Source: Macrostomum lignano (lineage: Eukaryota). From it: DNA of 64,000 nt. The notes under the pieces are model-generated. The model did no database searches. It was not told the DNA's origin and was given only the letters and a program-made list of their open reading frames with translations. A program made the position numbers and the translations under genes. Below are positions 1-64,000 of the stretch, one piece after another (within the stretch, counting starts at the first letter, position 1; each line of letters starts with the position of its first letter). The DNA is taken from positions 124,001 to 188,000 of the forward strand of contig NIVC01000922.1 in the NCBI GenBank assembly GCA_002269645.1, written 5' to 3'.

Positions 1-453
1 GTAGAAAATGGATATTTTCTGAACACTGGTAAATACCTTATTTGAAGGAATGCGGTCACTAAATTTGTACACTAATTCTGCCTGAAAATTTTAATGAAGC
101 CACTTGCATAACTTTTTGACCGCCCCTCGTTCGCAGCCGAAAAGCTCAGAATTGGAAGTCTCTGGAAGCGGTAGATCGTTGCACCTCGCGACTATATTGC
201 ATATTCTACATCGCAATCAACTAGTGACTGCGTCTGCCTAGGCCAACAAGCCAGCTACGTACGACAATGTCCTTCGGCAGGAGCAACGAAGTCTCAATGG
301 GAGGGCCATTTTTCCCTGACGACGCCAGCCGCGTCGAATTCCTGCTCGACCTGGCCGTGGACAGAGTTGATCAGTTGCTTGCGTTGAGTCGACGCCTCGG
401 CCGGGAGCAGTCGACAGCCAGCGGCGGCACATAAGCTGGGTGACTGTGACGCA

Positions 454-1011
454 GTGGAGAATGACGATACAGTTTCGCCATTGCCGCAGCCAACTAACCC
501 GTTGCTGATGTCATTCTACCTCCGCGCCTGTCGTTGCAGCTCTCTGATGACGCGGAATCTTCGATCGGCTGGGTACGACGTTAGCGATGTCGAGGAAGAC
601 GGCCTGAACTGCCTGCACGCGTACTGCCTCGGCGTAGCATCGCAAACTGTGCCAGACGCAATCAAATTGTTTGTCCACCTGCGCAACGAGGTTTTCACTG
701 CTGTCGAACTGCGTCGGATGACGCGTCAACCGTGCGGCATTGGATTGCTACCCTGCGAACTGCTCGTCTATCTGGGCAGGCCCGACGTGTTCAACGCAGT
801 CACTCGGTGCGGCATCGCGCCGGCTCTCGAACGCTGGATCGATTCAGCTCAGAGCGTGCGTCGAATCGATCTCAGCCTGTACGATTTCGGCGAGAGAAGC
901 GCCGTATCGCCGCTACTGTTGCTGGTTGACAGGTTCGGCAGAGGCAAACGATCGCTGGAGACGCTCCAACAGCAGGGTGTCTTCCGAGACCCATGCAGAC
1001 TCTTTACTTAG
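454..1011 (+). CDS. Hypothetical protein or exon (185 aa ORF), possibly ankyrin-like; start uncertain
   Basis: GC-rich open frame among AT-richer flanks. DGLNCLH resembles an ankyrin G-x-T-x-L-H turn. Starts at GTG; a short ATG ORF in another frame lies at 267-434. No family recognised. Confidence 0.3.
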   Translation: MENDDTVSPLPQPTNPLLMSFYLRACRCSSLMTRNLRSAGYDVSDVEEDGLNCLHAYCLGVASQTVPDAIKLFVHLRNEVFTAVELRRMTRQPCGIGLLPCELLVYLGRPDVFNAVTRCGIAPALERWIDSAQSVRRIDLSLYDFGERSAVSPLLLLVDRFGRGKRSLETLQQQGVFRDPCRLFT

Positions 1012-1794
1012 TCAGTGGTTTCGCAAGGAGTGCAGGTTAGTGATTTTCTGTGCAATCCGGGCATTGGTTTTCAGAGTTCTCATGAAATAAATATTCTTCT
1101 ATAAAAGTCATTGGAAGCAACGTTAGTACAGAGGAGGATTCTCAAGTGTCAAGAAACTTTTCCTATCCCATTGATTTTAAGATTAGCCCTGTGAACATGT
1201 GGTGTGGACATGTTGGTATTACATTAGTAATTAGTATATAGTAATCACTAGTAATCAGTAACCCTTTTATACCTCACGAAGACAGTCCATTTACTCGGCA
1301 CCATGAATTAAAGAAGAAACGCCTTTATAATGAACTTTACCGTGATCGAACGAGCCTGCACTTAGTTTTTGTAGTTTTTCTTCTACTGCTGTTCGGTGGC
1401 GATTCAGTTCGTCAAATTCAGGTGTCCAGCTGCAACGGCGACACGGACGGCACAAAAAAAACGATGTGGAATTTAAACCGCCGGTTTTTCAGTTGTTCCT
1501 GCTGGCCTGGCGGATGGCTATAAACTTCGGTCTATGCTGCATCATGGCTTGGTGCATCCTGAGCAGAGAGATCAGTTTGCGGCGGATTGGCTATCCGCGA
1601 TGCCCGCGAAGAGGCTATACAGAGATGCTGCGATTCATGGTGCCCAGGTTCGTAATCAGACCAAGACTTTGTTTTGTTATTATTTGTAACAAGTCAAAAG
1701 GTTCATATGTACGCTCGTATTTTGTCTACTATATCGCCCCCACGAGGCTTCAACAGATTTTAGTCGATTTGAGACTAAATAAGAGAGGGTTGTA

Positions 1795-2055
1795 GAATAT
1801 TGGTTGGACTGAAAGGTCAGAGGTTCGATTTTTGACCCACTGGAGTGAATTTGTGTAATTGAGCAAGACACTTAACTCTGCATTGCTTCAGCTCACCGAA
1901 CTGTAAATGGGTGCCAGCATTAGCTGGGGTGATTGAGGGTGTGTGTGGCGACTCCCCAGTCCTTGGACTGAACAGCCGTCCGAAGCCTTTAGATGCGCCA
2001 CGCAATAGCTGCGGCTGATCTCCACATCAGGGAAGGTGTAATCAATAAATAAAAT
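1795..2055 (+). mobile_element. tRNA-derived SINE with CORE-like central domain, copy 1
   Basis: B-box-like GGTTCGATTT followed by TTGAGCAAGACACTTAAC...CTGTAAATGGG, which resembles the MIR/CORE motif. Body is shared with copies at 16065-16260 and 60865-61005. A-rich 3' end. Confidence 0.7.
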
Positions 2056-2103
2056 ATATTTGGGATCACTGATCGGATTGTAGGCTAGGCTAAAATTCTG
2101 ACA

Positions 2104-2624
2104 GGGAAACAGCACGCAAGACTCTCCTTGGTGAGTACGTCCCTGGAGATGACAAAGCCAGGGTTAGGGATCCATCGCTGGTTGCGAGTCAACTGTCACC
2201 TTTAATTGAGATCGTACTTAAGGCCTCCCTTAAGTAGTTTGAAGATTGAGAAGACGCTTGGTTCTTTTTCTCCACATTGTTGGCGCCTTTGACAACGTTG
2301 TCTTTGAAGCGTTTCAGAGGGCCCTTCAAAACCGCAAAGCTCACGCTACCCTCATACGGTGGATCATGTACATGATCTCTAACCGTACGCTCACTGCCCA
2401 ACTTCTTGGGCAAACTGCCTCCGCCAGAGTCTGTAAGGGTGGACCCCAAGGCGGAGTCCTTACCCCGACGCTCTGGAAACTGGTCATGGACGCTCTCCTG
2501 GGCAACCCATGACCTGATCCCGTCTTCAAAGTCGGGTATGCAGACGACGTCACTGCCATTGTGTCTGGGCCGTTCCCCAGCACGCTCAGGGATCTGATGC
2601 AGAGCTTTATCCGCAAAGCAGAAT
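2104..2624 (+). mobile_element. Non-LTR retrotransposon (RT + RNase H, R1/LOA/I-group type), fragment 1: RT core, 5'-truncated and decayed
   Basis: LFLHIVGAFDNV, GGPQGGVLTPTLW and GYADD RT motifs; in-frame TGA at 2510-2512. The frame continues across the CACTA insertion as KAES|WANDNGL. 5' boundary approximate. Confidence 0.85.
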
Positions 2625-3713
2625 CCCACTAAAAACGGGTTATCGGATTGACATCGGAATCTGGCCGGATTTTAGCAGGGCAATCGGAATCTGGTGGAAC
2701 TAGATTTGCAAGCAAAAAAACGATGAAAAATGTGCTCCAATGACATCCAAAAACTACACAAAGTATTTCCTGGCTTTCTTTGCTTCTCGGAAGCACCCCG
2801 GAAACATACCGGAATATGAGGCTCCATATTCCGACCGGAATTTACACTGCACCCGAGCCGTCACTTTCCGACAATAATTTTGAACGCAAGCTTCGCAAAA
2901 ATATCAGCATACTTATCAACTAGTATGATGACTGTCCACTTTGAAGAAAAAACTCTTTTAGACGGGAATTCTGCGCCCTCGCAATTTGCAAGAAGAACAG
3001 CTAGCAAGCTTTGTTTTACGCGATCAAGTGTTGAAGCTATTGACCAGTTTAATTTGCACACTTCCATTTTCACTAATTTGCGCTCGCTTGGAACATCAGC
3101 TCTTTTGAACACAGCTCCTTTAGCCAACACAGGACAGTGAGACCACAACTTTGAACTCTCTGCAACTTCATCTGTGGTTACACGCAAATACTATACTAGT
3201 ATGCTACTCCTTTCGTTCATTTAGTGCATTTCTTTAGTCTCCTATTATCTTGTATGCTTGAATTTTTTACTGGCGGACTATATAATCGCTAATTTCAGTA
3301 ATAAAATATATTATTATTGTTTATTTGTGATAACAGCTAGCCAAAACTATTATACTATACCTAAAAAGAACAATTTGGTATACTGCAATACTGCATAGTG
3401 AGTTTTGACCATAGTGGCACTTGCAGAAGCTTATTAATATTTGAGTACAGTATATGATAGGCACCAATTGTCCAGCTATACATAATATATACTGACATTG
3501 TACTATACTCATAGCCAGTTTCAATTCAGACCATCGCAAAGTAGTAAACAAGGGCCAATTCTATAAATTCTATCTAGTGCTAGTCCTAGATTTCTCATAT
3601 TGAAAGAGACTGCAAATTAAAATAATTGACTACATTGTGTACTAAAAACATATAAGGCAAAAGCTAGTTCTAATAATAAATAAGTATTGTCATTTATTGA
3701 TTAATTTGATTTA

Positions 3714-5624
3714 ATGGCTTTGCCAAGTCGTGCATCAAATAGACAGGTAGCCAGGGAAATGCAAGAAATACTACAAGAGCTTCCGACGATTGGGGCTACA
3801 AATATTGAGGCTAGGCTAGATCTAGAAAATGTGATGGGACAAAATGAAGATACAAAGAGCAATGCTGAGCCTGAAGAGACATTCTTTGATGCAGTGGGTC
3901 CAATGCCAATGGACTTTGATAGCCAAATGCATGCTCTTTTTGAGGAAGAAATGGATGAAGAAGTTGAAGAACAAGATGACTCTCTTGGCTATAATAGACC
4001 TCCGCCACTTACTTTGGTGCAAGAGTTACTATTGTTTTACATAACATTCAATATTACTAGTGCTGCCATGAATTACCTACTTCGGCTTTTGGCTCGTTTC
4101 TTCACTGACATACCCACTTCTGTCTACATGCTTAAGAGGCAGTGTCCAAGCACAGAGATCACGAGGTTCAATGTCAATAATGGTCATGTTGCCTTTCTCT
4201 CCATTGTGGACAATTTGAAATTTTTACTTGATTCCAAAATCCTTACAATTCCATCTGGAATTACAAACTTCTTTGTTTCCTTAAGGGTAAATGTTGATGG
4301 TCTTCCTTTATTCAAGTCATCTAGAATCAATCTTTGGCCTATATTGATGCTAGTAAATAATTGTTTTAGACCTGTGCCATTTGGCCTTTTTTGTGGCATT
4401 GGAAAGCCTGACCTACATGTCTTCTTAGAAAGGTTTTGTTCTGAAATTGCAGGTCTACAGAATGGTTTTGACTATAATATGAAAAGAATTTTTATTAAGT
4501 CAATTGTCTTTATCTGTGACACACCTGCTAGAAACTTTATTCAATGTTTGAAAGGTCATTCCAGTTATCTTGGCTGTAGTTGGTGTCGTCAAGTAGGAAA
4601 TTACACAGGTGACAGAATTTGTTTTTCTAATACCATTGCAGAGGCTCGAACAAATCAAGATTATGAACAAGGGCGTGAAAATAACCAACTTGGTATTTCT
4701 CCACTAGCCAGGATTGTTCCAATGTATTCCAATTTTGTACCCGACCCAATGCATATTGTCTACTTAGGGGTTGTAAAGAAGTTGCTCAAATTTTACTTCC
4801 TTGGAGCAAAGCACATTCGACTTGCTTGCAAGTTGTCATCCCAATTAAAAGAGGAAATAAATAGAAAAATAATGTATATTAAGGAATTTGTTCCTTCAGA
4901 TTTTCAAAGACGGCTTCGCACTTTTGCTGACATTGAATACTTTAAAGCAACGGAATTCCGCCAATGTCTTTTGTACTTTGGTCCGTTCCTTTTTAAGAAT
5001 ACCTTGCCAAAGGTCTACTTTAATCATTATCTATTATTGCATTGGTCAATTTCAGTCCTTAATTCACCTGAGTACTGTGAAATTTATTTTGATGCTGCTG
5101 AGGCTTGTTTGAAAAAGTTTGTTGCTGAGGCACCAAGCCTATATTACAACAGTGTAGTTTCTTATAATTGGCATGCTCTGTTGCACCTTCCTGAGTTTGT
5201 GCAAATGTATGGCCCACTTGACACGTTTTCAGCTTTCCCTTTTGAAAACTACTTGCAATTGATCAAGAAGAGAATTCGTTGTACCAATCATGTTTTTGCC
5301 CAATCTGTCAACCAGTTGTTGAATGTGAGATTTTTATATTCTAATGACAAGTTGGGTGACATTGGTTTTACTAATAAGAGTCCTAATAACTGTGCTATTG
5401 TTGATGGAAAGGTTGTCATTGTCACCAATTTAAATGATGGTCTTATTTCAGGCCAGGTTCTCACATTTGATAGAAGCCTTTATTCCTATCCATATCCATC
5501 AAAATCAATTGGCATAGGCTACTATAAGCATTCAAAGACATTTGTATCCAACTTGCAACCTTCTAAGAAGGCCATTCTAATTCCCTTTGGCGGAGACTAT
5601 CTGGTCATTCCTTGCATCAAGTAA
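3714..5624 (+). CDS. EnSpm/CACTA-like transposase, 636 aa, uninterrupted
   Basis: Motifs NVDGLPLFKSS..LWPI, CDTPAR..F..LKGHSSYLGCSWC, DPMHIVYLG, FKATEFRQ.LLY, YNWHALLHL and YGPL..FSAFPFEN, typical of animal CMC transposases; lies inside the TIRs. Confidence 0.88.
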   Translation: MALPSRASNRQVAREMQEILQELPTIGATNIEARLDLENVMGQNEDTKSNAEPEETFFDAVGPMPMDFDSQMHALFEEEMDEEVEEQDDSLGYNRPPPLTLVQELLLFYITFNITSAAMNYLLRLLARFFTDIPTSVYMLKRQCPSTEITRFNVNNGHVAFLSIVDNLKFLLDSKILTIPSGITNFFVSLRVNVDGLPLFKSSRINLWPILMLVNNCFRPVPFGLFCGIGKPDLHVFLERFCSEIAGLQNGFDYNMKRIFIKSIVFICDTPARNFIQCLKGHSSYLGCSWCRQVGNYTGDRICFSNTIAEARTNQDYEQGRENNQLGISPLARIVPMYSNFVPDPMHIVYLGVVKKLLKFYFLGAKHIRLACKLSSQLKEEINRKIMYIKEFVPSDFQRRLRTFADIEYFKATEFRQCLLYFGPFLFKNTLPKVYFNHYLLLHWSISVLNSPEYCEIYFDAAEACLKKFVAEAPSLYYNSVVSYNWHALLHLPEFVQMYGPLDTFSAFPFENYLQLIKKRIRCTNHVFAQSVNQLLNVRFLYSNDKLGDIGFTNKSPNNCAIVDGKVVIVTNLNDGLISGQVLTFDRSLYSYPYPSKSIGIGYYKHSKTFVSNLQPSKKAILIPFGGDYLVIPCIK

Positions 5625-6325
5625 ATCAAGTTATTTGCCTGAAGTCCATCGTCCATAATTGTGTCTTGCCTAAGTTGTTTACAAATGTAATTGTGTATAC
5701 AGTCAGCAAATATAATTTAATTAGGTCTAGAATAAAAAAATATATAATTCCATATATATTATATAATATTGAAGTAGTATAGCCATTATAGCCATTAACA
5801 AACTAAAGCATTTGTTCGGATCATGGTATGAAATAAGATGATCATTATTATTTTTATTATTATTATTAATTAATTTTATTACAAAAAACAATTATTATTG
5901 TTTTGTATAATTTCTATGCTTTATTATAACCTTCCTAAGTGCTTGCAAATATGAGTACGTATTATTTAAGTAATGTGTCCTTCAATGTGAATGTCCTAGT
6001 CAGACTATTTATGATTTTTGTGGCAGAATTCTAGTGTAAATGTATTTTGACAAGTTGTCTACTAGTAAGTTAGCAAGTAGCAATAGGCCCCTATGAACAA
6101 TTCAATAAACATTTTTTGTGTATCCTCTAAATTTGTAACTCACTTGTTCCAATGGAATAATTACATGTTATGTGCCATATTATGCTGTAAAAACTTTAGT
6201 TACTGCTTGGCCAACATTACACCACAATGAGTAAATAGTCCTTCTTAGTACATGCAGTGTCTTGTGCAGTTGCTAAATCATTAAATAATAAAACTTTAGT
6301 TCAGTAATCTTGTTGCAGTGACTCA

Positions 6326-8836
6326 ATGAAGTTTATTGTGTATTTTACCTCTGACTATGAAGTAATAGAAGCTGATGAGGAAGATTGCCTTCTTGGCTCT
6401 TTTACTAAGTGGACTATTGAGCAATGGAGGCAAGTGGACAAACTTGAAGAAGTTCATATTCAGGTAATATATAATGACAAGTTGGAAGATTGCATTGTTT
6501 TGCAAGTTGTTCCACATGCCTGTGACACCAGTGACACTGTTGCCATGCTACGAGCTGTGGTCAAAGAGAAGCACTATCGTCCAAGCAAGCTACTAAAGAT
6601 TCTGCCAGATCGTGTTCGATCCAACAAAAGACAGACATTTCCTCCTATGAAGAATCTTGAGACAGACAATGATGCAACAGATATTGATGCTGTAAGTATA
6701 ATGTAAAATAATATTTAATTTAATATTTAGTATACAACTAAGGTCTGCCACGTGCGTTAATATAAAATATAAAATAATATAATTGTAGGTTGCTGATGCA
6801 GCCAGCCATGGACAAGCCAACCGGGGTCCCACACAGAGAAGTGAATCATTGTCTGGGTCTTCTGGTGTTGTTTGCCTCCCTCCACTGCCAACTCTGCAAG
6901 CTTCGGGAATTGCAGAAGTACGTGCTTACATTTGTGTCTATTTAAAAATGTCAAGCATTTATAGTCTTTATGTATTCATGCATTTGGAGTACAGTATGCT
7001 TATTAATTTCAAATTATTGCACTTGGCAGTTTGCCAGACATATTACAAAATGATTGAGACAGTTTTAATAGTTTGGATTTTATTCTTTTCTTTAATTTCT
7101 CTAATCTAACACTGTCTTCACCTCACCCCAATGCCAGGCTAGCGTGACGGCTTGTTGTCACACATCACATTGTTATGTTTATATCTATACACCTCTGTTA
7201 TGTCTGCATCATCTCATTCAATGCGTGTATGGTTACTGTTGAGTATATCATTTCTCCTACTATGTTACAGATTAACGTGCTGAGAAAAAAATTATCTATT
7301 CTAATCATTTCTTTACCAACCCAGGCCTACGACGGCACAATGGCGCAGAGCACTGTCAGGAAACTTCAGAACCGCACCTCCATGGCACCTCCACCAGAAC
7401 CGCAGTCGATCGACAGCCCAGCCTTTGAGCGACTGCACCCTCAAGCAGCTCTCAATTCGTCTGGAAGCTCGACGCCTACTCGACACCCGTCTAGGCAGTT
7501 TTCGTGCACTCCAACTTCAGCCCCAAGAGCCAGCTTCTCGCGCGAACAGCTGCGACAGCCTGCGCAGGTAATTTGTAAAACTCGTTTCATGAAGTCTTGC
7601 AACAGTTTTTTTCAGAACTTGCCACGGTTTCTAACGAAAATTTAATCCACAGTTTTCAGCTCTGCCTCAGCTGGAAACGCAAGCCAGAAGCCAGGTTGAG
7701 GCTTGTGGGTACACGTGGGGATCTGTTGAAGGTAATGGAGTTATTGTTATTGACGCTGAGATAGCAGTAGTTGACAACAGCCGCAAAATGTAACTGGTGA
7801 CCAGCGCACACTCGTTGCTTGAACAGCTAGGTGGATGAAATCGACAGCGTCTAGCTTGGAACTGGCACGTAAATTGAAGTTAATTTACTATGCAACTTTC
7901 AACTCATTATTCAGGGCTCTACTGTCTGCAGCTCTTGAGCATTCGCGAACTCATGAAGCTAAAGGCCACGATTGAGTCGTCCAGTCTCCGGGGAGCTGCT
8001 GCGGCACCCACGCTCGAAATTCCATTCGGGCTTCCTGTCGCAAACGAGGCCGACCTCAACAGTGCAGTCGAGAAGATTTCTGCCAGTGCGGAGGCCAAGA
8101 CTGCGCTGGTTAGTTAATATCTTATGAGCATTTCTCTTACTATTAAACTTCCACCATGCGTTCGGAACTTCGGTACTGTAGACTCGGGGAAATGGTCCAG
8201 ACGCTTTCATGTGTGAATTTTAGACTTCGTTCATTCAGAAAAAGTGCCTGGGCCCTTCTGTGACTCAGTCTGTTCGCTATGCGATGAACGAGCTTCTGGC
8301 GCGAGACTTCCAGCAGCGCTTCAATCGCACTGGCGGCAAGGATGCCCGAGGCCGTGGCCAACAAGAGAACTCCAAGATGTCTTTCGACAAGTGCTTTGGA
8401 GGGATTGTGAAGGGTAGGTTATGCTTTACTGTCGCATATGTACCAATTACCAGAGTTGATTCTTAATAGTGATATCAATAGTGATATACTGTCTGATACA
8501 ACGTACTGATAAATGTACGGGGTGGGTACTGCCATAACCATACGTATTCATGCCGTAATTCATACATGTATTTCTCTCAGGTCAACAGTTGTGGACTTGA
8601 CAACCTGCTTATGTTGTGATTGTCAAATTTCAGACGCGTTGGGCTCTTCATTTACGCTGCACGACATCAATAAGGCAATCGAACGGTTCTTCGATGGCGT
8701 CCGGAAGCGTCGAAGCCACGAGGGATCAGCTGAATCGGACGTGGCCGGCGGGCATGGCGCCCCCACTCCAAGCAGGCGTCGCTCGACGATGCGAGTGCAA
8801 CGCATATCCGACAGCACTGACGAGGAAAATATGTAA
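6326..8836 (+). CDS. Second, spliced gene of the CACTA element (DUF4806-like accessory protein)
   Basis: GT-AG exons with compatible phases: 6326-6691, 6789-6917, 7325-7567, ~7653-7731, ~7915-8108, ~8224-8413, ~8631-8836 (later boundaries approximate). C-terminal LPVANEADL...VRYAMNELLA...FNRTG...KMSF...INKAIERFF resembles DUF4806 proteins that accompany animal CMC elements. Confidence 0.65.
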
Positions 8837-9708
8837 CTTGGTGGCATAGTAAAAAATTGTCCCTTTCGTCGAAACTTCGCGCTAACTTAAATTTTAACTG
8901 CTCCGAGACCGAAATGCTAGTGTAGTACAACTGGGTTTGAAGGCCGCGAATTTGAACAGTTTCACTACAGCAATTTAACGTCTTCAGTTCACTCGCAGCG
9001 CAGCGCCTTACAATTGTTCACTCGATTGCAGCGCGCTTTTCAAACTGGTGCGATTATATTTTAATTAGACAACGATTAAAATAATTTATAATTAATATTT
9101 GCTTTATTTTCAAGGGTCAAAAAAGTAGAAATTAATAACATAATAATGCTATTTGCAATTGCTATAGTTACTATATAGCAACAATTAAATATTTAGTGCA
9201 ATTTTAACAGAACATTTTCAGCCGCACTACACTAGGCCTAATCAAATTGACCTAACAACTATAAAATACTTGTCGAACTGTCTCCAACCTGCACCCTATT
9301 AGTGACTGCTTTGGTGGCCCACCACGCGTTGCTGCAATGTTCTATTTTGTAAACACTAAATAAACACTTATTATTCCTTTCCATCTGCTGCCATTGAGCA
9401 ATTTTGTATTTGATGTAAAATGATGCACACCCGGTCTTTGTGTCATTGAATTTTCAGACGGGATCGGGCTGTCTAAATGTACATGCGTGACTGCGTGTAC
9501 ACTGATCTTCGGCTACATTGTAGCACATGCATGTTTGTACTCGCTTTGTGCTTCGTCATTTATATCAGCTCGGAAAGTGAAACGAAAAGCTCTGGATGAG
9601 TCCGATCGTCAAATCCGATCAGAATCCGAATGGATTTCCCGGGACAAATTTCCACTCGGTTTCCGAGCTGCATTTCCGATCGGAATCCGACCAAGCTTTT
9701 TTAGTGGG

Positions 9709-10100
9709 ATCCTGGGCTAACGACAACGGTCTGGAACTCTCTGAGCCCAAAACTTTTTGCCATTATGTTCACCAGCAGAATACGCTGGAACATACGACCT
9801 CTGCAGTTATACGGCAGAGATATTGCCTTCGCGCACCAGACCAGATGGCTCGGGGTCATACTTGACCACCGGCTCAACTGGTCCTTCCACATGAAAGCAA
9901 AAGCCAAGCGTGCCTCAGCCATCCTGGCCCAGCTCCGACGAGCACTAGGCACTTCTTGGGGTCTATCCCCAAAGCGGCTTTGGTGGATCTACACTTCCGT
10001 AGTTAGACCTGCCATTACGTACGCCTCGGTTGTCTGGGTTAGCGCTACCCAGGTCAAAAGCCATGCAGATTTGCTCAACACGATCCAGGGCAGAGCGTGT
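9709..10100 (+). mobile_element. LINE fragment 2: RT C-terminal/thumb region
   Basis: WANDNGLELSEPKT, a 1-nt frameshift, then WLGVILDHRLNW...LWWIYTSVVRPAITYASVVW...LNTIQGRAC, which continues as RLICNATRSTP after the next insertion. Confidence 0.85.
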
Positions 10101-10583
10101 TGTGACGATTAAATGGCAGACTCGGGATCAAATGACGAAGGCGAATACAACAGAGGCAAATTTGGTAGCGGTAGTACTCGATGATAGTGACGAATGATGC
10201 GGGCGATTGCCGCAGTTCTCATTTATTGTACCCGTATGAGTGGATAGTTAGGCTCGTTAGTTATCAATTCCGTCTGGGTTGTTAATAGAGATGGGCCTGA
10301 GTATTTTGCTGAATCCGTAAGGAATGCACTGGGCGGCTGCGCAACAATAAGATAGATGATAGAGCGAGTTGAGAGCCTGAGGCAATGGCGATGATGTGAT
10401 GGCAGTGATCGAATGGTGGCGGTACTCGTAGCGAGAACCCTGTACAAACGGTAGTGGTGGCGTGATCGAGAAGTGGCGATGGCGGTGGCGCGACTGAGAC
10501 TTGGCAGAGGCATGGCTTAGAACTGTGGCGGAGCGAGGGGAGAGAGAGCGCGGGCCGGAAAACGAAAGAGGGCCTAACCCCGG

Positions 10584-12621
10584 TATTACGGTTTAGAAAC
10601 TCCGGGGCTCTGGTCAGTTTTGGGTCGCCGATCCGGAGACTGCAAACGGGCTGGGATCTCCGACCGGAGATCTTAAAGGGTTTAGGATCTCCTTCGGAGA
10701 ATACAAACGGTTAGGGATCTCCACGATCGGAGATCCGTAACCGTTGTGGGATCTCCGGGGCATGGTCAGGTCTCCCTATCCGGAGATCCAAAACCAGATT
10801 CTGTTATCCCCTCGGAGATTCTACACCGTTTGCCGATCTCCGTCACGAGTGCAATAACTAAGGTTTGGTTTAGGATCTCCGGTTACCGATCTCCCCATTT
10901 ACATAAAGTCCGAAATCGTAATCGTGCAACGAGTGTTGTTGTAGTTTCCTTCTCTTAACCGTTTAACAATTTTCATCGAAGCATAAAAGGTAGTAAAAAT
11001 CGCTAACAATGTCAGTCATTTTTTCCATTTCAAGACATTTTACATTCCGCACGATCGTAGTTTAACGTTTCACTGTAGCCAGTATATTTTGCAGCTGTGA
11101 TGCACCATACCAGGGCAGAAATACGAGCTAGAAACCTTTGATAAATACTCGTACGAGTGCCGTCAGTTCAGAGTCCCGCATGCGATTCTAATGAAAAACT
11201 GCAGATTCGCTCAACCATTGTACTTGTAGAAAGCACTTCTTGAGATGCCTGCCATTGACCCGTCTAGTGAGTCCTCCTAATCGATATACGTTGCGACCGA
11301 GGCACCTCGTCACGATGTAGACCTGCTGACCCCAGGTGTATCGCATCTTGCCACCCTTTCGATCATCCCTCCGCAGATTTCGAAGCCGAACTCTGTCTCC
11401 TCGCTTTAGCTCTTGAGCTCCAGCAGCCGAAACCAAGTGACGCTGTCGCATCTTTTCTTGAGCGATCTTGATTCTACGCGCAATTAGTTTTCGCGCTGCG
11501 GCTCGCTTCTTGTCCTTGTTGGCAAGCAATCGCCTGTTGATTTCCATCGGCTCCGGAACCGAAGCCAGTGCTGCGGCATGATCGCCTAGCAATGGCTCAA
11601 AGCCAAAGGCGGCTCTAAAGATAAATGGAGGCATATGAACTAACATTGTCTGCTACAGTATAGAAATATGCTTAATAAAATATACTTGATTCTCTATAAA
11701 CTTTATTACTTTCATATTTTACCTGCACGGCGAGAAGCCTGTCACCGAATGTCGGCGGCTGTTGTATGCGAGTTGAACATCATTCAGCATGGAATCCCAG
11801 TTAGTTGGTTCCTCAGAATCACACCGCTTTCTCAGTAGATTAATGCACGTTTGGTTGAGGCGCTCAGTTTGACCGTTTGTCTGGAGAAAATTAGTGATCT
11901 ACTCGTACTTAAAAAATGATGCACCACTGCTACATAATATCAGAAGCATAAAACATTACTGTTAAGGTTACCTGTGGGTGGTAAGCACCAAGCACCAGTA
12001 GATTAATGCACGATTTTTCACCATGTAATAACAATGCTCCATCGTGAATGCTAAAATTTCTGCTCTTTTCCCTGATGCGCCTCTTCAAATTGCTTTTCTC
12101 TCTCGAGTTCAAGTCGACAGGAATTTGTGCGTAGTCATGGTTCAGTACATAAAAGAATATTTGATTCAAAGTAGCCATTTGACAAGTAGAAAGTAAAGAT
12201 AACCGCAAACAGACAATTACTCACAATATGTTTTACTTCACTGCTTATATATGACAATCAAATCCCTCGACAAATGCACACAGACGAAAAATGATGCACA
12301 AGTCTGGCCAACCCTAAATTTAGCCCTCACAGGGCATGCAAATGTACGATGTACTAGATGGATGAACTCATCGAAAAAGTTGCGCAAGCTATAGGCTGCT
12401 CACGAGCTGGGCTTTCTAGAATCAGAGAAATGTAATTTATCTCTTATCTTCCAATTTTCTAAGATAATAATACTCCGGAGAGTCTAGCATGGCGGCGATC
12501 TGTAACCTTATCTTATGTCATGGTTCCTGATATCCGTGAGGGCGATTGTAAAATCGCGTAATTTTTTTGGTTGGATCGCCGGGCCGGAGATCCTTAACTC
12601 CGGAGAGCAGAAACCCTAACA
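10584..12621 (-). mobile_element. Ginger1-like DNA transposon (Gypsy-integrase-related), internally deleted, 2038 bp
   Basis: Flanked by CCGG direct repeats (10580-10583, 12622-12625). Imperfect TIRs TATTACGGTTT..CTCCGG / TGTTAGGGTTT..CTCCGG (15/22 match). Many subterminal GATCTCC/CTCCGG motifs. Contains a spliced integrase gene. Confidence 0.7.
11188..12178 (-). pseudogene. Spliced Ginger-type integrase/transposase with an in-frame internal deletion (~263 aa)
   Basis: Exons 12178-11972, 11880-11723 and 11614-11188 join in frame with GT-AG ends: ...KRRIREKSRNFSIHDGALL...AYHPQ|TNGQTERLNQT...WDSML..VQLAYN...TGFSPC R|AAFGFEP...GDRVRLRN..RKGGKM..W...VNGRHLK (GPY/F-like tail). HHCC finger and the first catalytic Asp residues are absent. 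Confidence 0.75.
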
Positions 12622-12932
12622 CCGGGCGCCCCAGCCAGACAGGACTGATAACGAGCGGGCTGGGGTGGGTGCGCGACAAAAGTTAATTTCAGGCTAGCAT
12701 AATATATGCGCGGCTTTCCTATTGGCCGGCGCGAAAACCAACTTGAAAACAGAAATTATCGATCGCATTGTACATTGGCTTTACGAACGCCACGCAATGT
12801 TGTTTAAAATTCTTTGGGCATTACTATAAGCAGACGTTAGAGTACGAGACCATCAAATTAACAATATTATAGAATGGCACTGCTTTCGCTAAAACGGCCC
12901 TCGTCGGGGCCACCTCAACTGACAACGTCACA

Positions 12933-14270
12933 GTGTAGGCTTATCTGCAACGCCACCAGGTCCACGCCCTTTGCCGGCATGGGGGCCTTCCTTAATCTAC
13001 CGCCTCTCGACCTCTTCGTCAGGGGTAAGGCGGCTAGAACGACGCGGCGTTTACTTGATGCCGGTGTCAAATTCCTTTACATGAGGGCACCTGCTAAGCG
13101 GAACCTCGTCCCACATAGCGACCTGTGCCCCAACATTCTCAACGAGTGTCAGGCCAATCGCGTCTTCACCGATGGCATTGCCTCAACGCTCAACCTGAGA
13201 CAACGCTACTCCGTAGCTATCGACTCGCGCGATACCATCAATGACCAATGGAACCATGGTGAGCTTCACCGACGGTTCTAAGCAGTCAGCCAACACCGGT
13301 TTTGGTGTTGGAATCTTCCTGAACGGGAGGGTCATCGCAACCCACGCTCAGTACACTGGGGTCAACTCCAGTGTCTTCCAAAATGAAGTTCTCGCCATCA
13401 GCTCCTGCATTGCAGAGCTTCTCGCCACTGGCGTATCCGGTAAGAACATCATTTTCCATTCGGACAGCCAAGCTGCCTTGCACGCCATCAGTGGCTGTAG
13501 TACCAATTCTGCTACAGTCCTCTACTGTATCAAACTCCTCAACGTGTTGGGCTCCACCAACAAAATCACCCTTAAGTGGGTTCCGGGGCATGTGGGGATC
13601 CGATGGAATGAGTTGGCTGACGCCCTTGCAAAAGTTGGCGCCTCCGGCTCCTCTCTCGGTCCCGAACCTCTTGTCCCAATTCCTGGCTGTGTCATTGACT
13701 CGCGCATCAAAGCGTGGATCAGGACCCAGCACCGCTCGGCTTGAGCGAACTGCACTACCTGCAGGCAATCCAGAGGCGCTGTCCCTCAGCCCTCTCACCA
13801 GCTCCGGAAGCTCCTCTTGCGCCTCTCGCGCAGAGACATCCGGGCTGCCACCATGACCCTCTCAGATCACGGCTGCTTCTCTAGGCACCAGTACCTGCAG
13901 GGCAACGCCATCAACGCCATCTGCAGTTTCTGTAACTCAGGTGACGAAACCGCTGAGCATTTCGTCAGCATCTGTCCCGCCTTTACGCGAGCCAGACTCA
14001 CTTACCTCGGGCCACACACATCTATTACTGAAGCGTGCAAACCCGAAAACTTTCATCAGCTCATGCGCTACCTCCAGGCCACCCGTAGGGCTGAACTCTC
14101 CTTTCCAGAGAGCACTATAGCTGCTGGCGACACTGGGTGACCTCCCTGGGCGGCGCCAACCCTTAGTCCATAGCGACGCGTCGGCCATTCAGGGATTAGC
14201 GGAATGGGCGCTCGCGCCTTCCCGCTGTGTCCCCCCGGGACAGCCCTGCAGCTAAGTCAAGTAAGTCATG
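12933..14270 (+). mobile_element. LINE fragment 3: RNase H, C-terminal CCHC finger and 3' end
   Basis: FTDGSK...SVFQNEVLAI...SDSQAAL...LKWVPGHVGIRWNELADALAK (RNase H) and CSFCNSGDETAEHFVSICP; frameshifts near 13260 and 13745; stop at 14138-14140; TAAGTCAAGTAAGTC-like tail at ~14252-14268. Confidence 0.85.
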
Positions 14271-14769
14271 TACCGCTACGTCAACTACTACGTCTAGTAG
14301 ACAACTACTACGTCGCAAGTAACTATGTTGAAATATGGCTTAATGCATCAGCTATTGTGAGTGACAATCCATGTGGTACTCAATACTTGAAAGCATTGGC
14401 TATAATGGACATGGAGGCAGCAGTATACCAAAGCCCAGAGTGAGAAATTAAGTCAAAAAACTTTTAGATATCATTCTGATGCTACTACGACATTTCGTTC
14501 GTAAAAGCAATTATCATCATCAACGCCCTAAAAATGTCGAAAAAACGCCCAAGATTCATGAATGATTAAGAAAATGTTGTATCACTGTCGATAATTATAT
14601 GGGCTCCGTAGAAAAATACACAAAATACTACTCACACAAGAACACTCCAGCTATATTGTTCCAGCCAATAAAAAGAAAAAACTAACACAGAGACTCTCAT
14701 TTCATTTTTCATTGTGGGAGAAACCAGAGTTCATAGAGCATAGCACCGATTGGTTGAGTAGCAAACGGT

Positions 14770-15381
14770 TCAATAACTTCCGCCCTTGTTCCAACGCTGT
14801 CCGCTCCTGTTCCAGCGCTGTCCACCTTTGTTCCAGCGCTGTCCGCCCTTGTTCCAGCGCTGTCCGCCCTTGTTCCACTGTCTGCCCTTGTTCCAGCGCT
14901 GTCCGCCCTTGTTCCAGCGCTGTCCGCCCTTGTTCCAGCGCTGTCCGCCCTTGTTCCAGCGCTGTCCACCCTTGTTCCACTGTCCGCCCTTGTTCCAGCG
15001 CTGTCCGCCCTTGTTCCAGCGCTGTCCGCCCTTGTTCCACTGTCCGCCCTTGTTCCAACGCTGTCCGCTCTTGTTCCAGCGCTGTCCACCTTTGTTCCAA
15101 CGTTGTCCGCCCTTGTTCCAGCGCTGTCCACCTTTGTTCCAACGTTGTCCGCCCTTGTTCCAGCGCTGTCCGCCCTTGTTCCAGCGCTGTCCGCCCTTGT
15201 TCCACTGTCCGCCCTTGTTCCACTGTCCGCCCTTGTTCCAGCGCTGTCCGCCCTTGTGCTTTCTGCTCCAGTCGATGGCTCTGACGCCGGAGCTATCAGG
15301 CAGATTGGCGGCCGCGATGGCGCACAAAAGCGCCGCAGAGGCCGCCAGAAGAAGAAGATGCCTCGAAGACTTTATCGGCAT
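14770..15381 (-). CDS. Secreted tandem-repeat protein or peptide precursor, 203 aa: signal peptide + 23 x K-G-G-Q-(R)-W-N
   Basis: ATG start, hydrophobic N-terminus (LLLLAASAALLCAIAAA), 18 heptamer + 5 hexamer units, TGA stop. Much unit variation is synonymous in this frame (AAG/AAA, GGC/GGT, CAG/CAA, CGC/CGT) and indels are 3 nt. Confidence 0.8.
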   Translation of the reverse strand: MPIKSSRHLLLLAASAALLCAIAAANLPDSSGVRAIDWSRKHKGGQRWNKGGQWNKGGQWNKGGQRWNKGGQRWNKGGQRWNKGGQRWNKGGQRWNKGGQRWNKSGQRWNKGGQWNKGGQRWNKGGQRWNKGGQWNKGGQRWNKGGQRWNKGGQRWNKGGQRWNKGRQWNKGGQRWNKGGQRWNKGGQRWNRSGQRWNKGGSY

Positions 15382-16064
15382 TCTGTTTGCTTGAAGCAGA
15401 TACCTTGGTCAGTTAGCAAAAATGTTTACCTGTCTGAGTGCAATATACATCGGTTATTTATGCTGAATTTGAAGAGGCACACGATAGATTGATTACACAA
15501 ACGCACCTGCGACAGAGCGTTGATGACAGGTGAGTATTCAGATGCGTTGAGACAGTCTCAAATTGACAGGATCGTTTTGCCGCGGAATTAGACGCGTTCA
15601 ACCAGATTCAAACGGTGTATTGCTTTGGCAGTCTGAGAGCGTTGCTCAACTCGGTTCTGATAAAATTCTCCAAGCTGTACCCTTCATGCTCAAGAAGACA
15701 CTGCCGGCAGAAACCGCTGCAAGTCGTCATTAAGTCGCCAGTGACCGCTCTTAGCGCTCATTCGGAGCAGGTACAATTTTACAGATGAATTGTAAACAAA
15801 AAACTGCGAATGTGCTTACTACATACTAGATAACAAAGAATATGCACTCTTATTAGCCTAGAGTGTACGGCCTCTGACACGATTCTTATTTGTTGAGAGA
15901 TAGTGCGCACAATTTACTAGCAATAATACAGGCCCTAATTTCCTTTTTATTTGTGCTTTTTATTGTACCGCAATTACATTTAGCATTGTGCAATAGAATT
16001 AACACTAGCAACTCATCTACTGTTTGCAGGATCTTCTTACTGCTAATGCGGAAATATATATATC

Positions 16065-16260
16065 AGTCGCGCAAGGCCGAAGGGTCGGGGGTTCGATTCT
16101 CGACCCACTCGGAACAATTCGTGTCCTTGGGCAAGACACTTAGCTCTGAATTGCTTCAGATCACCTGGGTACCAGCATTTATAGCTGGGGTGAATGAGGG
16201 TGTGTGTTTAGACCCCCCAGCCTTCAGATGTGCCGCGCAATCAATTATAATTATAATATT
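16065..16260 (+). mobile_element. tRNA-derived CORE-like SINE, copy 2 (internally shorter)
   Basis: GGTTCGATTCTCGACCCACT...TCCTTGGGCAAGACACTTAGCTCTG...AGCTGGGGTGAATGAGGGTGTGT, homologous to 1795-2055. Confidence 0.7.
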
Positions 16261-16487
16261 ATTGTTATATGTACTACGAGTCTCATCATACCCAATTTGC
16301 ATACTCAGACAGGATGTAAAAGCTTGGGTATCAAAACAAACTTCACGTTCAAACGTATTTCAGTAAATAAAACTAAGCTTTTAAAAAAACAACTTAATGT
16401 TCTGTCTTCAGTGCGGTCAATCAATTATTTTAAAACGATTGGCAAGCAAAGAAAAGCAACCATACTCGTTCTCAAGCCTTCTCTGTC

Positions 16488-17312
16488 TCAAGCGTTCTCA
16501 GTCTCAAGCGTTGGACTGCACTTGTTTTCCCGATGGAGCAATACGCCACCAATGTAACAGCGCAGCAGATGTATGCCCCACCAGACTGCGTGCACCAGAG
16601 GCATCCCGATGAGAATTAAGCCGAACACAACACCAGTTGTCAGTCCCGGGTTGTTCCAGTCCAAATATAGATAGATTACATTGTTACGATCCGATAGCCA
16701 GTAGAATACGCTGAACAAAACGTAAACCACTGCGTAACAAACGGCGTAGATAATATTCACGAAGCGAACCGGAACGCCGCCAAAGAAGGCTTCAATGAAC
16801 ATAAACACAGAGTTAATGCCGTGCTCCAACAGATCTAAGGCGGCAATTGGAGACGAGTTTTCGTACAGCAGAGAGAAGTAAGCTACAGTGACGAGCAGAG
16901 CAGCATCCGTGGCGATCGTGTGCAGCAGCCACTGAAGCCGGAAGCCCGACTGTCTAGCCACCGAATCTAGAGCTCTCTTCAATTCGGACCGTTTGCGGAC
17001 AGCTTTCAATTGGTCGGCAGTTTTATAGCCACAGTCAGTTAAACTGAAAGATTCTCCAGCAGCGATGCTGCAACACCCTGACGAGCACACGCACAATAAG
17101 ATTGTGTTCACCAGAGCACAAGTAAAGTACAGAGTCATCATAAGGTAGCTCCAGATCGTCAGGTAGGCCAGGTAGAAATAGGAAGTGCTTGAGCTTGAGC
17201 TTGCAGTAGGAGAATGAGAACTTGTAGCTGTTTCTGTGCTGGTGCTTGACGAATCTTTGTTGCTAGATTGGACAGACACATAAATGAAAACCGAGATGCA
17301 GGTGCCTCCCAT
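16488..17312 (-). CDS. Rolling stone-like (FAR-17a/AIG1-type) multi-pass membrane protein, 274 aa, single exon
   Basis: About six hydrophobic segments; YLTIW, HTIA, EHGINSVF..IE, VPVRF and IYLYLDW..PG motifs characteristic of rolling stone-like proteins. Confidence 0.75.
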   Translation of the reverse strand: MGGTCISVFIYVSVQSSNKDSSSTSTETATSSHSPTASSSSSTSYFYLAYLTIWSYLMMTLYFTCALVNTILLCVCSSGCCSIAAGESFSLTDCGYKTADQLKAVRKRSELKRALDSVARQSGFRLQWLLHTIATDAALLVTVAYFSLLYENSSPIAALDLLEHGINSVFMFIEAFFGGVPVRFVNIIYAVCYAVVYVLFSVFYWLSDRNNVIYLYLDWNNPGLTTGVVFGLILIGMPLVHAVWWGIHLLRCYIGGVLLHRENKCSPTLETENA

Positions 17313-18344
17313 GAGACAGCGCAGAAGCAGAAGTAGCCAGTTCGGGATCCACTGTGGGTTAGCCGCGAGTGTTGGTTATTGTTAGCTGGTATACTTAAAA
17401 GACAACACGTGGTCGTTTAATTTTAAGGTCCTGTGACTGGAACAACTAGCATAGTGATATTCTTTAGCAACAGAAGGCCTTACCTGTGAGTTGACGAAGA
17501 ATTCATAGTATTTGTATTTTAGACTCAGGTTCTTTTTGATGTCTCGCTCCTTTCTTAGCGCCCGCTTCACTGCTAGACAACCACCTGATGATGGACTGCC
17601 ACGCGTACGAGTATTTGCGGACTCAATTGAATAGCTTGAAGTACTGTCTGGCATGTTTCAGCCTGAAATCGTGTACTCAAAAAATGAATAACTCTTACAA
17701 TAGCCTTTTATTTGCTTCTCTTCTTACGGTTAGCTGCCGTGGTGGAAAGATTTGAGAAGGCCTCAACTTGGGATGCGCAATTTCAACTTGTTTTTTACGT
17801 ACAGCAATTGCATACGGCTATGGGACTCTGCTTGTACTCTGTTTTTTGTCAAAATAATCGAGCCATTCTGAGTAGAGGTACCGAGACAAAAGGGGAGGCA
17901 GTGAAATGTACTGAATAGAAAGATGCCGAACGAGAAGAGATGAGCAAGTGAAGAGATGAGCAAGCTTATACAGTGTCGCTTTTAGACATACATATGGAAG
18001 AATGGAGTGATTATGGACTGTGCAAGGCCGCATGCATGGAGAGAATTAAAAAATTAAGCAGTTCTAACATTATCCAAATCTAGTTAACCATGGTTTAAGG
18101 CACATGCAGGGACTACTATACTAAATACTCGGGGACGGAAAACGAGCGATTCATGCAGATTTTGATGGGAGGCCAATTTTATAAGTTCTCTACGGACCGC
18201 AATTGTGTCGTCAAATCACTTTATTCGCAGAATTTATGATTATTTATCCCTCTAGCTATCATATAGTATCACTACACGCCTACCGTACAAAATGCCTCCT
18301 TTCGTATTAGGGAAAACCGGATCCGGTTGGTTATGATGGGTCCA

Positions 18345-18570
18345 AGAAGGGGTGGGTTTCATAAACGCGAAGCTTCACAACCGCGAAACTTCACAACCGC
18401 TAATTTTTGCATTCACTTTCATAAACACGAAACTTCACAAACGCGAAACTTCACAAACGCGAAACTTTACAACCGCTAATTTTTGCTTTCACTTTCAAAA
18501 ATGCGAAACTTGATCAACGCGAAACTTCAAAAACACGAAACTTCACTTCCCAACCGCAAAGTGTTTTTTA
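18345..18570 (+). repeat. Cluster of short CGCGAAACTTCACAA-type direct repeats
   Basis: About ten imperfect copies of (A)CGCGAAACTTCAC plus two copies of CCGCTAATTTTTGC..TCACTTTCA; resembles a DNA-transposon subterminal array. Confidence 0.6.
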
Positions 18571-19842
18571 CTCACTCTCAAATACACAATTCAACACGTA
18601 CATCACAACTCAGAGCAACTGAAGTAACCCACGAGAAATGTCCCATATCTAGCCCATCTGATATTGTCAACCTCTACCCAGCTCTCATAGATATCTGTGT
18701 GATGTGTTGTACTTATTGTCGACATGTTGTGAAGCACGAATAACTTTACTATACGCCTCCTGTGTTTTCAATCTGTACGAAAGGCAATGAATGAACTTTA
18801 TTTAGTTTCTGTATTGCTCACTGTTATTTCCAATATGTACTCATTCAAATAGAAGCTAATGGCGAATTCAGAAAAATACGTTCGAGTGTGGAACAAACCT
18901 TTTAATTCAGGGTAGCTATACGAGCTCCCTGATGGAGGCTGAATGAAGGAGGCTCACCTATTGGAAGCTCAGTGATCCTTGTTGCTGATGGCGCTTGTCC
19001 TGTTGATCAAACTTGGCTAGCAGATCAATGCTAACAATTTGGCGGCAAATAAAGCGCGGGTTGTGCCTATTGTACTCTGGCGATAGTTTATCTGGTGTTC
19101 GAGAATTTAGTAGGCGGATCAGTTGAAATGTATTCAATTTCTCATGCTGAAATCTGGTTGGGACCCTCTGGCGAATAAAGACCCAGATCTCAATGTCTAG
19201 GGTCGCCATGCTGGGGGTCAACAAAAATCAACAAGTTGAGGGCTTCAAGTGGCTGGGGGAGGATGTGCAATGCATCCCGACTCGTCAGCTTGCAGACTCC
19301 AAGAAGGAAAAATATAGATGAGTGGGCCGATGATTGCGTAATGCAACACAATCGTGTACATGACTAAATTCTCTCGGTTAGCTTTTTTTGAGAACCACGG
19401 TGTTGTTAGCAGTCATTTTTGGCGTCAAAGGCGCTATATTTTGGCGCCCTGAAGCAAAAGTATTGATTTCCACAACGGTCACAAGGTGGGGACGTGGGAG
19501 GACAAAACGTTGTCATGTCCCCCATAGATTTGCACCCAGTTTTATGACGCCCCTGACACGCACAATGAGATTGTGTTCACTAGAGCGCAAGTGACGTATA
19601 GTTGTGAAAAAGCTTTCGTGAGCTCCTGTATAGGAAGATGATTATAACTTTCGGGAATCCTTGAAATCAAGAATATTCAAATACTTTCTTGTAACATGAT
19701 CAATACATTGCATGTAACTCTTACCTGTGAATCGATAAAAAACTCATCGTATTCGTGATTTAGTGATTGTTTCTTTTATGTCGCGATCCTTTATCTAAGT
19801 GCGCATCTTACTGTTAGACAACCGCTGGACAATTTCTTGTTA

Positions 19843-20495
19843 CACTCAGCAACATTGAAAAGTGTCCACGTCTGCACAAAAGGCTACACTAGCTGAACGA
19901 TTAGGGATTGAAAAGTTTTTCAACTATGTTTGGGCCATAGACAATCAAAATAAGGCAACAAAGAATGAACAGCGAAACAAGTCCATGCCCATTTCCACGC
20001 TGTGTACGTGTCTAAAGCACAGTCAGTAACAGGTATAGATAGCAACCACGAGCGTCCAACAGACCGCTCACTCGTCGAGGCATTCCCGAACAAGGCGCCG
20101 CAGAAAGTCTTGTGGAAGCTGTTGCCACGCGACTGAAAGCGCATTGCGCAGCTGGACCATGTTCTGGGGGGATAGAGATTGTTGCACCGAATCGTGCGCT
20201 TCAGGAAATCCCACACGTGCTCAATCGGGTTCATATCCGGTGATCTGGACGGCCAACGCAAAGTGGGCCAAACAGTCATTTGGCGGACTATCGTTGTCGC
20301 CTGCATCCAGATGCCTTCAGTAAACTCCTGTACACTCGTTAATTACTGTAACGCTTTTCCCTGTGACATCGGTCTTTACTTTCCTGCCCCTTTTTGCTCA
20401 TTTGTCTATGGCCCAAAACCAATTGGCGAAACCATCGATCGTGCTGCCCATGGACCTTTGGCGCAAGGGTGGACACTTTTAAATGTTGCTGAGTG
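19843..20495 (-). mobile_element. Tc1/mariner internal-deletion derivative, 653 bp
   Basis: TIR CACTCAGCAACATT(G/T)AAAAGTGTCCAC at both ends; TA TSD (19841-19842, 20496-20497); transposase remnant WPSRSPDMNPIEHVWDFLKR on the minus strand. Confidence 0.9.
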
Positions 20496-21410
20496 TATTT
20501 TTAGCACTCTGTCTGAACTAAAGCACACTTGACGAATCGATATCAAGTATAGAACCTCTGACTTTCTCATTGTCCATAAGACACAGCCTAGCGTAATGAC
20601 AAACTCAACTGGCCATTATTTCAGCTTTAGCAGGCGTTTGAACCAATAGACGATTAGGTAACTATGCATTTATTAACTGACATAAGGGGTTAATAATCGC
20701 AAACAGTCTACATGGCATTCTGGAATACGCTGAAAAAAGGATAGTCAAGACATTTTAGCCACCAAACAATGGAAAACGCGCACATTAAGCACAAAAACAA
20801 TACAGTAGTCATAGACTGTTCATCAGAAGTTGCTCATCAAAACTGAAACGTGCAATCCTTGAAGTGGCAGTTCTCGAAGAAGCGAATTGCGCGTTCCGAA
20901 TCCATCCGACCTGCATATTAATGGACGTTGTAAAAAATTCAGTTTCTATATAGCCATTAGTATAGCCACTAACTTACTTACAACAATGTTGACATATTAT
21001 GCTTACCATGCTTCACCCGTATCTCCTGTGTCATCTCCACTGAAGCATAGGTCTCACGGTTCGTTTAGTCTTCGACAAGAAGATTTTTCCAATTAATAAG
21101 CGGGACTGTTTGACGAGATGTTCCAGCCATAGTTGTTTGACAAGACAAAGTATAGCTTTCACTCGTATACTACCCGCTTTCCTGATTTCTTGCAAGACGC
21201 AAGCGAAATCATGCACTCATCACAGTTTTGTCTATGGTCAAACTAAGACAAACATCTCAGTCGTCTACAGGTAAAATAACTCTCAAAACAGCGAATTGAA
21301 GCGTGATATAAAAGTGTGAAATAATGACCGCTTCCGGCACGCTGAAATAATGGCCGCCAGACTACGCTATGCTGAAATAATGGCCTCTGTGTGTCTTATA
21401 GACAATTACG

Positions 21411-21519
21411 TTGCGTAGTAGGTAAGGGGCTGAAATAATTGCCATAGACACTCGTGCGCTACGCGCACTCGTGCACTCGTGTTTGGCCATTATTTCAGTC
21501 CCTTATACCTACTACGCAA
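21411..21519. repeat. Palindromic hairpin / MITE-like sequence
   Basis: Arms TTGCGTAGTAGGTA(TA)AGGG.CTGAAATAAT.GCCA are inverted around a CACTCGTG-rich loop. Extra GCTGAAATAATGGCC copies at 21341 and 21371, and an inverted copy near 20612. Confidence 0.65.
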
Positions 21520-24444
21520 ATGTACCATTATCGCCCTTAAAACCTGGGTAATAATATACTATTATGCTGTCTGGAAGTCGAAGTTGGCCAAAGTAGTCAT
21601 GGCTGTCTGTGGTAAAAAATATCCTTTCTAAAATCTATTAAAATAGATGCTAAATAAATGAGGTTAATGTAGCATGCGCAGGCAGGTAGTTCGGGCACCT
21701 AGTTTGCACTCCGTGACCCCCACCCAGCCTATCCACTTCCCTCTGCTCGAGCACATCCCAACGCGCACTCAATGAACCGGAAATCTGTGTTCTACCAGAC
21801 AATAAATATACAGGCACAGCCACATTCTATTTCTTCACCTTTTTGAGTGGCTAACTACGAGTAACACTCGCAACAACCAGCTAGAGTTGCTCGCTACAGT
21901 TAATAGTAAATATTTACGGTTTGACTTTTGTGCAACTAATAATTTCCAGCTAATGCAAGCTTATTGCTTTTGCAATTGTTTAGCAAGATAAATTTTTAGT
22001 AAGACTGAAGTAGACTGTCGGCGTGTCGATTTTAGATGCACATATTTTACAGTATGAGACAGTCTTGACTCTCTATATCCACGTAGCTGTATGCATGCAA
22101 ATGTACAAAAAATCACTGCATTACCTTTAGTTAATTTTACCTCAGCCGCAAAATGCAGGGGATTTTGAATAAAAATTCACAAGAATTCTTGGAAATTTTG
22201 TTTAAAAAATAAAAATGAGTCGTTTGCTCGAATGCAAGAACCTGTTATTGTAAAATTAAGGCTTTTAATCGCCTCTCTGGGCAGCGCTGGCAAGAGAAAG
22301 CACAACAAACGATAAATCCCCTTAGGGTGCCCTGCAAAACCCGCGCTACAATCTATTGTGAGCAAGCTATAGGGAGTGGAGTAAAGGCGAGCATGATATA
22401 GGGGTGTATGCCACTTGTCAGAAACTGCGGGAGACACTGAGCCAGTCTCCCCGTATAGCGATCTGAAGTCGGCGACATTGGCCGACGTTCCCGACGTCTA
22501 GTCGACACCGATGAAGTCGACGACAGTGCACTTTTACATAACACCTACCTTTAGCCGACGAATATATCCGACAATCAGGCACATATAAATAAATAATTAG
22601 TCACATATTTGTCATTGACGTTGGATCACAGTACGGGCTCAGGGCACGGTAGTACCCGCGTCCCCGTAGCATATTACCAACATATGGCCGGCGCCTTATG
22701 GCCGCGGCGCCGCGAAAGTAATTACTCTCGGTCGCATGCGTTCTGGAGAAGGAAAAAGGGAAAGAAAAAAAGAAAAGGAAAGAATGGTACCTTTTTACCG
22801 AAAATCAGGCCTAGGGAGGCAGCGGCTGGCTTAAGCGGTAGCCCTTGGAGCTGCCAGCTACCACTGCACCGCGGCTGCACCGCGGAGAATTCGAGCAAAT
22901 TTGATGATAAAAATAAAAACAAAAAGAAGAAAAAGCCGGAAGGATAAGAAAAGGATGGGAAAGGGGTTGGAAAAGGATGGGAAACAGTGGGTAAAGGGGA
23001 AAATTTAGCGACCGTCAGCAACATGCTTAAATTATATTTATACCCTAAGTTATTATTGATTGTTGAAATGTATTAGCTGAAATAAACTTAGGGAGAAACA
23101 ACTTTTCATTATAAAATGGAGTGTCTTCACGTGTTCAAGTTCGGGGCTTTTGGACAACATACAGCTGGGCATAAGGGGCCTATCTGTATGTTCGTCGAAT
23201 TGAAATACTTTGAGTGTTACGTACCTCTTGCTATTGAAATCAGATCAGGTAAATCAAGTTTTGATCCGGAAAAAATCCGGAAATTGCGAAGCAATTTTAC
23301 GTTAAGTTTAATTATTGCAATAATAAGGCTTATACGTTTCTTCAAATGATGAAATATGCTGGCTAGCAGCAATAAGCATGCATGAATATGATGCATGCGC
23401 CATGCAGCATGGTGGATCACTATCGCTGTTTATTGGATTAAGCCAGCCTATCAAACCCAAGTATAGGTTTATAAAATAGGTCATTCAGTACAGTATTAGG
23501 CCTATTCTATTTATTTTGTAATATTCTTACTTTTTTCCATTTTTACGCCTAAGGCAAGCTAGGCCAGGGCCTGGCAAACTTTGAATTATTAAAAAATAAC
23601 TGTTTTGAACAAGTGTCACATTTACCAATCGATTTTTCATTAAAATTCAATATTGCAATCAATAATATTCTGAGTGTTACCATTTTTGTATTTTAAACAA
23701 AACTATGAATGAAACCAAAGCTAAAGACATTGTTTTAGTTTATATAGCCATAGGCATAGGCCTATATCATATACTTTCAAGTAGTAGTCCAACAAAATAT
23801 CTGTCAGGAAGATGCATTAGGCATTTAGGCCTAATTATATGTATAGATCAATATTTGTCAAGATAAACATAAACTTTAAAGCATTAATTATTGGGATATT
23901 ATATTACCTCATAGGCTAGGCCTACCTGTTAGTAAAGATCAATAGTTAGTAAGTTAGCTGTTAAAATAAAGCATTATAGGCCTAATTCAATTGTTTGGAT
24001 AATATAGGCCCTATAATATGCCTAAATTAATTGTAGCCATTATAATTTTTATAAGTAGGCCCTAGTAGGGGTCAATAGTTAGTTGTTAGGAGGAAGTATT
24101 ACTATTAGCTATAAATAGAGGTCAATAGGTAGCTAGCTATCAAGAGGAAGCATTAATTGCTGCAATCCAAGTATATAAAATCTCTAAGGTTTGTATGCTT
24201 GCTTGAATGCTTGATTGCTTGTTTGTCTATAATAGGCCCTTAATATAGGCCTAAGCCTAGGTCCTACTAATTGCTAAGATAATATATATTAATTGTAGGC
24301 CCTAGGAAAAGGTTAGTATATTTAAATACATTAGGCCTATATTATCCAAAGCAACAATAAAAATATAATAAAGATTTATATAATATAACAATATAACTTA
24401 TATGTATCATTTAACATGCAAAAAATATTTTAGCATCTAACTAG

Positions 24445-27400
24445 CATAGTTGCCACACCTGCGCTATTTTAGCGCTACTGCGCTATTTTGTTTCAGCTGC
24501 GCTACTGCGCTATTATCTTTGAAATGCTTTTAATTCTGCGCTAAATGAGTTTTATAGTTACACTAAGTCAACATTGTTTCCCTTCCTCTAAGTCTAAGTC
24601 AAAGCACACTCTTTACTTTCTTTAGAATTGTGTAGAAAGAACTAAAAAGATGCAGTCAGTCGGGGCTTGCCACTTGGCCTTACCCATCCCTTAGTCTGGT
24701 GGGGTGTTGCTGATTGGGGCCCTGATTGGATACCCCAAGTTTCAAGCCCTACCCCCCCCCCCAAAATGGCCAATTCCTATTGGCTTAGCAAATAGTCAAT
24801 CCCACTCACCCCCATGGGTCTGCTTTTTATTCCACTTTAAAATCAAAACATGTTATCGAACTTAAACTAAATAAACAAGAAAGTGTCTGAGTCCAGACAT
24901 AGAGTTCTTGTATCAAGGACAAGCATAATGCCTCTTAAAACAAAGCCAAGTCAACGAGGCACAAAATGGGGCAACGATTGGCTATAAGAAAAAGACAACT
25001 CTGGCGTTCTAATCTCTAAGTGGTGTCAACAAGACAGAATTGAAGGCAAGGCCTATTGCAGGGCCTGCTCCAGGTCATTCTCAATAATGCAGCATGGAAT
25101 CAGCGCGATTCGTCAGCACGCTGATGGACAAAACCACAAAATTCAAATATCTGCTATTGGTCAACAAAAGACCATGACAAGTTTCTTCTCGGTTATGAAC
25201 GACGATCCAGCAAAGCAAGCTGTGAGTTCGACTACTATCAGCGAGCAAGCAATGGCGGCCAATTTGCGTTTTTCATTACTGGTGGCCCAAAAGGATCTGT
25301 CATTTAACCTAATGGACCAGTTTACATCGCTGCTTCCGGTTGCATTTCCGGACAGTGCTATCGCTCAGCAATTTGCCTGCTGCAGAACTAAAACGACCTA
25401 TCTTGTTAACGAGGCATTGGCACCATTCGCAAAGGAGCAAATGTTTGACCTTCTCCGCAAGTCGCATTTCTCCATTATGCTGGATGAGGGCACTAAACGT
25501 GATCGCTCCTACCTGGCAGTACTTGCAAGAGTATTCTCCACTGAGCACCAAAATGTCCCAATTGTAATGATTGGCATCAAAGAGCTGACGGACAGCACTG
25601 CTGAAGGAATGAAGACAGTTGTTAAGGAACTACTTCGTGAAGGGAATATACCTGTTAAGCATGTTCTCTCGGTGATGACTGACTCATGCAATGCAATGCG
25701 AGGTGAGCAATTGCAGAACTAGCTTGTTCTTTTATATGAATGTCCTAATTACCTATAATAATAAGTATGTACTTATAATGAAAGTTTGTGACTGCTACAT
25801 GCACTACTATTTACATGTCTCTACTACTGTCTCTACTATGTCTCTACATGTACATTTGCTATTACTACGCTCGTGCGAGTAGTAGCAACTGTCTTATATT
25901 ATAGAAATAGTATACTAGTAAGTAGTAACGTACATGATACAGTAATCTTTTAGAACAGTTAGCAGTTTTTTTTCACAACCTTATTACAACATGTGAATGA
26001 CATGATAACTTTGTAAGTTTTTATGGAATGTTTAATGAATTAAACTATTTATCCTAACATTCCGAAGGTCAAAACAATGGCCTGCTTGCTAAACTGAAGG
26101 AGGAGCTACCGCACCTAATCGATGTTGGCGGGTGTAGCCTACACCACGTGCACAACGCTGTCCAATATGCGGTAAAGGCTTTGGACACTTCTGGAGAGAC
26201 AGAAGGACTCCTGGATGATGTTTATAACAATTTTCGGTTCAAAAGTCGACGCAAAGCCTTCCATCAGGTATGCCTCTTGTGCGAACAAAGTTTATTTCTG
26301 GTTTTAAGAATAAGAACAATTACAAATACATATATTCTGTCTTTGCGATACTTTTATCCAACTTAACTGAACTTCTGTCAGGCATAATTTATTGAGATAA
26401 TAAAAAGATCATAGTAAGTACACCATAAAGCAAATGAGCAAATTATAGCAAAATGCACATGTTCTTTTACCTATTACTATCGCTGATAGTGATATCATCA
26501 GTTTGTTGCCCCTGAACTCTATGAATAAATGCTTCTAGTTCTCTCCATATTATTCTAAACAGTACCGCTCATATTGCTCTGCCACCCACTGTTGCATTTT
26601 AGATTCAGACAGCACTGAATCTGACTGAGCATGCATTTATCCGCCGAGTGGAGACCCGTTGGCTCCAGGTGCTAATAGTGGTGCGTCGTATTCTCGAGCA
26701 GTGGCCTGCGCTGCAGCAGTTCTTCTCAAACCAGCAGAACATTCAGAATGACCGAGCTCGCCGCATCAGGGAGGCCTTGACCGACAAAGCTCTAGCACGC
26801 CTCCAGTTTCTCGAACAAGCTTTGCCCAGGTGCGAGAAGATTGAGAAGCTATTTCAAAATGAGTCTACTCAGGTCCACCTTCTTTCATCGTCACTGGACG
26901 ATCTCTGCGGCTGCATCCTGACGTGCTTTGTCCGAGAAGACGTTGTTAATGAGACCAACTCTCTGTCAGACCTCGCCGATCGTGCCAAGGAACGCTCCAA
27001 TCAGTTGAACAATGCAAGTCTGGTGATTGGTGGCAAGACCCGTGAGACTGTCGACAGACTGTCGCCAATTGATCGCATTGGATTCTACAAGAGCGTTCGC
27101 GATTTCTATTGTGAGTTAGTGCAGAGGCTTTTTTCATATCTGCCACTGCAGAACAAGATCCTCCGAGCTCTTCGCTTTGTCGACCCTAACTATCTACTCG
27201 GAGAGGACTTCAACTTCGACAGAACCGTGTTAAGGGTCGCCAAAACGATGAGCACCGTCATCGCAGTTGATGAGCTTGATGAGCTGCGTCTCGAAGTCAC
27301 CAGGTTGCGTGTCTCAAACTCGGAGCTCGAAAAGTCGAATCCTGAGAAGTTCTGGTCATGCCTGCCCACTGCGACTTACCCGCTGCTATCAAAGCTAGGG

Positions 27401-28540
27401 CGCAGTGCATGCTGCATTCCGCATGGCAACGCGGACAGCGAACGGTTTTTAAAGTGGTTGGCCAACGACTTAACGAAGCAGCGGAACAAGCTTTCCGAGT
27501 TTACGCTCAACTCTCTGCTCACTATCAAGACCTGGCTGAAGGCAAATTTGGCCACTGCACATACAGTCACAATTGAACCAAGCCTAATTGCCATTGGCTT
27601 TGAAGCCCGAAGTAAAGCGGCTGATCGCGCTCGATTAGAACAGCGGCAGCAGGCGATGAAGAGACTGCAGAAGAAGATGGAGGAACAGCGCGCGATTGAA
27701 GCTGCAGCGAAGAAGGCTCAAGAGGAACAGCAGCAGCAGGAGGAGGATTTAGTGACGCAGCAGCAGACTGTTGACGAGATGCGAAGGAAGGCGCAAGAAA
27801 TGCTGGCAGCTGCATCGAAGGCGGAAGCTGCATTCCGAAAACGGCTTAAGCGACAGAGCGTGTCCAGTCAGCCTAGGGGCGGTAACAAAATTGCGCGAAT
27901 CGAAGGTGCTACTGCCGCCGGACCCTCTAACAAGTGAAGTGAACATTGAAATTTTTGCTAGTTTGACTTTTATGTTAACTGAGCTGACGGAGAGTTAGAA
28001 CTTAGTTTGATTTCAAAATAAAGAAATGAGTTTAAAATCGAAATCAATCGACTATAGTGACAGATGCTTTTTACAAAGCGATTCCGGAACCAATAGAAGA
28101 AAAAATGTAACTAATAATTGTTAAGAACATAATAAAGTAAGAAATTCGTACGATTTTAAAACTACCTTTAGTAAGTCAAGCCTTTCCCTAAAGTTATCAA
28201 ATATCTCTAGGCTTTTTCTCGTCTAGGAGCTACTCGAAAATAGTTATTCACATACTTGTGTAGGAGTATGTGTTCGAGCTATATGTACATGTATGTGTAC
28301 TTGCTGTGCAAGTGTAATCCAATCCAATTGTCAGTAACTGAAATAAGTTTTTTATTATCATTTCGTTACTCAAATAAACAGGTTAATGTAGCTTTTCGGT
28401 TTCCTAAGACTTGACTTACTATTATTTATTAATCCGTGGTTGCTTTTTAATGATTACATAACTTTAAAACTAATTATTTTACGCTGCGCTAAATCTTTTC
28501 TGCTGCGCTAATATTCTTTTATTTTCCTGTGGCAACTATG
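24445..28540 (+). mobile_element. hAT DNA transposon, 4096 bp, full length
   Basis: 13-bp TIR CATAGTTGCCACA / TGTGGCAACTATG; perfect 8-bp TSD CTAACTAG (24437-24444, 28541-28548); subterminal GCGCTA repeats. Confidence 0.93.
24928..27937 (+). pseudogene. hAT transposase, 3 exons, with one premature stop
   Basis: Exons 24928-25702, ~26069-26267 and ~26603-27937. BED-like finger (YCRAC...HADGQNH), IMLDEG, TDS, GGCSLHHVHN (CxxH), ETRW and dimerisation motif IPHGNADSERF...RNKL...LNSLL. In-frame TAA at 24985-24987. Confidence 0.85.
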
Positions 28541-29886
28541 CTAACTAGCCATTAGGCTCCTAGACCTTCATTAGGCCTATCCATTAGATTATCATTGAAA
28601 AATGTATATATATATATATATATTATGAACTCTAATATTTACCTATTGTACTTTTCTAGCAACTCAGCTATATAATATCAATCTTATAGAAACTCATTGA
28701 ATTAGGCCTAATGGCTATTTATAATAACACTGATTTAATCCCATTTGCTAAGAAGTGAACTGCAAGCAAAGTGTCTAATGCAAAATGTTCCATAGTAGGC
28801 CTAAAATTTTATTTGCTTTTCTTAGATGTTGCATTAGCTCTAGGAGTCTAGGTGCATTTTTGCATATTATTTTGATACCCAAAGTTCTATTTTGAATTTG
28901 ATAGGCCTAGGCCTAGGGCCTATACTAAATTTTATTTGTTTTTTATTGAATCAATAAAATTTTGGCATTATGAAAATAGATATAAAAATAGGCTTTTCGG
29001 TGCCTTTTGTCTAGACCAAAGTTTGTATAGATCTTTCTAAATTTGTCCTTTCCTTGGTAAACTTTAAAAGTGATAAAATTCTAGTACACTTTGACTTGAT
29101 AAAACTCTCAATGTAGTTAGATTTTTCTGTTCCCCAATATAGGCTTTTCCACAATCTTTGACTTACTAGAATTGAATGCATTTTTCTTAGATTTGACACA
29201 AAGTTATATTGCTATTTTAATTTAGCATATGCCTAGCCATGTTTTGTTCTAATGTATTTATTATAGGCTTCCATTTTATTGAACCATTGAAAGTTCCTTG
29301 ATTCAATATGTTTTTGGTCATTCTTGGATTTGGGGGGCATGTTTTAGTCATCCTTGATGAAATCAATTATACACTCTTGGCATATATAAACAAAGTATAT
29401 TTTTGCATTTGCAAAAAAATTAGATTTGTTGATAGATTTTTTTACCAAAGTTGTGTCTACACTGATGATTAGTATATTTATAAACATCATCATTTTTTTA
29501 TTTTCACTGAATTCATAGAATTGTGCCTTGATTTTCACATAAGACACACTTTATTGCACTTAAAAGATAGCTTTACAGTAATCTTCTTGCATAAATAAAA
29601 GGGTTTTAACACTCAAAAAGCCCATTGTTACCAATGAGCATGAGTTGTCTTATTTATCTTGAAATATCTTGTATACTATAGTGAAAGAACTGTCTATTGA
29701 TTTTGTTCACTTAACTGAGTTGTGTAAAAAATTGACTTATCAATTTCTACCTTGTATCTTTGTCTACTGATTTTGATTGGATGATCAATTGGATGGATGG
29801 ATGGAAAAGGGTATGTATCTCCCTGTGGGGCTATGGGCACAGTGGATGGTGCATGTAATTATGACAATAACTGAGACTTTAGAATG

Positions 29887-30997
29887 TGAAGTAGACGGGG
29901 TTTTCTCGGGGTGGCCTGGTAGGTCTTTGAATCCCACCGCTGCCACTAGTGAAGTAGATGCTGTTTGCTTCCCGGATTAGGCCCTTGCGGATTACCTTAA
30001 ACCTCGAGCCTCTTCAGTGGGAAGTCCTTTCAGCGTGCAGTAGCGTAGGTAGTGCTGCCACCAGTTCCTTAAGGTCTCAGCCTTTGGTGAGGTGAGCTTC
30101 CCGTCGGAACGAAATAAACAAGTCAACGAACTCAGCACAGCGTGCAGATTTGCAGATTAATGAACAAGGCGTCCTGATCAGCAGATCCCCGCCGGGCTCA
30201 GGGGTGGCTGGGAAGGCAGTGTTAGCCTCCCTTAGGCTTGGGCGTCTAAGTTTTAGTCAGGCCAATTGGTGATAGCTTAAATGGGCAACTGAACGAAGTC
30301 CGGAAAACTAGACAAGAAGAAGATTCCGAAGACGAATAGTCAGAATCTCAGGCACTCGGCTACAAATACTGATGACTGAAAACTGAAACCTGAAAACTCC
30401 TTGACGGAAACAAAGGGGAGAGGGGTCCTATTTATAGCCGGGAAACACCCACGCAGAAGACCTCGTGACTCGTTCTATTTTTAGAACTGACGTCACTTGA
30501 GAGTCTCGGGCAGGGTACTAGCGCGCGGAAGACCTCGTGACTTGTTCTATTTTTAGAACTGACGTCACTTGAGGGTCCCCCGGCAGAGTGCACATGGCTG
30601 TGACTCAGTTGCTATTTTTAGCAACATGAGTCACTCCTCTCCTTAGAGAAGGGAGGGGACCGAAAGCATGTGACTCTCCCGGTAAACAGGGCCAGCAAGT
30701 GCAGTAAACATGTTTATTGCACTTTAAGACTTCAAGAAAGCAAGGCCTGTCATGTGACTGGCTCACATGACAGGGGAAACAGAGACTGACGAAACAAGGA
30801 CAACCCACAACAGAGAGGCTGAGGGCTGAGAAACGAAGGGCAGCACGGGCAGAAGGAGGGAAGGGAGCAGCAACAGACAGCCAAAAGGAGGGAGGCGGGA
30901 AGCTGACCAGCGGCAGACAGCAACCCAGGGCGAGGGCGAGGGCAAGGGCAACTGCTGACAAAGTGTGACGCCTAACACCAACTAGCGGATCACTACA
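29887..30997 (-). repeat. 3' LTR of the Gypsy element
   Basis: Direct repeat of 38951-40061; TATA-like CTATAAATAG at ~30428-30437; two tandem U3 repeats each containing TGACGTCA. Confidence 0.95.
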
Positions 30998-31528
30998 CTC
31001 TCCCCGTTCAAATGAAGAGGCGGAGTGAAAGCGAAGCGTGCTTTATTTAATAAACAAAATATTGATTTTACTAAATAAAATTATTACAAATGCCTGGCAA
31101 AAGGATGGCAGTGTCACAAGGCATGCAAATTATTACACGGCTGGGCCAAGGTCAGGATTGTGACCCGAAATGGCGAAGCATCAATAGCACCAGTGGGTTG
31201 CCCACGCCAAGGCAGAGCCCTAGAAAATCATAAAAACGGCGGGGCTGGCAAGTCCCTCGGGCATACGCAGAATCAGGACCTTAGTCCAACAGCGGTTTGG
31301 GGGCACCGGCCCGGAAAATGGGCGCCTAAATATACGGGATACCTTAGACAGCCGGTAGAGCCCGTCACTGGGGAGAAGGGGGATGCAGAACTGCATCAGA
31401 GCAACAGCTCACGGGAAAATAAACGAGTACGCATTGCGGGGGCGCTGGCCCGCTATTGAGGCGCCACATAAAGTAGAGCAGGGAAAAATCAGAGGGTGCC
31501 TGTCAGCACTAGGTCCACAGAGTCAGAG

Positions 31529-34500
31529 TTAATCGCTGCGTTGGGTTGATCGGTGCACGCAGATGCGGGCAGTGCGACTATCATAGGTTTTGGCCCTAGG
31601 ATTAATAATCAGCCTCTCAGGCTGCCTACGATTCTTAGCCGGCCTACCGGCATCTACAGTTCCTACTGACGCTTCCACCGTAGTGGTGCATGGCGATGGC
31701 CCAGGGGTCTGGACCACAGAAAAAGCAGCACTGGGGGCGGGCGCAGAAACGGGCGACAAAGAAACAGCAGGCATAGACGCATTAGGAACAGGCTCATGCA
31801 AATGGCATTCACCATACGGCACTGGCTCACGCCGAAGTGCACTTGCCTGGTTCGCTGGTGTCGTGACCGGTCCACCTCCTGGCAGCACCTCCGGGATCGC
31901 CAAAGGCCGGAAGTGCCATCGGAAGGCCGGCCTTGCGTCTTCTTCTTCTCTTCTTCTTCTTCTAGCTTTTTATCGCCTTTCGGCGTAGCTCACCGGGAGA
32001 CCCTTACTTCGCTTCGCAGCTGCGTAGGTGGCGTGCCATGTTGGTGGCTGCCAGGAGGCGCCCGCACAATGGGCAAGCCTTTCGGATGCCTTTGTACACA
32101 CGCGCCACCGACGCCGGTTCCGGCTGGGTGTCGTGGCACGCCTTCGCGTGTCTGGCAAAGTTGGACGTGCTGTACCATCTGCCGCATCGCTGGCAGTGCG
32201 TTTTGCCGTCGACTTTTTTGCTTCCGCGACACCACTTTTGGTGATTCTTTCGCGTTGCCCCGGTTCTGAACATCTGTTGGCATTTTCCACATGGTAATTG
32301 AACGGCAACGAGCTCTCTGTGCAGTCTCTTCTGGTGTATGGCTAGACCGCCCCTGGATGCGCAGACTTTGTTGCATCCGTCGTATCTGCATCGGTATCCT
32401 GTCAGCTCGTTCTCCTCTGGACTGGCGATTGATTCCTCTGTTTCCGTCGTTCTGCGGTTCCTCTTGGATCGTTCTGCCTCTTCCATACGCATCGCGTTCA
32501 CTCTGCGCTTCACTGTCTCCTTCCAGCTCTCTCTGTCTCGGACGAGGCGGTCGATGTCGATGGTGTCGACGCCTGCCTTCCTGACCATCAGCTTCCAGTG
32601 GTTGGTGATCGTGCGCTGTCTCCTTTTGGCTTTCCTCATGCTCTCTAGTTTCTTATCCCATCCTAACACGCATTTCTTGGTGAGGCTAGTGTCGGGCATT
32701 CGGAGGACGTGGCCTAGGCGTCTCCAGTGGGCGATTTCGATCTTTGTCGCGATACTGTCCACGCCGAGTTCAGCTCTGACGTCCCACATGTTCACGCCCT
32801 TTTCTTGCATCTCGACCAGGGGCGGTTTGGTCTTTTCGCTCCAGATGAAACGGTAGCGCTTGTCCATTGCCTGTTGCATCTTCTTGATGTCCGTCTTGTA
32901 GAAGGGGCGTGCTCCGGCATTGAAGGTTATGGTGCTTTCCACACATGCCTCCACAATTTTGGCTTGGGTCCGTTTCGTAGCCGTCATCATCGTCATCGTC
33001 GGCGTCGTCCTGGTCGTCCTCGGGGATCGGCGTCAGGGTCGCGGGTCCTGCGCCGTCGGGAACGTCAGGCGGTCGCCGACGCGTCTTTGGCTTGTCGACT
33101 TCAGGATCGGAAGTCCTCGTGTAGTCAGCGTCAGGCACGAGCAGAAGGTTCCGGCGATGGACGACTAGTTCGTCTCGTCTAGCTCTCGAGTTTGGCAGTC
33201 TCCGTCGAATCTTGTAGACGACCTCGCCCTTGGGCTCGACGACTTCGTACAGGGCTTTGCGAGGTCGATGAAATTTCGCCGCCTCGTCCGGCTCGAGTGC
33301 CGGGTTGTTGAGGAAGACCAGATCACCCGGTTGAAGCTTCTTAGCGGCGGGCAGGTTCGAGTAGTGCTCGTCTCGCAGTTGCTGATGCAGATGCAGGCGC
33401 TCCTTGGCCAGCTCAGTTGCCTCGTCCAGGCGACGTTGGAAGTCCTTGACGTAGTCGGGCAGGTCGGCATACTCGGGCAGCCTCTTCAGCGCGTTGTCGA
33501 TCGGGAGTCGGAAATCACGGCCGAACACCAGGTAGTGAGGCGTGAAACCGGTCACCGGGTGCACGCTGGAGCGGAGAGCCATCAGACAAGCTGGAAGGAA
33601 GGTGTCCCAGTCGTTGTGGTTGCGCTCGAGCAGACAGGTGAGGACACTCTTCAGCTGTTTGTTGAGGTTCTCGACTTGTCCGTTGGAAGCTGGATTGTAC
33701 GGTGTTGTTGTCGTATGCCGAATGCCAAACAGGTCGCAGAACTTCTTGAAGGCTGAGCCGGTGAAATTGGTGCCTTGGTCGGTGTGGATCCAGCATGGTA
33801 CACCGAACTCAGGGATGAAGCGCTCCTGCAGAAGCTTGATGACTGTCTTGGCTTTCTGGTTTCTCATCGGGTAGGCGAATGGATACTTCGAAGTCGCATC
33901 GCACAAGGTCAGGATGTAGCGGTTGCCGCTCTTGCTCTTCTGCGCGATTGGTCCTACTACATCACAGTGGATTCTACCCAGAACTTCGCAGACTGGGAAG
34001 CTCTGGACCGGAACTCTCTCTCGCCGTCGCGATTTACTTTCAAGGCACGTGCGGCACTTACTGATGAAGGTCTTGGTAGCACGGGCTAATCCGGGTCTCC
34101 AGAACCGTTCTCGTAGCCGCAGTAACGTCTTCGTCTCGCCGAGGTGTCCACACAGTGGCGAACTGTGGAGCTCCTGGAGCACCGGGGCGTCAAGGGCCTC
34201 AGGCAGAACAACCTTTGGCGGCTGCTGGCCATCGGACAGGTCAATCAGCAGCAGGCCGTTGTCCTCCTGCAGGTTCTCGTAGTATCCGAGCAGATTCCGC
34301 TGCTCCTTAGTCAGTCGCAACCGGGCGTCGAACTCAGGCTTCGGGGCTTCGTCCTTGACCAGGTTGAGCACGTAGCTGATGGCTCGGTCAGCGCGATGGG
34401 CGTCAACGAACTTTTGGCGAGTCATCGGCAGCTTCAGAAAATCAGTGAGCACAGCGCGGCATGGCTGAGGGGTCCGGATTCCCGCAGTCTCCGCTTTAAT

Positions 34501-37500
34501 GGCTCCAGGTCGATCACACGGCACCGTCTTGTCGGCGTCAGGATTAGGTCGCTCCGAGGGACTTTGTCTCGCAACGTCGGCGTACGTCCGTTGATCTCGA
34601 ATCGAAGTTCTCTTCATCGCTCTCATGACAGAAGATTCCGCAGATGGAGCAGTGCACATGCCTCCACTGCACAGCCCGGGCGACTCTTGGCTGTAGGGCG
34701 AGACGCAACACGTGAAGCACGCCTCGTCACAGGCAGCCCTAGCCGTCGGCTCAGTCGTCGTCAAAGCTGGGTGAGTCTTCTCCTGCACTGGGCGGTGTCG
34801 CAAAGGGGGACTCGACTTTCCGCACAGGCGATGAGCAGCTGTCTGTCGGCCCGGGGGACAGAGCTTCGACCTTGCAGCTGGCGCGAGATTCTGGCCTCTG
34901 TCAACACGGCGAGAAATCTCAGCGAAAGGCTCTGAAGGGTTGTAGTTAAATTGCTTGCCTGGAGTTGCGTGGCGGGCCGTCATCAGAAGGGCTGCTGGTG
35001 CGGTGGCCTTTGAATCTTGGTCCGTGGGCGTCTCCAGAATCCTAGACCTGAAGTCTTGGGCGTCGTCAAGGAGGTCTGTGTCCACAGTGGCCTCAAGGTC
35101 TTCGTCCAGGTTGGTCTCCAAGTTGCGGTAGGCGGCATGGGCATCGCGGCAGAGGACTGTTGTCGCAGTGGCCTCTGAGTTGTCGTCCAGGCCGGTCTCC
35201 AGGCGTTGACTGCAGCGGTGGGCGTCGTGCTGGAAAGCTGCTGGCGCGGTGGCTTCCAGGTCTTCGTCCAGGTCAGTCTTGGCCTCCAAATAGCGAGGGT
35301 GGACAGTCTTCGGGAGGGCTGCTCTGGCAGTGGCCTCGGGTGTCGCGTCCAAGTCCGGTTCCAGGTCGTGGTCGTCACCGAATCGGGCTGTAGAACCAGG
35401 TTGCTCTAGCAGTCGGCCATGTTCGAAGGAGATCGGCGGCGCCTCCGGTCTTCTTGACAGGGCATCAGCGTTGGCGTGGTCCTTGCCTTTGCGGTGGTTG
35501 AGCTGGAAGCGGAACTCGCTTAGGCGTTCGATCCAGCGGCCTAAAATGCCTGTGACCTGAGTCTGGTTCAGTAACCATAGTAAGGCCCGATGATCGGATC
35601 GAACTTCAAACTTCTTTCCGATTAAGTAATGACGGAAATGTCGCATAGCGTCCACAACTGCAAGCAGCTCTTTCTTCGTGACCGTGTAGCGCTTTTCAGG
35701 ATCGCGAAGTTTCCGGCTAAAGAATGCAATTGGACGTTCGACGCCGTCGGATTGCAGTTGTCCAAGGCAAGCGCCTATTCGAATATCAGAGGCATCAGTG
35801 TCGAGGACAAACTTCACAGCAGGATCAGAATTAAATTCAGGCAGAGCGAGAACTTCAGTAGAACACAATTTCTTCTTCAAAGTGTCGAACGCTACCTGAT
35901 GCTCGGGAGTCCAGTGCTGCCGCAGGCTGCCAATGTCCTTTCGCGTCAGGGGATGCAGCGGCGCAGCCACTCCAGCGTAGCCATCGACAAGCTTGTGGTA
36001 GTAATTGGCGAGGCCTAGGAATTGTCTCAGTTGAGTAACGGACTGTGGCACGGGCCAATCACGGATCTGCGCAATCTTGTCCTCACAGGTCTTCAGGCCG
36101 TCGGGAGTCACGACGTGACCTAAATAATGCAGCTCCTTGAGGAACAAATGACACTTCTTCGGTTTCACTTTGAGGTTGGCTGCGATGATGCGCTGGAGTA
36201 CAGTTCGCAAGTGATCCAGCTGTTCCTCGAAAGTCACTGAGTGCACCACGATGTCATCCATGTAGCCAAGCGCAGTTTTTGGCGTCAGGCCGTCCAGGAG
36301 CTTATTAATGCAACGCTGAAAGCTGCCGGGACTATCGTGGAGACCCATCGGTAGAACGTTGAAACAGAATTGGCCGCGGTCGATCACTGAGAATGCCGTC
36401 AAGTGCTGGTCGCAGTCGCGCAGCGGGATCTGCCAGAATCCTTGAGCAAGGTCCAAGCTGGAATACCACTGAGCACCACGAAGCTTCGCGAAGGTTTCCT
36501 GGATGTGCGGCAGCGGATACGGGTGATACACACACCTGTCGTTGAGAGCTCTGAAGTCGTGGACTAGTCGGATGTTGCCGTCCTTCTTGGGCACGATGAG
36601 CATTGGCGAGTTGTAGCTCGAGTAGGCAGGGCGAATGATGTGCTTCGCCAGCATCTCGTCTAGCAGGGCGTCGAGTTTGTCCTTCAGATGAGGCGGGATC
36701 CTGCGCGGTGGTAGCGCGACTGGTGTCCGATCCTTCAGGATGATCTCGTGGGTCACCAGATGAGTCAGGCCGGCGTCTAGCGAGTGCTTAGAGAAGGCCG
36801 CTTGACATTCGACTAGTAGATCTCGCACTCTTTGATGTTGTTCTTTGGACAATTCGCTGTTGATCTCGACTTCATCTAGCCATGCTGTGCTGGACTCTTC
36901 AGAGTTCTTCGGGAGGTGCCGCACTTCAGGTTCGGACGTCTCACTCAAGTACATCAGGTCGGCAGTTCGGAGTGGTGTCGCAACTCCAACACGGATACCG
37001 GCTTGCAGAAACACCTCGCTGTCAGCGGTGTTGACGACCTCAATGTAGCCGCGACCTTCAGGCATCGTCATCAGAGCAGGCGCTGCTTCCAGAGCGTTGC
37101 AGCTGGGATGCAGCCTCGACTTAACCAGCTCGACAATTGATGGCGATCCTCGATTCTCAGGGTGGCCGTCATCCAGTCTGACGGCAAGCAGCGCTGAACT
37201 TCTAGGCGGCAGGGTGCACTTCTCGGAGGTGTACACTCGGCAGGATTGAAGCTCACGACGCGAATAACGAACAGGGATGCACGTGCCATTGTTGAACGTC
37301 AGCATTCCTTGAGCGAAGTCCAAGTTCTGGCAGTGCTCTCGCATAAACGATACGCCAAGCAAATTTTCACAATCGGAGACCGTAACGAGGAATTCGGTGT
37401 CCGCGACGACATCAAACTCCACGGGGATGGTCACCTTACAAGCAAGTGGGAGCTGCGTCCCATCATACATAGTTACGCAATCGGGAATAGCATGCGATAT

Positions 37501-37860
37501 AATACAACGAGGCATCCGGCGTCTAATAGCGGCCCAGGTTGACGAACCAAGGAAGTTTTTCCGGCTGCCGCTGTCTAGCAAGAAAGGGACTTCTCGACTC
37601 GCAACTCGACCTGTGACGTACGGATCGGCCTCACGCGCATGAATTTTTTGATTCGGGGAGGTGTCCACGAAACCTCCGCACTCAGCGTCGCTTACTGACG
37701 AGCGACTGTCGGACTGGGCATTGGCGCCTGCACAGCCGACATCCTCTTCTTCTCGCGACCGTTCGGAATCTGCCAAGTAGCCTGGGCTTGGACCTCGCGG
37801 AGGGCGGTGCCGTTGTCGCTCTCCGCCTGGCCGTTTCCCTGGTTCTGGCGCATCGGGCAC
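31529..37860 (-). CDS. pol: Gypsy pol (protease, RT, RNase H, integrase), interrupted at ~32982 by the RTE insert
   Basis: LLDSG protease, YMDD RT, LDTDASD RNase H, HSSPLCGH...CRTC HHCC finger and DDE core (CDVVGP, TDQG, VENLN). Removing the RTE and one GACG copy restores one frame to the stop at 31529 (1761 codons). Confidence 0.93.
31940..32981 (-). mobile_element. 5'-truncated RTE-clade LINE inserted in the Gypsy pol C-terminus
   Basis: ORF ...ACVESTITF...LGHVLRMPDTSLTKKCVLGW...RDRESWKETVK followed by four Cys/His fingers; stop at 32004; (GAA)n tail; GACG duplicated at 32982-32985 and 31936-31939. Confidence 0.85.
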
Positions 37861-38936
37861 TGGGCGTTACGATGACCGGGCTGTCCGCAGCCATAGCAGA
37901 TCATAGCTCTCTGTGGCGGACTGGTTGTCAGCTGTTGGTCACGCTGCACCAGGTGATCAAGCATTCGCTGCTGCTTCTCGATCAAGTCGGTTAGAGTCAG
38001 CAAGGCTTGGGCGGTGACGTCGGGCTTCGGGTCGCCGTCCTTCCCGTCCAACATCCTAACCGGGGGTTGAGCGGATCGCTGCGCCAACTCTTTGGCGCCT
38101 TCTAGTCGTCGTAGCTCTCGAATCGCCGCAAGAAGATTGTTCGGGCGAACCCAGTACAGCCGTTCACGCAGATCTGGAGTCGTCCGGATACCAGCAAGAA
38201 ATTGATCAGCAATCTCCTTCTCGCGGTCTTCAGGATGCATTCGAGGATATGCACGTTCATCAAGAGTTCTCAGGGCGTCAGCGAACTCTTCTGCTGACTC
38301 ATTCTTGCCTTGTTGACGACGTCGCAATAGTTCTCGATACTCATCAGCACCACCATGACGGGCAAATCGCTCAATAAGACGCTGCTTGACCTCCTCGTAG
38401 CTGGCGAAACGCGGAAGATTCATACCAAGCAAGGAAGGATACGCAGTAGCCAAATCAAGACTCGCGATGAGGTGTTGCTTCATCTCGAACGGGTCGACGA
38501 TGCGCTCCATCTCGCAACGCTGCTCGAACGCGGCAAGCCAGACATGAATGTCCTGACTTGGAGTAAACTTCACAATTTTAACTTGTTTACTCACGGGCCG
38601 CTCAATCTGCTGCTGCAGAGCTGCCATCATGGTCCTCACGTCCTGGTGCGTGATGTTCCGGCCGATGTTGTCCAGGCCTTGCAGAAGCTCGTCTGGCGGG
38701 TCGTCGGACGCGTCGCTTCTGGCACCTCGCCTCGGCGTCGGCTGCTGACCAAAGTCGTTGATCGCTGCTGCTGCTGCGGCGTCTGCTGCCGCAGGCCTCG
38801 AACTGCTGATGTGCTGATCCAGCCGGCTGCTGCACCGGCTCTCGTCTCGCTCGTTGAACATGTTGAACTCGTAGTCGTTGGCCGAAGTCGTTCTCGAAAG
38901 AGCGGTTGGCTTGGGTGTGTCGTAGTCGGATCTCAC
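37692..38936 (-). CDS. gag: Gypsy gag, ~414 aa, with CCHC zinc knuckle
   Basis: Capsid-like region (WLAAFEQRC...YEEVKQRLIERF...QGKNESAEEFADALR) and CYGCGQPGHRNAQC; first ATG at ~38862. Confidence 0.92.
   Translation of the reverse strand: MRSDYDTPKPTALSRTTSANDYEFNMFNERDESRCSSRLDQHISSSRPAAADAAAAAAINDFGQQPTPRRGARSDASDDPPDELLQGLDNIGRNITHQDVRTMMAALQQQIERPVSKQVKIVKFTPSQDIHVWLAAFEQRCEMERIVDPFEMKQHLIASLDLATAYPSLLGMNLPRFASYEEVKQRLIERFARHGGADEYRELLRRRQQGKNESAEEFADALRTLDERAYPRMHPEDREKEIADQFLAGIRTTPDLRERLYWVRPNNLLAAIRELRRLEGAKELAQRSAQPPVRMLDGKDGDPKPDVTAQALLTLTDLIEKQQRMLDHLVQRDQQLTTSPPQRAMICYGCGQPGHRNAQCPMRQNQGNGQAESDNGTALREVQAQATWQIPNGREKKRMSAVQAPMPSPTVARQ
37833..37839 (-). promoter_or_regulatory. Probable -1 ribosomal frameshift slippery site G GGA AAC
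   Basis: X XXY YYZ heptamer in gag phase within the gag/pol overlap; pol is in the -1 frame; downstream GCGGAG/CTCCGC stem. Confidence 0.7.
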
Positions 38937-38950
38937 CGCTGCGTCACCAG

Positions 38951-40061
38951 TGAAGTAGACGGGGTTTTCTCGGGGTGGCCTGGTAGGTCTTTGAATCCCA
39001 CCGCTGCCACCAGTGAAGTAGACGCTGTTTGCTTCCCGGATTAGGCCCTTGCGGATTACCTTAAACCTCGAGCCTCTTCAGTGGGAAGTCCTTTCAGCGC
39101 GCAGTAGCGTAGGTAGTGCTGCCACCAGTTCCTTAAGGTCTCAGCCTTCGGTGAGGTGAGCTTCCCGTCGGAACGAAATAAACAAGTCAACGAACTCAGC
39201 ACAGCGTGCAGATTTGCAGATTAATGAACAAGGCGTCCTGATCAGCAGATCCCCGCCGGGCTCAGGGGTGGCTGGGAAGGCAGTGTTAGCCTCCCTTAGG
39301 CTTGGGCGTCTAAGTTTTAGTCAGGCCAATTGGTGATAGCTTAAATGGGCAACTGAACGAAGTCCGGAAAACTAGACAAGAAGAAGATTCCGAAGACGAA
39401 TAGTCAGAATCTCAGGCACTCGGCTACAAATACTGATGACTGAAAACTGAAAGCTGAAAACTCCTTGACGGAAACAAAGGGGAGAGGGGTCCTATTTATA
39501 GCCGGGAAACACCCGCGCAGAAGACCTCGTGACTCGTTCTATTTTTAGAACTGACGTCACTTGAGAGTCTCGGGCAGGGTACTAGCGCGCGGAAGACCTC
39601 GTGACTTGTTCTATTTTTAGAACTGACGTCACTTGAGGGTCCCCCGGCAGAGTGCACATGGCTGTGACTCAGTTGCTATTTTTAGCAACATGAGTCACTC
39701 CTCTCCTTAGAGAAGGGAGGGGACCGAAAGCATGTGACTCTCCCGGTAAACAGGGCCAGCAAGTGCAGTAAACATGTTTACTGCACTTTAAGACATCAAG
39801 AAAGCAAGGCCTGTCATGTGACTGGCTCACATGACAGGGGAAACAGAGACTGACGAAACAAGGACAACCCACAACAGAGAGGCTGAGGGCTGAGAAACGA
39901 AGGGCAGCACGGGCAGAAGGAGGGAAGGGAGCAGCAACAGACAGCCAAAAGGAGGGAGGCGGGAAGCTGACCAGCGGCAGACAGCAACCCAGGGCGAGGG
40001 CGAGGGCAAGGGCAACTGCTGACAAAGTGCGACGCCTAACACCAACTAGCGGATCACTACA
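38951..40061 (-). repeat. 5' LTR of the Gypsy element
   Basis: Direct repeat of 29887-30997, adjacent to the PBS. Confidence 0.95.
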
Positions 40062-40559
40062 AATGCTTAGAAGATCATTGGAGCCCTTAATTTAATGTAA
40101 TGGGTGGGAGGGGGTTAGAACAATAGAAATGAATGAAAGACTCCAGCTTCAAAGCTTTTGTAAGAGTAACTCTTAAGTCCCTAGGGTTGGAGACTCAAAT
40201 AGTCAAGAAAATCTTTGACTCCATGTGCACATTGTGTAGATGAGATCATAGGGGCTAAAGTTAAGATGAATGTTTTCACTATAAATGCAAGGGCAGCTCT
40301 CAAGTCACTAAGCTTGGGGATTTAAGCAATATAGATTTTCTACACCATATGCACATTGTGTTGTTTGTTGGGGTTGTGAGGCCTAAAATAGAAGAGAACA
40401 GAAGATGGAGAGAACGCAGATTGAACAGGGACAAGGCTAGATAAACCGAAGTAACTATAGTTAGCATTAACAGTTAATTAACCTTAAATCAGATGTGAGC
40501 CATCCAGTTTTGCTATTTGATTTGCAGTTTTCTGTCGACACTCACTAATTAAACAAGAA

Positions 40560-41758
40560 ATGGCAGAGGCTGATGATCAACGAGTGGTCCACCTCAAGAC
40601 CACCCAGCAGTTGTCCTCGGCCCAACGCCAGGGTCTCCAGATTGAGGCTAACAGAAAGTTTGATTCCGGCTCTAATAAACAGCACAAGATTGACAAAGAT
40701 GCTAGGAAGCTGGACCAGGAGACTGAGAATCTGCATCACAACAGGGTTGGCATGGACGTTGGCAAACTTATTCAGCAGGGCCGCCAAGCAAAGGGGCTTA
40801 GTCAGAAGGATTTAGCCACAAGGATTAATGAGAAGCCGCAGGTTTGTGCCTATACCCCATATATAACTCTGACTTTAATTGTTGCTTTGATGTGTGTCTA
40901 TAATCTAGTATAATCTTTATCTAATCTTACTATTAGTTTCAAGTGATGTCTCTAATATCACTTCTTTTCCAGTGTTATTGACTCCATAGTCTAATCTCAC
41001 TGTTTCCTAAGTCTGTTATCACTGTTTCCTCGAGTCTAATCTTACTGTTCCTCGAGTCTCTATTCTTGCTGTTTACCCCGAGTCTCTAGTCTCGCTGTTT
41101 ACCCCGAGTCTCTAATCTCACTGTTTTCCCGAGTCTCTAATCTCACGGTTTCCCCCGAGTCTCTTATCTCGCTGTTTACCCCGAGTCTCTAATCTCACTG
41201 TTTCCCCGAGTCTCTAATATCGCGGTTTACCCGAGTCTCTAGTCTCACTGTTCCCCGAGTCTCTAATATCGCGGTTTACCCGAGTCTAGTCTCACTCTGC
41301 ACTATGTATCTAATCTCACTCTATCCACTATGTATCTAATCTCACTCTCTTCACTATATTTCTAATCTCACTCTCTTCACTATGTTTCTAATCTCACTCT
41401 CTTCACTATGTTTCTAATCTCACTCTCTTCACTATGTTTCTAATCTCACTCTCTTCACTATGTTTCTAATCTCACTCTCTCTCCCCACTATGATTCTAAT
41501 CCCAGTCTATCTACTTATCCACTATGTTTCTAATCTCACCTAGCTAATCAGTGCGCCGCCATCGCTCCGCCCGATCCCCAGGTGATAGCCGAATACGAGA
41601 ACGGCCAAGCCATTCCCAACAATCAGGTGCTTGGCAAAATCGAACGCCAGATTGGCATAAAATTGCGCGGCAAAGAGAAGGGCCAGTCTCTGTCGCAGCC
41701 TACTGCCGCTCCTGGGCCGGCAGCAGCCACTGGCACTGGCAAAGGCAAGAAAAAGTGA
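40560..41758 (+). CDS. EDF1: Endothelial differentiation-related factor 1 / multiprotein bridging factor 1, 152 aa; exons 40560-40841 and 41582-41758
   Basis: [10 protein letters not shown]...KLDQETE...[24 protein letters not shown]|[29 protein letters not shown] is the MBF1 plus HTH signature; phase-0 GT-AG intron. Confidence 0.95.
41000..41545 (+). repeat. Two intronic minisatellites in EDF1 (~25-bp CCCCGAGTCTCTAATCTCACTGTTT and 26-bp CTAATCTCACTCTCTTCACTATGTTT)
   Basis: Directly visible tandem units. Confidence 0.85.
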
Positions 41759-42384
41759 ACAATACGGACACGGGATGAAAACTCGGGAAAATATTCGAGT
41801 CTTATGTTCGGCCGTCTTGGTTTACTTTCTCCATAAAAATTCACGGATTTTTTATAATAATCTTCCAAATTTAAATTGTAGGCAACATCAACGGGGTTTG
41901 GGTTGAATTGTGTATGAATTCTCACCTGCGCTTCTAAGTAGTTATTTTATTTTGAAGAAAAAACAACTAGAGCGACATAACAAAACTATACTATTGTTTT
42001 GTGTGTTCCACGTACCGTGTCAATTATTAATGTACATTGTTTAATTATATTTGCGTATTATGCTTATCATTACTGTAGCTTGACTTCAGTTTTAACATTT
42101 ACACATATGAAGTAATACTACTATAAGTACCGAACTATAGTTACTGACAGAATTGTTGATGCCTCAAACTCGATTCCTATTTCGAGGCAATATTTACAGA
42201 CTACAGTTGTCCAATATTCGACTTTTCTGTATTCTGAAAAAGCTTGCTAAACAGTTTAGTACAATAAATCGAATGGATCTGAGTTTCCACTGGGGTCTGG
42301 TGCGTTAACTGAGCAGCCTTTTTGTGTTTCAATTGTCTGACCTTCAGTTTGCTTTCATTGTTGCTTGCTTTGCACACTTTAACT

Positions 42385-42992
42385 GATCCTCAGTTGCTGG
42401 GCCAGCCTCCCACATCCTCAGTCAGTTGCTGGGCCAGTCTCCCAGATCCTCAGTCAGTTGCTGGGCCAGCCTCCCACATCCTCAGTTGCTGGGCCAGCCT
42501 CCCACATCCACAGTTGCTGGGCCAGCCTCCCACATCCACAGTTGCTGGGCCAGCCTCCCACATCCTCAGTTGCTGGGCCAGCCTCCCACATCCTCAGTTG
42601 CTGGGCCAGCCTCCCACATCCACAGTTGCTGGGCCAGTCTCCCACATCCTCAGTTGCTGGGCCAGCCTCCCAAATCCTCAGTTGCTGGGCCAGCCTCCCA
42701 CATCCACAGTTGCTGGGCCAGCCTCCCACATCCACAGTTGCTGGGCCAGCCTCCCACATCCACAGTTGCTGGGCCAGCCTCCCACATCCACAGTTGCTGG
42801 GCCAGCCTCCCACATCCACAGTTGCTGGGCCAGCCTCCCACATCCACAGTTGCTGTGCCAGCCTCCCACATCCACAGTTGCTGGGCCAGCCTCCCACATC
42901 CACAGTTGCTGGGCCAGCCTCCCACATCCACAGTTGCTGGGCCAGCCTCCCACATCCTCAGTTGCTGGGCCAGCCTCCCAAATCCTCAGTTT
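42385..42992 (+). repeat. 28-bp minisatellite (CAGTTGCTGGGCCAGCCTCCCACATCC(A/T)), ~21 copies, ~160 bp upstream of the MAD1 ATG
   Basis: Directly visible; explains the overlapping repetitive ORFs in the track. Confidence 0.92.
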
Positions 42993-43148
42993 CTAGGCCA
43001 CCGCCGCCCTCCCAGAAAGTCCCGCAAGGTATTCGAATATCTGAAAAATATGACGCATCATACACAGCTACTACTACTACTTTATGCCTGGCATCAGTAG
43101 TACATTAGACCATCCTTCCAATGCTTCCCTCCCCCTTAAACTGATCGA

Positions 43149-46100
43149 ATGAGCAACAAATCCGCCGCCGCAACCGCCGAAGCTTCGTCCGCTTCCGCCG
43201 CCAAGCGTCGCTGCTGCTTCCAGGAGACATCGTCCTCAGTGTCTCTGTCGTCCAGCTTCGGCTCCGAGGACATGCAGAATCTGCCGCCGAAGACGCCGCT
43301 TCTTGGCGAAACTGCCGGCCTCGTTGCGTCTGCCGGTGTGTCAACCGCCTCCGCCGCCGCAACTCCCATGGAATTGGGAATCCGGGATCCCGTTCTGAAA
43401 CGATATTCCCGGGATTATTCGCGCAGTTTTCAACCGCCGCAGGGACCTCCGCCGCCGCCAACATCAACCATGTCGAATAGACTAGCTCTGCAGCAGCAGC
43501 AACAGCAGCAGAATCGGTGGCGTCAGCAGTCTGGAACTTTTGAAGGCGACAGTCGGTCGTCGACTACCGCATCGTCTGATTTTATTGCCGCCGCTGGACT
43601 GCCGAGGCAGAGTCCGGCGCCTAGTGAGTGTTGGGAGAGTTTGGTTCTGCTTGGGGGTGAAGCTGAAGCTTCCATTTATTGCTGTCTACTGGGGGATTTT
43701 TATCCCTATCTATTGAGGGATTTTTATCCCTATCTATTGAGGGATTTTTATCCCTCTATTTATTGGGTGGGGGATTTTCATCCCTATTTATGAGGATTTA
43801 TCCCTATCTATGGGGGGTTTTATCCCTAACTGTTGGGGATTTTTAATCCTATTTATTGGCGGATATATATTCCTATCTAGACCTATTTTCCCTATCTATC
43901 TATCTATCTATCATCCCTATCTATTAGGGATTTTTATCCCTATTGGGAGATTTTATCCCGATATATTGGGGATTTTTACCTCCTATCTATTAGGGGAATT
44001 TCATCCCTATTTTATTGTAAGTTTTTTTCCCTATTCAGGGATTTTATCCTGTCCATCGGGGTTTTTTATTTCTACCTATTAAGTATTTTTATCCCTTTCT
44101 ATTTGGATTATTATTTCTATCGATTAGAGTTCATGAATATCTTAGTTTGCTCAAAATCCTATATATTTATTCTAAAAATCTTCTGGCACTGGCAGATTTT
44201 TTATCCCCAAACTTAGTGAAATAAATTTTTCTTTCTGCGATTCGCAGGTCTACTTGGTGACCGGCGTCAGCAGCAGCAACAACAGGTGGAATCCAATGTT
44301 AAAATAAACGGCCTTCAAATGCGATTGCTTGCTGAGGAGAGCGCCAGGAAACGGCAGAGAATTGAAGCTGATCAACAGATTCACCGTCTGAGGGATGAGA
44401 ATATTGTAAGCTGCTGGAATGCTGTCCTCTGACTGCCTCACCGATCCCTGATTGCGTCTCTGATTTCCTGATTCCCTGATTGCATCACCGATTCACTGAT
44501 TGCATCACTGATTCCCTGATTGCATCACCGATTCACTGATTGCATCACTGATTCCCTGATTGCATCACTGATTTCCTGATCGCATTACTGATTTCCTGAT
44601 TGCATCACTGATTCCCTGATTGCATCACTGATTCCCTGATTGCATCACCGATCCCTGATTGCATCCCTGAATCCCTGATGCATCACTAATTTCCTGATTG
44701 CATCACTGATTTCCTGATTGCATCACTAATCCCTGATCCCATCCCAACTGCATCCCTGCTCCCATTCCAACTGCATCCCTGATCCCATACCAACTGCATC
44801 CCTGATCCCATCTCTTATCCTCATCAGCGCCTGCAATCGCGCGAAGGTTCCACCGAGGAGCGCAGCCGCCTCGCCACGGTCACCGCCGAGCTGCAAACAG
44901 TTCGTGACGAATACCAGGATTATCGATCCAAAACCCAGCGCACTCTGGACGATTGTCAGCGCAATGTTACCAGACTGAATCGCGAGAAACTCGAACTGGA
45001 GGAGCGGGCCACGGCTGACAAGGAGCGACTGGCGCTGGAGTTGAAGGAGGCTCGAAACAGGGTGTTCGAGTTGACTTCGAGAGAGCTGCGAATGACCGAG
45101 GAGGCTAGGATGCAGGTTGGGATAATTGTTTTGGAATTAGTTGACTGTTCTTGGGTTTTAGATTCTTGGTTTTGATGGATTCCGATACAATTAGGATTTG
45201 TCTTTGTGATGGGTCTTTGTTATGTAGGATGGGATGTTTATTTTGGGTAGGGTGATTGCTAATGGGGTAGGGTGGGGTCTATATTGGGTAGGGTGGGTGT
45301 TTATTGGGTAGGGTGGGTGTTTATTGGGTAGGGTGGGTGTTTATTGAGTAGGGTGGGGTTTATATTGAGTAGGGTGTGTGTTTATTGGGTAGGGTGGGTG
45401 TTTAATCGGTAGTGTGGGTGTTTATTGGGTAGGGTGGGTGTTTAATCGGTAGTGTGGGTGTTTAATCGGTAGTGTGGGTGTTTATTTGGTAGGGTGGGTG
45501 TTTATTGGATAGGGTGGGTGTTTATTGGGTAGAGTGGTTGTTTAGTGGGTCAGGTGGGGGTCTATATTCGGAAGTTTGGAGGTCTATATTGGCTAGGTCG
45601 GGTGTTTATTGAGTAGGATGGGGTCTATATTGGATAGGGTGGATGTTTATTAGGTAGAGTGGGTGTTTATTAGGTAGGGTGGGTGTTTATTTTGTAGCGT
45701 AGATGTTTTTTGGGTAGAGTAGGGTCTATATTAGATAGACAATACGCTATTCGCTACCAGCATCAATGGCTTTTACCTTTATTTTTTAACCTATTTTCCT
45801 GGTGTTAACAATAAAAAAAGTTTATTCCCGCTTCTTAGGCCGAGATCCGCTCCAAGGAGCTGTCGGAATGGAAGGCTCACTTGGCCGAGCGCGAGGCCCA
45901 ATTAGAAGAGTCCAGCAAGTTGCAAGCCCGGGTCAACGAACTGGAGCTGCAGGCCAAGCGGCACGAGTCTGAGCGGGCCAGGTTGAAGAGCGCCAACGAA
46001 GCTATCGATCGGTAAGTGTACTTTTATCTGTTGGAGCAGTGAGTCAATTGATCGGTCTGACTCTCGCGCCACCCATGGCCGCTGGTTCGATTCCGTTAGC

Positions 46101-49100
46101 CATGAATCTCTCAGTTGTTTGACATGATGGAATCTCTCAGTGGTTTGACGGGGAATCTAATAATTCCCTGATAGGGAATCTCTCAGTTGTTTGACGGAGA
46201 ATCTCTCAGTGGTTCTACGGGGAGTCTCTCAGTTGCTTGACGGGTAATCTCTCAGTTGTTTGACGGGGAATCTTTCAGTTGCTTGATGGGAAATCTCTCA
46301 GTTGTTTGACGGAGAATCTCTCAGTGGTTTGACGGGGAATCTCTCAGTGGTTCGACGGGGAGTCTCTCAGTTGCTTGACGGGGAATCTCTCAGTTGTTTG
46401 ACGGAGAATCTCTCAGTGGTTTGACGGAGAATCTCTCAGTGGTTTGACGGGGAATCTCTCAGTTGTTTGACGGAGAATCTCTCAGTGGTTTGACGGAGAA
46501 TCTCTCAGTTGTTGGACGGGGAATCTCTCAGTTGTTTGACGGAGAATCTCTCAGTGGTTTGACGGGGAATCTCTCAGTTGTTTGACGGAGAATCTCTCAG
46601 TGGTTTGACGGAGAATCTCTCAGTTGTTTGACGGGGAATCCCTCAGTTGTTTGACGGAGAATCTCTCAGTGGTTTGACGGAGAATCTCTCAGTGGTTTGA
46701 CGGGGAATCTCTCAGTTGTTTGACGGAGAATCTCTCAGTGGTTTGACGGGGAGTCTCTCAGTTGCTTGACGAGGGAATCTCTCAGTTCTTTAGGAATCTT
46801 TCAGATCTTTAATGGGGAATCTTTCAGTTCTTTGATGGGGAATCTTTCAGTTCTTTGATGGGGAATCTTTCAGTTCTTTGATGGGGAATCTTTCAGTTCT
46901 TTGATGGGGAATCTGTCAATTGTTTAAAGATTTCGTAAACTAGCTCAGGCTTAAGTAAAACACCTTGAACTCACTCTCTCACAGCTACGAGCAGGTGCGC
47001 CAGCAGAATGCCCGACTAAAAGAGCAGCTCGCCGCGGCCAAGCAGATCCGAGACGATCGGCTGGTCCTAGAAGAGGAGAACCGGTCTCTGCGAGGCCGGC
47101 TGGAATCCGCAGAGTCCCGGGCCGCTACTCTGGCCGCCGATCTCGCAGCGGCACAGACGGCCGAAGCCAAGCAGTCTGATAGAAGCGCCAATCAATCTCT
47201 AACAGCTGACCATTGGTCTTCGGAATCAGCTCGGCTGGCGTCTGCTCAACGCGAACTGGCGCTGGCCACGGCCGGTCGAGCGGAATTGCAGATTGCTGTC
47301 TCTGCCGCCGAGCGCAGCCTGTCAGAGTCTGCCGCTGCTCAGTCTGAAGCTGAAGCCAAAATTCAACGGCTGGAGACTGAGCTTGGCGAGTTGAAACGGC
47401 GTTTGCGGCTGTTGAGTAGGGAGCGGGATATGCTCAAGGAGTTTGTCGCTTCCTATCGATTGGACTGCACATTGGGCGGCTCCGGAAGTGAGCAGGTGAG
47501 TTATCTTTTCCTGTCTTCTCTCGGACTGGGGGATTTTATTCCCATTCTGTTCAGTTTGGGGGAGTTTATTCCCATTCTGTTCAGTTTGGGGGAATTAACT
47601 CCCATCCTGTTCAGTTTGGGAGGCAAACCAAAAAACAAACTTCACTTTCTTGACAAACCAAAAATCCATTACAATTTTATCTTCCTAGGCCTACCTGCAG
47701 CGCATCAGCAACATGGAATCCTTATTGGACGATTACAAGCGTCAACTGGACGAGGCGTTGGCCGAGAAATCATCTACGGCGTCCGCAGCGCCCAGCAGGC
47801 TTTCGCTGCCAGTCGAGTCGCAGCAGCAGCAGCAGCAGCAGCAGGCATCCTCCAGACTGTCTTTAGGCGAGCTGGCGTCAAAACAGGAGGCTTCCCTTGT
47901 TATTGAATTGCGGTAAACAAATGCGTTCTTTTCACGAATTCTTCCTACTAACTACTGGCTAAATAAGTAGCGATACAGGTATATGCGTACAGTTTTCTGA
48001 AAATTACAGTCAGCAAATTACCGAGCTGCACAAACGGCTGGCCGCTGCTGAGGAGGACAAAGAAATGCTCGCTGCTAGGGAGGCTCGGCTCAGCGATTTG
48101 GTAAGAATTCCCCTTATACCAAGATTCCCCTCCCATTCCCCATATGCCAAGATTCCCCTCCCATTCCCCATATGCCAAGATTCCCCTCCTATTCCACATA
48201 TGCTAAGATTCCCCTCCCATTCCCCATATGCCAAGATTCCCCTCCAATTCCCCATATGCCAAGATTCCCCTCCCATTCCCCATATGCCAAGATTTCCCTC
48301 TCATTCCCCATATCCCAAGATTCCCCTCATTCCCCATATCCCAAGATTCCCCTCATTCCCCATATCCCAAGATTCCCTCATTCCCCATATCCCAGGATTC
48401 CCCTCATTTCCCATATCCCAAGATTCCCCTCATTCCCCATATCCCAAGATTCCCCTCCCATTCCCCATATCCTAAGATTCCCCTCCCATTCCCAATATCC
48501 CAAGATTCCCCTCATTCCCCATATCCCAAGATTTCCCTCATTCCCCATATGCCAAGATTCCCCTCCCATTCCCCATATGCCAAGATTCCCCTCCTATTCC
48601 CCATATGCTAAGATTCCCCTCCTATTCCCCATATGCCAAGATTCCCCTCCCATTCCCCATATGCCAAGATTCCCCTCCCATTCCCCATATGCCAAGATTT
48701 TCCTCTCATTCCCCATATCCCAAGATTCCCCTCATTCCCCATATCCCAAGATTCCCCTCATTCCCCATATCCCAAGATTCCCCTCATTCCCCATATCCCA
48801 AGATTCCCTCATTCCCCATATCCCAGGATTCCCCTCATTTCCCATATCCCAAGATTCCCCTCATTCCCCATATCCCAAGATTCCCCTCATTCCCCATATC
48901 CCAAGATTCCCCTCATATTCCCCATATGCCAAGATTCCCCTCCCATTCCCAATATCCTAAGATTCCCCTCATTCCCCATATCCCAAGATTCCCCTCCCAT
49001 TCCCCATATCCTAAGATTCCCCTCCCATTCCCCATATCCCAAGATTCCCCTCCTATTCCCCATATCCCAAGATTCCCCTCCCATTCCCCATATCTTAAGA

Positions 49101-50469
49101 TTCCCCTCCCATTCCCCATATCCCAATACCCCTCCTATTCCCCATATCCCAAGATTCCCCTCCCATTCCCCATATCTTAAGATTCCCCTCCCATTCCCCA
49201 TATCCCAAGATTCCCCTCCCATTCCCAATATCCTAAGATTCCCCTCATTCCCAATATCCTAAGATTCCCCTCATTCCCCATATCCCAAGATTCCCCTCCC
49301 ATTCCCCATATCCTAAGATTCCCCTCCCATTCCCCATATCCCAAGATTCCCCTCCTATTCCCCATATCCCAAGATTCCCCTCCCATTCCCCATATCTTAA
49401 GATTCCCCTCCCATTCCCCATATCCCAATACCCCTCCTATTCCCCATATCCCAAGATTCCCCTCCCATTCCCCATATCTTAAGATTCCCCTCCCATTCCC
49501 CATATCCCAAGATTCCCCTCCCATTCCCCATATCTTAAGATTCCCCTCCCATTCCCCATATCCCAAGATTCCCCTCCCATTCTCCATATCCCAAGATTCC
49601 CCTCCCATTCCCCATGTACCAAGATTCCCCTCCCATTCCCCATATCCCACGATTCCCCTCCCATTCCCCATATCCCAAGATTCCCCTCCCATTCCCCATA
49701 TCCCAAGATTCCCCTCCCATTCCCCATGTACCAAGATTCCCCTTCCATTTCCCATATCCCACGATTCCCCTCCTATTCCCCATATCCCAAGATTCCCCTC
49801 CCATTCCCCATATCCTAAGATTCCCCTCCCATTCCCCATATCCCAAGATTCCCCTTCCATTCTCCATATGCCAAGATTCCCCTTCTATTCCCCATATCCC
49901 AAGATTCCCCTTCCATTCCCCATATCCCAATATTCCCCTTCTATTCCCCATATCCCAAGATTCCCCTCCCATTCCCCATATCCCACGATTCCCTGCTCGA
50001 TTGTCTCTTATAATTAATTCCCTCTAGTCAGCAACACGCAAGCGCCGCACTCCCCTCCCCCCTCGAACTCCAGGGAGACGCGGATCCCCGGTTCACCCGG
50101 GTGCTCCACCTGGTCCAGAACCCCGCCCAAGAGGCCGAAGAGGCGCGCGAGAACGAGCTTGCCGAGCTGCGGAAGAAGCTTGAAAAAGCGCTGACCAGGT
50201 GCGAGAAACTGGAGGAGAAATTGAAGAATCGGGCGGCTGCCGGCCCGGCTGACGGGGAAGCGGCAGCTGCCACCGCCGGGTCCTCGGCTGCTGCAACCTC
50301 CGTTATTGGCGATATGACCCGGGATGTGTCCATGATTGTTGGACGGGGGGACCTGCTGACTGAGGTTAGTTAGGATTAGTGTGTTTAATCCGTCTCTGTG
50401 TCTGTCTGTCTGTTTGTCTGCCTGTCTGTCTGTCTGTCTGCCTGCCTGTCTGTCTGTGTCAGTCAGTCA

Positions 50470-50501
<32 letters not shown>

Positions 50502-50582
50502 GGCTGTCTGTCTGTCAGTCAGTCTGTCTGTCTCTCTGTCTGCCTGTCTGTCTTTCCCTCTGTCTGTCTGTCTGCCTGTCTC

Positions 50583-50625
<43 letters not shown>

Positions 50626-50646
50626 GTCTGCCTGTCTGTCTTTCCC

Positions 50647-50709
<63 letters not shown>

Positions 50710-50718
50710 GTCTGTCTA

Positions 50719-50765
<47 letters not shown>

Positions 50766-50770
50766 TTCCC

Positions 50771-50845
<75 letters not shown>

Positions 50846-50866
50846 GTCTGTCTGTCTGTCTGTCTA

Positions 50867-50905
<39 letters not shown>

Positions 50906-53900
50906 GTCTGTCTGCAGCTCCATGCAGCCCTGCCGTGTGTGTGTGTATTAACCTACGGCTCGGGTCCCAGCCCGCCGAGGAAGGTCGACTCCAGGAAGGT
51001 GGACGTCTCAATTGGGTTGTTCCAAAGGTCACTAGGGCAGAGCGGCGTCGGATAGACAGGGCAGTCGAAAAGATGGACCACCGTTTGGGGCTCCAGACCG
51101 CAATCAGGACAGACCGCGGCGACGCCTGGTTTGATTCTCGACTGAAAATCCTGGAGAAGCGGGCAGAAACCGGAGCGGAGCTGCGCCAGTATGCACCGCA
51201 TGCGGCGGGGGAGGCAAGTTTCGGAGCGATGGATCGCTGGCCGTTGTGTTTGAATAACACGGTTCTGTGGCAGGCTGTCCAGCATGGCCTGTACTGCCTG
51301 CGTATGCTGGGCCCGCCTGGCGCGATCCCAGGCAGCAGCGTCAAGGACGTCCGGGGCCGGAACCGGCGTCCAATCAGCATTAAAGTGTTCAGCCGTGAAG
51401 ATGGAGGCTTTCATGAGTCTGCGCGGCGGCGGAAGGCCAGAAAGGTGGTGACAAGGGAGTTCAGGGCGTCTAGCGCGAAGCTTGAACTGGAGCGAAAGAA
51501 GTCGGTTGTGCTGGCGGACGGTAAGCAACTGGACTTCACTATGAAGATCCGCTTCAGAGGTAAGGGCAGTGCAGCCGGTGATGCCGCGAATCGCTGCATT
51601 CTGGACCGATTGCAGCCGCGTCCAGGACGAGTTGGAGATGATAGGGCCCCAGACCGGAGCAGCATAGTCGAGCAGGCTTCTGCCTAACGCTTTGAAGGTG
51701 GTCAGCAAAAGTTCCTTGCAGCAGCCCCAGGAGGAGCCGGCGAGACAGCGTAGCAGGCAGTTCCTTTTCCGGGTTTTTTCCGCAAGAGTGGTAACGTGTC
51801 TAGCGAAGGAGAGCTTAGGGTCGAAAGTCACACCAAGAATTTTCGGATAGAGGGCTTGCGGTAGTAATGAGCCGTTGATGGACACGTTCAGTTGGCGAGA
51901 GTACTCGCGCTGATCCGGACTGAACAGAGTGGAGGAGCACTTTGATGTAGAAATTTGGAGCTTGCGCGACTCAAGGAACGGAGCAAGGTCAGCGAGATAG
52001 CTGTTCAGTTGTTGTTCAATAGAATAACAGTTTGGGGATGAGGCGGCAACGGTAAGATCGTCAGCGTAACCAATTAGTTTAGTGGCCGGATTGGATGGCA
52101 CAGGAGCTTTAGCCAAGTAAAAGGCAAAAAGAAGCGGGCTGATGGCGCTGCCCTGTGGAACTCCCATGCGAACCTGCCGCCACTTCGACTTAAAGTCTCG
52201 CATGACGGTCCGAGCTTGACGACCAAGAATGTAGTTGGCAAGCCAGGCCTTAACAGTGTTAGGAAGATCAGACTCGGCGAGATCAGAGAGTAATTCGTAG
52301 TGGTCAACGCAGTCGAATGCCATCCGAAGGTCGATCGCGCTAACGCCGGTCCTGGCCGGCGGTTTTGGCAAACAAAAACCTGAGCAGATCTGCTCAACCA
52401 GTTGGCAGAGGGCGGTCACGGTGGAGTGATGCGGACGAAAGCCATGTTGCCAGGCCGGGAGCTGGAGGTGGTCAGTCAGTAGCGGAAGCAGGATCTTCTC
52501 CAGAATTTTGACGAGCGGCGAGAGAAAGGAGATAGGGCGATACGACGCACCATCGTCCTGCGGTTTACCATCCTTCAGAAGGGGACAGATTAAGGACTTC
52601 TTCCAGACCGCCGGGATCTCATTGTAAGCGATTGAGCGATTGAAGAGGTTACGGAGCACAGCCTTCGCCTTCGGACCAAAGTGCCTAATGACGAGCGGGC
52701 AGATTCCATCAGGGCCGATGGCCTTGGAGGGTTTGGACCGCTTGATGGCCATTTCGATGTCGTCAGTCGAGAAGACAGGGGCGTCTTCAGCGGCACGAGC
52801 AAGGCCCTTAAGACGTCGACGAACGACGCGCATCTGCGGGTTGGAGCAGTGAAGGCGCGGCCTCGTGAACTGACAGTTGAGACGGTCCGCAGTTTCGGCA
52901 CCAGAAAGGGCCTGTTTTCCGTTAAACTTTAAAATGACATTCTTATCCGCGTTAGGACGACCGGTCAGCTTTTTAAGAGTGGACCAGATTCTAGAGGACG
53001 GGGCAGGCTGGTTGCCATTCTCTAAGAGAAATTCGTTCCAGCGCACCCGTCTCTCCGCTTCCAGACTTGAATTGATTTGTGCTTGAAGGTCCGCGATACC
53101 GGGGTCCGACGGGTTGTTGGTGCGAAGAGCGTCGCGCGCAGATAAGAGTTGACTAATTTCCGGTGAGCAGGGATCCGGGCTCTGCTGTTTGAAACGACCC
53201 TCCGGGATCGCAGTCTTCATGGCCGACAGGATCAGCTTACGGAAGGCAGCTTCTTGAGTATGAGCAGAACCGGTGCCGGTGAAGTTGTCCAGAGAGCTCT
53301 CGAGGGTATTGGTGAAGAGCTCCCAGTCTGCCCTCCTAAAATTGATGAAGCATCTACGAGCCGCGGTGGTCGCCATACTGGACACACCCAACGAGATGAT
53401 GATGGGCAGATGATCGCTAGAGAGTGTGTGAAGAATGTCGTAGTCGGCCTTCAGGAGTAAAGATTGATGGACAGCCGTAACGTCAGGGGTCGAGGGAGGT
53501 CCGTTGCTAGGCAGTCTGGATTGGGCTGGCGTGGATAGAAAGTCGAAAGGAGCTTGTTCGACCTGGAGGGCAAGCAGGTCCCCGCGCGCGGTAGTTTCGA
53601 GCTCAGATTCCCAGGCGGGGTGGTGAGCGTTCCAGTCTCCGCAGATAATCGACGGGGAGTCAGTGAACAGCCTGGTCAGATCCGGAGAGTAACCGGTGTC
53701 ACAGCTGCTGACCGGTGGCAGATATGAGTTGAACAGGCGGAGGGGCAGGGTTGAGTTAAAAAAGATGTCAATGCCCTGAAGTTCGCTGTGATGGTCGGTA
53801 AGACTTGACGTGTCGATTGGTGAAAAGCGAATGGAGTCTCGGACGAAAAGGACGAGACCTCCGCCTCTGGAGTTTGGGCGGTCAGCACGTATGCAGGCGT

Positions 53901-54720
53901 AACCAGGAAGAGTGGGGGTTCTCGCGTTCTTAGATAGTTTAGATTCTTGAATAGCGATGACATGCGGGTTGATGTTGCTGCACAGGTGTTCCAGTTCCTT
54001 AATCTTGCCGGAGATGCCGTTGGCATTCCATTGTATGATGATGAGATGGTCTTGGGATTCCGACACTGAGGACTCGACTTTGCGGGGAGGGTGACTGTGT
54101 GAGCTACCCGGAAAGGTGATGTCCTTGGATTGATCGAATTTGACGTTGGAGTGGCAGTTGGATGAGCTAGCCTTTCCGGCTTTTTGTGATTGAGTCTCCA
54201 GAGCCTTGGCCGTGCTGCAACCACTTCCGCAGCACGGGCCGATGAAGTTGGCGTTCCAGTTTGAGATCGAGAGCCCTGCCGTCATGACAGCCAACGCAAT
54301 TATTTGCAGATCGAGCGTCTCAAAACCGAGCTGGATCGCAAGGATCTGCAGAAGCAGCGCCAGCGCGAAGCGTTCAGAACCAACACGGAGAAAATGCGCG
54401 AGGCCGTCCACCGCCTGCTTGGCTACCGAGTCCAGCTGGAGTCGGACAATCCCTCCGAGCGGCTGTTTCGTATCTCGTCAACCTACGTGGATTTTGATGA
54501 GCAGGATTCCGATAAGACTTCGTTTCTGTTTCGACTAAACGACGACAACGTGGACCTGCTGACCACCGACTACGTGTCCGAGTGGCAGTCGGATGTGCGG
54601 CACTACGTCCAGGAGCGCAACTCTGTGCCCGCTTTTCTGGCCACCGTGACGCTGAACTATTTCGGCTCCAGTACCACCCTGGTGTCATCGTCTGTCATGG
54701 GTGCCACCACTATAAGTTAA
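43149..54720 (+). CDS. MAD1L1: Mitotic spindle assembly checkpoint protein MAD1, ~887 aa; exons 43149-43623, 44248-44405, 44828-45115, 45839-46011, 46985-47495, 47689-47912, 48010-48100, 50032-50364, 54310-54720
   Basis: All introns are GT-AG with matching phases (sum 2664 nt). Long coiled coil, Mad2-interaction motif LQGD..PRFTRVLHLVQNP, and C-terminal domain LLGYRV...FRISSTY...LLTTDY...SVPAFLATVTL. First ATG is uncertain. Confidence 0.9.
43680..50910 (+). repeat. Intronic tandem repeats of MAD1: ~24-bp (43680-44100), 20-bp (44450-44720), 20-bp G-rich (45260-45720), 23-bp (46105-46915), 24/28-bp (48110-49990) and (TCTG)n (50395-50912)
   Basis: Directly visible; each intron has a different unit. 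Confidence 0.9.
50937..54271 (-). mobile_element. APE-RT LINE without RNase H (I-group, Vingi/Ingi-like by inference), 3335 bp, uninterrupted ORF, antisense in MAD1 intron 8
   Basis: 11-bp TSD AGCCCTGCCGT (50926-50936, 54272-54282). QWNANG...IQESK...GDWNAH...SDH endonuclease, GVPQGS...YADD RT and QLRSG.C...CPDC...HLF.C finger. Stop at 50953 followed by a (CA)n tail. Confidence 0.93.
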
Positions 54721-54829
54721 CCTGCTTTCCCAGTCATAGTCCTCCGGTTTGTTTTTTGTGTGTAAATTCTCATAGTTTCTTCATTTCTAAATTTCATAGT
54801 GTTCCTATTCCTAAGTCTAATTAATTTTC

Positions 54830-55150
54830 CTCATTCCCAAATTCCATTAATTCTCCTCATTCCCAAATCCCATTAATTTTCCCCATTCCTGAATACGTTA
54901 AATCAATCACATTAATTCTCCCCATTCCCAAATCCCATTGATTCTCACCATTCCCAAATCCCATTAATTCTCCCCATTTCTAAATCCCAATAATTTCCCC
55001 ATTCCTAAATCGCATTAGTTTTCCTCATTCCCAAATCCCATTAATTCTCCCCATTCCCAAATCCCATTAATTCTCCCCATTCCCTAATCCCAATAATTTC
55101 CCCATTCCTAAATCCTGCATTACTTTTCCCCATTCCCAAATCCCATTATT
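54830..55150 (+). repeat. ~26-bp minisatellite (CCCCATTCCCAAATCCCATTAATTCT) downstream of the MAD1 stop
   Basis: Directly visible tandem units. Confidence 0.8.
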
Positions 55151-55711
55151 TTCGCCATATCTCGGAAATCCTCATCCTTAAACAGCTCCTATTTTTTATA
55201 ATTCATCCTGTTGAAAAATCGTTGTATCTCTAAATAAATCAAACGATTATTATACTACTTGGTTATTGTGGACTAAACATTTTATTCCTATATTTTTCTT
55301 AACAATAAATTGTGAATTACTACTGTGCAGGTGTAAAGTTTCGCACACTAGTGGGCTGTTTGTTTAATAGCCAGCCGTCTACGAGTATTAGATTTTGACG
55401 TTCGAACTAGCATTTTCTGTGTGTGTTTGCACTGTTGCCATTATTCTATAATGCCGATACCTGTATAAAAAGCATCAACTGCATGGCTAGTTAGCTATAA
55501 TTCTTAAGCAACCTCTGAAAAAAATAATTAGTAATTTTATCTTTTTATAGCCGCGTGCGTTTTCAATAACGCTTAACATATTGGCGCACTGATCTGAACT
55601 TGTTACTAAAATACACTATCTAATGAAAGCTAAGCTGCCACTGTGTCTGTCAGCGTATATGCGGTTTCGTGAAAGTCACTAAAAACTATTACGAACCTCT
55701 CTTGCTGCTTG

Positions 55712-57442
55712 TCAGTTGCTAGGGGCAGCCTCCAAGATCCTAAGTTTCTGGGCCATTAGCTAATCAAAATAATCAGAGAGGTTAAGTGATGCTAGATGGG
55801 GTCAGGGGTGCTATATGGGGTCAGAGGATGCTAGACGGGGTCAGGGGGTGCTAGATGGGGGTCAGGGGTGCTAGATGGGGGTCAGGGGTGCTAGGTGGGG
55901 TCAGGGGTGCTAAATGGGGGTCAGGGGGTTGCTGGTTAAGGTCAGGGGGTGCTGGTTGGGGTCAGGGGGTGCTAGATGGGGTCAGGGGTGCTAAATGGGG
56001 TCAGGGGGTGCTAGATGGGGTCAGGGGTGCTAAATGGGGTCAGGATGTACTACATGGGGTCAGGGGGTGCTAGATGGGGTCAGGATGTGCTAGATGGGGT
56101 CAGGGGTGCTAGATGGGGTCAGGGGTGCTAAATGGGGGGTCAAGGGGTGCTAGATGGGGTCAGGGGTGCTAGATGGGGTCAGGGGTGCTAGGGGTCAGCT
56201 AAATGGGGTCAGGGGTGCTAAATGGGGGTCAGGGGGTTGCTGGTTAAGGTCAGGGGGTGCTAAATGGGGTCAGGGGTGCTAGATGGGGTCAGGGATGCTA
56301 GATGGGGTCAGGGGGTGCTAGATGGGGTCAGGGTGCTAAATGGGGGTCAGGGGGTGCTAGATGGGGTCAGGGGTGCTAAATGGGGGTCAGGGGGTGCTAG
56401 ATGGGGTCAGGGGGTGCTAGATGGGGTCAGGGGTGCTAAATGGGGGTCAGGGGGTGCTAGATGGGGTCAGGGGTGCTAAATGGGGGTCAGGGGGTGCTAG
56501 ATGGGGTCAGGGGTGCTAAATGGGGTCAGGATGTGCTTGATGGGGTCAGGGGGTGCTAGATGGGGTCAGGATGTGCTAGATGGGGTCAGGGGTGCTAGAT
56601 GGGGTCAGGGGTGCTAAATGGGGGTCAGGGGGTGCTAGATGGGGTCAGGGGTGCTAGATGGGGGTCAGGGGTGCTAGATTGGGTCAGGGGTGCTAGATGG
56701 GGTCAGGGGGTGCTAGATGGGTCAGGGGTGCTAAATGGGGGTCAGGGGGTTGCTGGTTAAGGTCAGGGGGTGCTAAATGGGGTCAGGGGTGCTAGATGGG
56801 GTCAGGGGGTGCTAGATGGGGTCAGGGGTGCTAAATGGGGGTCAGGGGGTGCTAGATGGGGTCAGGGGTGCTAAATGGGGGTCAGGGGGTGCTAGATGGG
56901 GTCAGGGGTGCTAAATGGGGGGTCAGGGGTGCTAGATGGGGTCAGGGGGTGCTAGATGGGGTCAGGGGTGCTAAATGGGGGTCAGGGGGTGCTAGATGGG
57001 GTTAGGGGTGCTAGGTGGGGGTCAGGGGTGCTTGATGGGTCAGGGGTGCTAGGTGGGGTCAGGGGTGCTAGGTGGGGTCAGGGGTGCTAGGTGGGGTCAG
57101 GGGTGCTAGGTGGGGTCAGGGGTGCTAGGTGGGGTCAGGGGTGCTAGGTGGGGTCAGGGGGCGCATAAGAATCCTGTTTACATGTAAATTGGTGGCAGTT
57201 GCTATTTTAAAGCACCTGTCCCAGTTACAGAGTATTGAAATTCTTTCCAATTTACTCTCAACTGAAGATTCCAGTGCTCCATCAGGCGGAATATGGATGG
57301 ATAGTAAAATGTCTCCATCAAAGCCTCTCTCAGCCTCTCGCTGTGCCTCATTCGCTATTGTGTAAAACTCCGTCCACTGCGCTGCGCACTCTTCGTGGAA
57401 ACAATCTTGTTTGAGCTCTCTTAAAAACACAACCCTTTCCAT
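55712..57442 (-). CDS. Small hypothetical protein, ~102 aa; exons 57442-57182 and 55759-55712
   Basis: MERVVFLRELKQDCFHEEC...ATNLH|LMAQKLRILEAAPSN*. Phase-0 GTAAAC donor at 57181 and TTGATTAG acceptor at 55760. The intron is filled by a minisatellite, as in neighbouring genes. An upstream exon is possible. Confidence 0.6.
55790..57160 (+). repeat. ~20-bp G-rich minisatellite (GCTAGATGGGGTCAGGGGT)
   Basis: Directly visible; occupies the intron of the minus-strand gene. Confidence 0.92.
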
Positions 57443-57899
57443 TTCTTTCAACTGCCCAGCTAGCGGCTGGCTATTATGAACCCATTGAGCTATTTGGCTA
57501 CACCCCCCGTTGCCTCTCGTCTAGTCAGTGTACACAGACTCGCGCGCTGTGCACTAGTAGTCTGGTTCGAACATTATTTGTAATGTAGTTTAAATCGGCG
57601 CAAGATAAGGCTGGGAATGGCGACAGGAGGGGGGTTGCTGTGGCTGTCGCTAAGGCTTGTAGTTACCGTGTTGCTTTCTGTCTTACCTTCTCGTCTCGTC
57701 TCGCTTGCTAAAAGCTCGACCTGTTTGCCTCTCCACCCTCCTCTCCTTCGTAACCAAATCTGCGTCTCGTTCTGAGTAACCAAGGCACTTTTGTTGTTGG
57801 TAAGTCTCCGTTCTTAACTGTTTGCTTGTTATGATTTTTGAATCACATTAAAGAAAAAATATTTTATTAAACAAAAAATATACTTTTCCTTGCTATCTA

Positions 57900-58265
57900 A
57901 TCTCTCTTTTCAAATCATATTTCTCCATCTCTATCTTTAGCTCTCTTCTCGCCCTCTCTACCCCCACTCTTCTCTTCTTTCCCTCACTCTCCCCCCTCTC
58001 CCCTCCACTCTCTCCCTCCTCTCTCTCCCCTTTCTCCCGCTCCCTCTCCCATTTCTCCCTTTCCCTCCCCCGTTTCTCACTCTCCCTCTCCCAGCTCCCT
58101 TTCCATCTCTCCTCTGTCCTCTCCTCTCTCCTCTGTCTCCCCTCTGTCTCCCCTCTCCTCTCTCCCCCTCTGTCATCTCTCACTCTCTCCCTCTCTCTCT
58201 TTCTTCCTCTCCTCTTTCTTCCTCTCCTCTTTCTTCCTCTCTTTCCCCTCTCCTTTCTCCTCTCG
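57900..58265 (+). repeat. CT-rich low-complexity tract
   Basis: Polypyrimidine (CT/CCT)n sequence. Confidence 0.85.
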
Positions 58266-59279
58266 TTGCTTCCATTTCTAGTTGAAAAATTCAGTCATAC
58301 TATCCTTCTCCATTTCTCTTCCATCTCGTATCTTAAAACTGTCTGTTGCCGTTGACAACAACTCTTAGCGTCCCGTTATCAGGTCAGAATGCAGCTTTCA
58401 TAGATGGGGCTGGGCGCATGTTCCAGTCTCCACGCATTCCCGTCTCGCTCTCGCCCTGCACCCTAACATCTTCCCTTTCTTCCAGCCTGCTAAAAATCCC
58501 CCCTAGTCTATCTTCCCCGCTGAGCATTGGCGCAGCAATAGTAGTTTTATGAGGCCTTAGCTATGCCCATAGCTGTGTCTCCTAATATTTTTAAAACCGC
58601 TGTGCGTGACAGTGGGGGGGGGGTGGGGCGGAGGCTGCGGATCTCGCAGAGATGAAAATTGTTCTGAGACCTCTCTGTATAAGGGGAGAAGCGTGGAGGG
58701 CGTCGCTGTTGCTATGACAACGCCGCGCGTACAATTGGTGATAAAGCCTTCCTTATAGTTTGCCTTCCACCCTTAAGCAGGGTCTGGTTAAATTTCCCCT
58801 CAAAGCTGTACAGTCGAAAAAGAAGCAAATAAAGAAGCCGAAAGCAGCAGGAACCAGTTTCTTTGAGCAGTGGAAGCTTGGAGACTGTTAGCAAATATAA
58901 AGATAATATTTAAAGCAAAGTAAAGTCAGGTACCTGACCCTTGACCGCTATATATGTCTCCGGGTGAGGGAGGTAAGTTCCAATGCAAAATATTTAATTA
59001 TACAAAGTAGAAAACCCGCTATAATAAGCATAAGGCTCTTAGAAACTCTGTCATCAACGCTGCATCAACCCCAGCCCTAATCCTAGCCCCAAATACTCTT
59101 AGCAGCCAAGTTTGGAGATCTCATCATAAAACTTGGGGCTCGAAAAACCGTTACGATTATAAAACTCTGAATTTAAACAAACTCTACCTTTCATTCACGT
59201 TTTGATACACAATACCAATCAGTCATAATTCCATAAAACCCTCATACTTTCATATTAGATTGGTCATAAACCTTTATGG

Positions 59280-59575
59280 TCTGATAAACCAAGGATTATA
59301 AAACACAGGAGTTGATAAACCATGGATTGTAAAACCTCAGGAGTTGATAAACCTTGGATTGTAAACCCTCTAGATTTGATAAACCGTGAATTATAAACCC
59401 TCAGGATTTGATAAACCATGGATTATAAACCCTTACTAGTTAATAAACCATGGATTATAAACCCTATGGTTTTGATCAACCATGGATTATAAACCCTCAG
59501 GATTAAATAAACCATGGATTATAAACCCTCAGGATTAGATAAACCATGGATTATAAACCCACAAGATTGATAACG
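59280..59575 (+). repeat. ~31-bp tandem repeat (GATAAACCATGGATTATAAACCCTCAGGATT)
   Basis: About nine imperfect copies. Confidence 0.8.
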
Positions 59576-59693
59576 CAAATATCATAGGCCTTCTTATTCT
59601 GATGGGCCATGCTGGTTTCTTGACTCTTCCCTATGTCGAACCGCTCATTCAGGACCATCTCCAGCAGCCAAGGCGGCAGCAGCAGCAGCCAAA

Positions 59694-62437
59694 ATGCCGG
59701 CCACTCAACGACAGCGTCGCTACGACCAAGTCATGGGCGATCGAGAGCCCGATGTCACCGACAAGAAATTTGTGCACGAGCTGAAAAATCGACTTGAGAT
59801 TAAGTATTATGTGAGCACTGAGTTAGTCGTTTCTGTATTAGAGATAGAAATCTGACCTTACCTAAACCATAACACAAGATTTCAGAAGATTATTGGACAC
59901 CAATCTATTTCCATCAACTTCAACTTTCCAGGAGAGCCAGCAGGCCAAAGAGAAACAGCTAGCTGAGTCTGAGAAGAAGCGAATGCGCAAGCTGGTTATG
60001 GAAGGCGTTGTGGAGAGCGAGGACAAGCGGCAGGAAAAATCCGAAGACAGTCAGCAAGACACCGACTGGAAAGAATTTTGGCCGCCGAATCCTAATAAAT
60101 CGGTTAGTAAAATATACAGACACCGTCACGTTGAGGGGTTAAGAATGTACACTGAGAGTGTGCACTGGCCCTAGACAGACCAGCAGCCATTCTCTTATCG
60201 CCTGGGGGGAGGTGAAGAAATGTACATACGACAGACCAGCAGCCATTCTCTTATCGCCTTGGGGGAGGTGAAGAAATGTACATACGACAGACCAGCAGCC
60301 ATTCTCTTATCGCCTTGGGGAGGTGAAGAAATGTACATACGACAGACCAGCAGCCATTCTCTTATCGCCTTGGGGGAGGTGAAGAAATGTACATACGACA
60401 GACCAGCAGCCATTCTCTTATCGCCTTGGGGGGGGGGGTTGCGAAGGTACATTCATAGTGTACATATATAAGATGGACAAACTTCCACTTCACGCCGCGT
60501 ATGAGAGTTTGGATAGAAGTAGCAATACTGTTTACTGATAGCCACACTCCAATAGTAAACAGACATCTCAGCTTTCAAAGCTTCTTAGTCAGCTGAACAC
60601 ACATTGAAACGGGACTTATTATTTACCAGACTATTCCTTCACTCTTCAGCTCGAAGAATACGAGGAGGAGAAGCGCAGGGCCGAGGAGAAACAGCAGAAA
60701 GAGGTTAGTAGCCGATATACCTATATTGCATACCGATTCAAAAAGTTTTCGATAATACGCAGAAATATCACCGTCATTTTGTGAAAACGTTTCAAGCGGT
60801 CGTCTAGTAAAAAGGCAATAAAAACTGATGCATTTCTAAAACTCTATGATTTTGTTTGCCAGCATTAGCTGGGGTATTTGAGGGTGTGTGGCGACCCCCA
60901 GTCCTTGGACTGAGCAGCCGTACGCAGCCTTCAGATGCGCCGCGCAATAGCTGCGGCTGAGCTGCCGGTTGCACATCTGGCCATGAGGACAGGTGTAATC
61001 AATTAGTATGGGTATTATCAGGGTTTGTGAAATTTTAAGGCTTTGTACAAGTTTAAGTTTGTGGAAGTTTGGGGTTTGTGGGAATGTGGGGTTTGTGGGA
61101 GTGTGGAGTTTGTGAGAGTGTGGGGTTTGTGAGAGTTTAGGGTTTGTGAGAGTGTGGGGTTTGTGGGAGATTGGGGTTTGTGAGAGTGTGGGGTTTGTGA
61201 GTGTGGGGTTTGTGGGAGATTGGGTTTCGAGGGAGTGTGGGGTTTGTGAGAGTGTGGGGTTTGTGAGAGTGTGGGGTTTGTGAGAGTGTGGGGTTTGTGA
61301 GAGTGTGGGGTTTGTGGGAGATTGGGGTTTGTGAGAGTGTGGGGTTTGTGAGTGTGGGGTTTGTGGGAGATTGGGTTTCGAGGGAGTGTGGGGTTTGTGA
61401 GAGTGTGGGGTTTGTGAGAGTGTGGGGTTTGTGGGTGCTTGGGGTTTGTGAGAGTGTGGGGTTTGTGGGTGCTTGGGGTTTGTGAGAGTGTGGGGTTTGT
61501 GAGAGTGTGGGGTTCGAGAGAGTGTGGGGTTTGTGAGAGTGTGGGGTTTGTGGGAGATTGGGTTTCGAGAGAGTGTGGGGTTTGTGAGAGTGTGGGGTTT
61601 GTGGGAGATTGGGTTTCGAGAGAGTGTGAGGTTTGTGAGAGTGTGGGGTTTGTGAGAGTGTGGGGTTTGTGACAGTGTGGGGTTTGTGACAGTGTGGGGT
61701 TTGTGAGAGTGTGGGGTTTGTGAGAGTGTGGGGTTTGTGGGAGATTGGGTTTCGAGAGAGTGTGGGGTTTGTGAGAGTGTGGGGTTTGTGAGAGTGTGGG
61801 GTTTGTGAGAGTGTGGGGTTCGAGAGAGTGTGGGGTTTGTGAGAGTGTGGGGTTCGAGAGAGTGTGGGGTTTGTGAGAGTGTGGGGTTTGTGGGAGATTG
61901 GGGTTTGTAAGAGATTGGGGTTTGTGGGAGATTGGGGTTTGTAAGAGATTGGGGTTTGTGGGAGATTGGGGTTTGTAAGAGATTGGGGTTTGTGGGAGAT
62001 TGGGGTTTGTGGGAGATTGGGGTTTGTGGGAGATTGGGGTTTGTTTAGCAATATTTAATTGTTTATCACTACTATTAGTAGGTTAAAATGCCAGGATAAC
62101 TAAATAAGACTTAAAACATCCGAACAACAACCTGCCCCAGGCTGCCGCAGGGGAGGGTCGACGAGGTCAGCAAGAAGCCGACGGCGACGGCACCGCCGAA
62201 GGCGACGACGCTGAAACCGGAGGCGCCGCTCCCAACGGCGAGGACGGTCAGGGCGGCGGCGGCGGCACATCCAGACGGGCAGAGCCGACCCCCCTGGGCA
62301 AGTACACCCGGCCTCAGTCGGCTCGCATCGCGGCCCTGCAGGACGAGGAGGATCTGGACCAGCTGTACCAGAAGGCCTCCGAGCTGGTGTACATCATGGC
62401 TCCCGTGCCCAAGGCCAAGAGCAAAGCCAAGCATTAG
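59694..62437 (+). CDS. Hypothetical charged/coiled-coil protein, ~212 aa; exons 59694-59810, 59932-60102, 60650-60703, 62141-62437
   Basis: Four phase-0 GT-AG exons: MPATQRQRRYDQ...EIKYY|ESQQAKEK...PPNPNKS|LEEYEEEKRR...KE|AAGEGRR...RPQSARIAALQDEEDLDQLYQKASELVYIMAPVPKAKSKAKH*. Probable 5'-UTR exons with GTAAGT donors at ~57800 and ~58973. Confidence 0.75.
60173..60430 (+). repeat. 56-bp tandem repeat, ~4.5 copies, intronic
   Basis: CGACAGACCAGCAGCCATTCTCTTATCGCCTTGGGGGAGGTGAAGAAATGTACATA repeated head-to-tail. Confidence 0.9.
60865..61005 (+). mobile_element. 5'-truncated SINE, copy 3
   Basis: ATTAGCTGGGG...CCCCAGTCCTTGGACTGA.CAGCCGT...AGATGCGCC.CGCAATAGCTGCGGCTGA...GGTGTAATCAAT matches the 3' half of 1795-2055. 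Confidence 0.75.
61050..62045 (+). repeat. 17-bp GT-rich minisatellite (GTGAGAGTGTGGGGTTT), intronic
   Basis: Directly visible. Confidence 0.92.
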
Positions 62438-62999
62438 CGACTCGCTGCAGAATTTCTTCATTTGGACTGTTTTAGAGGCGAAATCAACTTCATTTTTTGC
62501 TTTATACTACTGAGAGTAAACTGATTGGCCATAGACTTTTAAACCAGTTTCTATATTGTAAATGTCCATGACTAAAGGTTCCTGTGTCGAAACCGAATAT
62601 AAATTGGCTTAAGCTGTTTATCTCGCTTTCCTTTGTTATTTCACCAATATGTTACTGACTAACAAAATAGCAAACTGAAGCCCTGTTCACCTGTTCTGTA
62701 AAAGAAGCAGAATCTAGAGTGTATGGGTGCAAGAAATAAATTTATTGAAGTAAAAGTTTATACTATTATTAATTTCTATTTTCTGGCGCTTTTTAATCGA
62801 GATTTTTGTTTCCGCATTTTTTCTTTAAAAATGAGCTTTTATTTTTATTCATTTGTGTTTGAAACAGGGTTTTATGTGTTGATTTGATTTCAGAATTAGT
62901 GTGCATGACGATTTGATTTGATTTCAGAATTAGTGTGCATGACGATTAGTTCACCCTCCTGCTTTCAGTTTCACTCCTTATTGAACAGCCATGCCCATA

Positions 63000-63748
<749 letters not shown>

Positions 63749-64000
63749 CAATTGAAGATGATCATACGAGCGTATGTTATAATAATGCATTTTGAGAGAC
63801 ATGGGTTGACTCCACTTTTTATGCCTCTCCTAACTGCCGCTACTCGCATGAAAAATTGAATTCCCAAGGGTATTTCTTCGAAAAGCGTTTCGCTTGAGTC
63901 GATCTCCCAGCTGGGTGACTGGGCGGCAATGTTTTATTGCTTTGCTCACCAAAAGTCACCCGCCTCTCCTGGGAGAGAGGAATCTTTGATCGGAAAAAGG

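Follow-up and report, generated by a model that had tools for sequence, protein, structure and literature searches.

A candidate young gene for a secreted tryptophan-rich repeat protein in Macrostomum lignano

An open reading frame (ORF) of 203 codons, running from ATG to TGA on the minus strand at positions 14770..15381 (NIVC01000922.1:138770-139381), was found in a 64-kb window of contig NIVC01000922.1 of the flatworm Macrostomum lignano, the window being the whole stretch of DNA that was analysed. Along the frame a signal-like leader is followed by a 17-residue spacer, 23 repeat units and a terminal KGGSY-stop. Our reading, which we hold to be about evenly poised between right and wrong, is that the ORF is a young, lineage-restricted M. 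lignano gene or proto-gene for an uncleaved secreted polycation. This reading is supported by the in-frame signal-like leader, an A at position -3, a TATA-like motif and the use of preferred codons, as well as by a codon-exact deletion, the lack of any stop-creating variant, the GC contrast with the flanks and the precedent of the M. lignano adhesive protein Mlig-ap1. Against it stand the absence of the ORF from two of the three copies of the locus, the failure to find a homologue, the lack of a canonical poly(A) signal, substitutions that are compatible with neutrality, a repeat-rich genome and the simple sequence in the core of the leader.

In the mechanism that we propose, the in-frame expansion of a 21-bp unit would have taken place downstream of a start codon and of a leader acting as a secretion signal. 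If transcribed, the product would be directed into the secretory pathway, with removal of some 25 residues, and the form released would be an intrinsically disordered polycation of ~21 kDa and about 178 aa, with a pI of about 12, in which every unit of 6-7 residues has a single Trp, a single Lys and, as a rule, a single Arg, spaced by Gly, Gln and Asn. It would most likely act as an uncleaved multivalent sticker-spacer polymer, binding polyanionic partners (glycans, mucus, surfaces and possibly microbes) through charge and Trp-Lys/Arg cation-pi contacts, the same logic as that of Gly/Arg/Lys-rich adhesive and mucus proteins. Transcription, secretion, the absence of processing and a function of the product are what we infer here.

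The reading frame, its leader and candidate signals

The initial annotation of this DNA had described one ATG-initiated frame with a leader, a spacer ending in R-K-H and 23 units ending in W-N, and a rereading of the sequence gave the same layout. The start codon is preceded, at 30 nt, by an in-frame TGA; it is the first ATG after that stop and has an A at -3. The signal-peptide-like leader (aa 1-25; 15307..15381, minus strand), backed by hydropathy, a signal-peptide heuristic and AF2, consists of an n-region, MPIKSSRH, with a charge of +2, and an h-region, LLLLAASAALLCAIAAA, with cleavage sites of the A-x-A type near residues 23-25. The leader passed the heuristic, as did 0.26% of random ORFs of local composition, a model that under-represents simple sequence such as (CTT)4 and GCG/GCC runs; the hydrophobic core of the leader is itself encoded in part by (CTT)4 and GCG/GCC-rich runs. 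Among the 200 real ATG-ORFs in 106 kb only two passed, namely this leader and one genuine membrane protein; the other 198, which are non-genic, all failed. AF2 modelled a helix at residues 7-25, with pLDDT below 50 for the remainder of the product, and the GC3 of the unique leader is 0.69 vs 0.56 in other frames. These predictions give the leader the appearance of a true signal peptide, and the hydrophobic, signal-like N-terminus noted at the outset was thereby upheld.

The spacer, NLPDSSGVRAIDWSRKH (15256..15306, minus strand, by direct reading), accounts for both of the acidic residues and for the sole dibasic site (R40K41), and its end, D-W-S-R-K-H, resembles a decayed repeat unit. The GC content is 0.60-0.62 within the ORF vs 0.36-0.41 in the immediate flanks, with a sharp drop on either side.

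Upstream, a TATA-like ATAAATA (15455..15461, minus strand) lies 80 nt from the ATG and may serve as the core promoter. It was also suggested that a 47-nt intron, GTAAAC..GCTAAC..ACAG, interrupts the 5'-UTR, and an AG at 15383 could alternatively be taken as a trans-splice acceptor; both candidates (15383..15429, minus strand) are weak. In M. lignano the splice donor motif is GT[G/A]AG and the trans-splice acceptor motif [T/C]TNCAG (PMC8629364). The donor GTAAAC is without the +5 G of this motif, while the acceptor CAG matches; furthermore, the ATAAATA at 15461-15455 would place the transcription start about at the proposed donor. Thus the stretch is present at 15429-15383 as had been described, but the donor mismatch and the position of the TATA-like motif leave the intron without support. 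The AG at 15383 does not fit the trans-splice motif. Since ATG forms the end of the spliced leader of M. lignano (PMC8629364), trans-splicing at the AG ahead of the start codon would bring in an ATG in a different frame from the ORF, which would start a rival frame upstream, and it is not favoured. In the 303 bp downstream of the stop there is neither AATAAA nor ATTAAA; only AATGAA and AATATA are present.

The repeat array and its variation

The array (14788..15255, minus strand) consists of 23 units with the consensus AAG GGC GGA CAG CGC TGG AAC, or KGGQRWN; TRF reported a period of 21 with 23.5 copies and 88% matches at 14779-15257. Sixteen units read KGGQRWN and four KGGQWN, with KSGQRWN, KGRQWN and RSGQRWN found once each. 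As had been counted previously, 18 of the 23 units are of 7 aa and five of 6 aa, and the indels are of one codon: what is missing from the short units is in all five cases exactly the CGC codon, and this is the sole length variant in the array. No acidic residue occurs in the repeat, also in line with the earlier description. A decayed last unit, KGGSY, and the TGA stop follow at 14770..14787 (minus strand), the TGA standing where a regular unit has TGG, and at both of its edges the array decays into the flanking sequence.

Seven columns of the 21-nt unit are variable, all by transitions, and no variant introduces a stop. In the frame of the ORF four of the seven variable sites are synonymous (hypergeometric P=0.064), whereas the antisense frame, which repeats FQRCPPL, has five of seven (P=0.041) and the remaining frames have one to three. 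The variants move as multi-unit blocks (B-C-B-C, and C-D twice), so that the independent events come to about seven substitutions and about one deletion, a small number from which to judge whether any frame is favoured. The initial annotation had held that the variation is synonymous in this frame only and that this points to selection on the peptide. The ORF frame does exceed four of the other frames, but the antisense frame scores higher, and the excess is neither significant nor specific to the frame, so that selection on the peptide is not demonstrated. Statistically, these substitutions could be neutral, and they suit the antisense frame equally well. The antisense ORF itself (14786-15394, plus strand) was rejected as a gene, having no ATG ahead of the array despite its synonymous score. 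Since the array is open in all six frames, an open frame is by itself no evidence. Four of the six degenerate codons of the unit (GGC, CAG, CGC and AAC) are the commonest synonymous choices in the neighbouring rolling-stone (Rost) genes; AAG is as common there as AAA, and GGA is not a preferred codon.

Locus copies, neighbouring elements and database searches

The whole ORF, together with 395 bp upstream and 303 bp downstream, is contained in a 1,310-bp segment (14467..15776) that, among three copies of the locus, is found in NIVC01000922.1 only. In the copy L006 (NIVC01001087.1), which is 99.2-99.6% identical, the segment is missing and the junction carries a 5-bp TAAAA microhomology. The third copy, L005 (NIVC01000163.1), shares the first 208 bp of the segment (15569..15776) at 95.7% identity, contiguous with the Rost flank, and because of this shared part the comparison suggests that L006 lost the segment by deletion. 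The ORF-bearing part is missing from L005 as well, leaving two of three near-identical copies without the ORF, and the sequence that occupies its position in L005 is unrelated, not an unexpanded precursor. Absence from two copies is how intergenic DNA behaves, although homeologue loss is common in this polyploid line. Around the segment, a search for target duplications and inverted terminal repeats gave only the TAAAA microhomology and chance-level inverted matches of 12-13 nt, and the roughly 170 kb of M. lignano sequence at hand contained no second copy of the segment.

The upstream neighbour is the Rost family gene BOX15_Mlig007025g2 (16488..17654, minus strand), which is split into two exons by a 132-nt intron, with AATAAA signals at 15964 and 15951. 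On the same strand, the ORF follows 1.1 kb downstream; no similar ORF was found near the paralogous Rost loci L002-L004. On the other side, a degraded non-LTR retrotransposon fragment (9709..14466, plus strand) abuts the ORF-bearing segment with its 3' end. Its recognisable parts are the C-terminus of the reverse transcriptase (RT; 9705-10109), RNase H (13217-13741) and a Cys/His C-terminus (13745-14137), and its ORF2, which matches M. lignano entries in UniProt, ends at 14140. L006 retains the retrotransposon to exactly 14466 (..AAGTCAAAAAAC) without the segment, while L005 is without both the retrotransposon block and the ORF-bearing piece. No further copy of the element was found in the M. 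lignano sequence at hand, and neither poly(A) nor a simple repeat occurs at the other end of the ORF-bearing piece (15568/15569). The window holds more than 20 tandem arrays besides this one, and an Rfam scan of its whole length gave no match. A scan for bacterial promoters and terminators was set aside, the genome being that of an animal.

An exact-sequence look-up found no record of the ORF product, no Pfam domain was detected in it, and a word-indexed search of 5.8 billion proteins gave nothing at E<=1e-3. A HMMER scan of 1.84 billion representatives gave 298 matches, down to 1e-42; all those inspected were unrelated repeats with a 7-residue period, mostly translated minisatellites and none with KGGQRWN, and they were rejected as homologues. 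The protein and DNA collections searched include both M. lignano protein sets in the database and no other flatworm genomes. A degenerate DNA pattern for WNKGGQRWNKGGQ had no match in metagenome contigs and prokaryotic genome contigs, the string GGQRWN occurred in none of the full-text papers searched, and the ORF sequence was absent from the supplements of a prostate-transcript screen (PMC5977470). The databases hold no transcript-derived M. lignano protein, even for the neighbouring Rost gene. The lack of a GenBank gene call carries no weight, because transcripts overlapping repeat annotation were left out of the "coregenes" before submission (PMC5730564). In the same work 15% of the M. lignano genome was found to be simple or tandem repeat (PMC5730564), and chance ORFs of this kind are thus to be expected genome-wide.

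That genomic background lends substance to the proposal that the array is a non-coding minisatellite bearing an unexpressed chance ORF, the frame of which extends 42 codons back to an ATG across simple, GC-rich sequence whose translation happens to be hydrophobic, and we consider this a serious possibility that nonetheless falls short of an even chance. It would agree with the openness of all six frames, the number of further arrays in the window, a synonymous excess that is insignificant and equalled by the antisense frame, and the multi-unit variant blocks, which are what unequal exchange predicts. The segment being an indel among locus copies, the lack of homologues in the collections searched, the absence of a canonical poly(A) signal from the 303 bp past the stop and the decay into the flanks at both edges of the array are on its side as well. 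What it explains less readily is a signal-like leader that is rare by chance, both among random ORFs and among the other non-genic ATG-ORFs of the 106 kb, along with the good start context, the preferred codons, the codon-exact deletion and the sharp fall in GC on either side of the ORF. Many LINE 3' UTRs contain minisatellites, and it could also be argued that the 1.1-kb ORF-bearing piece is the 3' untranslated tail or transduced flank of the opposite-strand non-LTR retrotransposon, which would make the array a VNTR of the retroelement and the ORF an accident of the antisense strand. The segment does start directly 3' of the end of ORF2, and L005 lacks the ORF-bearing piece together with the retroelement block. 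However, L006 keeps the retroelement to its last nucleotide at 14466 yet has no segment, suggesting that the element ends there, and poly(A) or a simple repeat at 15568/15569, terminal repeats and a second copy of the segment are all wanting in the sequence at hand, which makes this explanation improbable.

The predicted product and its possible functions

The predicted mature product contains 46 Lys and Arg, two Asp and Glu, 46 Gly, 24 Trp and one Tyr. Successive Trp residues are spaced by 6-7 throughout, and by 10 from the spacer Trp to the first unit. Within the units Lys and Arg are isolated, and the one dibasic site lies ahead of the array. There are no acidic spacers and no anionic pro-region, hydrophobic or aromatic content amounts to one residue per 6-7, and the only Gly-Lys/Arg junction is one GR at residue 166, in agreement with the earlier remark that no clear amidation signal is present. 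The uncleaved product is favoured because of the one dibasic site and the lack of amidation Gly and acidic spacers.

A neuropeptide or host-defence precursor had been among the first suggestions made for this ORF. In that case, once the signal peptide had been removed, each unit would be cleaved by convertases at its one Lys (and/or Arg), releasing about 23 copies of GGQRWN/GGQWN (or WNKGGQ) as neuropeptides or antimicrobial peptides. Such a polyprotein would indeed have this layout, with near-identical short units in tandem after a signal peptide and a basic residue in every unit, and the 7-residue units place Arg at P4 of Lys (R-W-N-K|G), a context that under convertase site rules is compatible with monobasic cleavage. 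Yet the P4 Arg is absent from the five 6-residue units, the lone dibasic site falls outside the array, Gly does not precede the basic residues except in the GR at 166, and acidic spacers are missing. With one residue in seven hydrophobic, the repeat is far under the known Trp/Arg antimicrobial peptides, no similar protein was found in the databases searched nor GGQRWN in the literature searched, and one would not normally expect a signalling-peptide gene to be missing from two of the three copies of the locus. Neuropeptide precursors of flatworms (npp genes) likewise have a signal peptide and then repeated short peptides with basic residues, but they possess Gly-Lys/Arg amidation and cleavage sites and spacers, whereas the array is without amidation Gly and dibasic sites. 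The suggestion is thus poorly supported, cutting into signalling peptides is unlikely, and the full polyprotein scheme seems to us very improbable.

The uncleaved secreted polycation is a better fit. A cation-pi adhesive or mucus protein was the other suggestion made initially, and composition alone is its basis: high pI, tandem repeats with Gly and Lys/Arg, regular Trp, a signal-like leader and predicted disorder. The broader description as a secreted, cationic, Trp-rich repeat protein holds as coding potential, in view of the leader, the common host codons and the pI 12 composition. The closest precedent is from the same species. Mlig-ap1, the secreted cohesive adhesive protein of the duo-gland organs of M. 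lignano, is to two-thirds Gly/Arg/Lys-rich repeat (PMC8621496; Wunderer et al. 2019), and shares with the ORF product a signal peptide, large low-complexity Gly/Arg/Lys repeats and strong positive charge; poor assembly of such repeat regions in short-read transcriptomes was also counted as shared. It differs in having thousands of residues and a core of recognised binding domains, where the ORF has 203 aa and no Pfam domain, and the ORF adds strictly periodic Trp as well as Gln and Asn, with no sequence similarity detected. Neither Pfam nor the two large protein searches indicated homology to any known adhesive protein or accessory domains. Mussel foot proteins (mfp-1 decapeptide repeats) and Dbfp7 (Lys/Tyr/Trp-rich; bioRxiv 10.1101/2024.10.16.618703) resemble the ORF product in their signal peptide, short tandem repeats, high pI and cationic-aromatic alternation, and are thought to work via cation-pi contacts and coacervation. 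They are, however, Tyr/DOPA-based and from another phylum, in contrast to the single Tyr and 24 Trp of the non-homologous ORF product.

The eggshell (vitelline) precursors of flatworms (Schistosoma p14/p48, Fasciola vpB) combine a signal peptide with short Gly/Lys/aromatic repeats, including KGG-type runs, and are Tyr-rich for quinone tanning. The ORF shares this repeat style, but has Trp in place of Tyr and no detectable similarity to them. As to its origin, the ORF recalls AFGP, in which a fortuitous signal-peptide leader just upstream of a short element and microsatellite-like duplication gave rise to a repetitive ORF, with a TATA box, a Kozak context, occasional Lys/Arg in the repeats and presence or absence among related loci. 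Here too a leader and an expanded short unit are found, and no homologue in the collections searched. The AFGP unit is Thr-Ala-Ala, whereas the 21-nt unit of the ORF encodes a basic Trp peptide, and for AFGP expression, processing and function are all proven and the non-coding ancestor sequence has been identified, which sets it apart from an ORF known so far as a genomic sequence. More tentatively, and with some doubt, we suggest that this may be a gene near birth: a minisatellite would have expanded behind a fortuitous ATG and a signal peptide derived from simple sequence, yielding a Trp-periodic polycation for surface secretion (adhesion, mucus, egg or ejaculate), present or absent among three duplicated or allelic copies in a hidden-polyploid line, and a cation-pi material based on Trp and not on Tyr/DOPA.

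If unexpressed, the ORF would be an ordinary minisatellite with a lucky reading frame. If expressed, it would illustrate a blind spot, as genes of this kind were lost from the deposited annotation through repeat-masking, and the protein would be cut by trypsin into pieces of 3-4 residues, invisible to shotgun proteomics. It would be an unusually clean case of a secreted protein built almost wholly from one heptapeptide with a fixed Trp/Lys/Arg pattern, and might document the de novo birth of a gene from a minisatellite, in a single laboratory line that offers both carrier and non-carrier haplotypes. It would also provide a natural test piece for Trp-based cation-pi adhesion and coacervation, in an animal that is already a model of temporary adhesion.

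Layout of the reading frame

A single frame of 203 codons, running from ATG to TGA, occupies 15381 to 14770 of the minus strand; in it, a leader (MPIKSSRH-LLLLAASAALLCAIAAA) is followed by a spacer (NLPDSSGVRAIDWSRKH), an array of 23 units and a short tail (KGGSY-stop). Sixteen units read KGGQRWN and four KGGQWN, with KSGQRWN, KGRQWN and RSGQRWN occurring once each. The initial annotation had counted 18 units of seven residues and five of six, with no acidic residue among them, and a unit-by-unit listing and the composition bore this out. Tandem Repeats Finder placed the array at 14779-15257, with a period of 21, 23.5 copies, 88% matches and a 102-nt higher-order period. The ATG has an A at -3 and is preceded at 30 nt by an in-frame TGA and at 80 nt by a TATA-like ATAAATA. 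Within 303 bp after the stop neither AATAAA nor ATTAAA was present, only AATGAA and AATATA, which was counted against reading the ORF as a gene.

A 47-nt 5'-UTR intron had also been proposed just ahead of the ATG. The stretch is as described, and it resembles in style the real 132-nt intron of the upstream neighbour, a rolling-stone (Rost) family gene, whose single intron (17352-17483, minus strand; ACAG/GTAAGG ... GCTAAC ... CACAG/) has a branch-like GCTAAC motif 6 nt before its CACAG acceptor; the hexamer is common to both. The intron reading itself, however, was unsupported. The M. lignano donor motif is GT[G/A]AG (PMC8629364) and the candidate donor, GTAAAC, lacks the +5 G, the TATA-like element would put the transcription start at about this donor, and a transcript begun further upstream would include an ATG at 15450 that starts a competing frame.

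Array variation and the signal-like leader

It had been argued that variation among the units is largely synonymous in this frame only, pointing to selection on the peptide. None of the six frames is interrupted by a stop within the array, so that an open frame is uninformative here. Seven of the 21 columns of the unit vary, always by transition, and the variants recur in blocks of neighbouring units, so that the real events come to about seven substitutions and one 3-nt deletion. In the proposed frame four of the seven variable sites are synonymous, where 6 in 21 possible transitions would be (P=0.064), whereas the antisense frame FQRCPPL reaches five of seven (P=0.041) and the remaining four frames one to three. 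The pattern is thus not confined to one frame, the test is without power, and selection on the peptide is not established. The deletion removes exactly the CGC codon, with no alternative placement, which is mildly favourable to coding, but variation does not demonstrably favour the frame.

The leader is the real argument for a gene. We used a rule asking for a positive n-region, 12 uncharged residues whose mean Kyte-Doolittle value is 2.0 or more, and a small residue at both -3 and -1. In 106 kb of M. lignano sequence there were 200 ATG-ORFs with 60 aa or more, and only this ORF and the N-terminus of a Rost paralogue, a true membrane protein, passed. In 6 Mb of first-order Markov sequence of local composition 27 of 10,268 ORFs did so (0.26%), a background in which the (CTT)4 and GCG/GCC-rich simple sequence that makes up part of the hydrophobic core is under-represented. 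AlphaFold2 run without an alignment predicted a single helix at residues 7-25, the rest of the product having a pLDDT below 50. An 18-nt imperfect palindrome (15306-15347; 78% complementary, 6-nt loop) of GCGGCC-type simple sequence lies in the putative signal-peptide-coding region. Softer points for coding are the codon choice, the GC3, the drop in GC at the ORF edges (0.60-0.62 within, 0.41 upstream and 0.36 downstream) and the TATA-like ATAAATA. The commonest synonymous codons of the two Rost genes match four of the six degenerate unit codons (GGC, CAG, CGC, AAC); AAG is as common there as AAA, and GGA is not a preferred codon. The unique leader has a GC3 of 0.69, compared with 0.56 for the other frames.

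That a chance ORF runs through a minisatellite is an appreciable possibility, if short of an even one, given that six frames are open and the synonymous pattern is not frame-specific; against it stands a leader of a kind found so rarely in random ORFs. Because of that leader we regard the ORF, a real single frame as first described, as more than a bare minisatellite, and we put at about even the chance that it is a real orphan gene of recent origin encoding a secreted polycation. Elsewhere in the window, at 40990-63749, more than 15 minisatellites are densely packed, with unit lengths of 17-32 nt, as many as 70 copies and extreme strand skew. One of them has period 28 and 68.8 copies (48107-49993), and by the same rule none contains an ATG-ORF with a signal-like leader.

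Relatives, copies of the locus and neighbouring elements

An exact look-up, Pfam, and a word-indexed search of 5.8 billion proteins returned nothing for the product. An exhaustive HMMER scan gave 298 matches, and all those inspected were other repeats of seven-residue period (DISGQRV, RGGRRWV, GGTNFNQ, RGGQNFD), hence periodic or compositional and rejected as homologues. Two of the matched proteins, P0134 and P0019, are unrelated but have this architecture too, a signal peptide and then seven-residue repeats with a fixed aromatic residue, (RGGQNFD)n and (DPQAWKN)n respectively, the latter followed by an SRCR domain; they are taken to be analogues rather than homologues. Degenerate DNA patterns for WNKGGQRWNKGGQ had no match in metagenome or prokaryotic genome contigs, nor had the string GGQRWN in the searched literature.

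The window (NIVC01000922.1:124001-188000, GCA_002269645.1) is identical over 6488-27654 to the annotated locus, which has no GenBank gene call at the ORF. Transcripts overlapping repeat annotations were dropped before submission of this genome, in which simple or tandem repeats make up 15% and duplicated blocks at least 95% identical total 180 Mb (PMC5730564); the missing call is therefore uninformative. So is the lack of a transcript-derived match, as the databases hold no Logan or TSA proteins of M. lignano even for the neighbouring expressed gene. Directly upstream on the same strand, the ORF at 16488-17312 matches Pfam Rost (1.9e-13) and its product is 100% identical to BOX15_Mlig007025g2 of Macrostomum lignano.

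Two more M. lignano proteins, encoded on other contigs, belong to the 90% cluster of this Rost protein. The ORF is absent from both of their loci, and no neighbour resembling it was found at the paralogous Rost loci. The copy on NIVC01001087.1 (L006) is 99.2-99.6% identical to the window on both sides, and over the compared stretch two large blocks of the window, of 7.08 kb (2627-9708) and 1,310 bp (14467-15776), are missing from it. The smaller block takes in the whole ORF, with 395 bp on its upstream and 303 bp on its downstream side. At the junction the sequence is CTGTAAAA/GTTTTTTGAC in the empty site and CTGTAAAA/TTGTACC...ATATCTAAAA/GTTTTTTGAC in the filled one, with a 5-bp TAAAA microhomology. 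The copy on NIVC01000163.1 (L005), about 98% identical, has the initial 208 bp of the block, continuous with its Rost flank, and then 400 bp of unrelated sequence; it also lacks the adjoining retroelement block. The simplest history would be that the block is older than the split of the window locus from L006, which would have lost it through microhomology deletion.

A degraded non-LTR retrotransposon on the opposite strand (9709-14466, plus strand) adjoins the block with its 3' end. Between its RT C-terminus (9705-10109) and a stretch with the RNase H and Cys/His tail (12862-14137) lie about 2.7 kb of unrelated sequence; the RNase H spans 13217-13741, the Cys/His C-terminus extends to 14137-14140, and there is an in-frame stop at 13742. 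This direct adjacency would fit a block that is the element's 3' tail, with the array TE-borne, but L006 keeps the retrotransposon to exactly 14466 without the block, and about 170 kb of available sequence showed neither terminal repeats nor a second copy of the block; we give this origin a small share.

Pieces of the retrotransposon recur at 48-89% identity in M. lignano UniProt entries whose names refer to WSC, DUF3480 and GAE domains, which suggests that some gene models in the older annotation carry fused TE fragments. The 7.08-kb block, missing from L006 at 99.96% identity, has a 4-bp overlap at its junction, a 636-aa ORF (3714-5624, plus strand) with no Pfam match, and at least the first 2.3 kb (6488-8836, plus strand) of a gene called in GenBank (466-aa product), which continues past the retrieved locus; the block probably represents a large insertion or a mobile element. 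At 11835-13205 of L005 a 1.37-kb insertion in the Rost 3' flank, seen in that copy only, has terminal inverted repeats of about 30 nt (GGCTGTCCGGAAAGTCGTGAGAATGT ... ACATTCTCGCGACTTTCCGGACAGCC) and looks like a non-autonomous DNA transposon. Other elements in the window are an apparently intact Gypsy-type pol ORF of 1,696 aa (32770-38936, minus strand; RT, RNase H, integrase), a second non-LTR ORF2 of 1,152 aa (50953-54411, minus strand; endonuclease and RT) and a hAT dimerisation-domain ORF (26648-27937, plus strand).

The predicted product

After predicted signal cleavage the product would have about 178 aa, 20.9 kDa and a pI of 12, with 46 Lys+Arg against two Asp+Glu, 24 Trp (one every 6 or 7 residues in the array), 46 Gly, 23 Gln, 24 Asn, one Tyr and no Cys. 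It is predicted to be disordered (AlphaFold2, pLDDT below 50). Two Gly-to-Ser variants each make an N-x-S sequon (NKS103, NRS191). A precursor of neuropeptides or host-defence peptides, as first suggested, looks weak. The only dibasic site is R40K41 at the spacer-array junction, and the array has no acidic spacers and no amidation signal, no Gly standing ahead of a basic residue. An Arg at P4 could assist monobasic cleavage at Lys, but it is missing from the five short units. We therefore leave processed peptides a slight chance and, as these polyprotein features are missing from the array, favour on composition an uncleaved multivalent polycation.

The closest precedent for how such a gene could arise is gadid AFGP, where a signal peptide of fortuitous origin stands ahead of a microsatellite-like expansion (PMC6410882). 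The uncleaved polycation would bind polyanions and may self-associate via Trp-Lys/Arg contacts. For this proposed function the closest precedents are adhesive proteins rich in Gly, Lys/Arg and aromatic residues, and the same species has an adhesive protein, Mlig-ap1, two-thirds of which is Gly/Arg/Lys repeat (PMC8621496).
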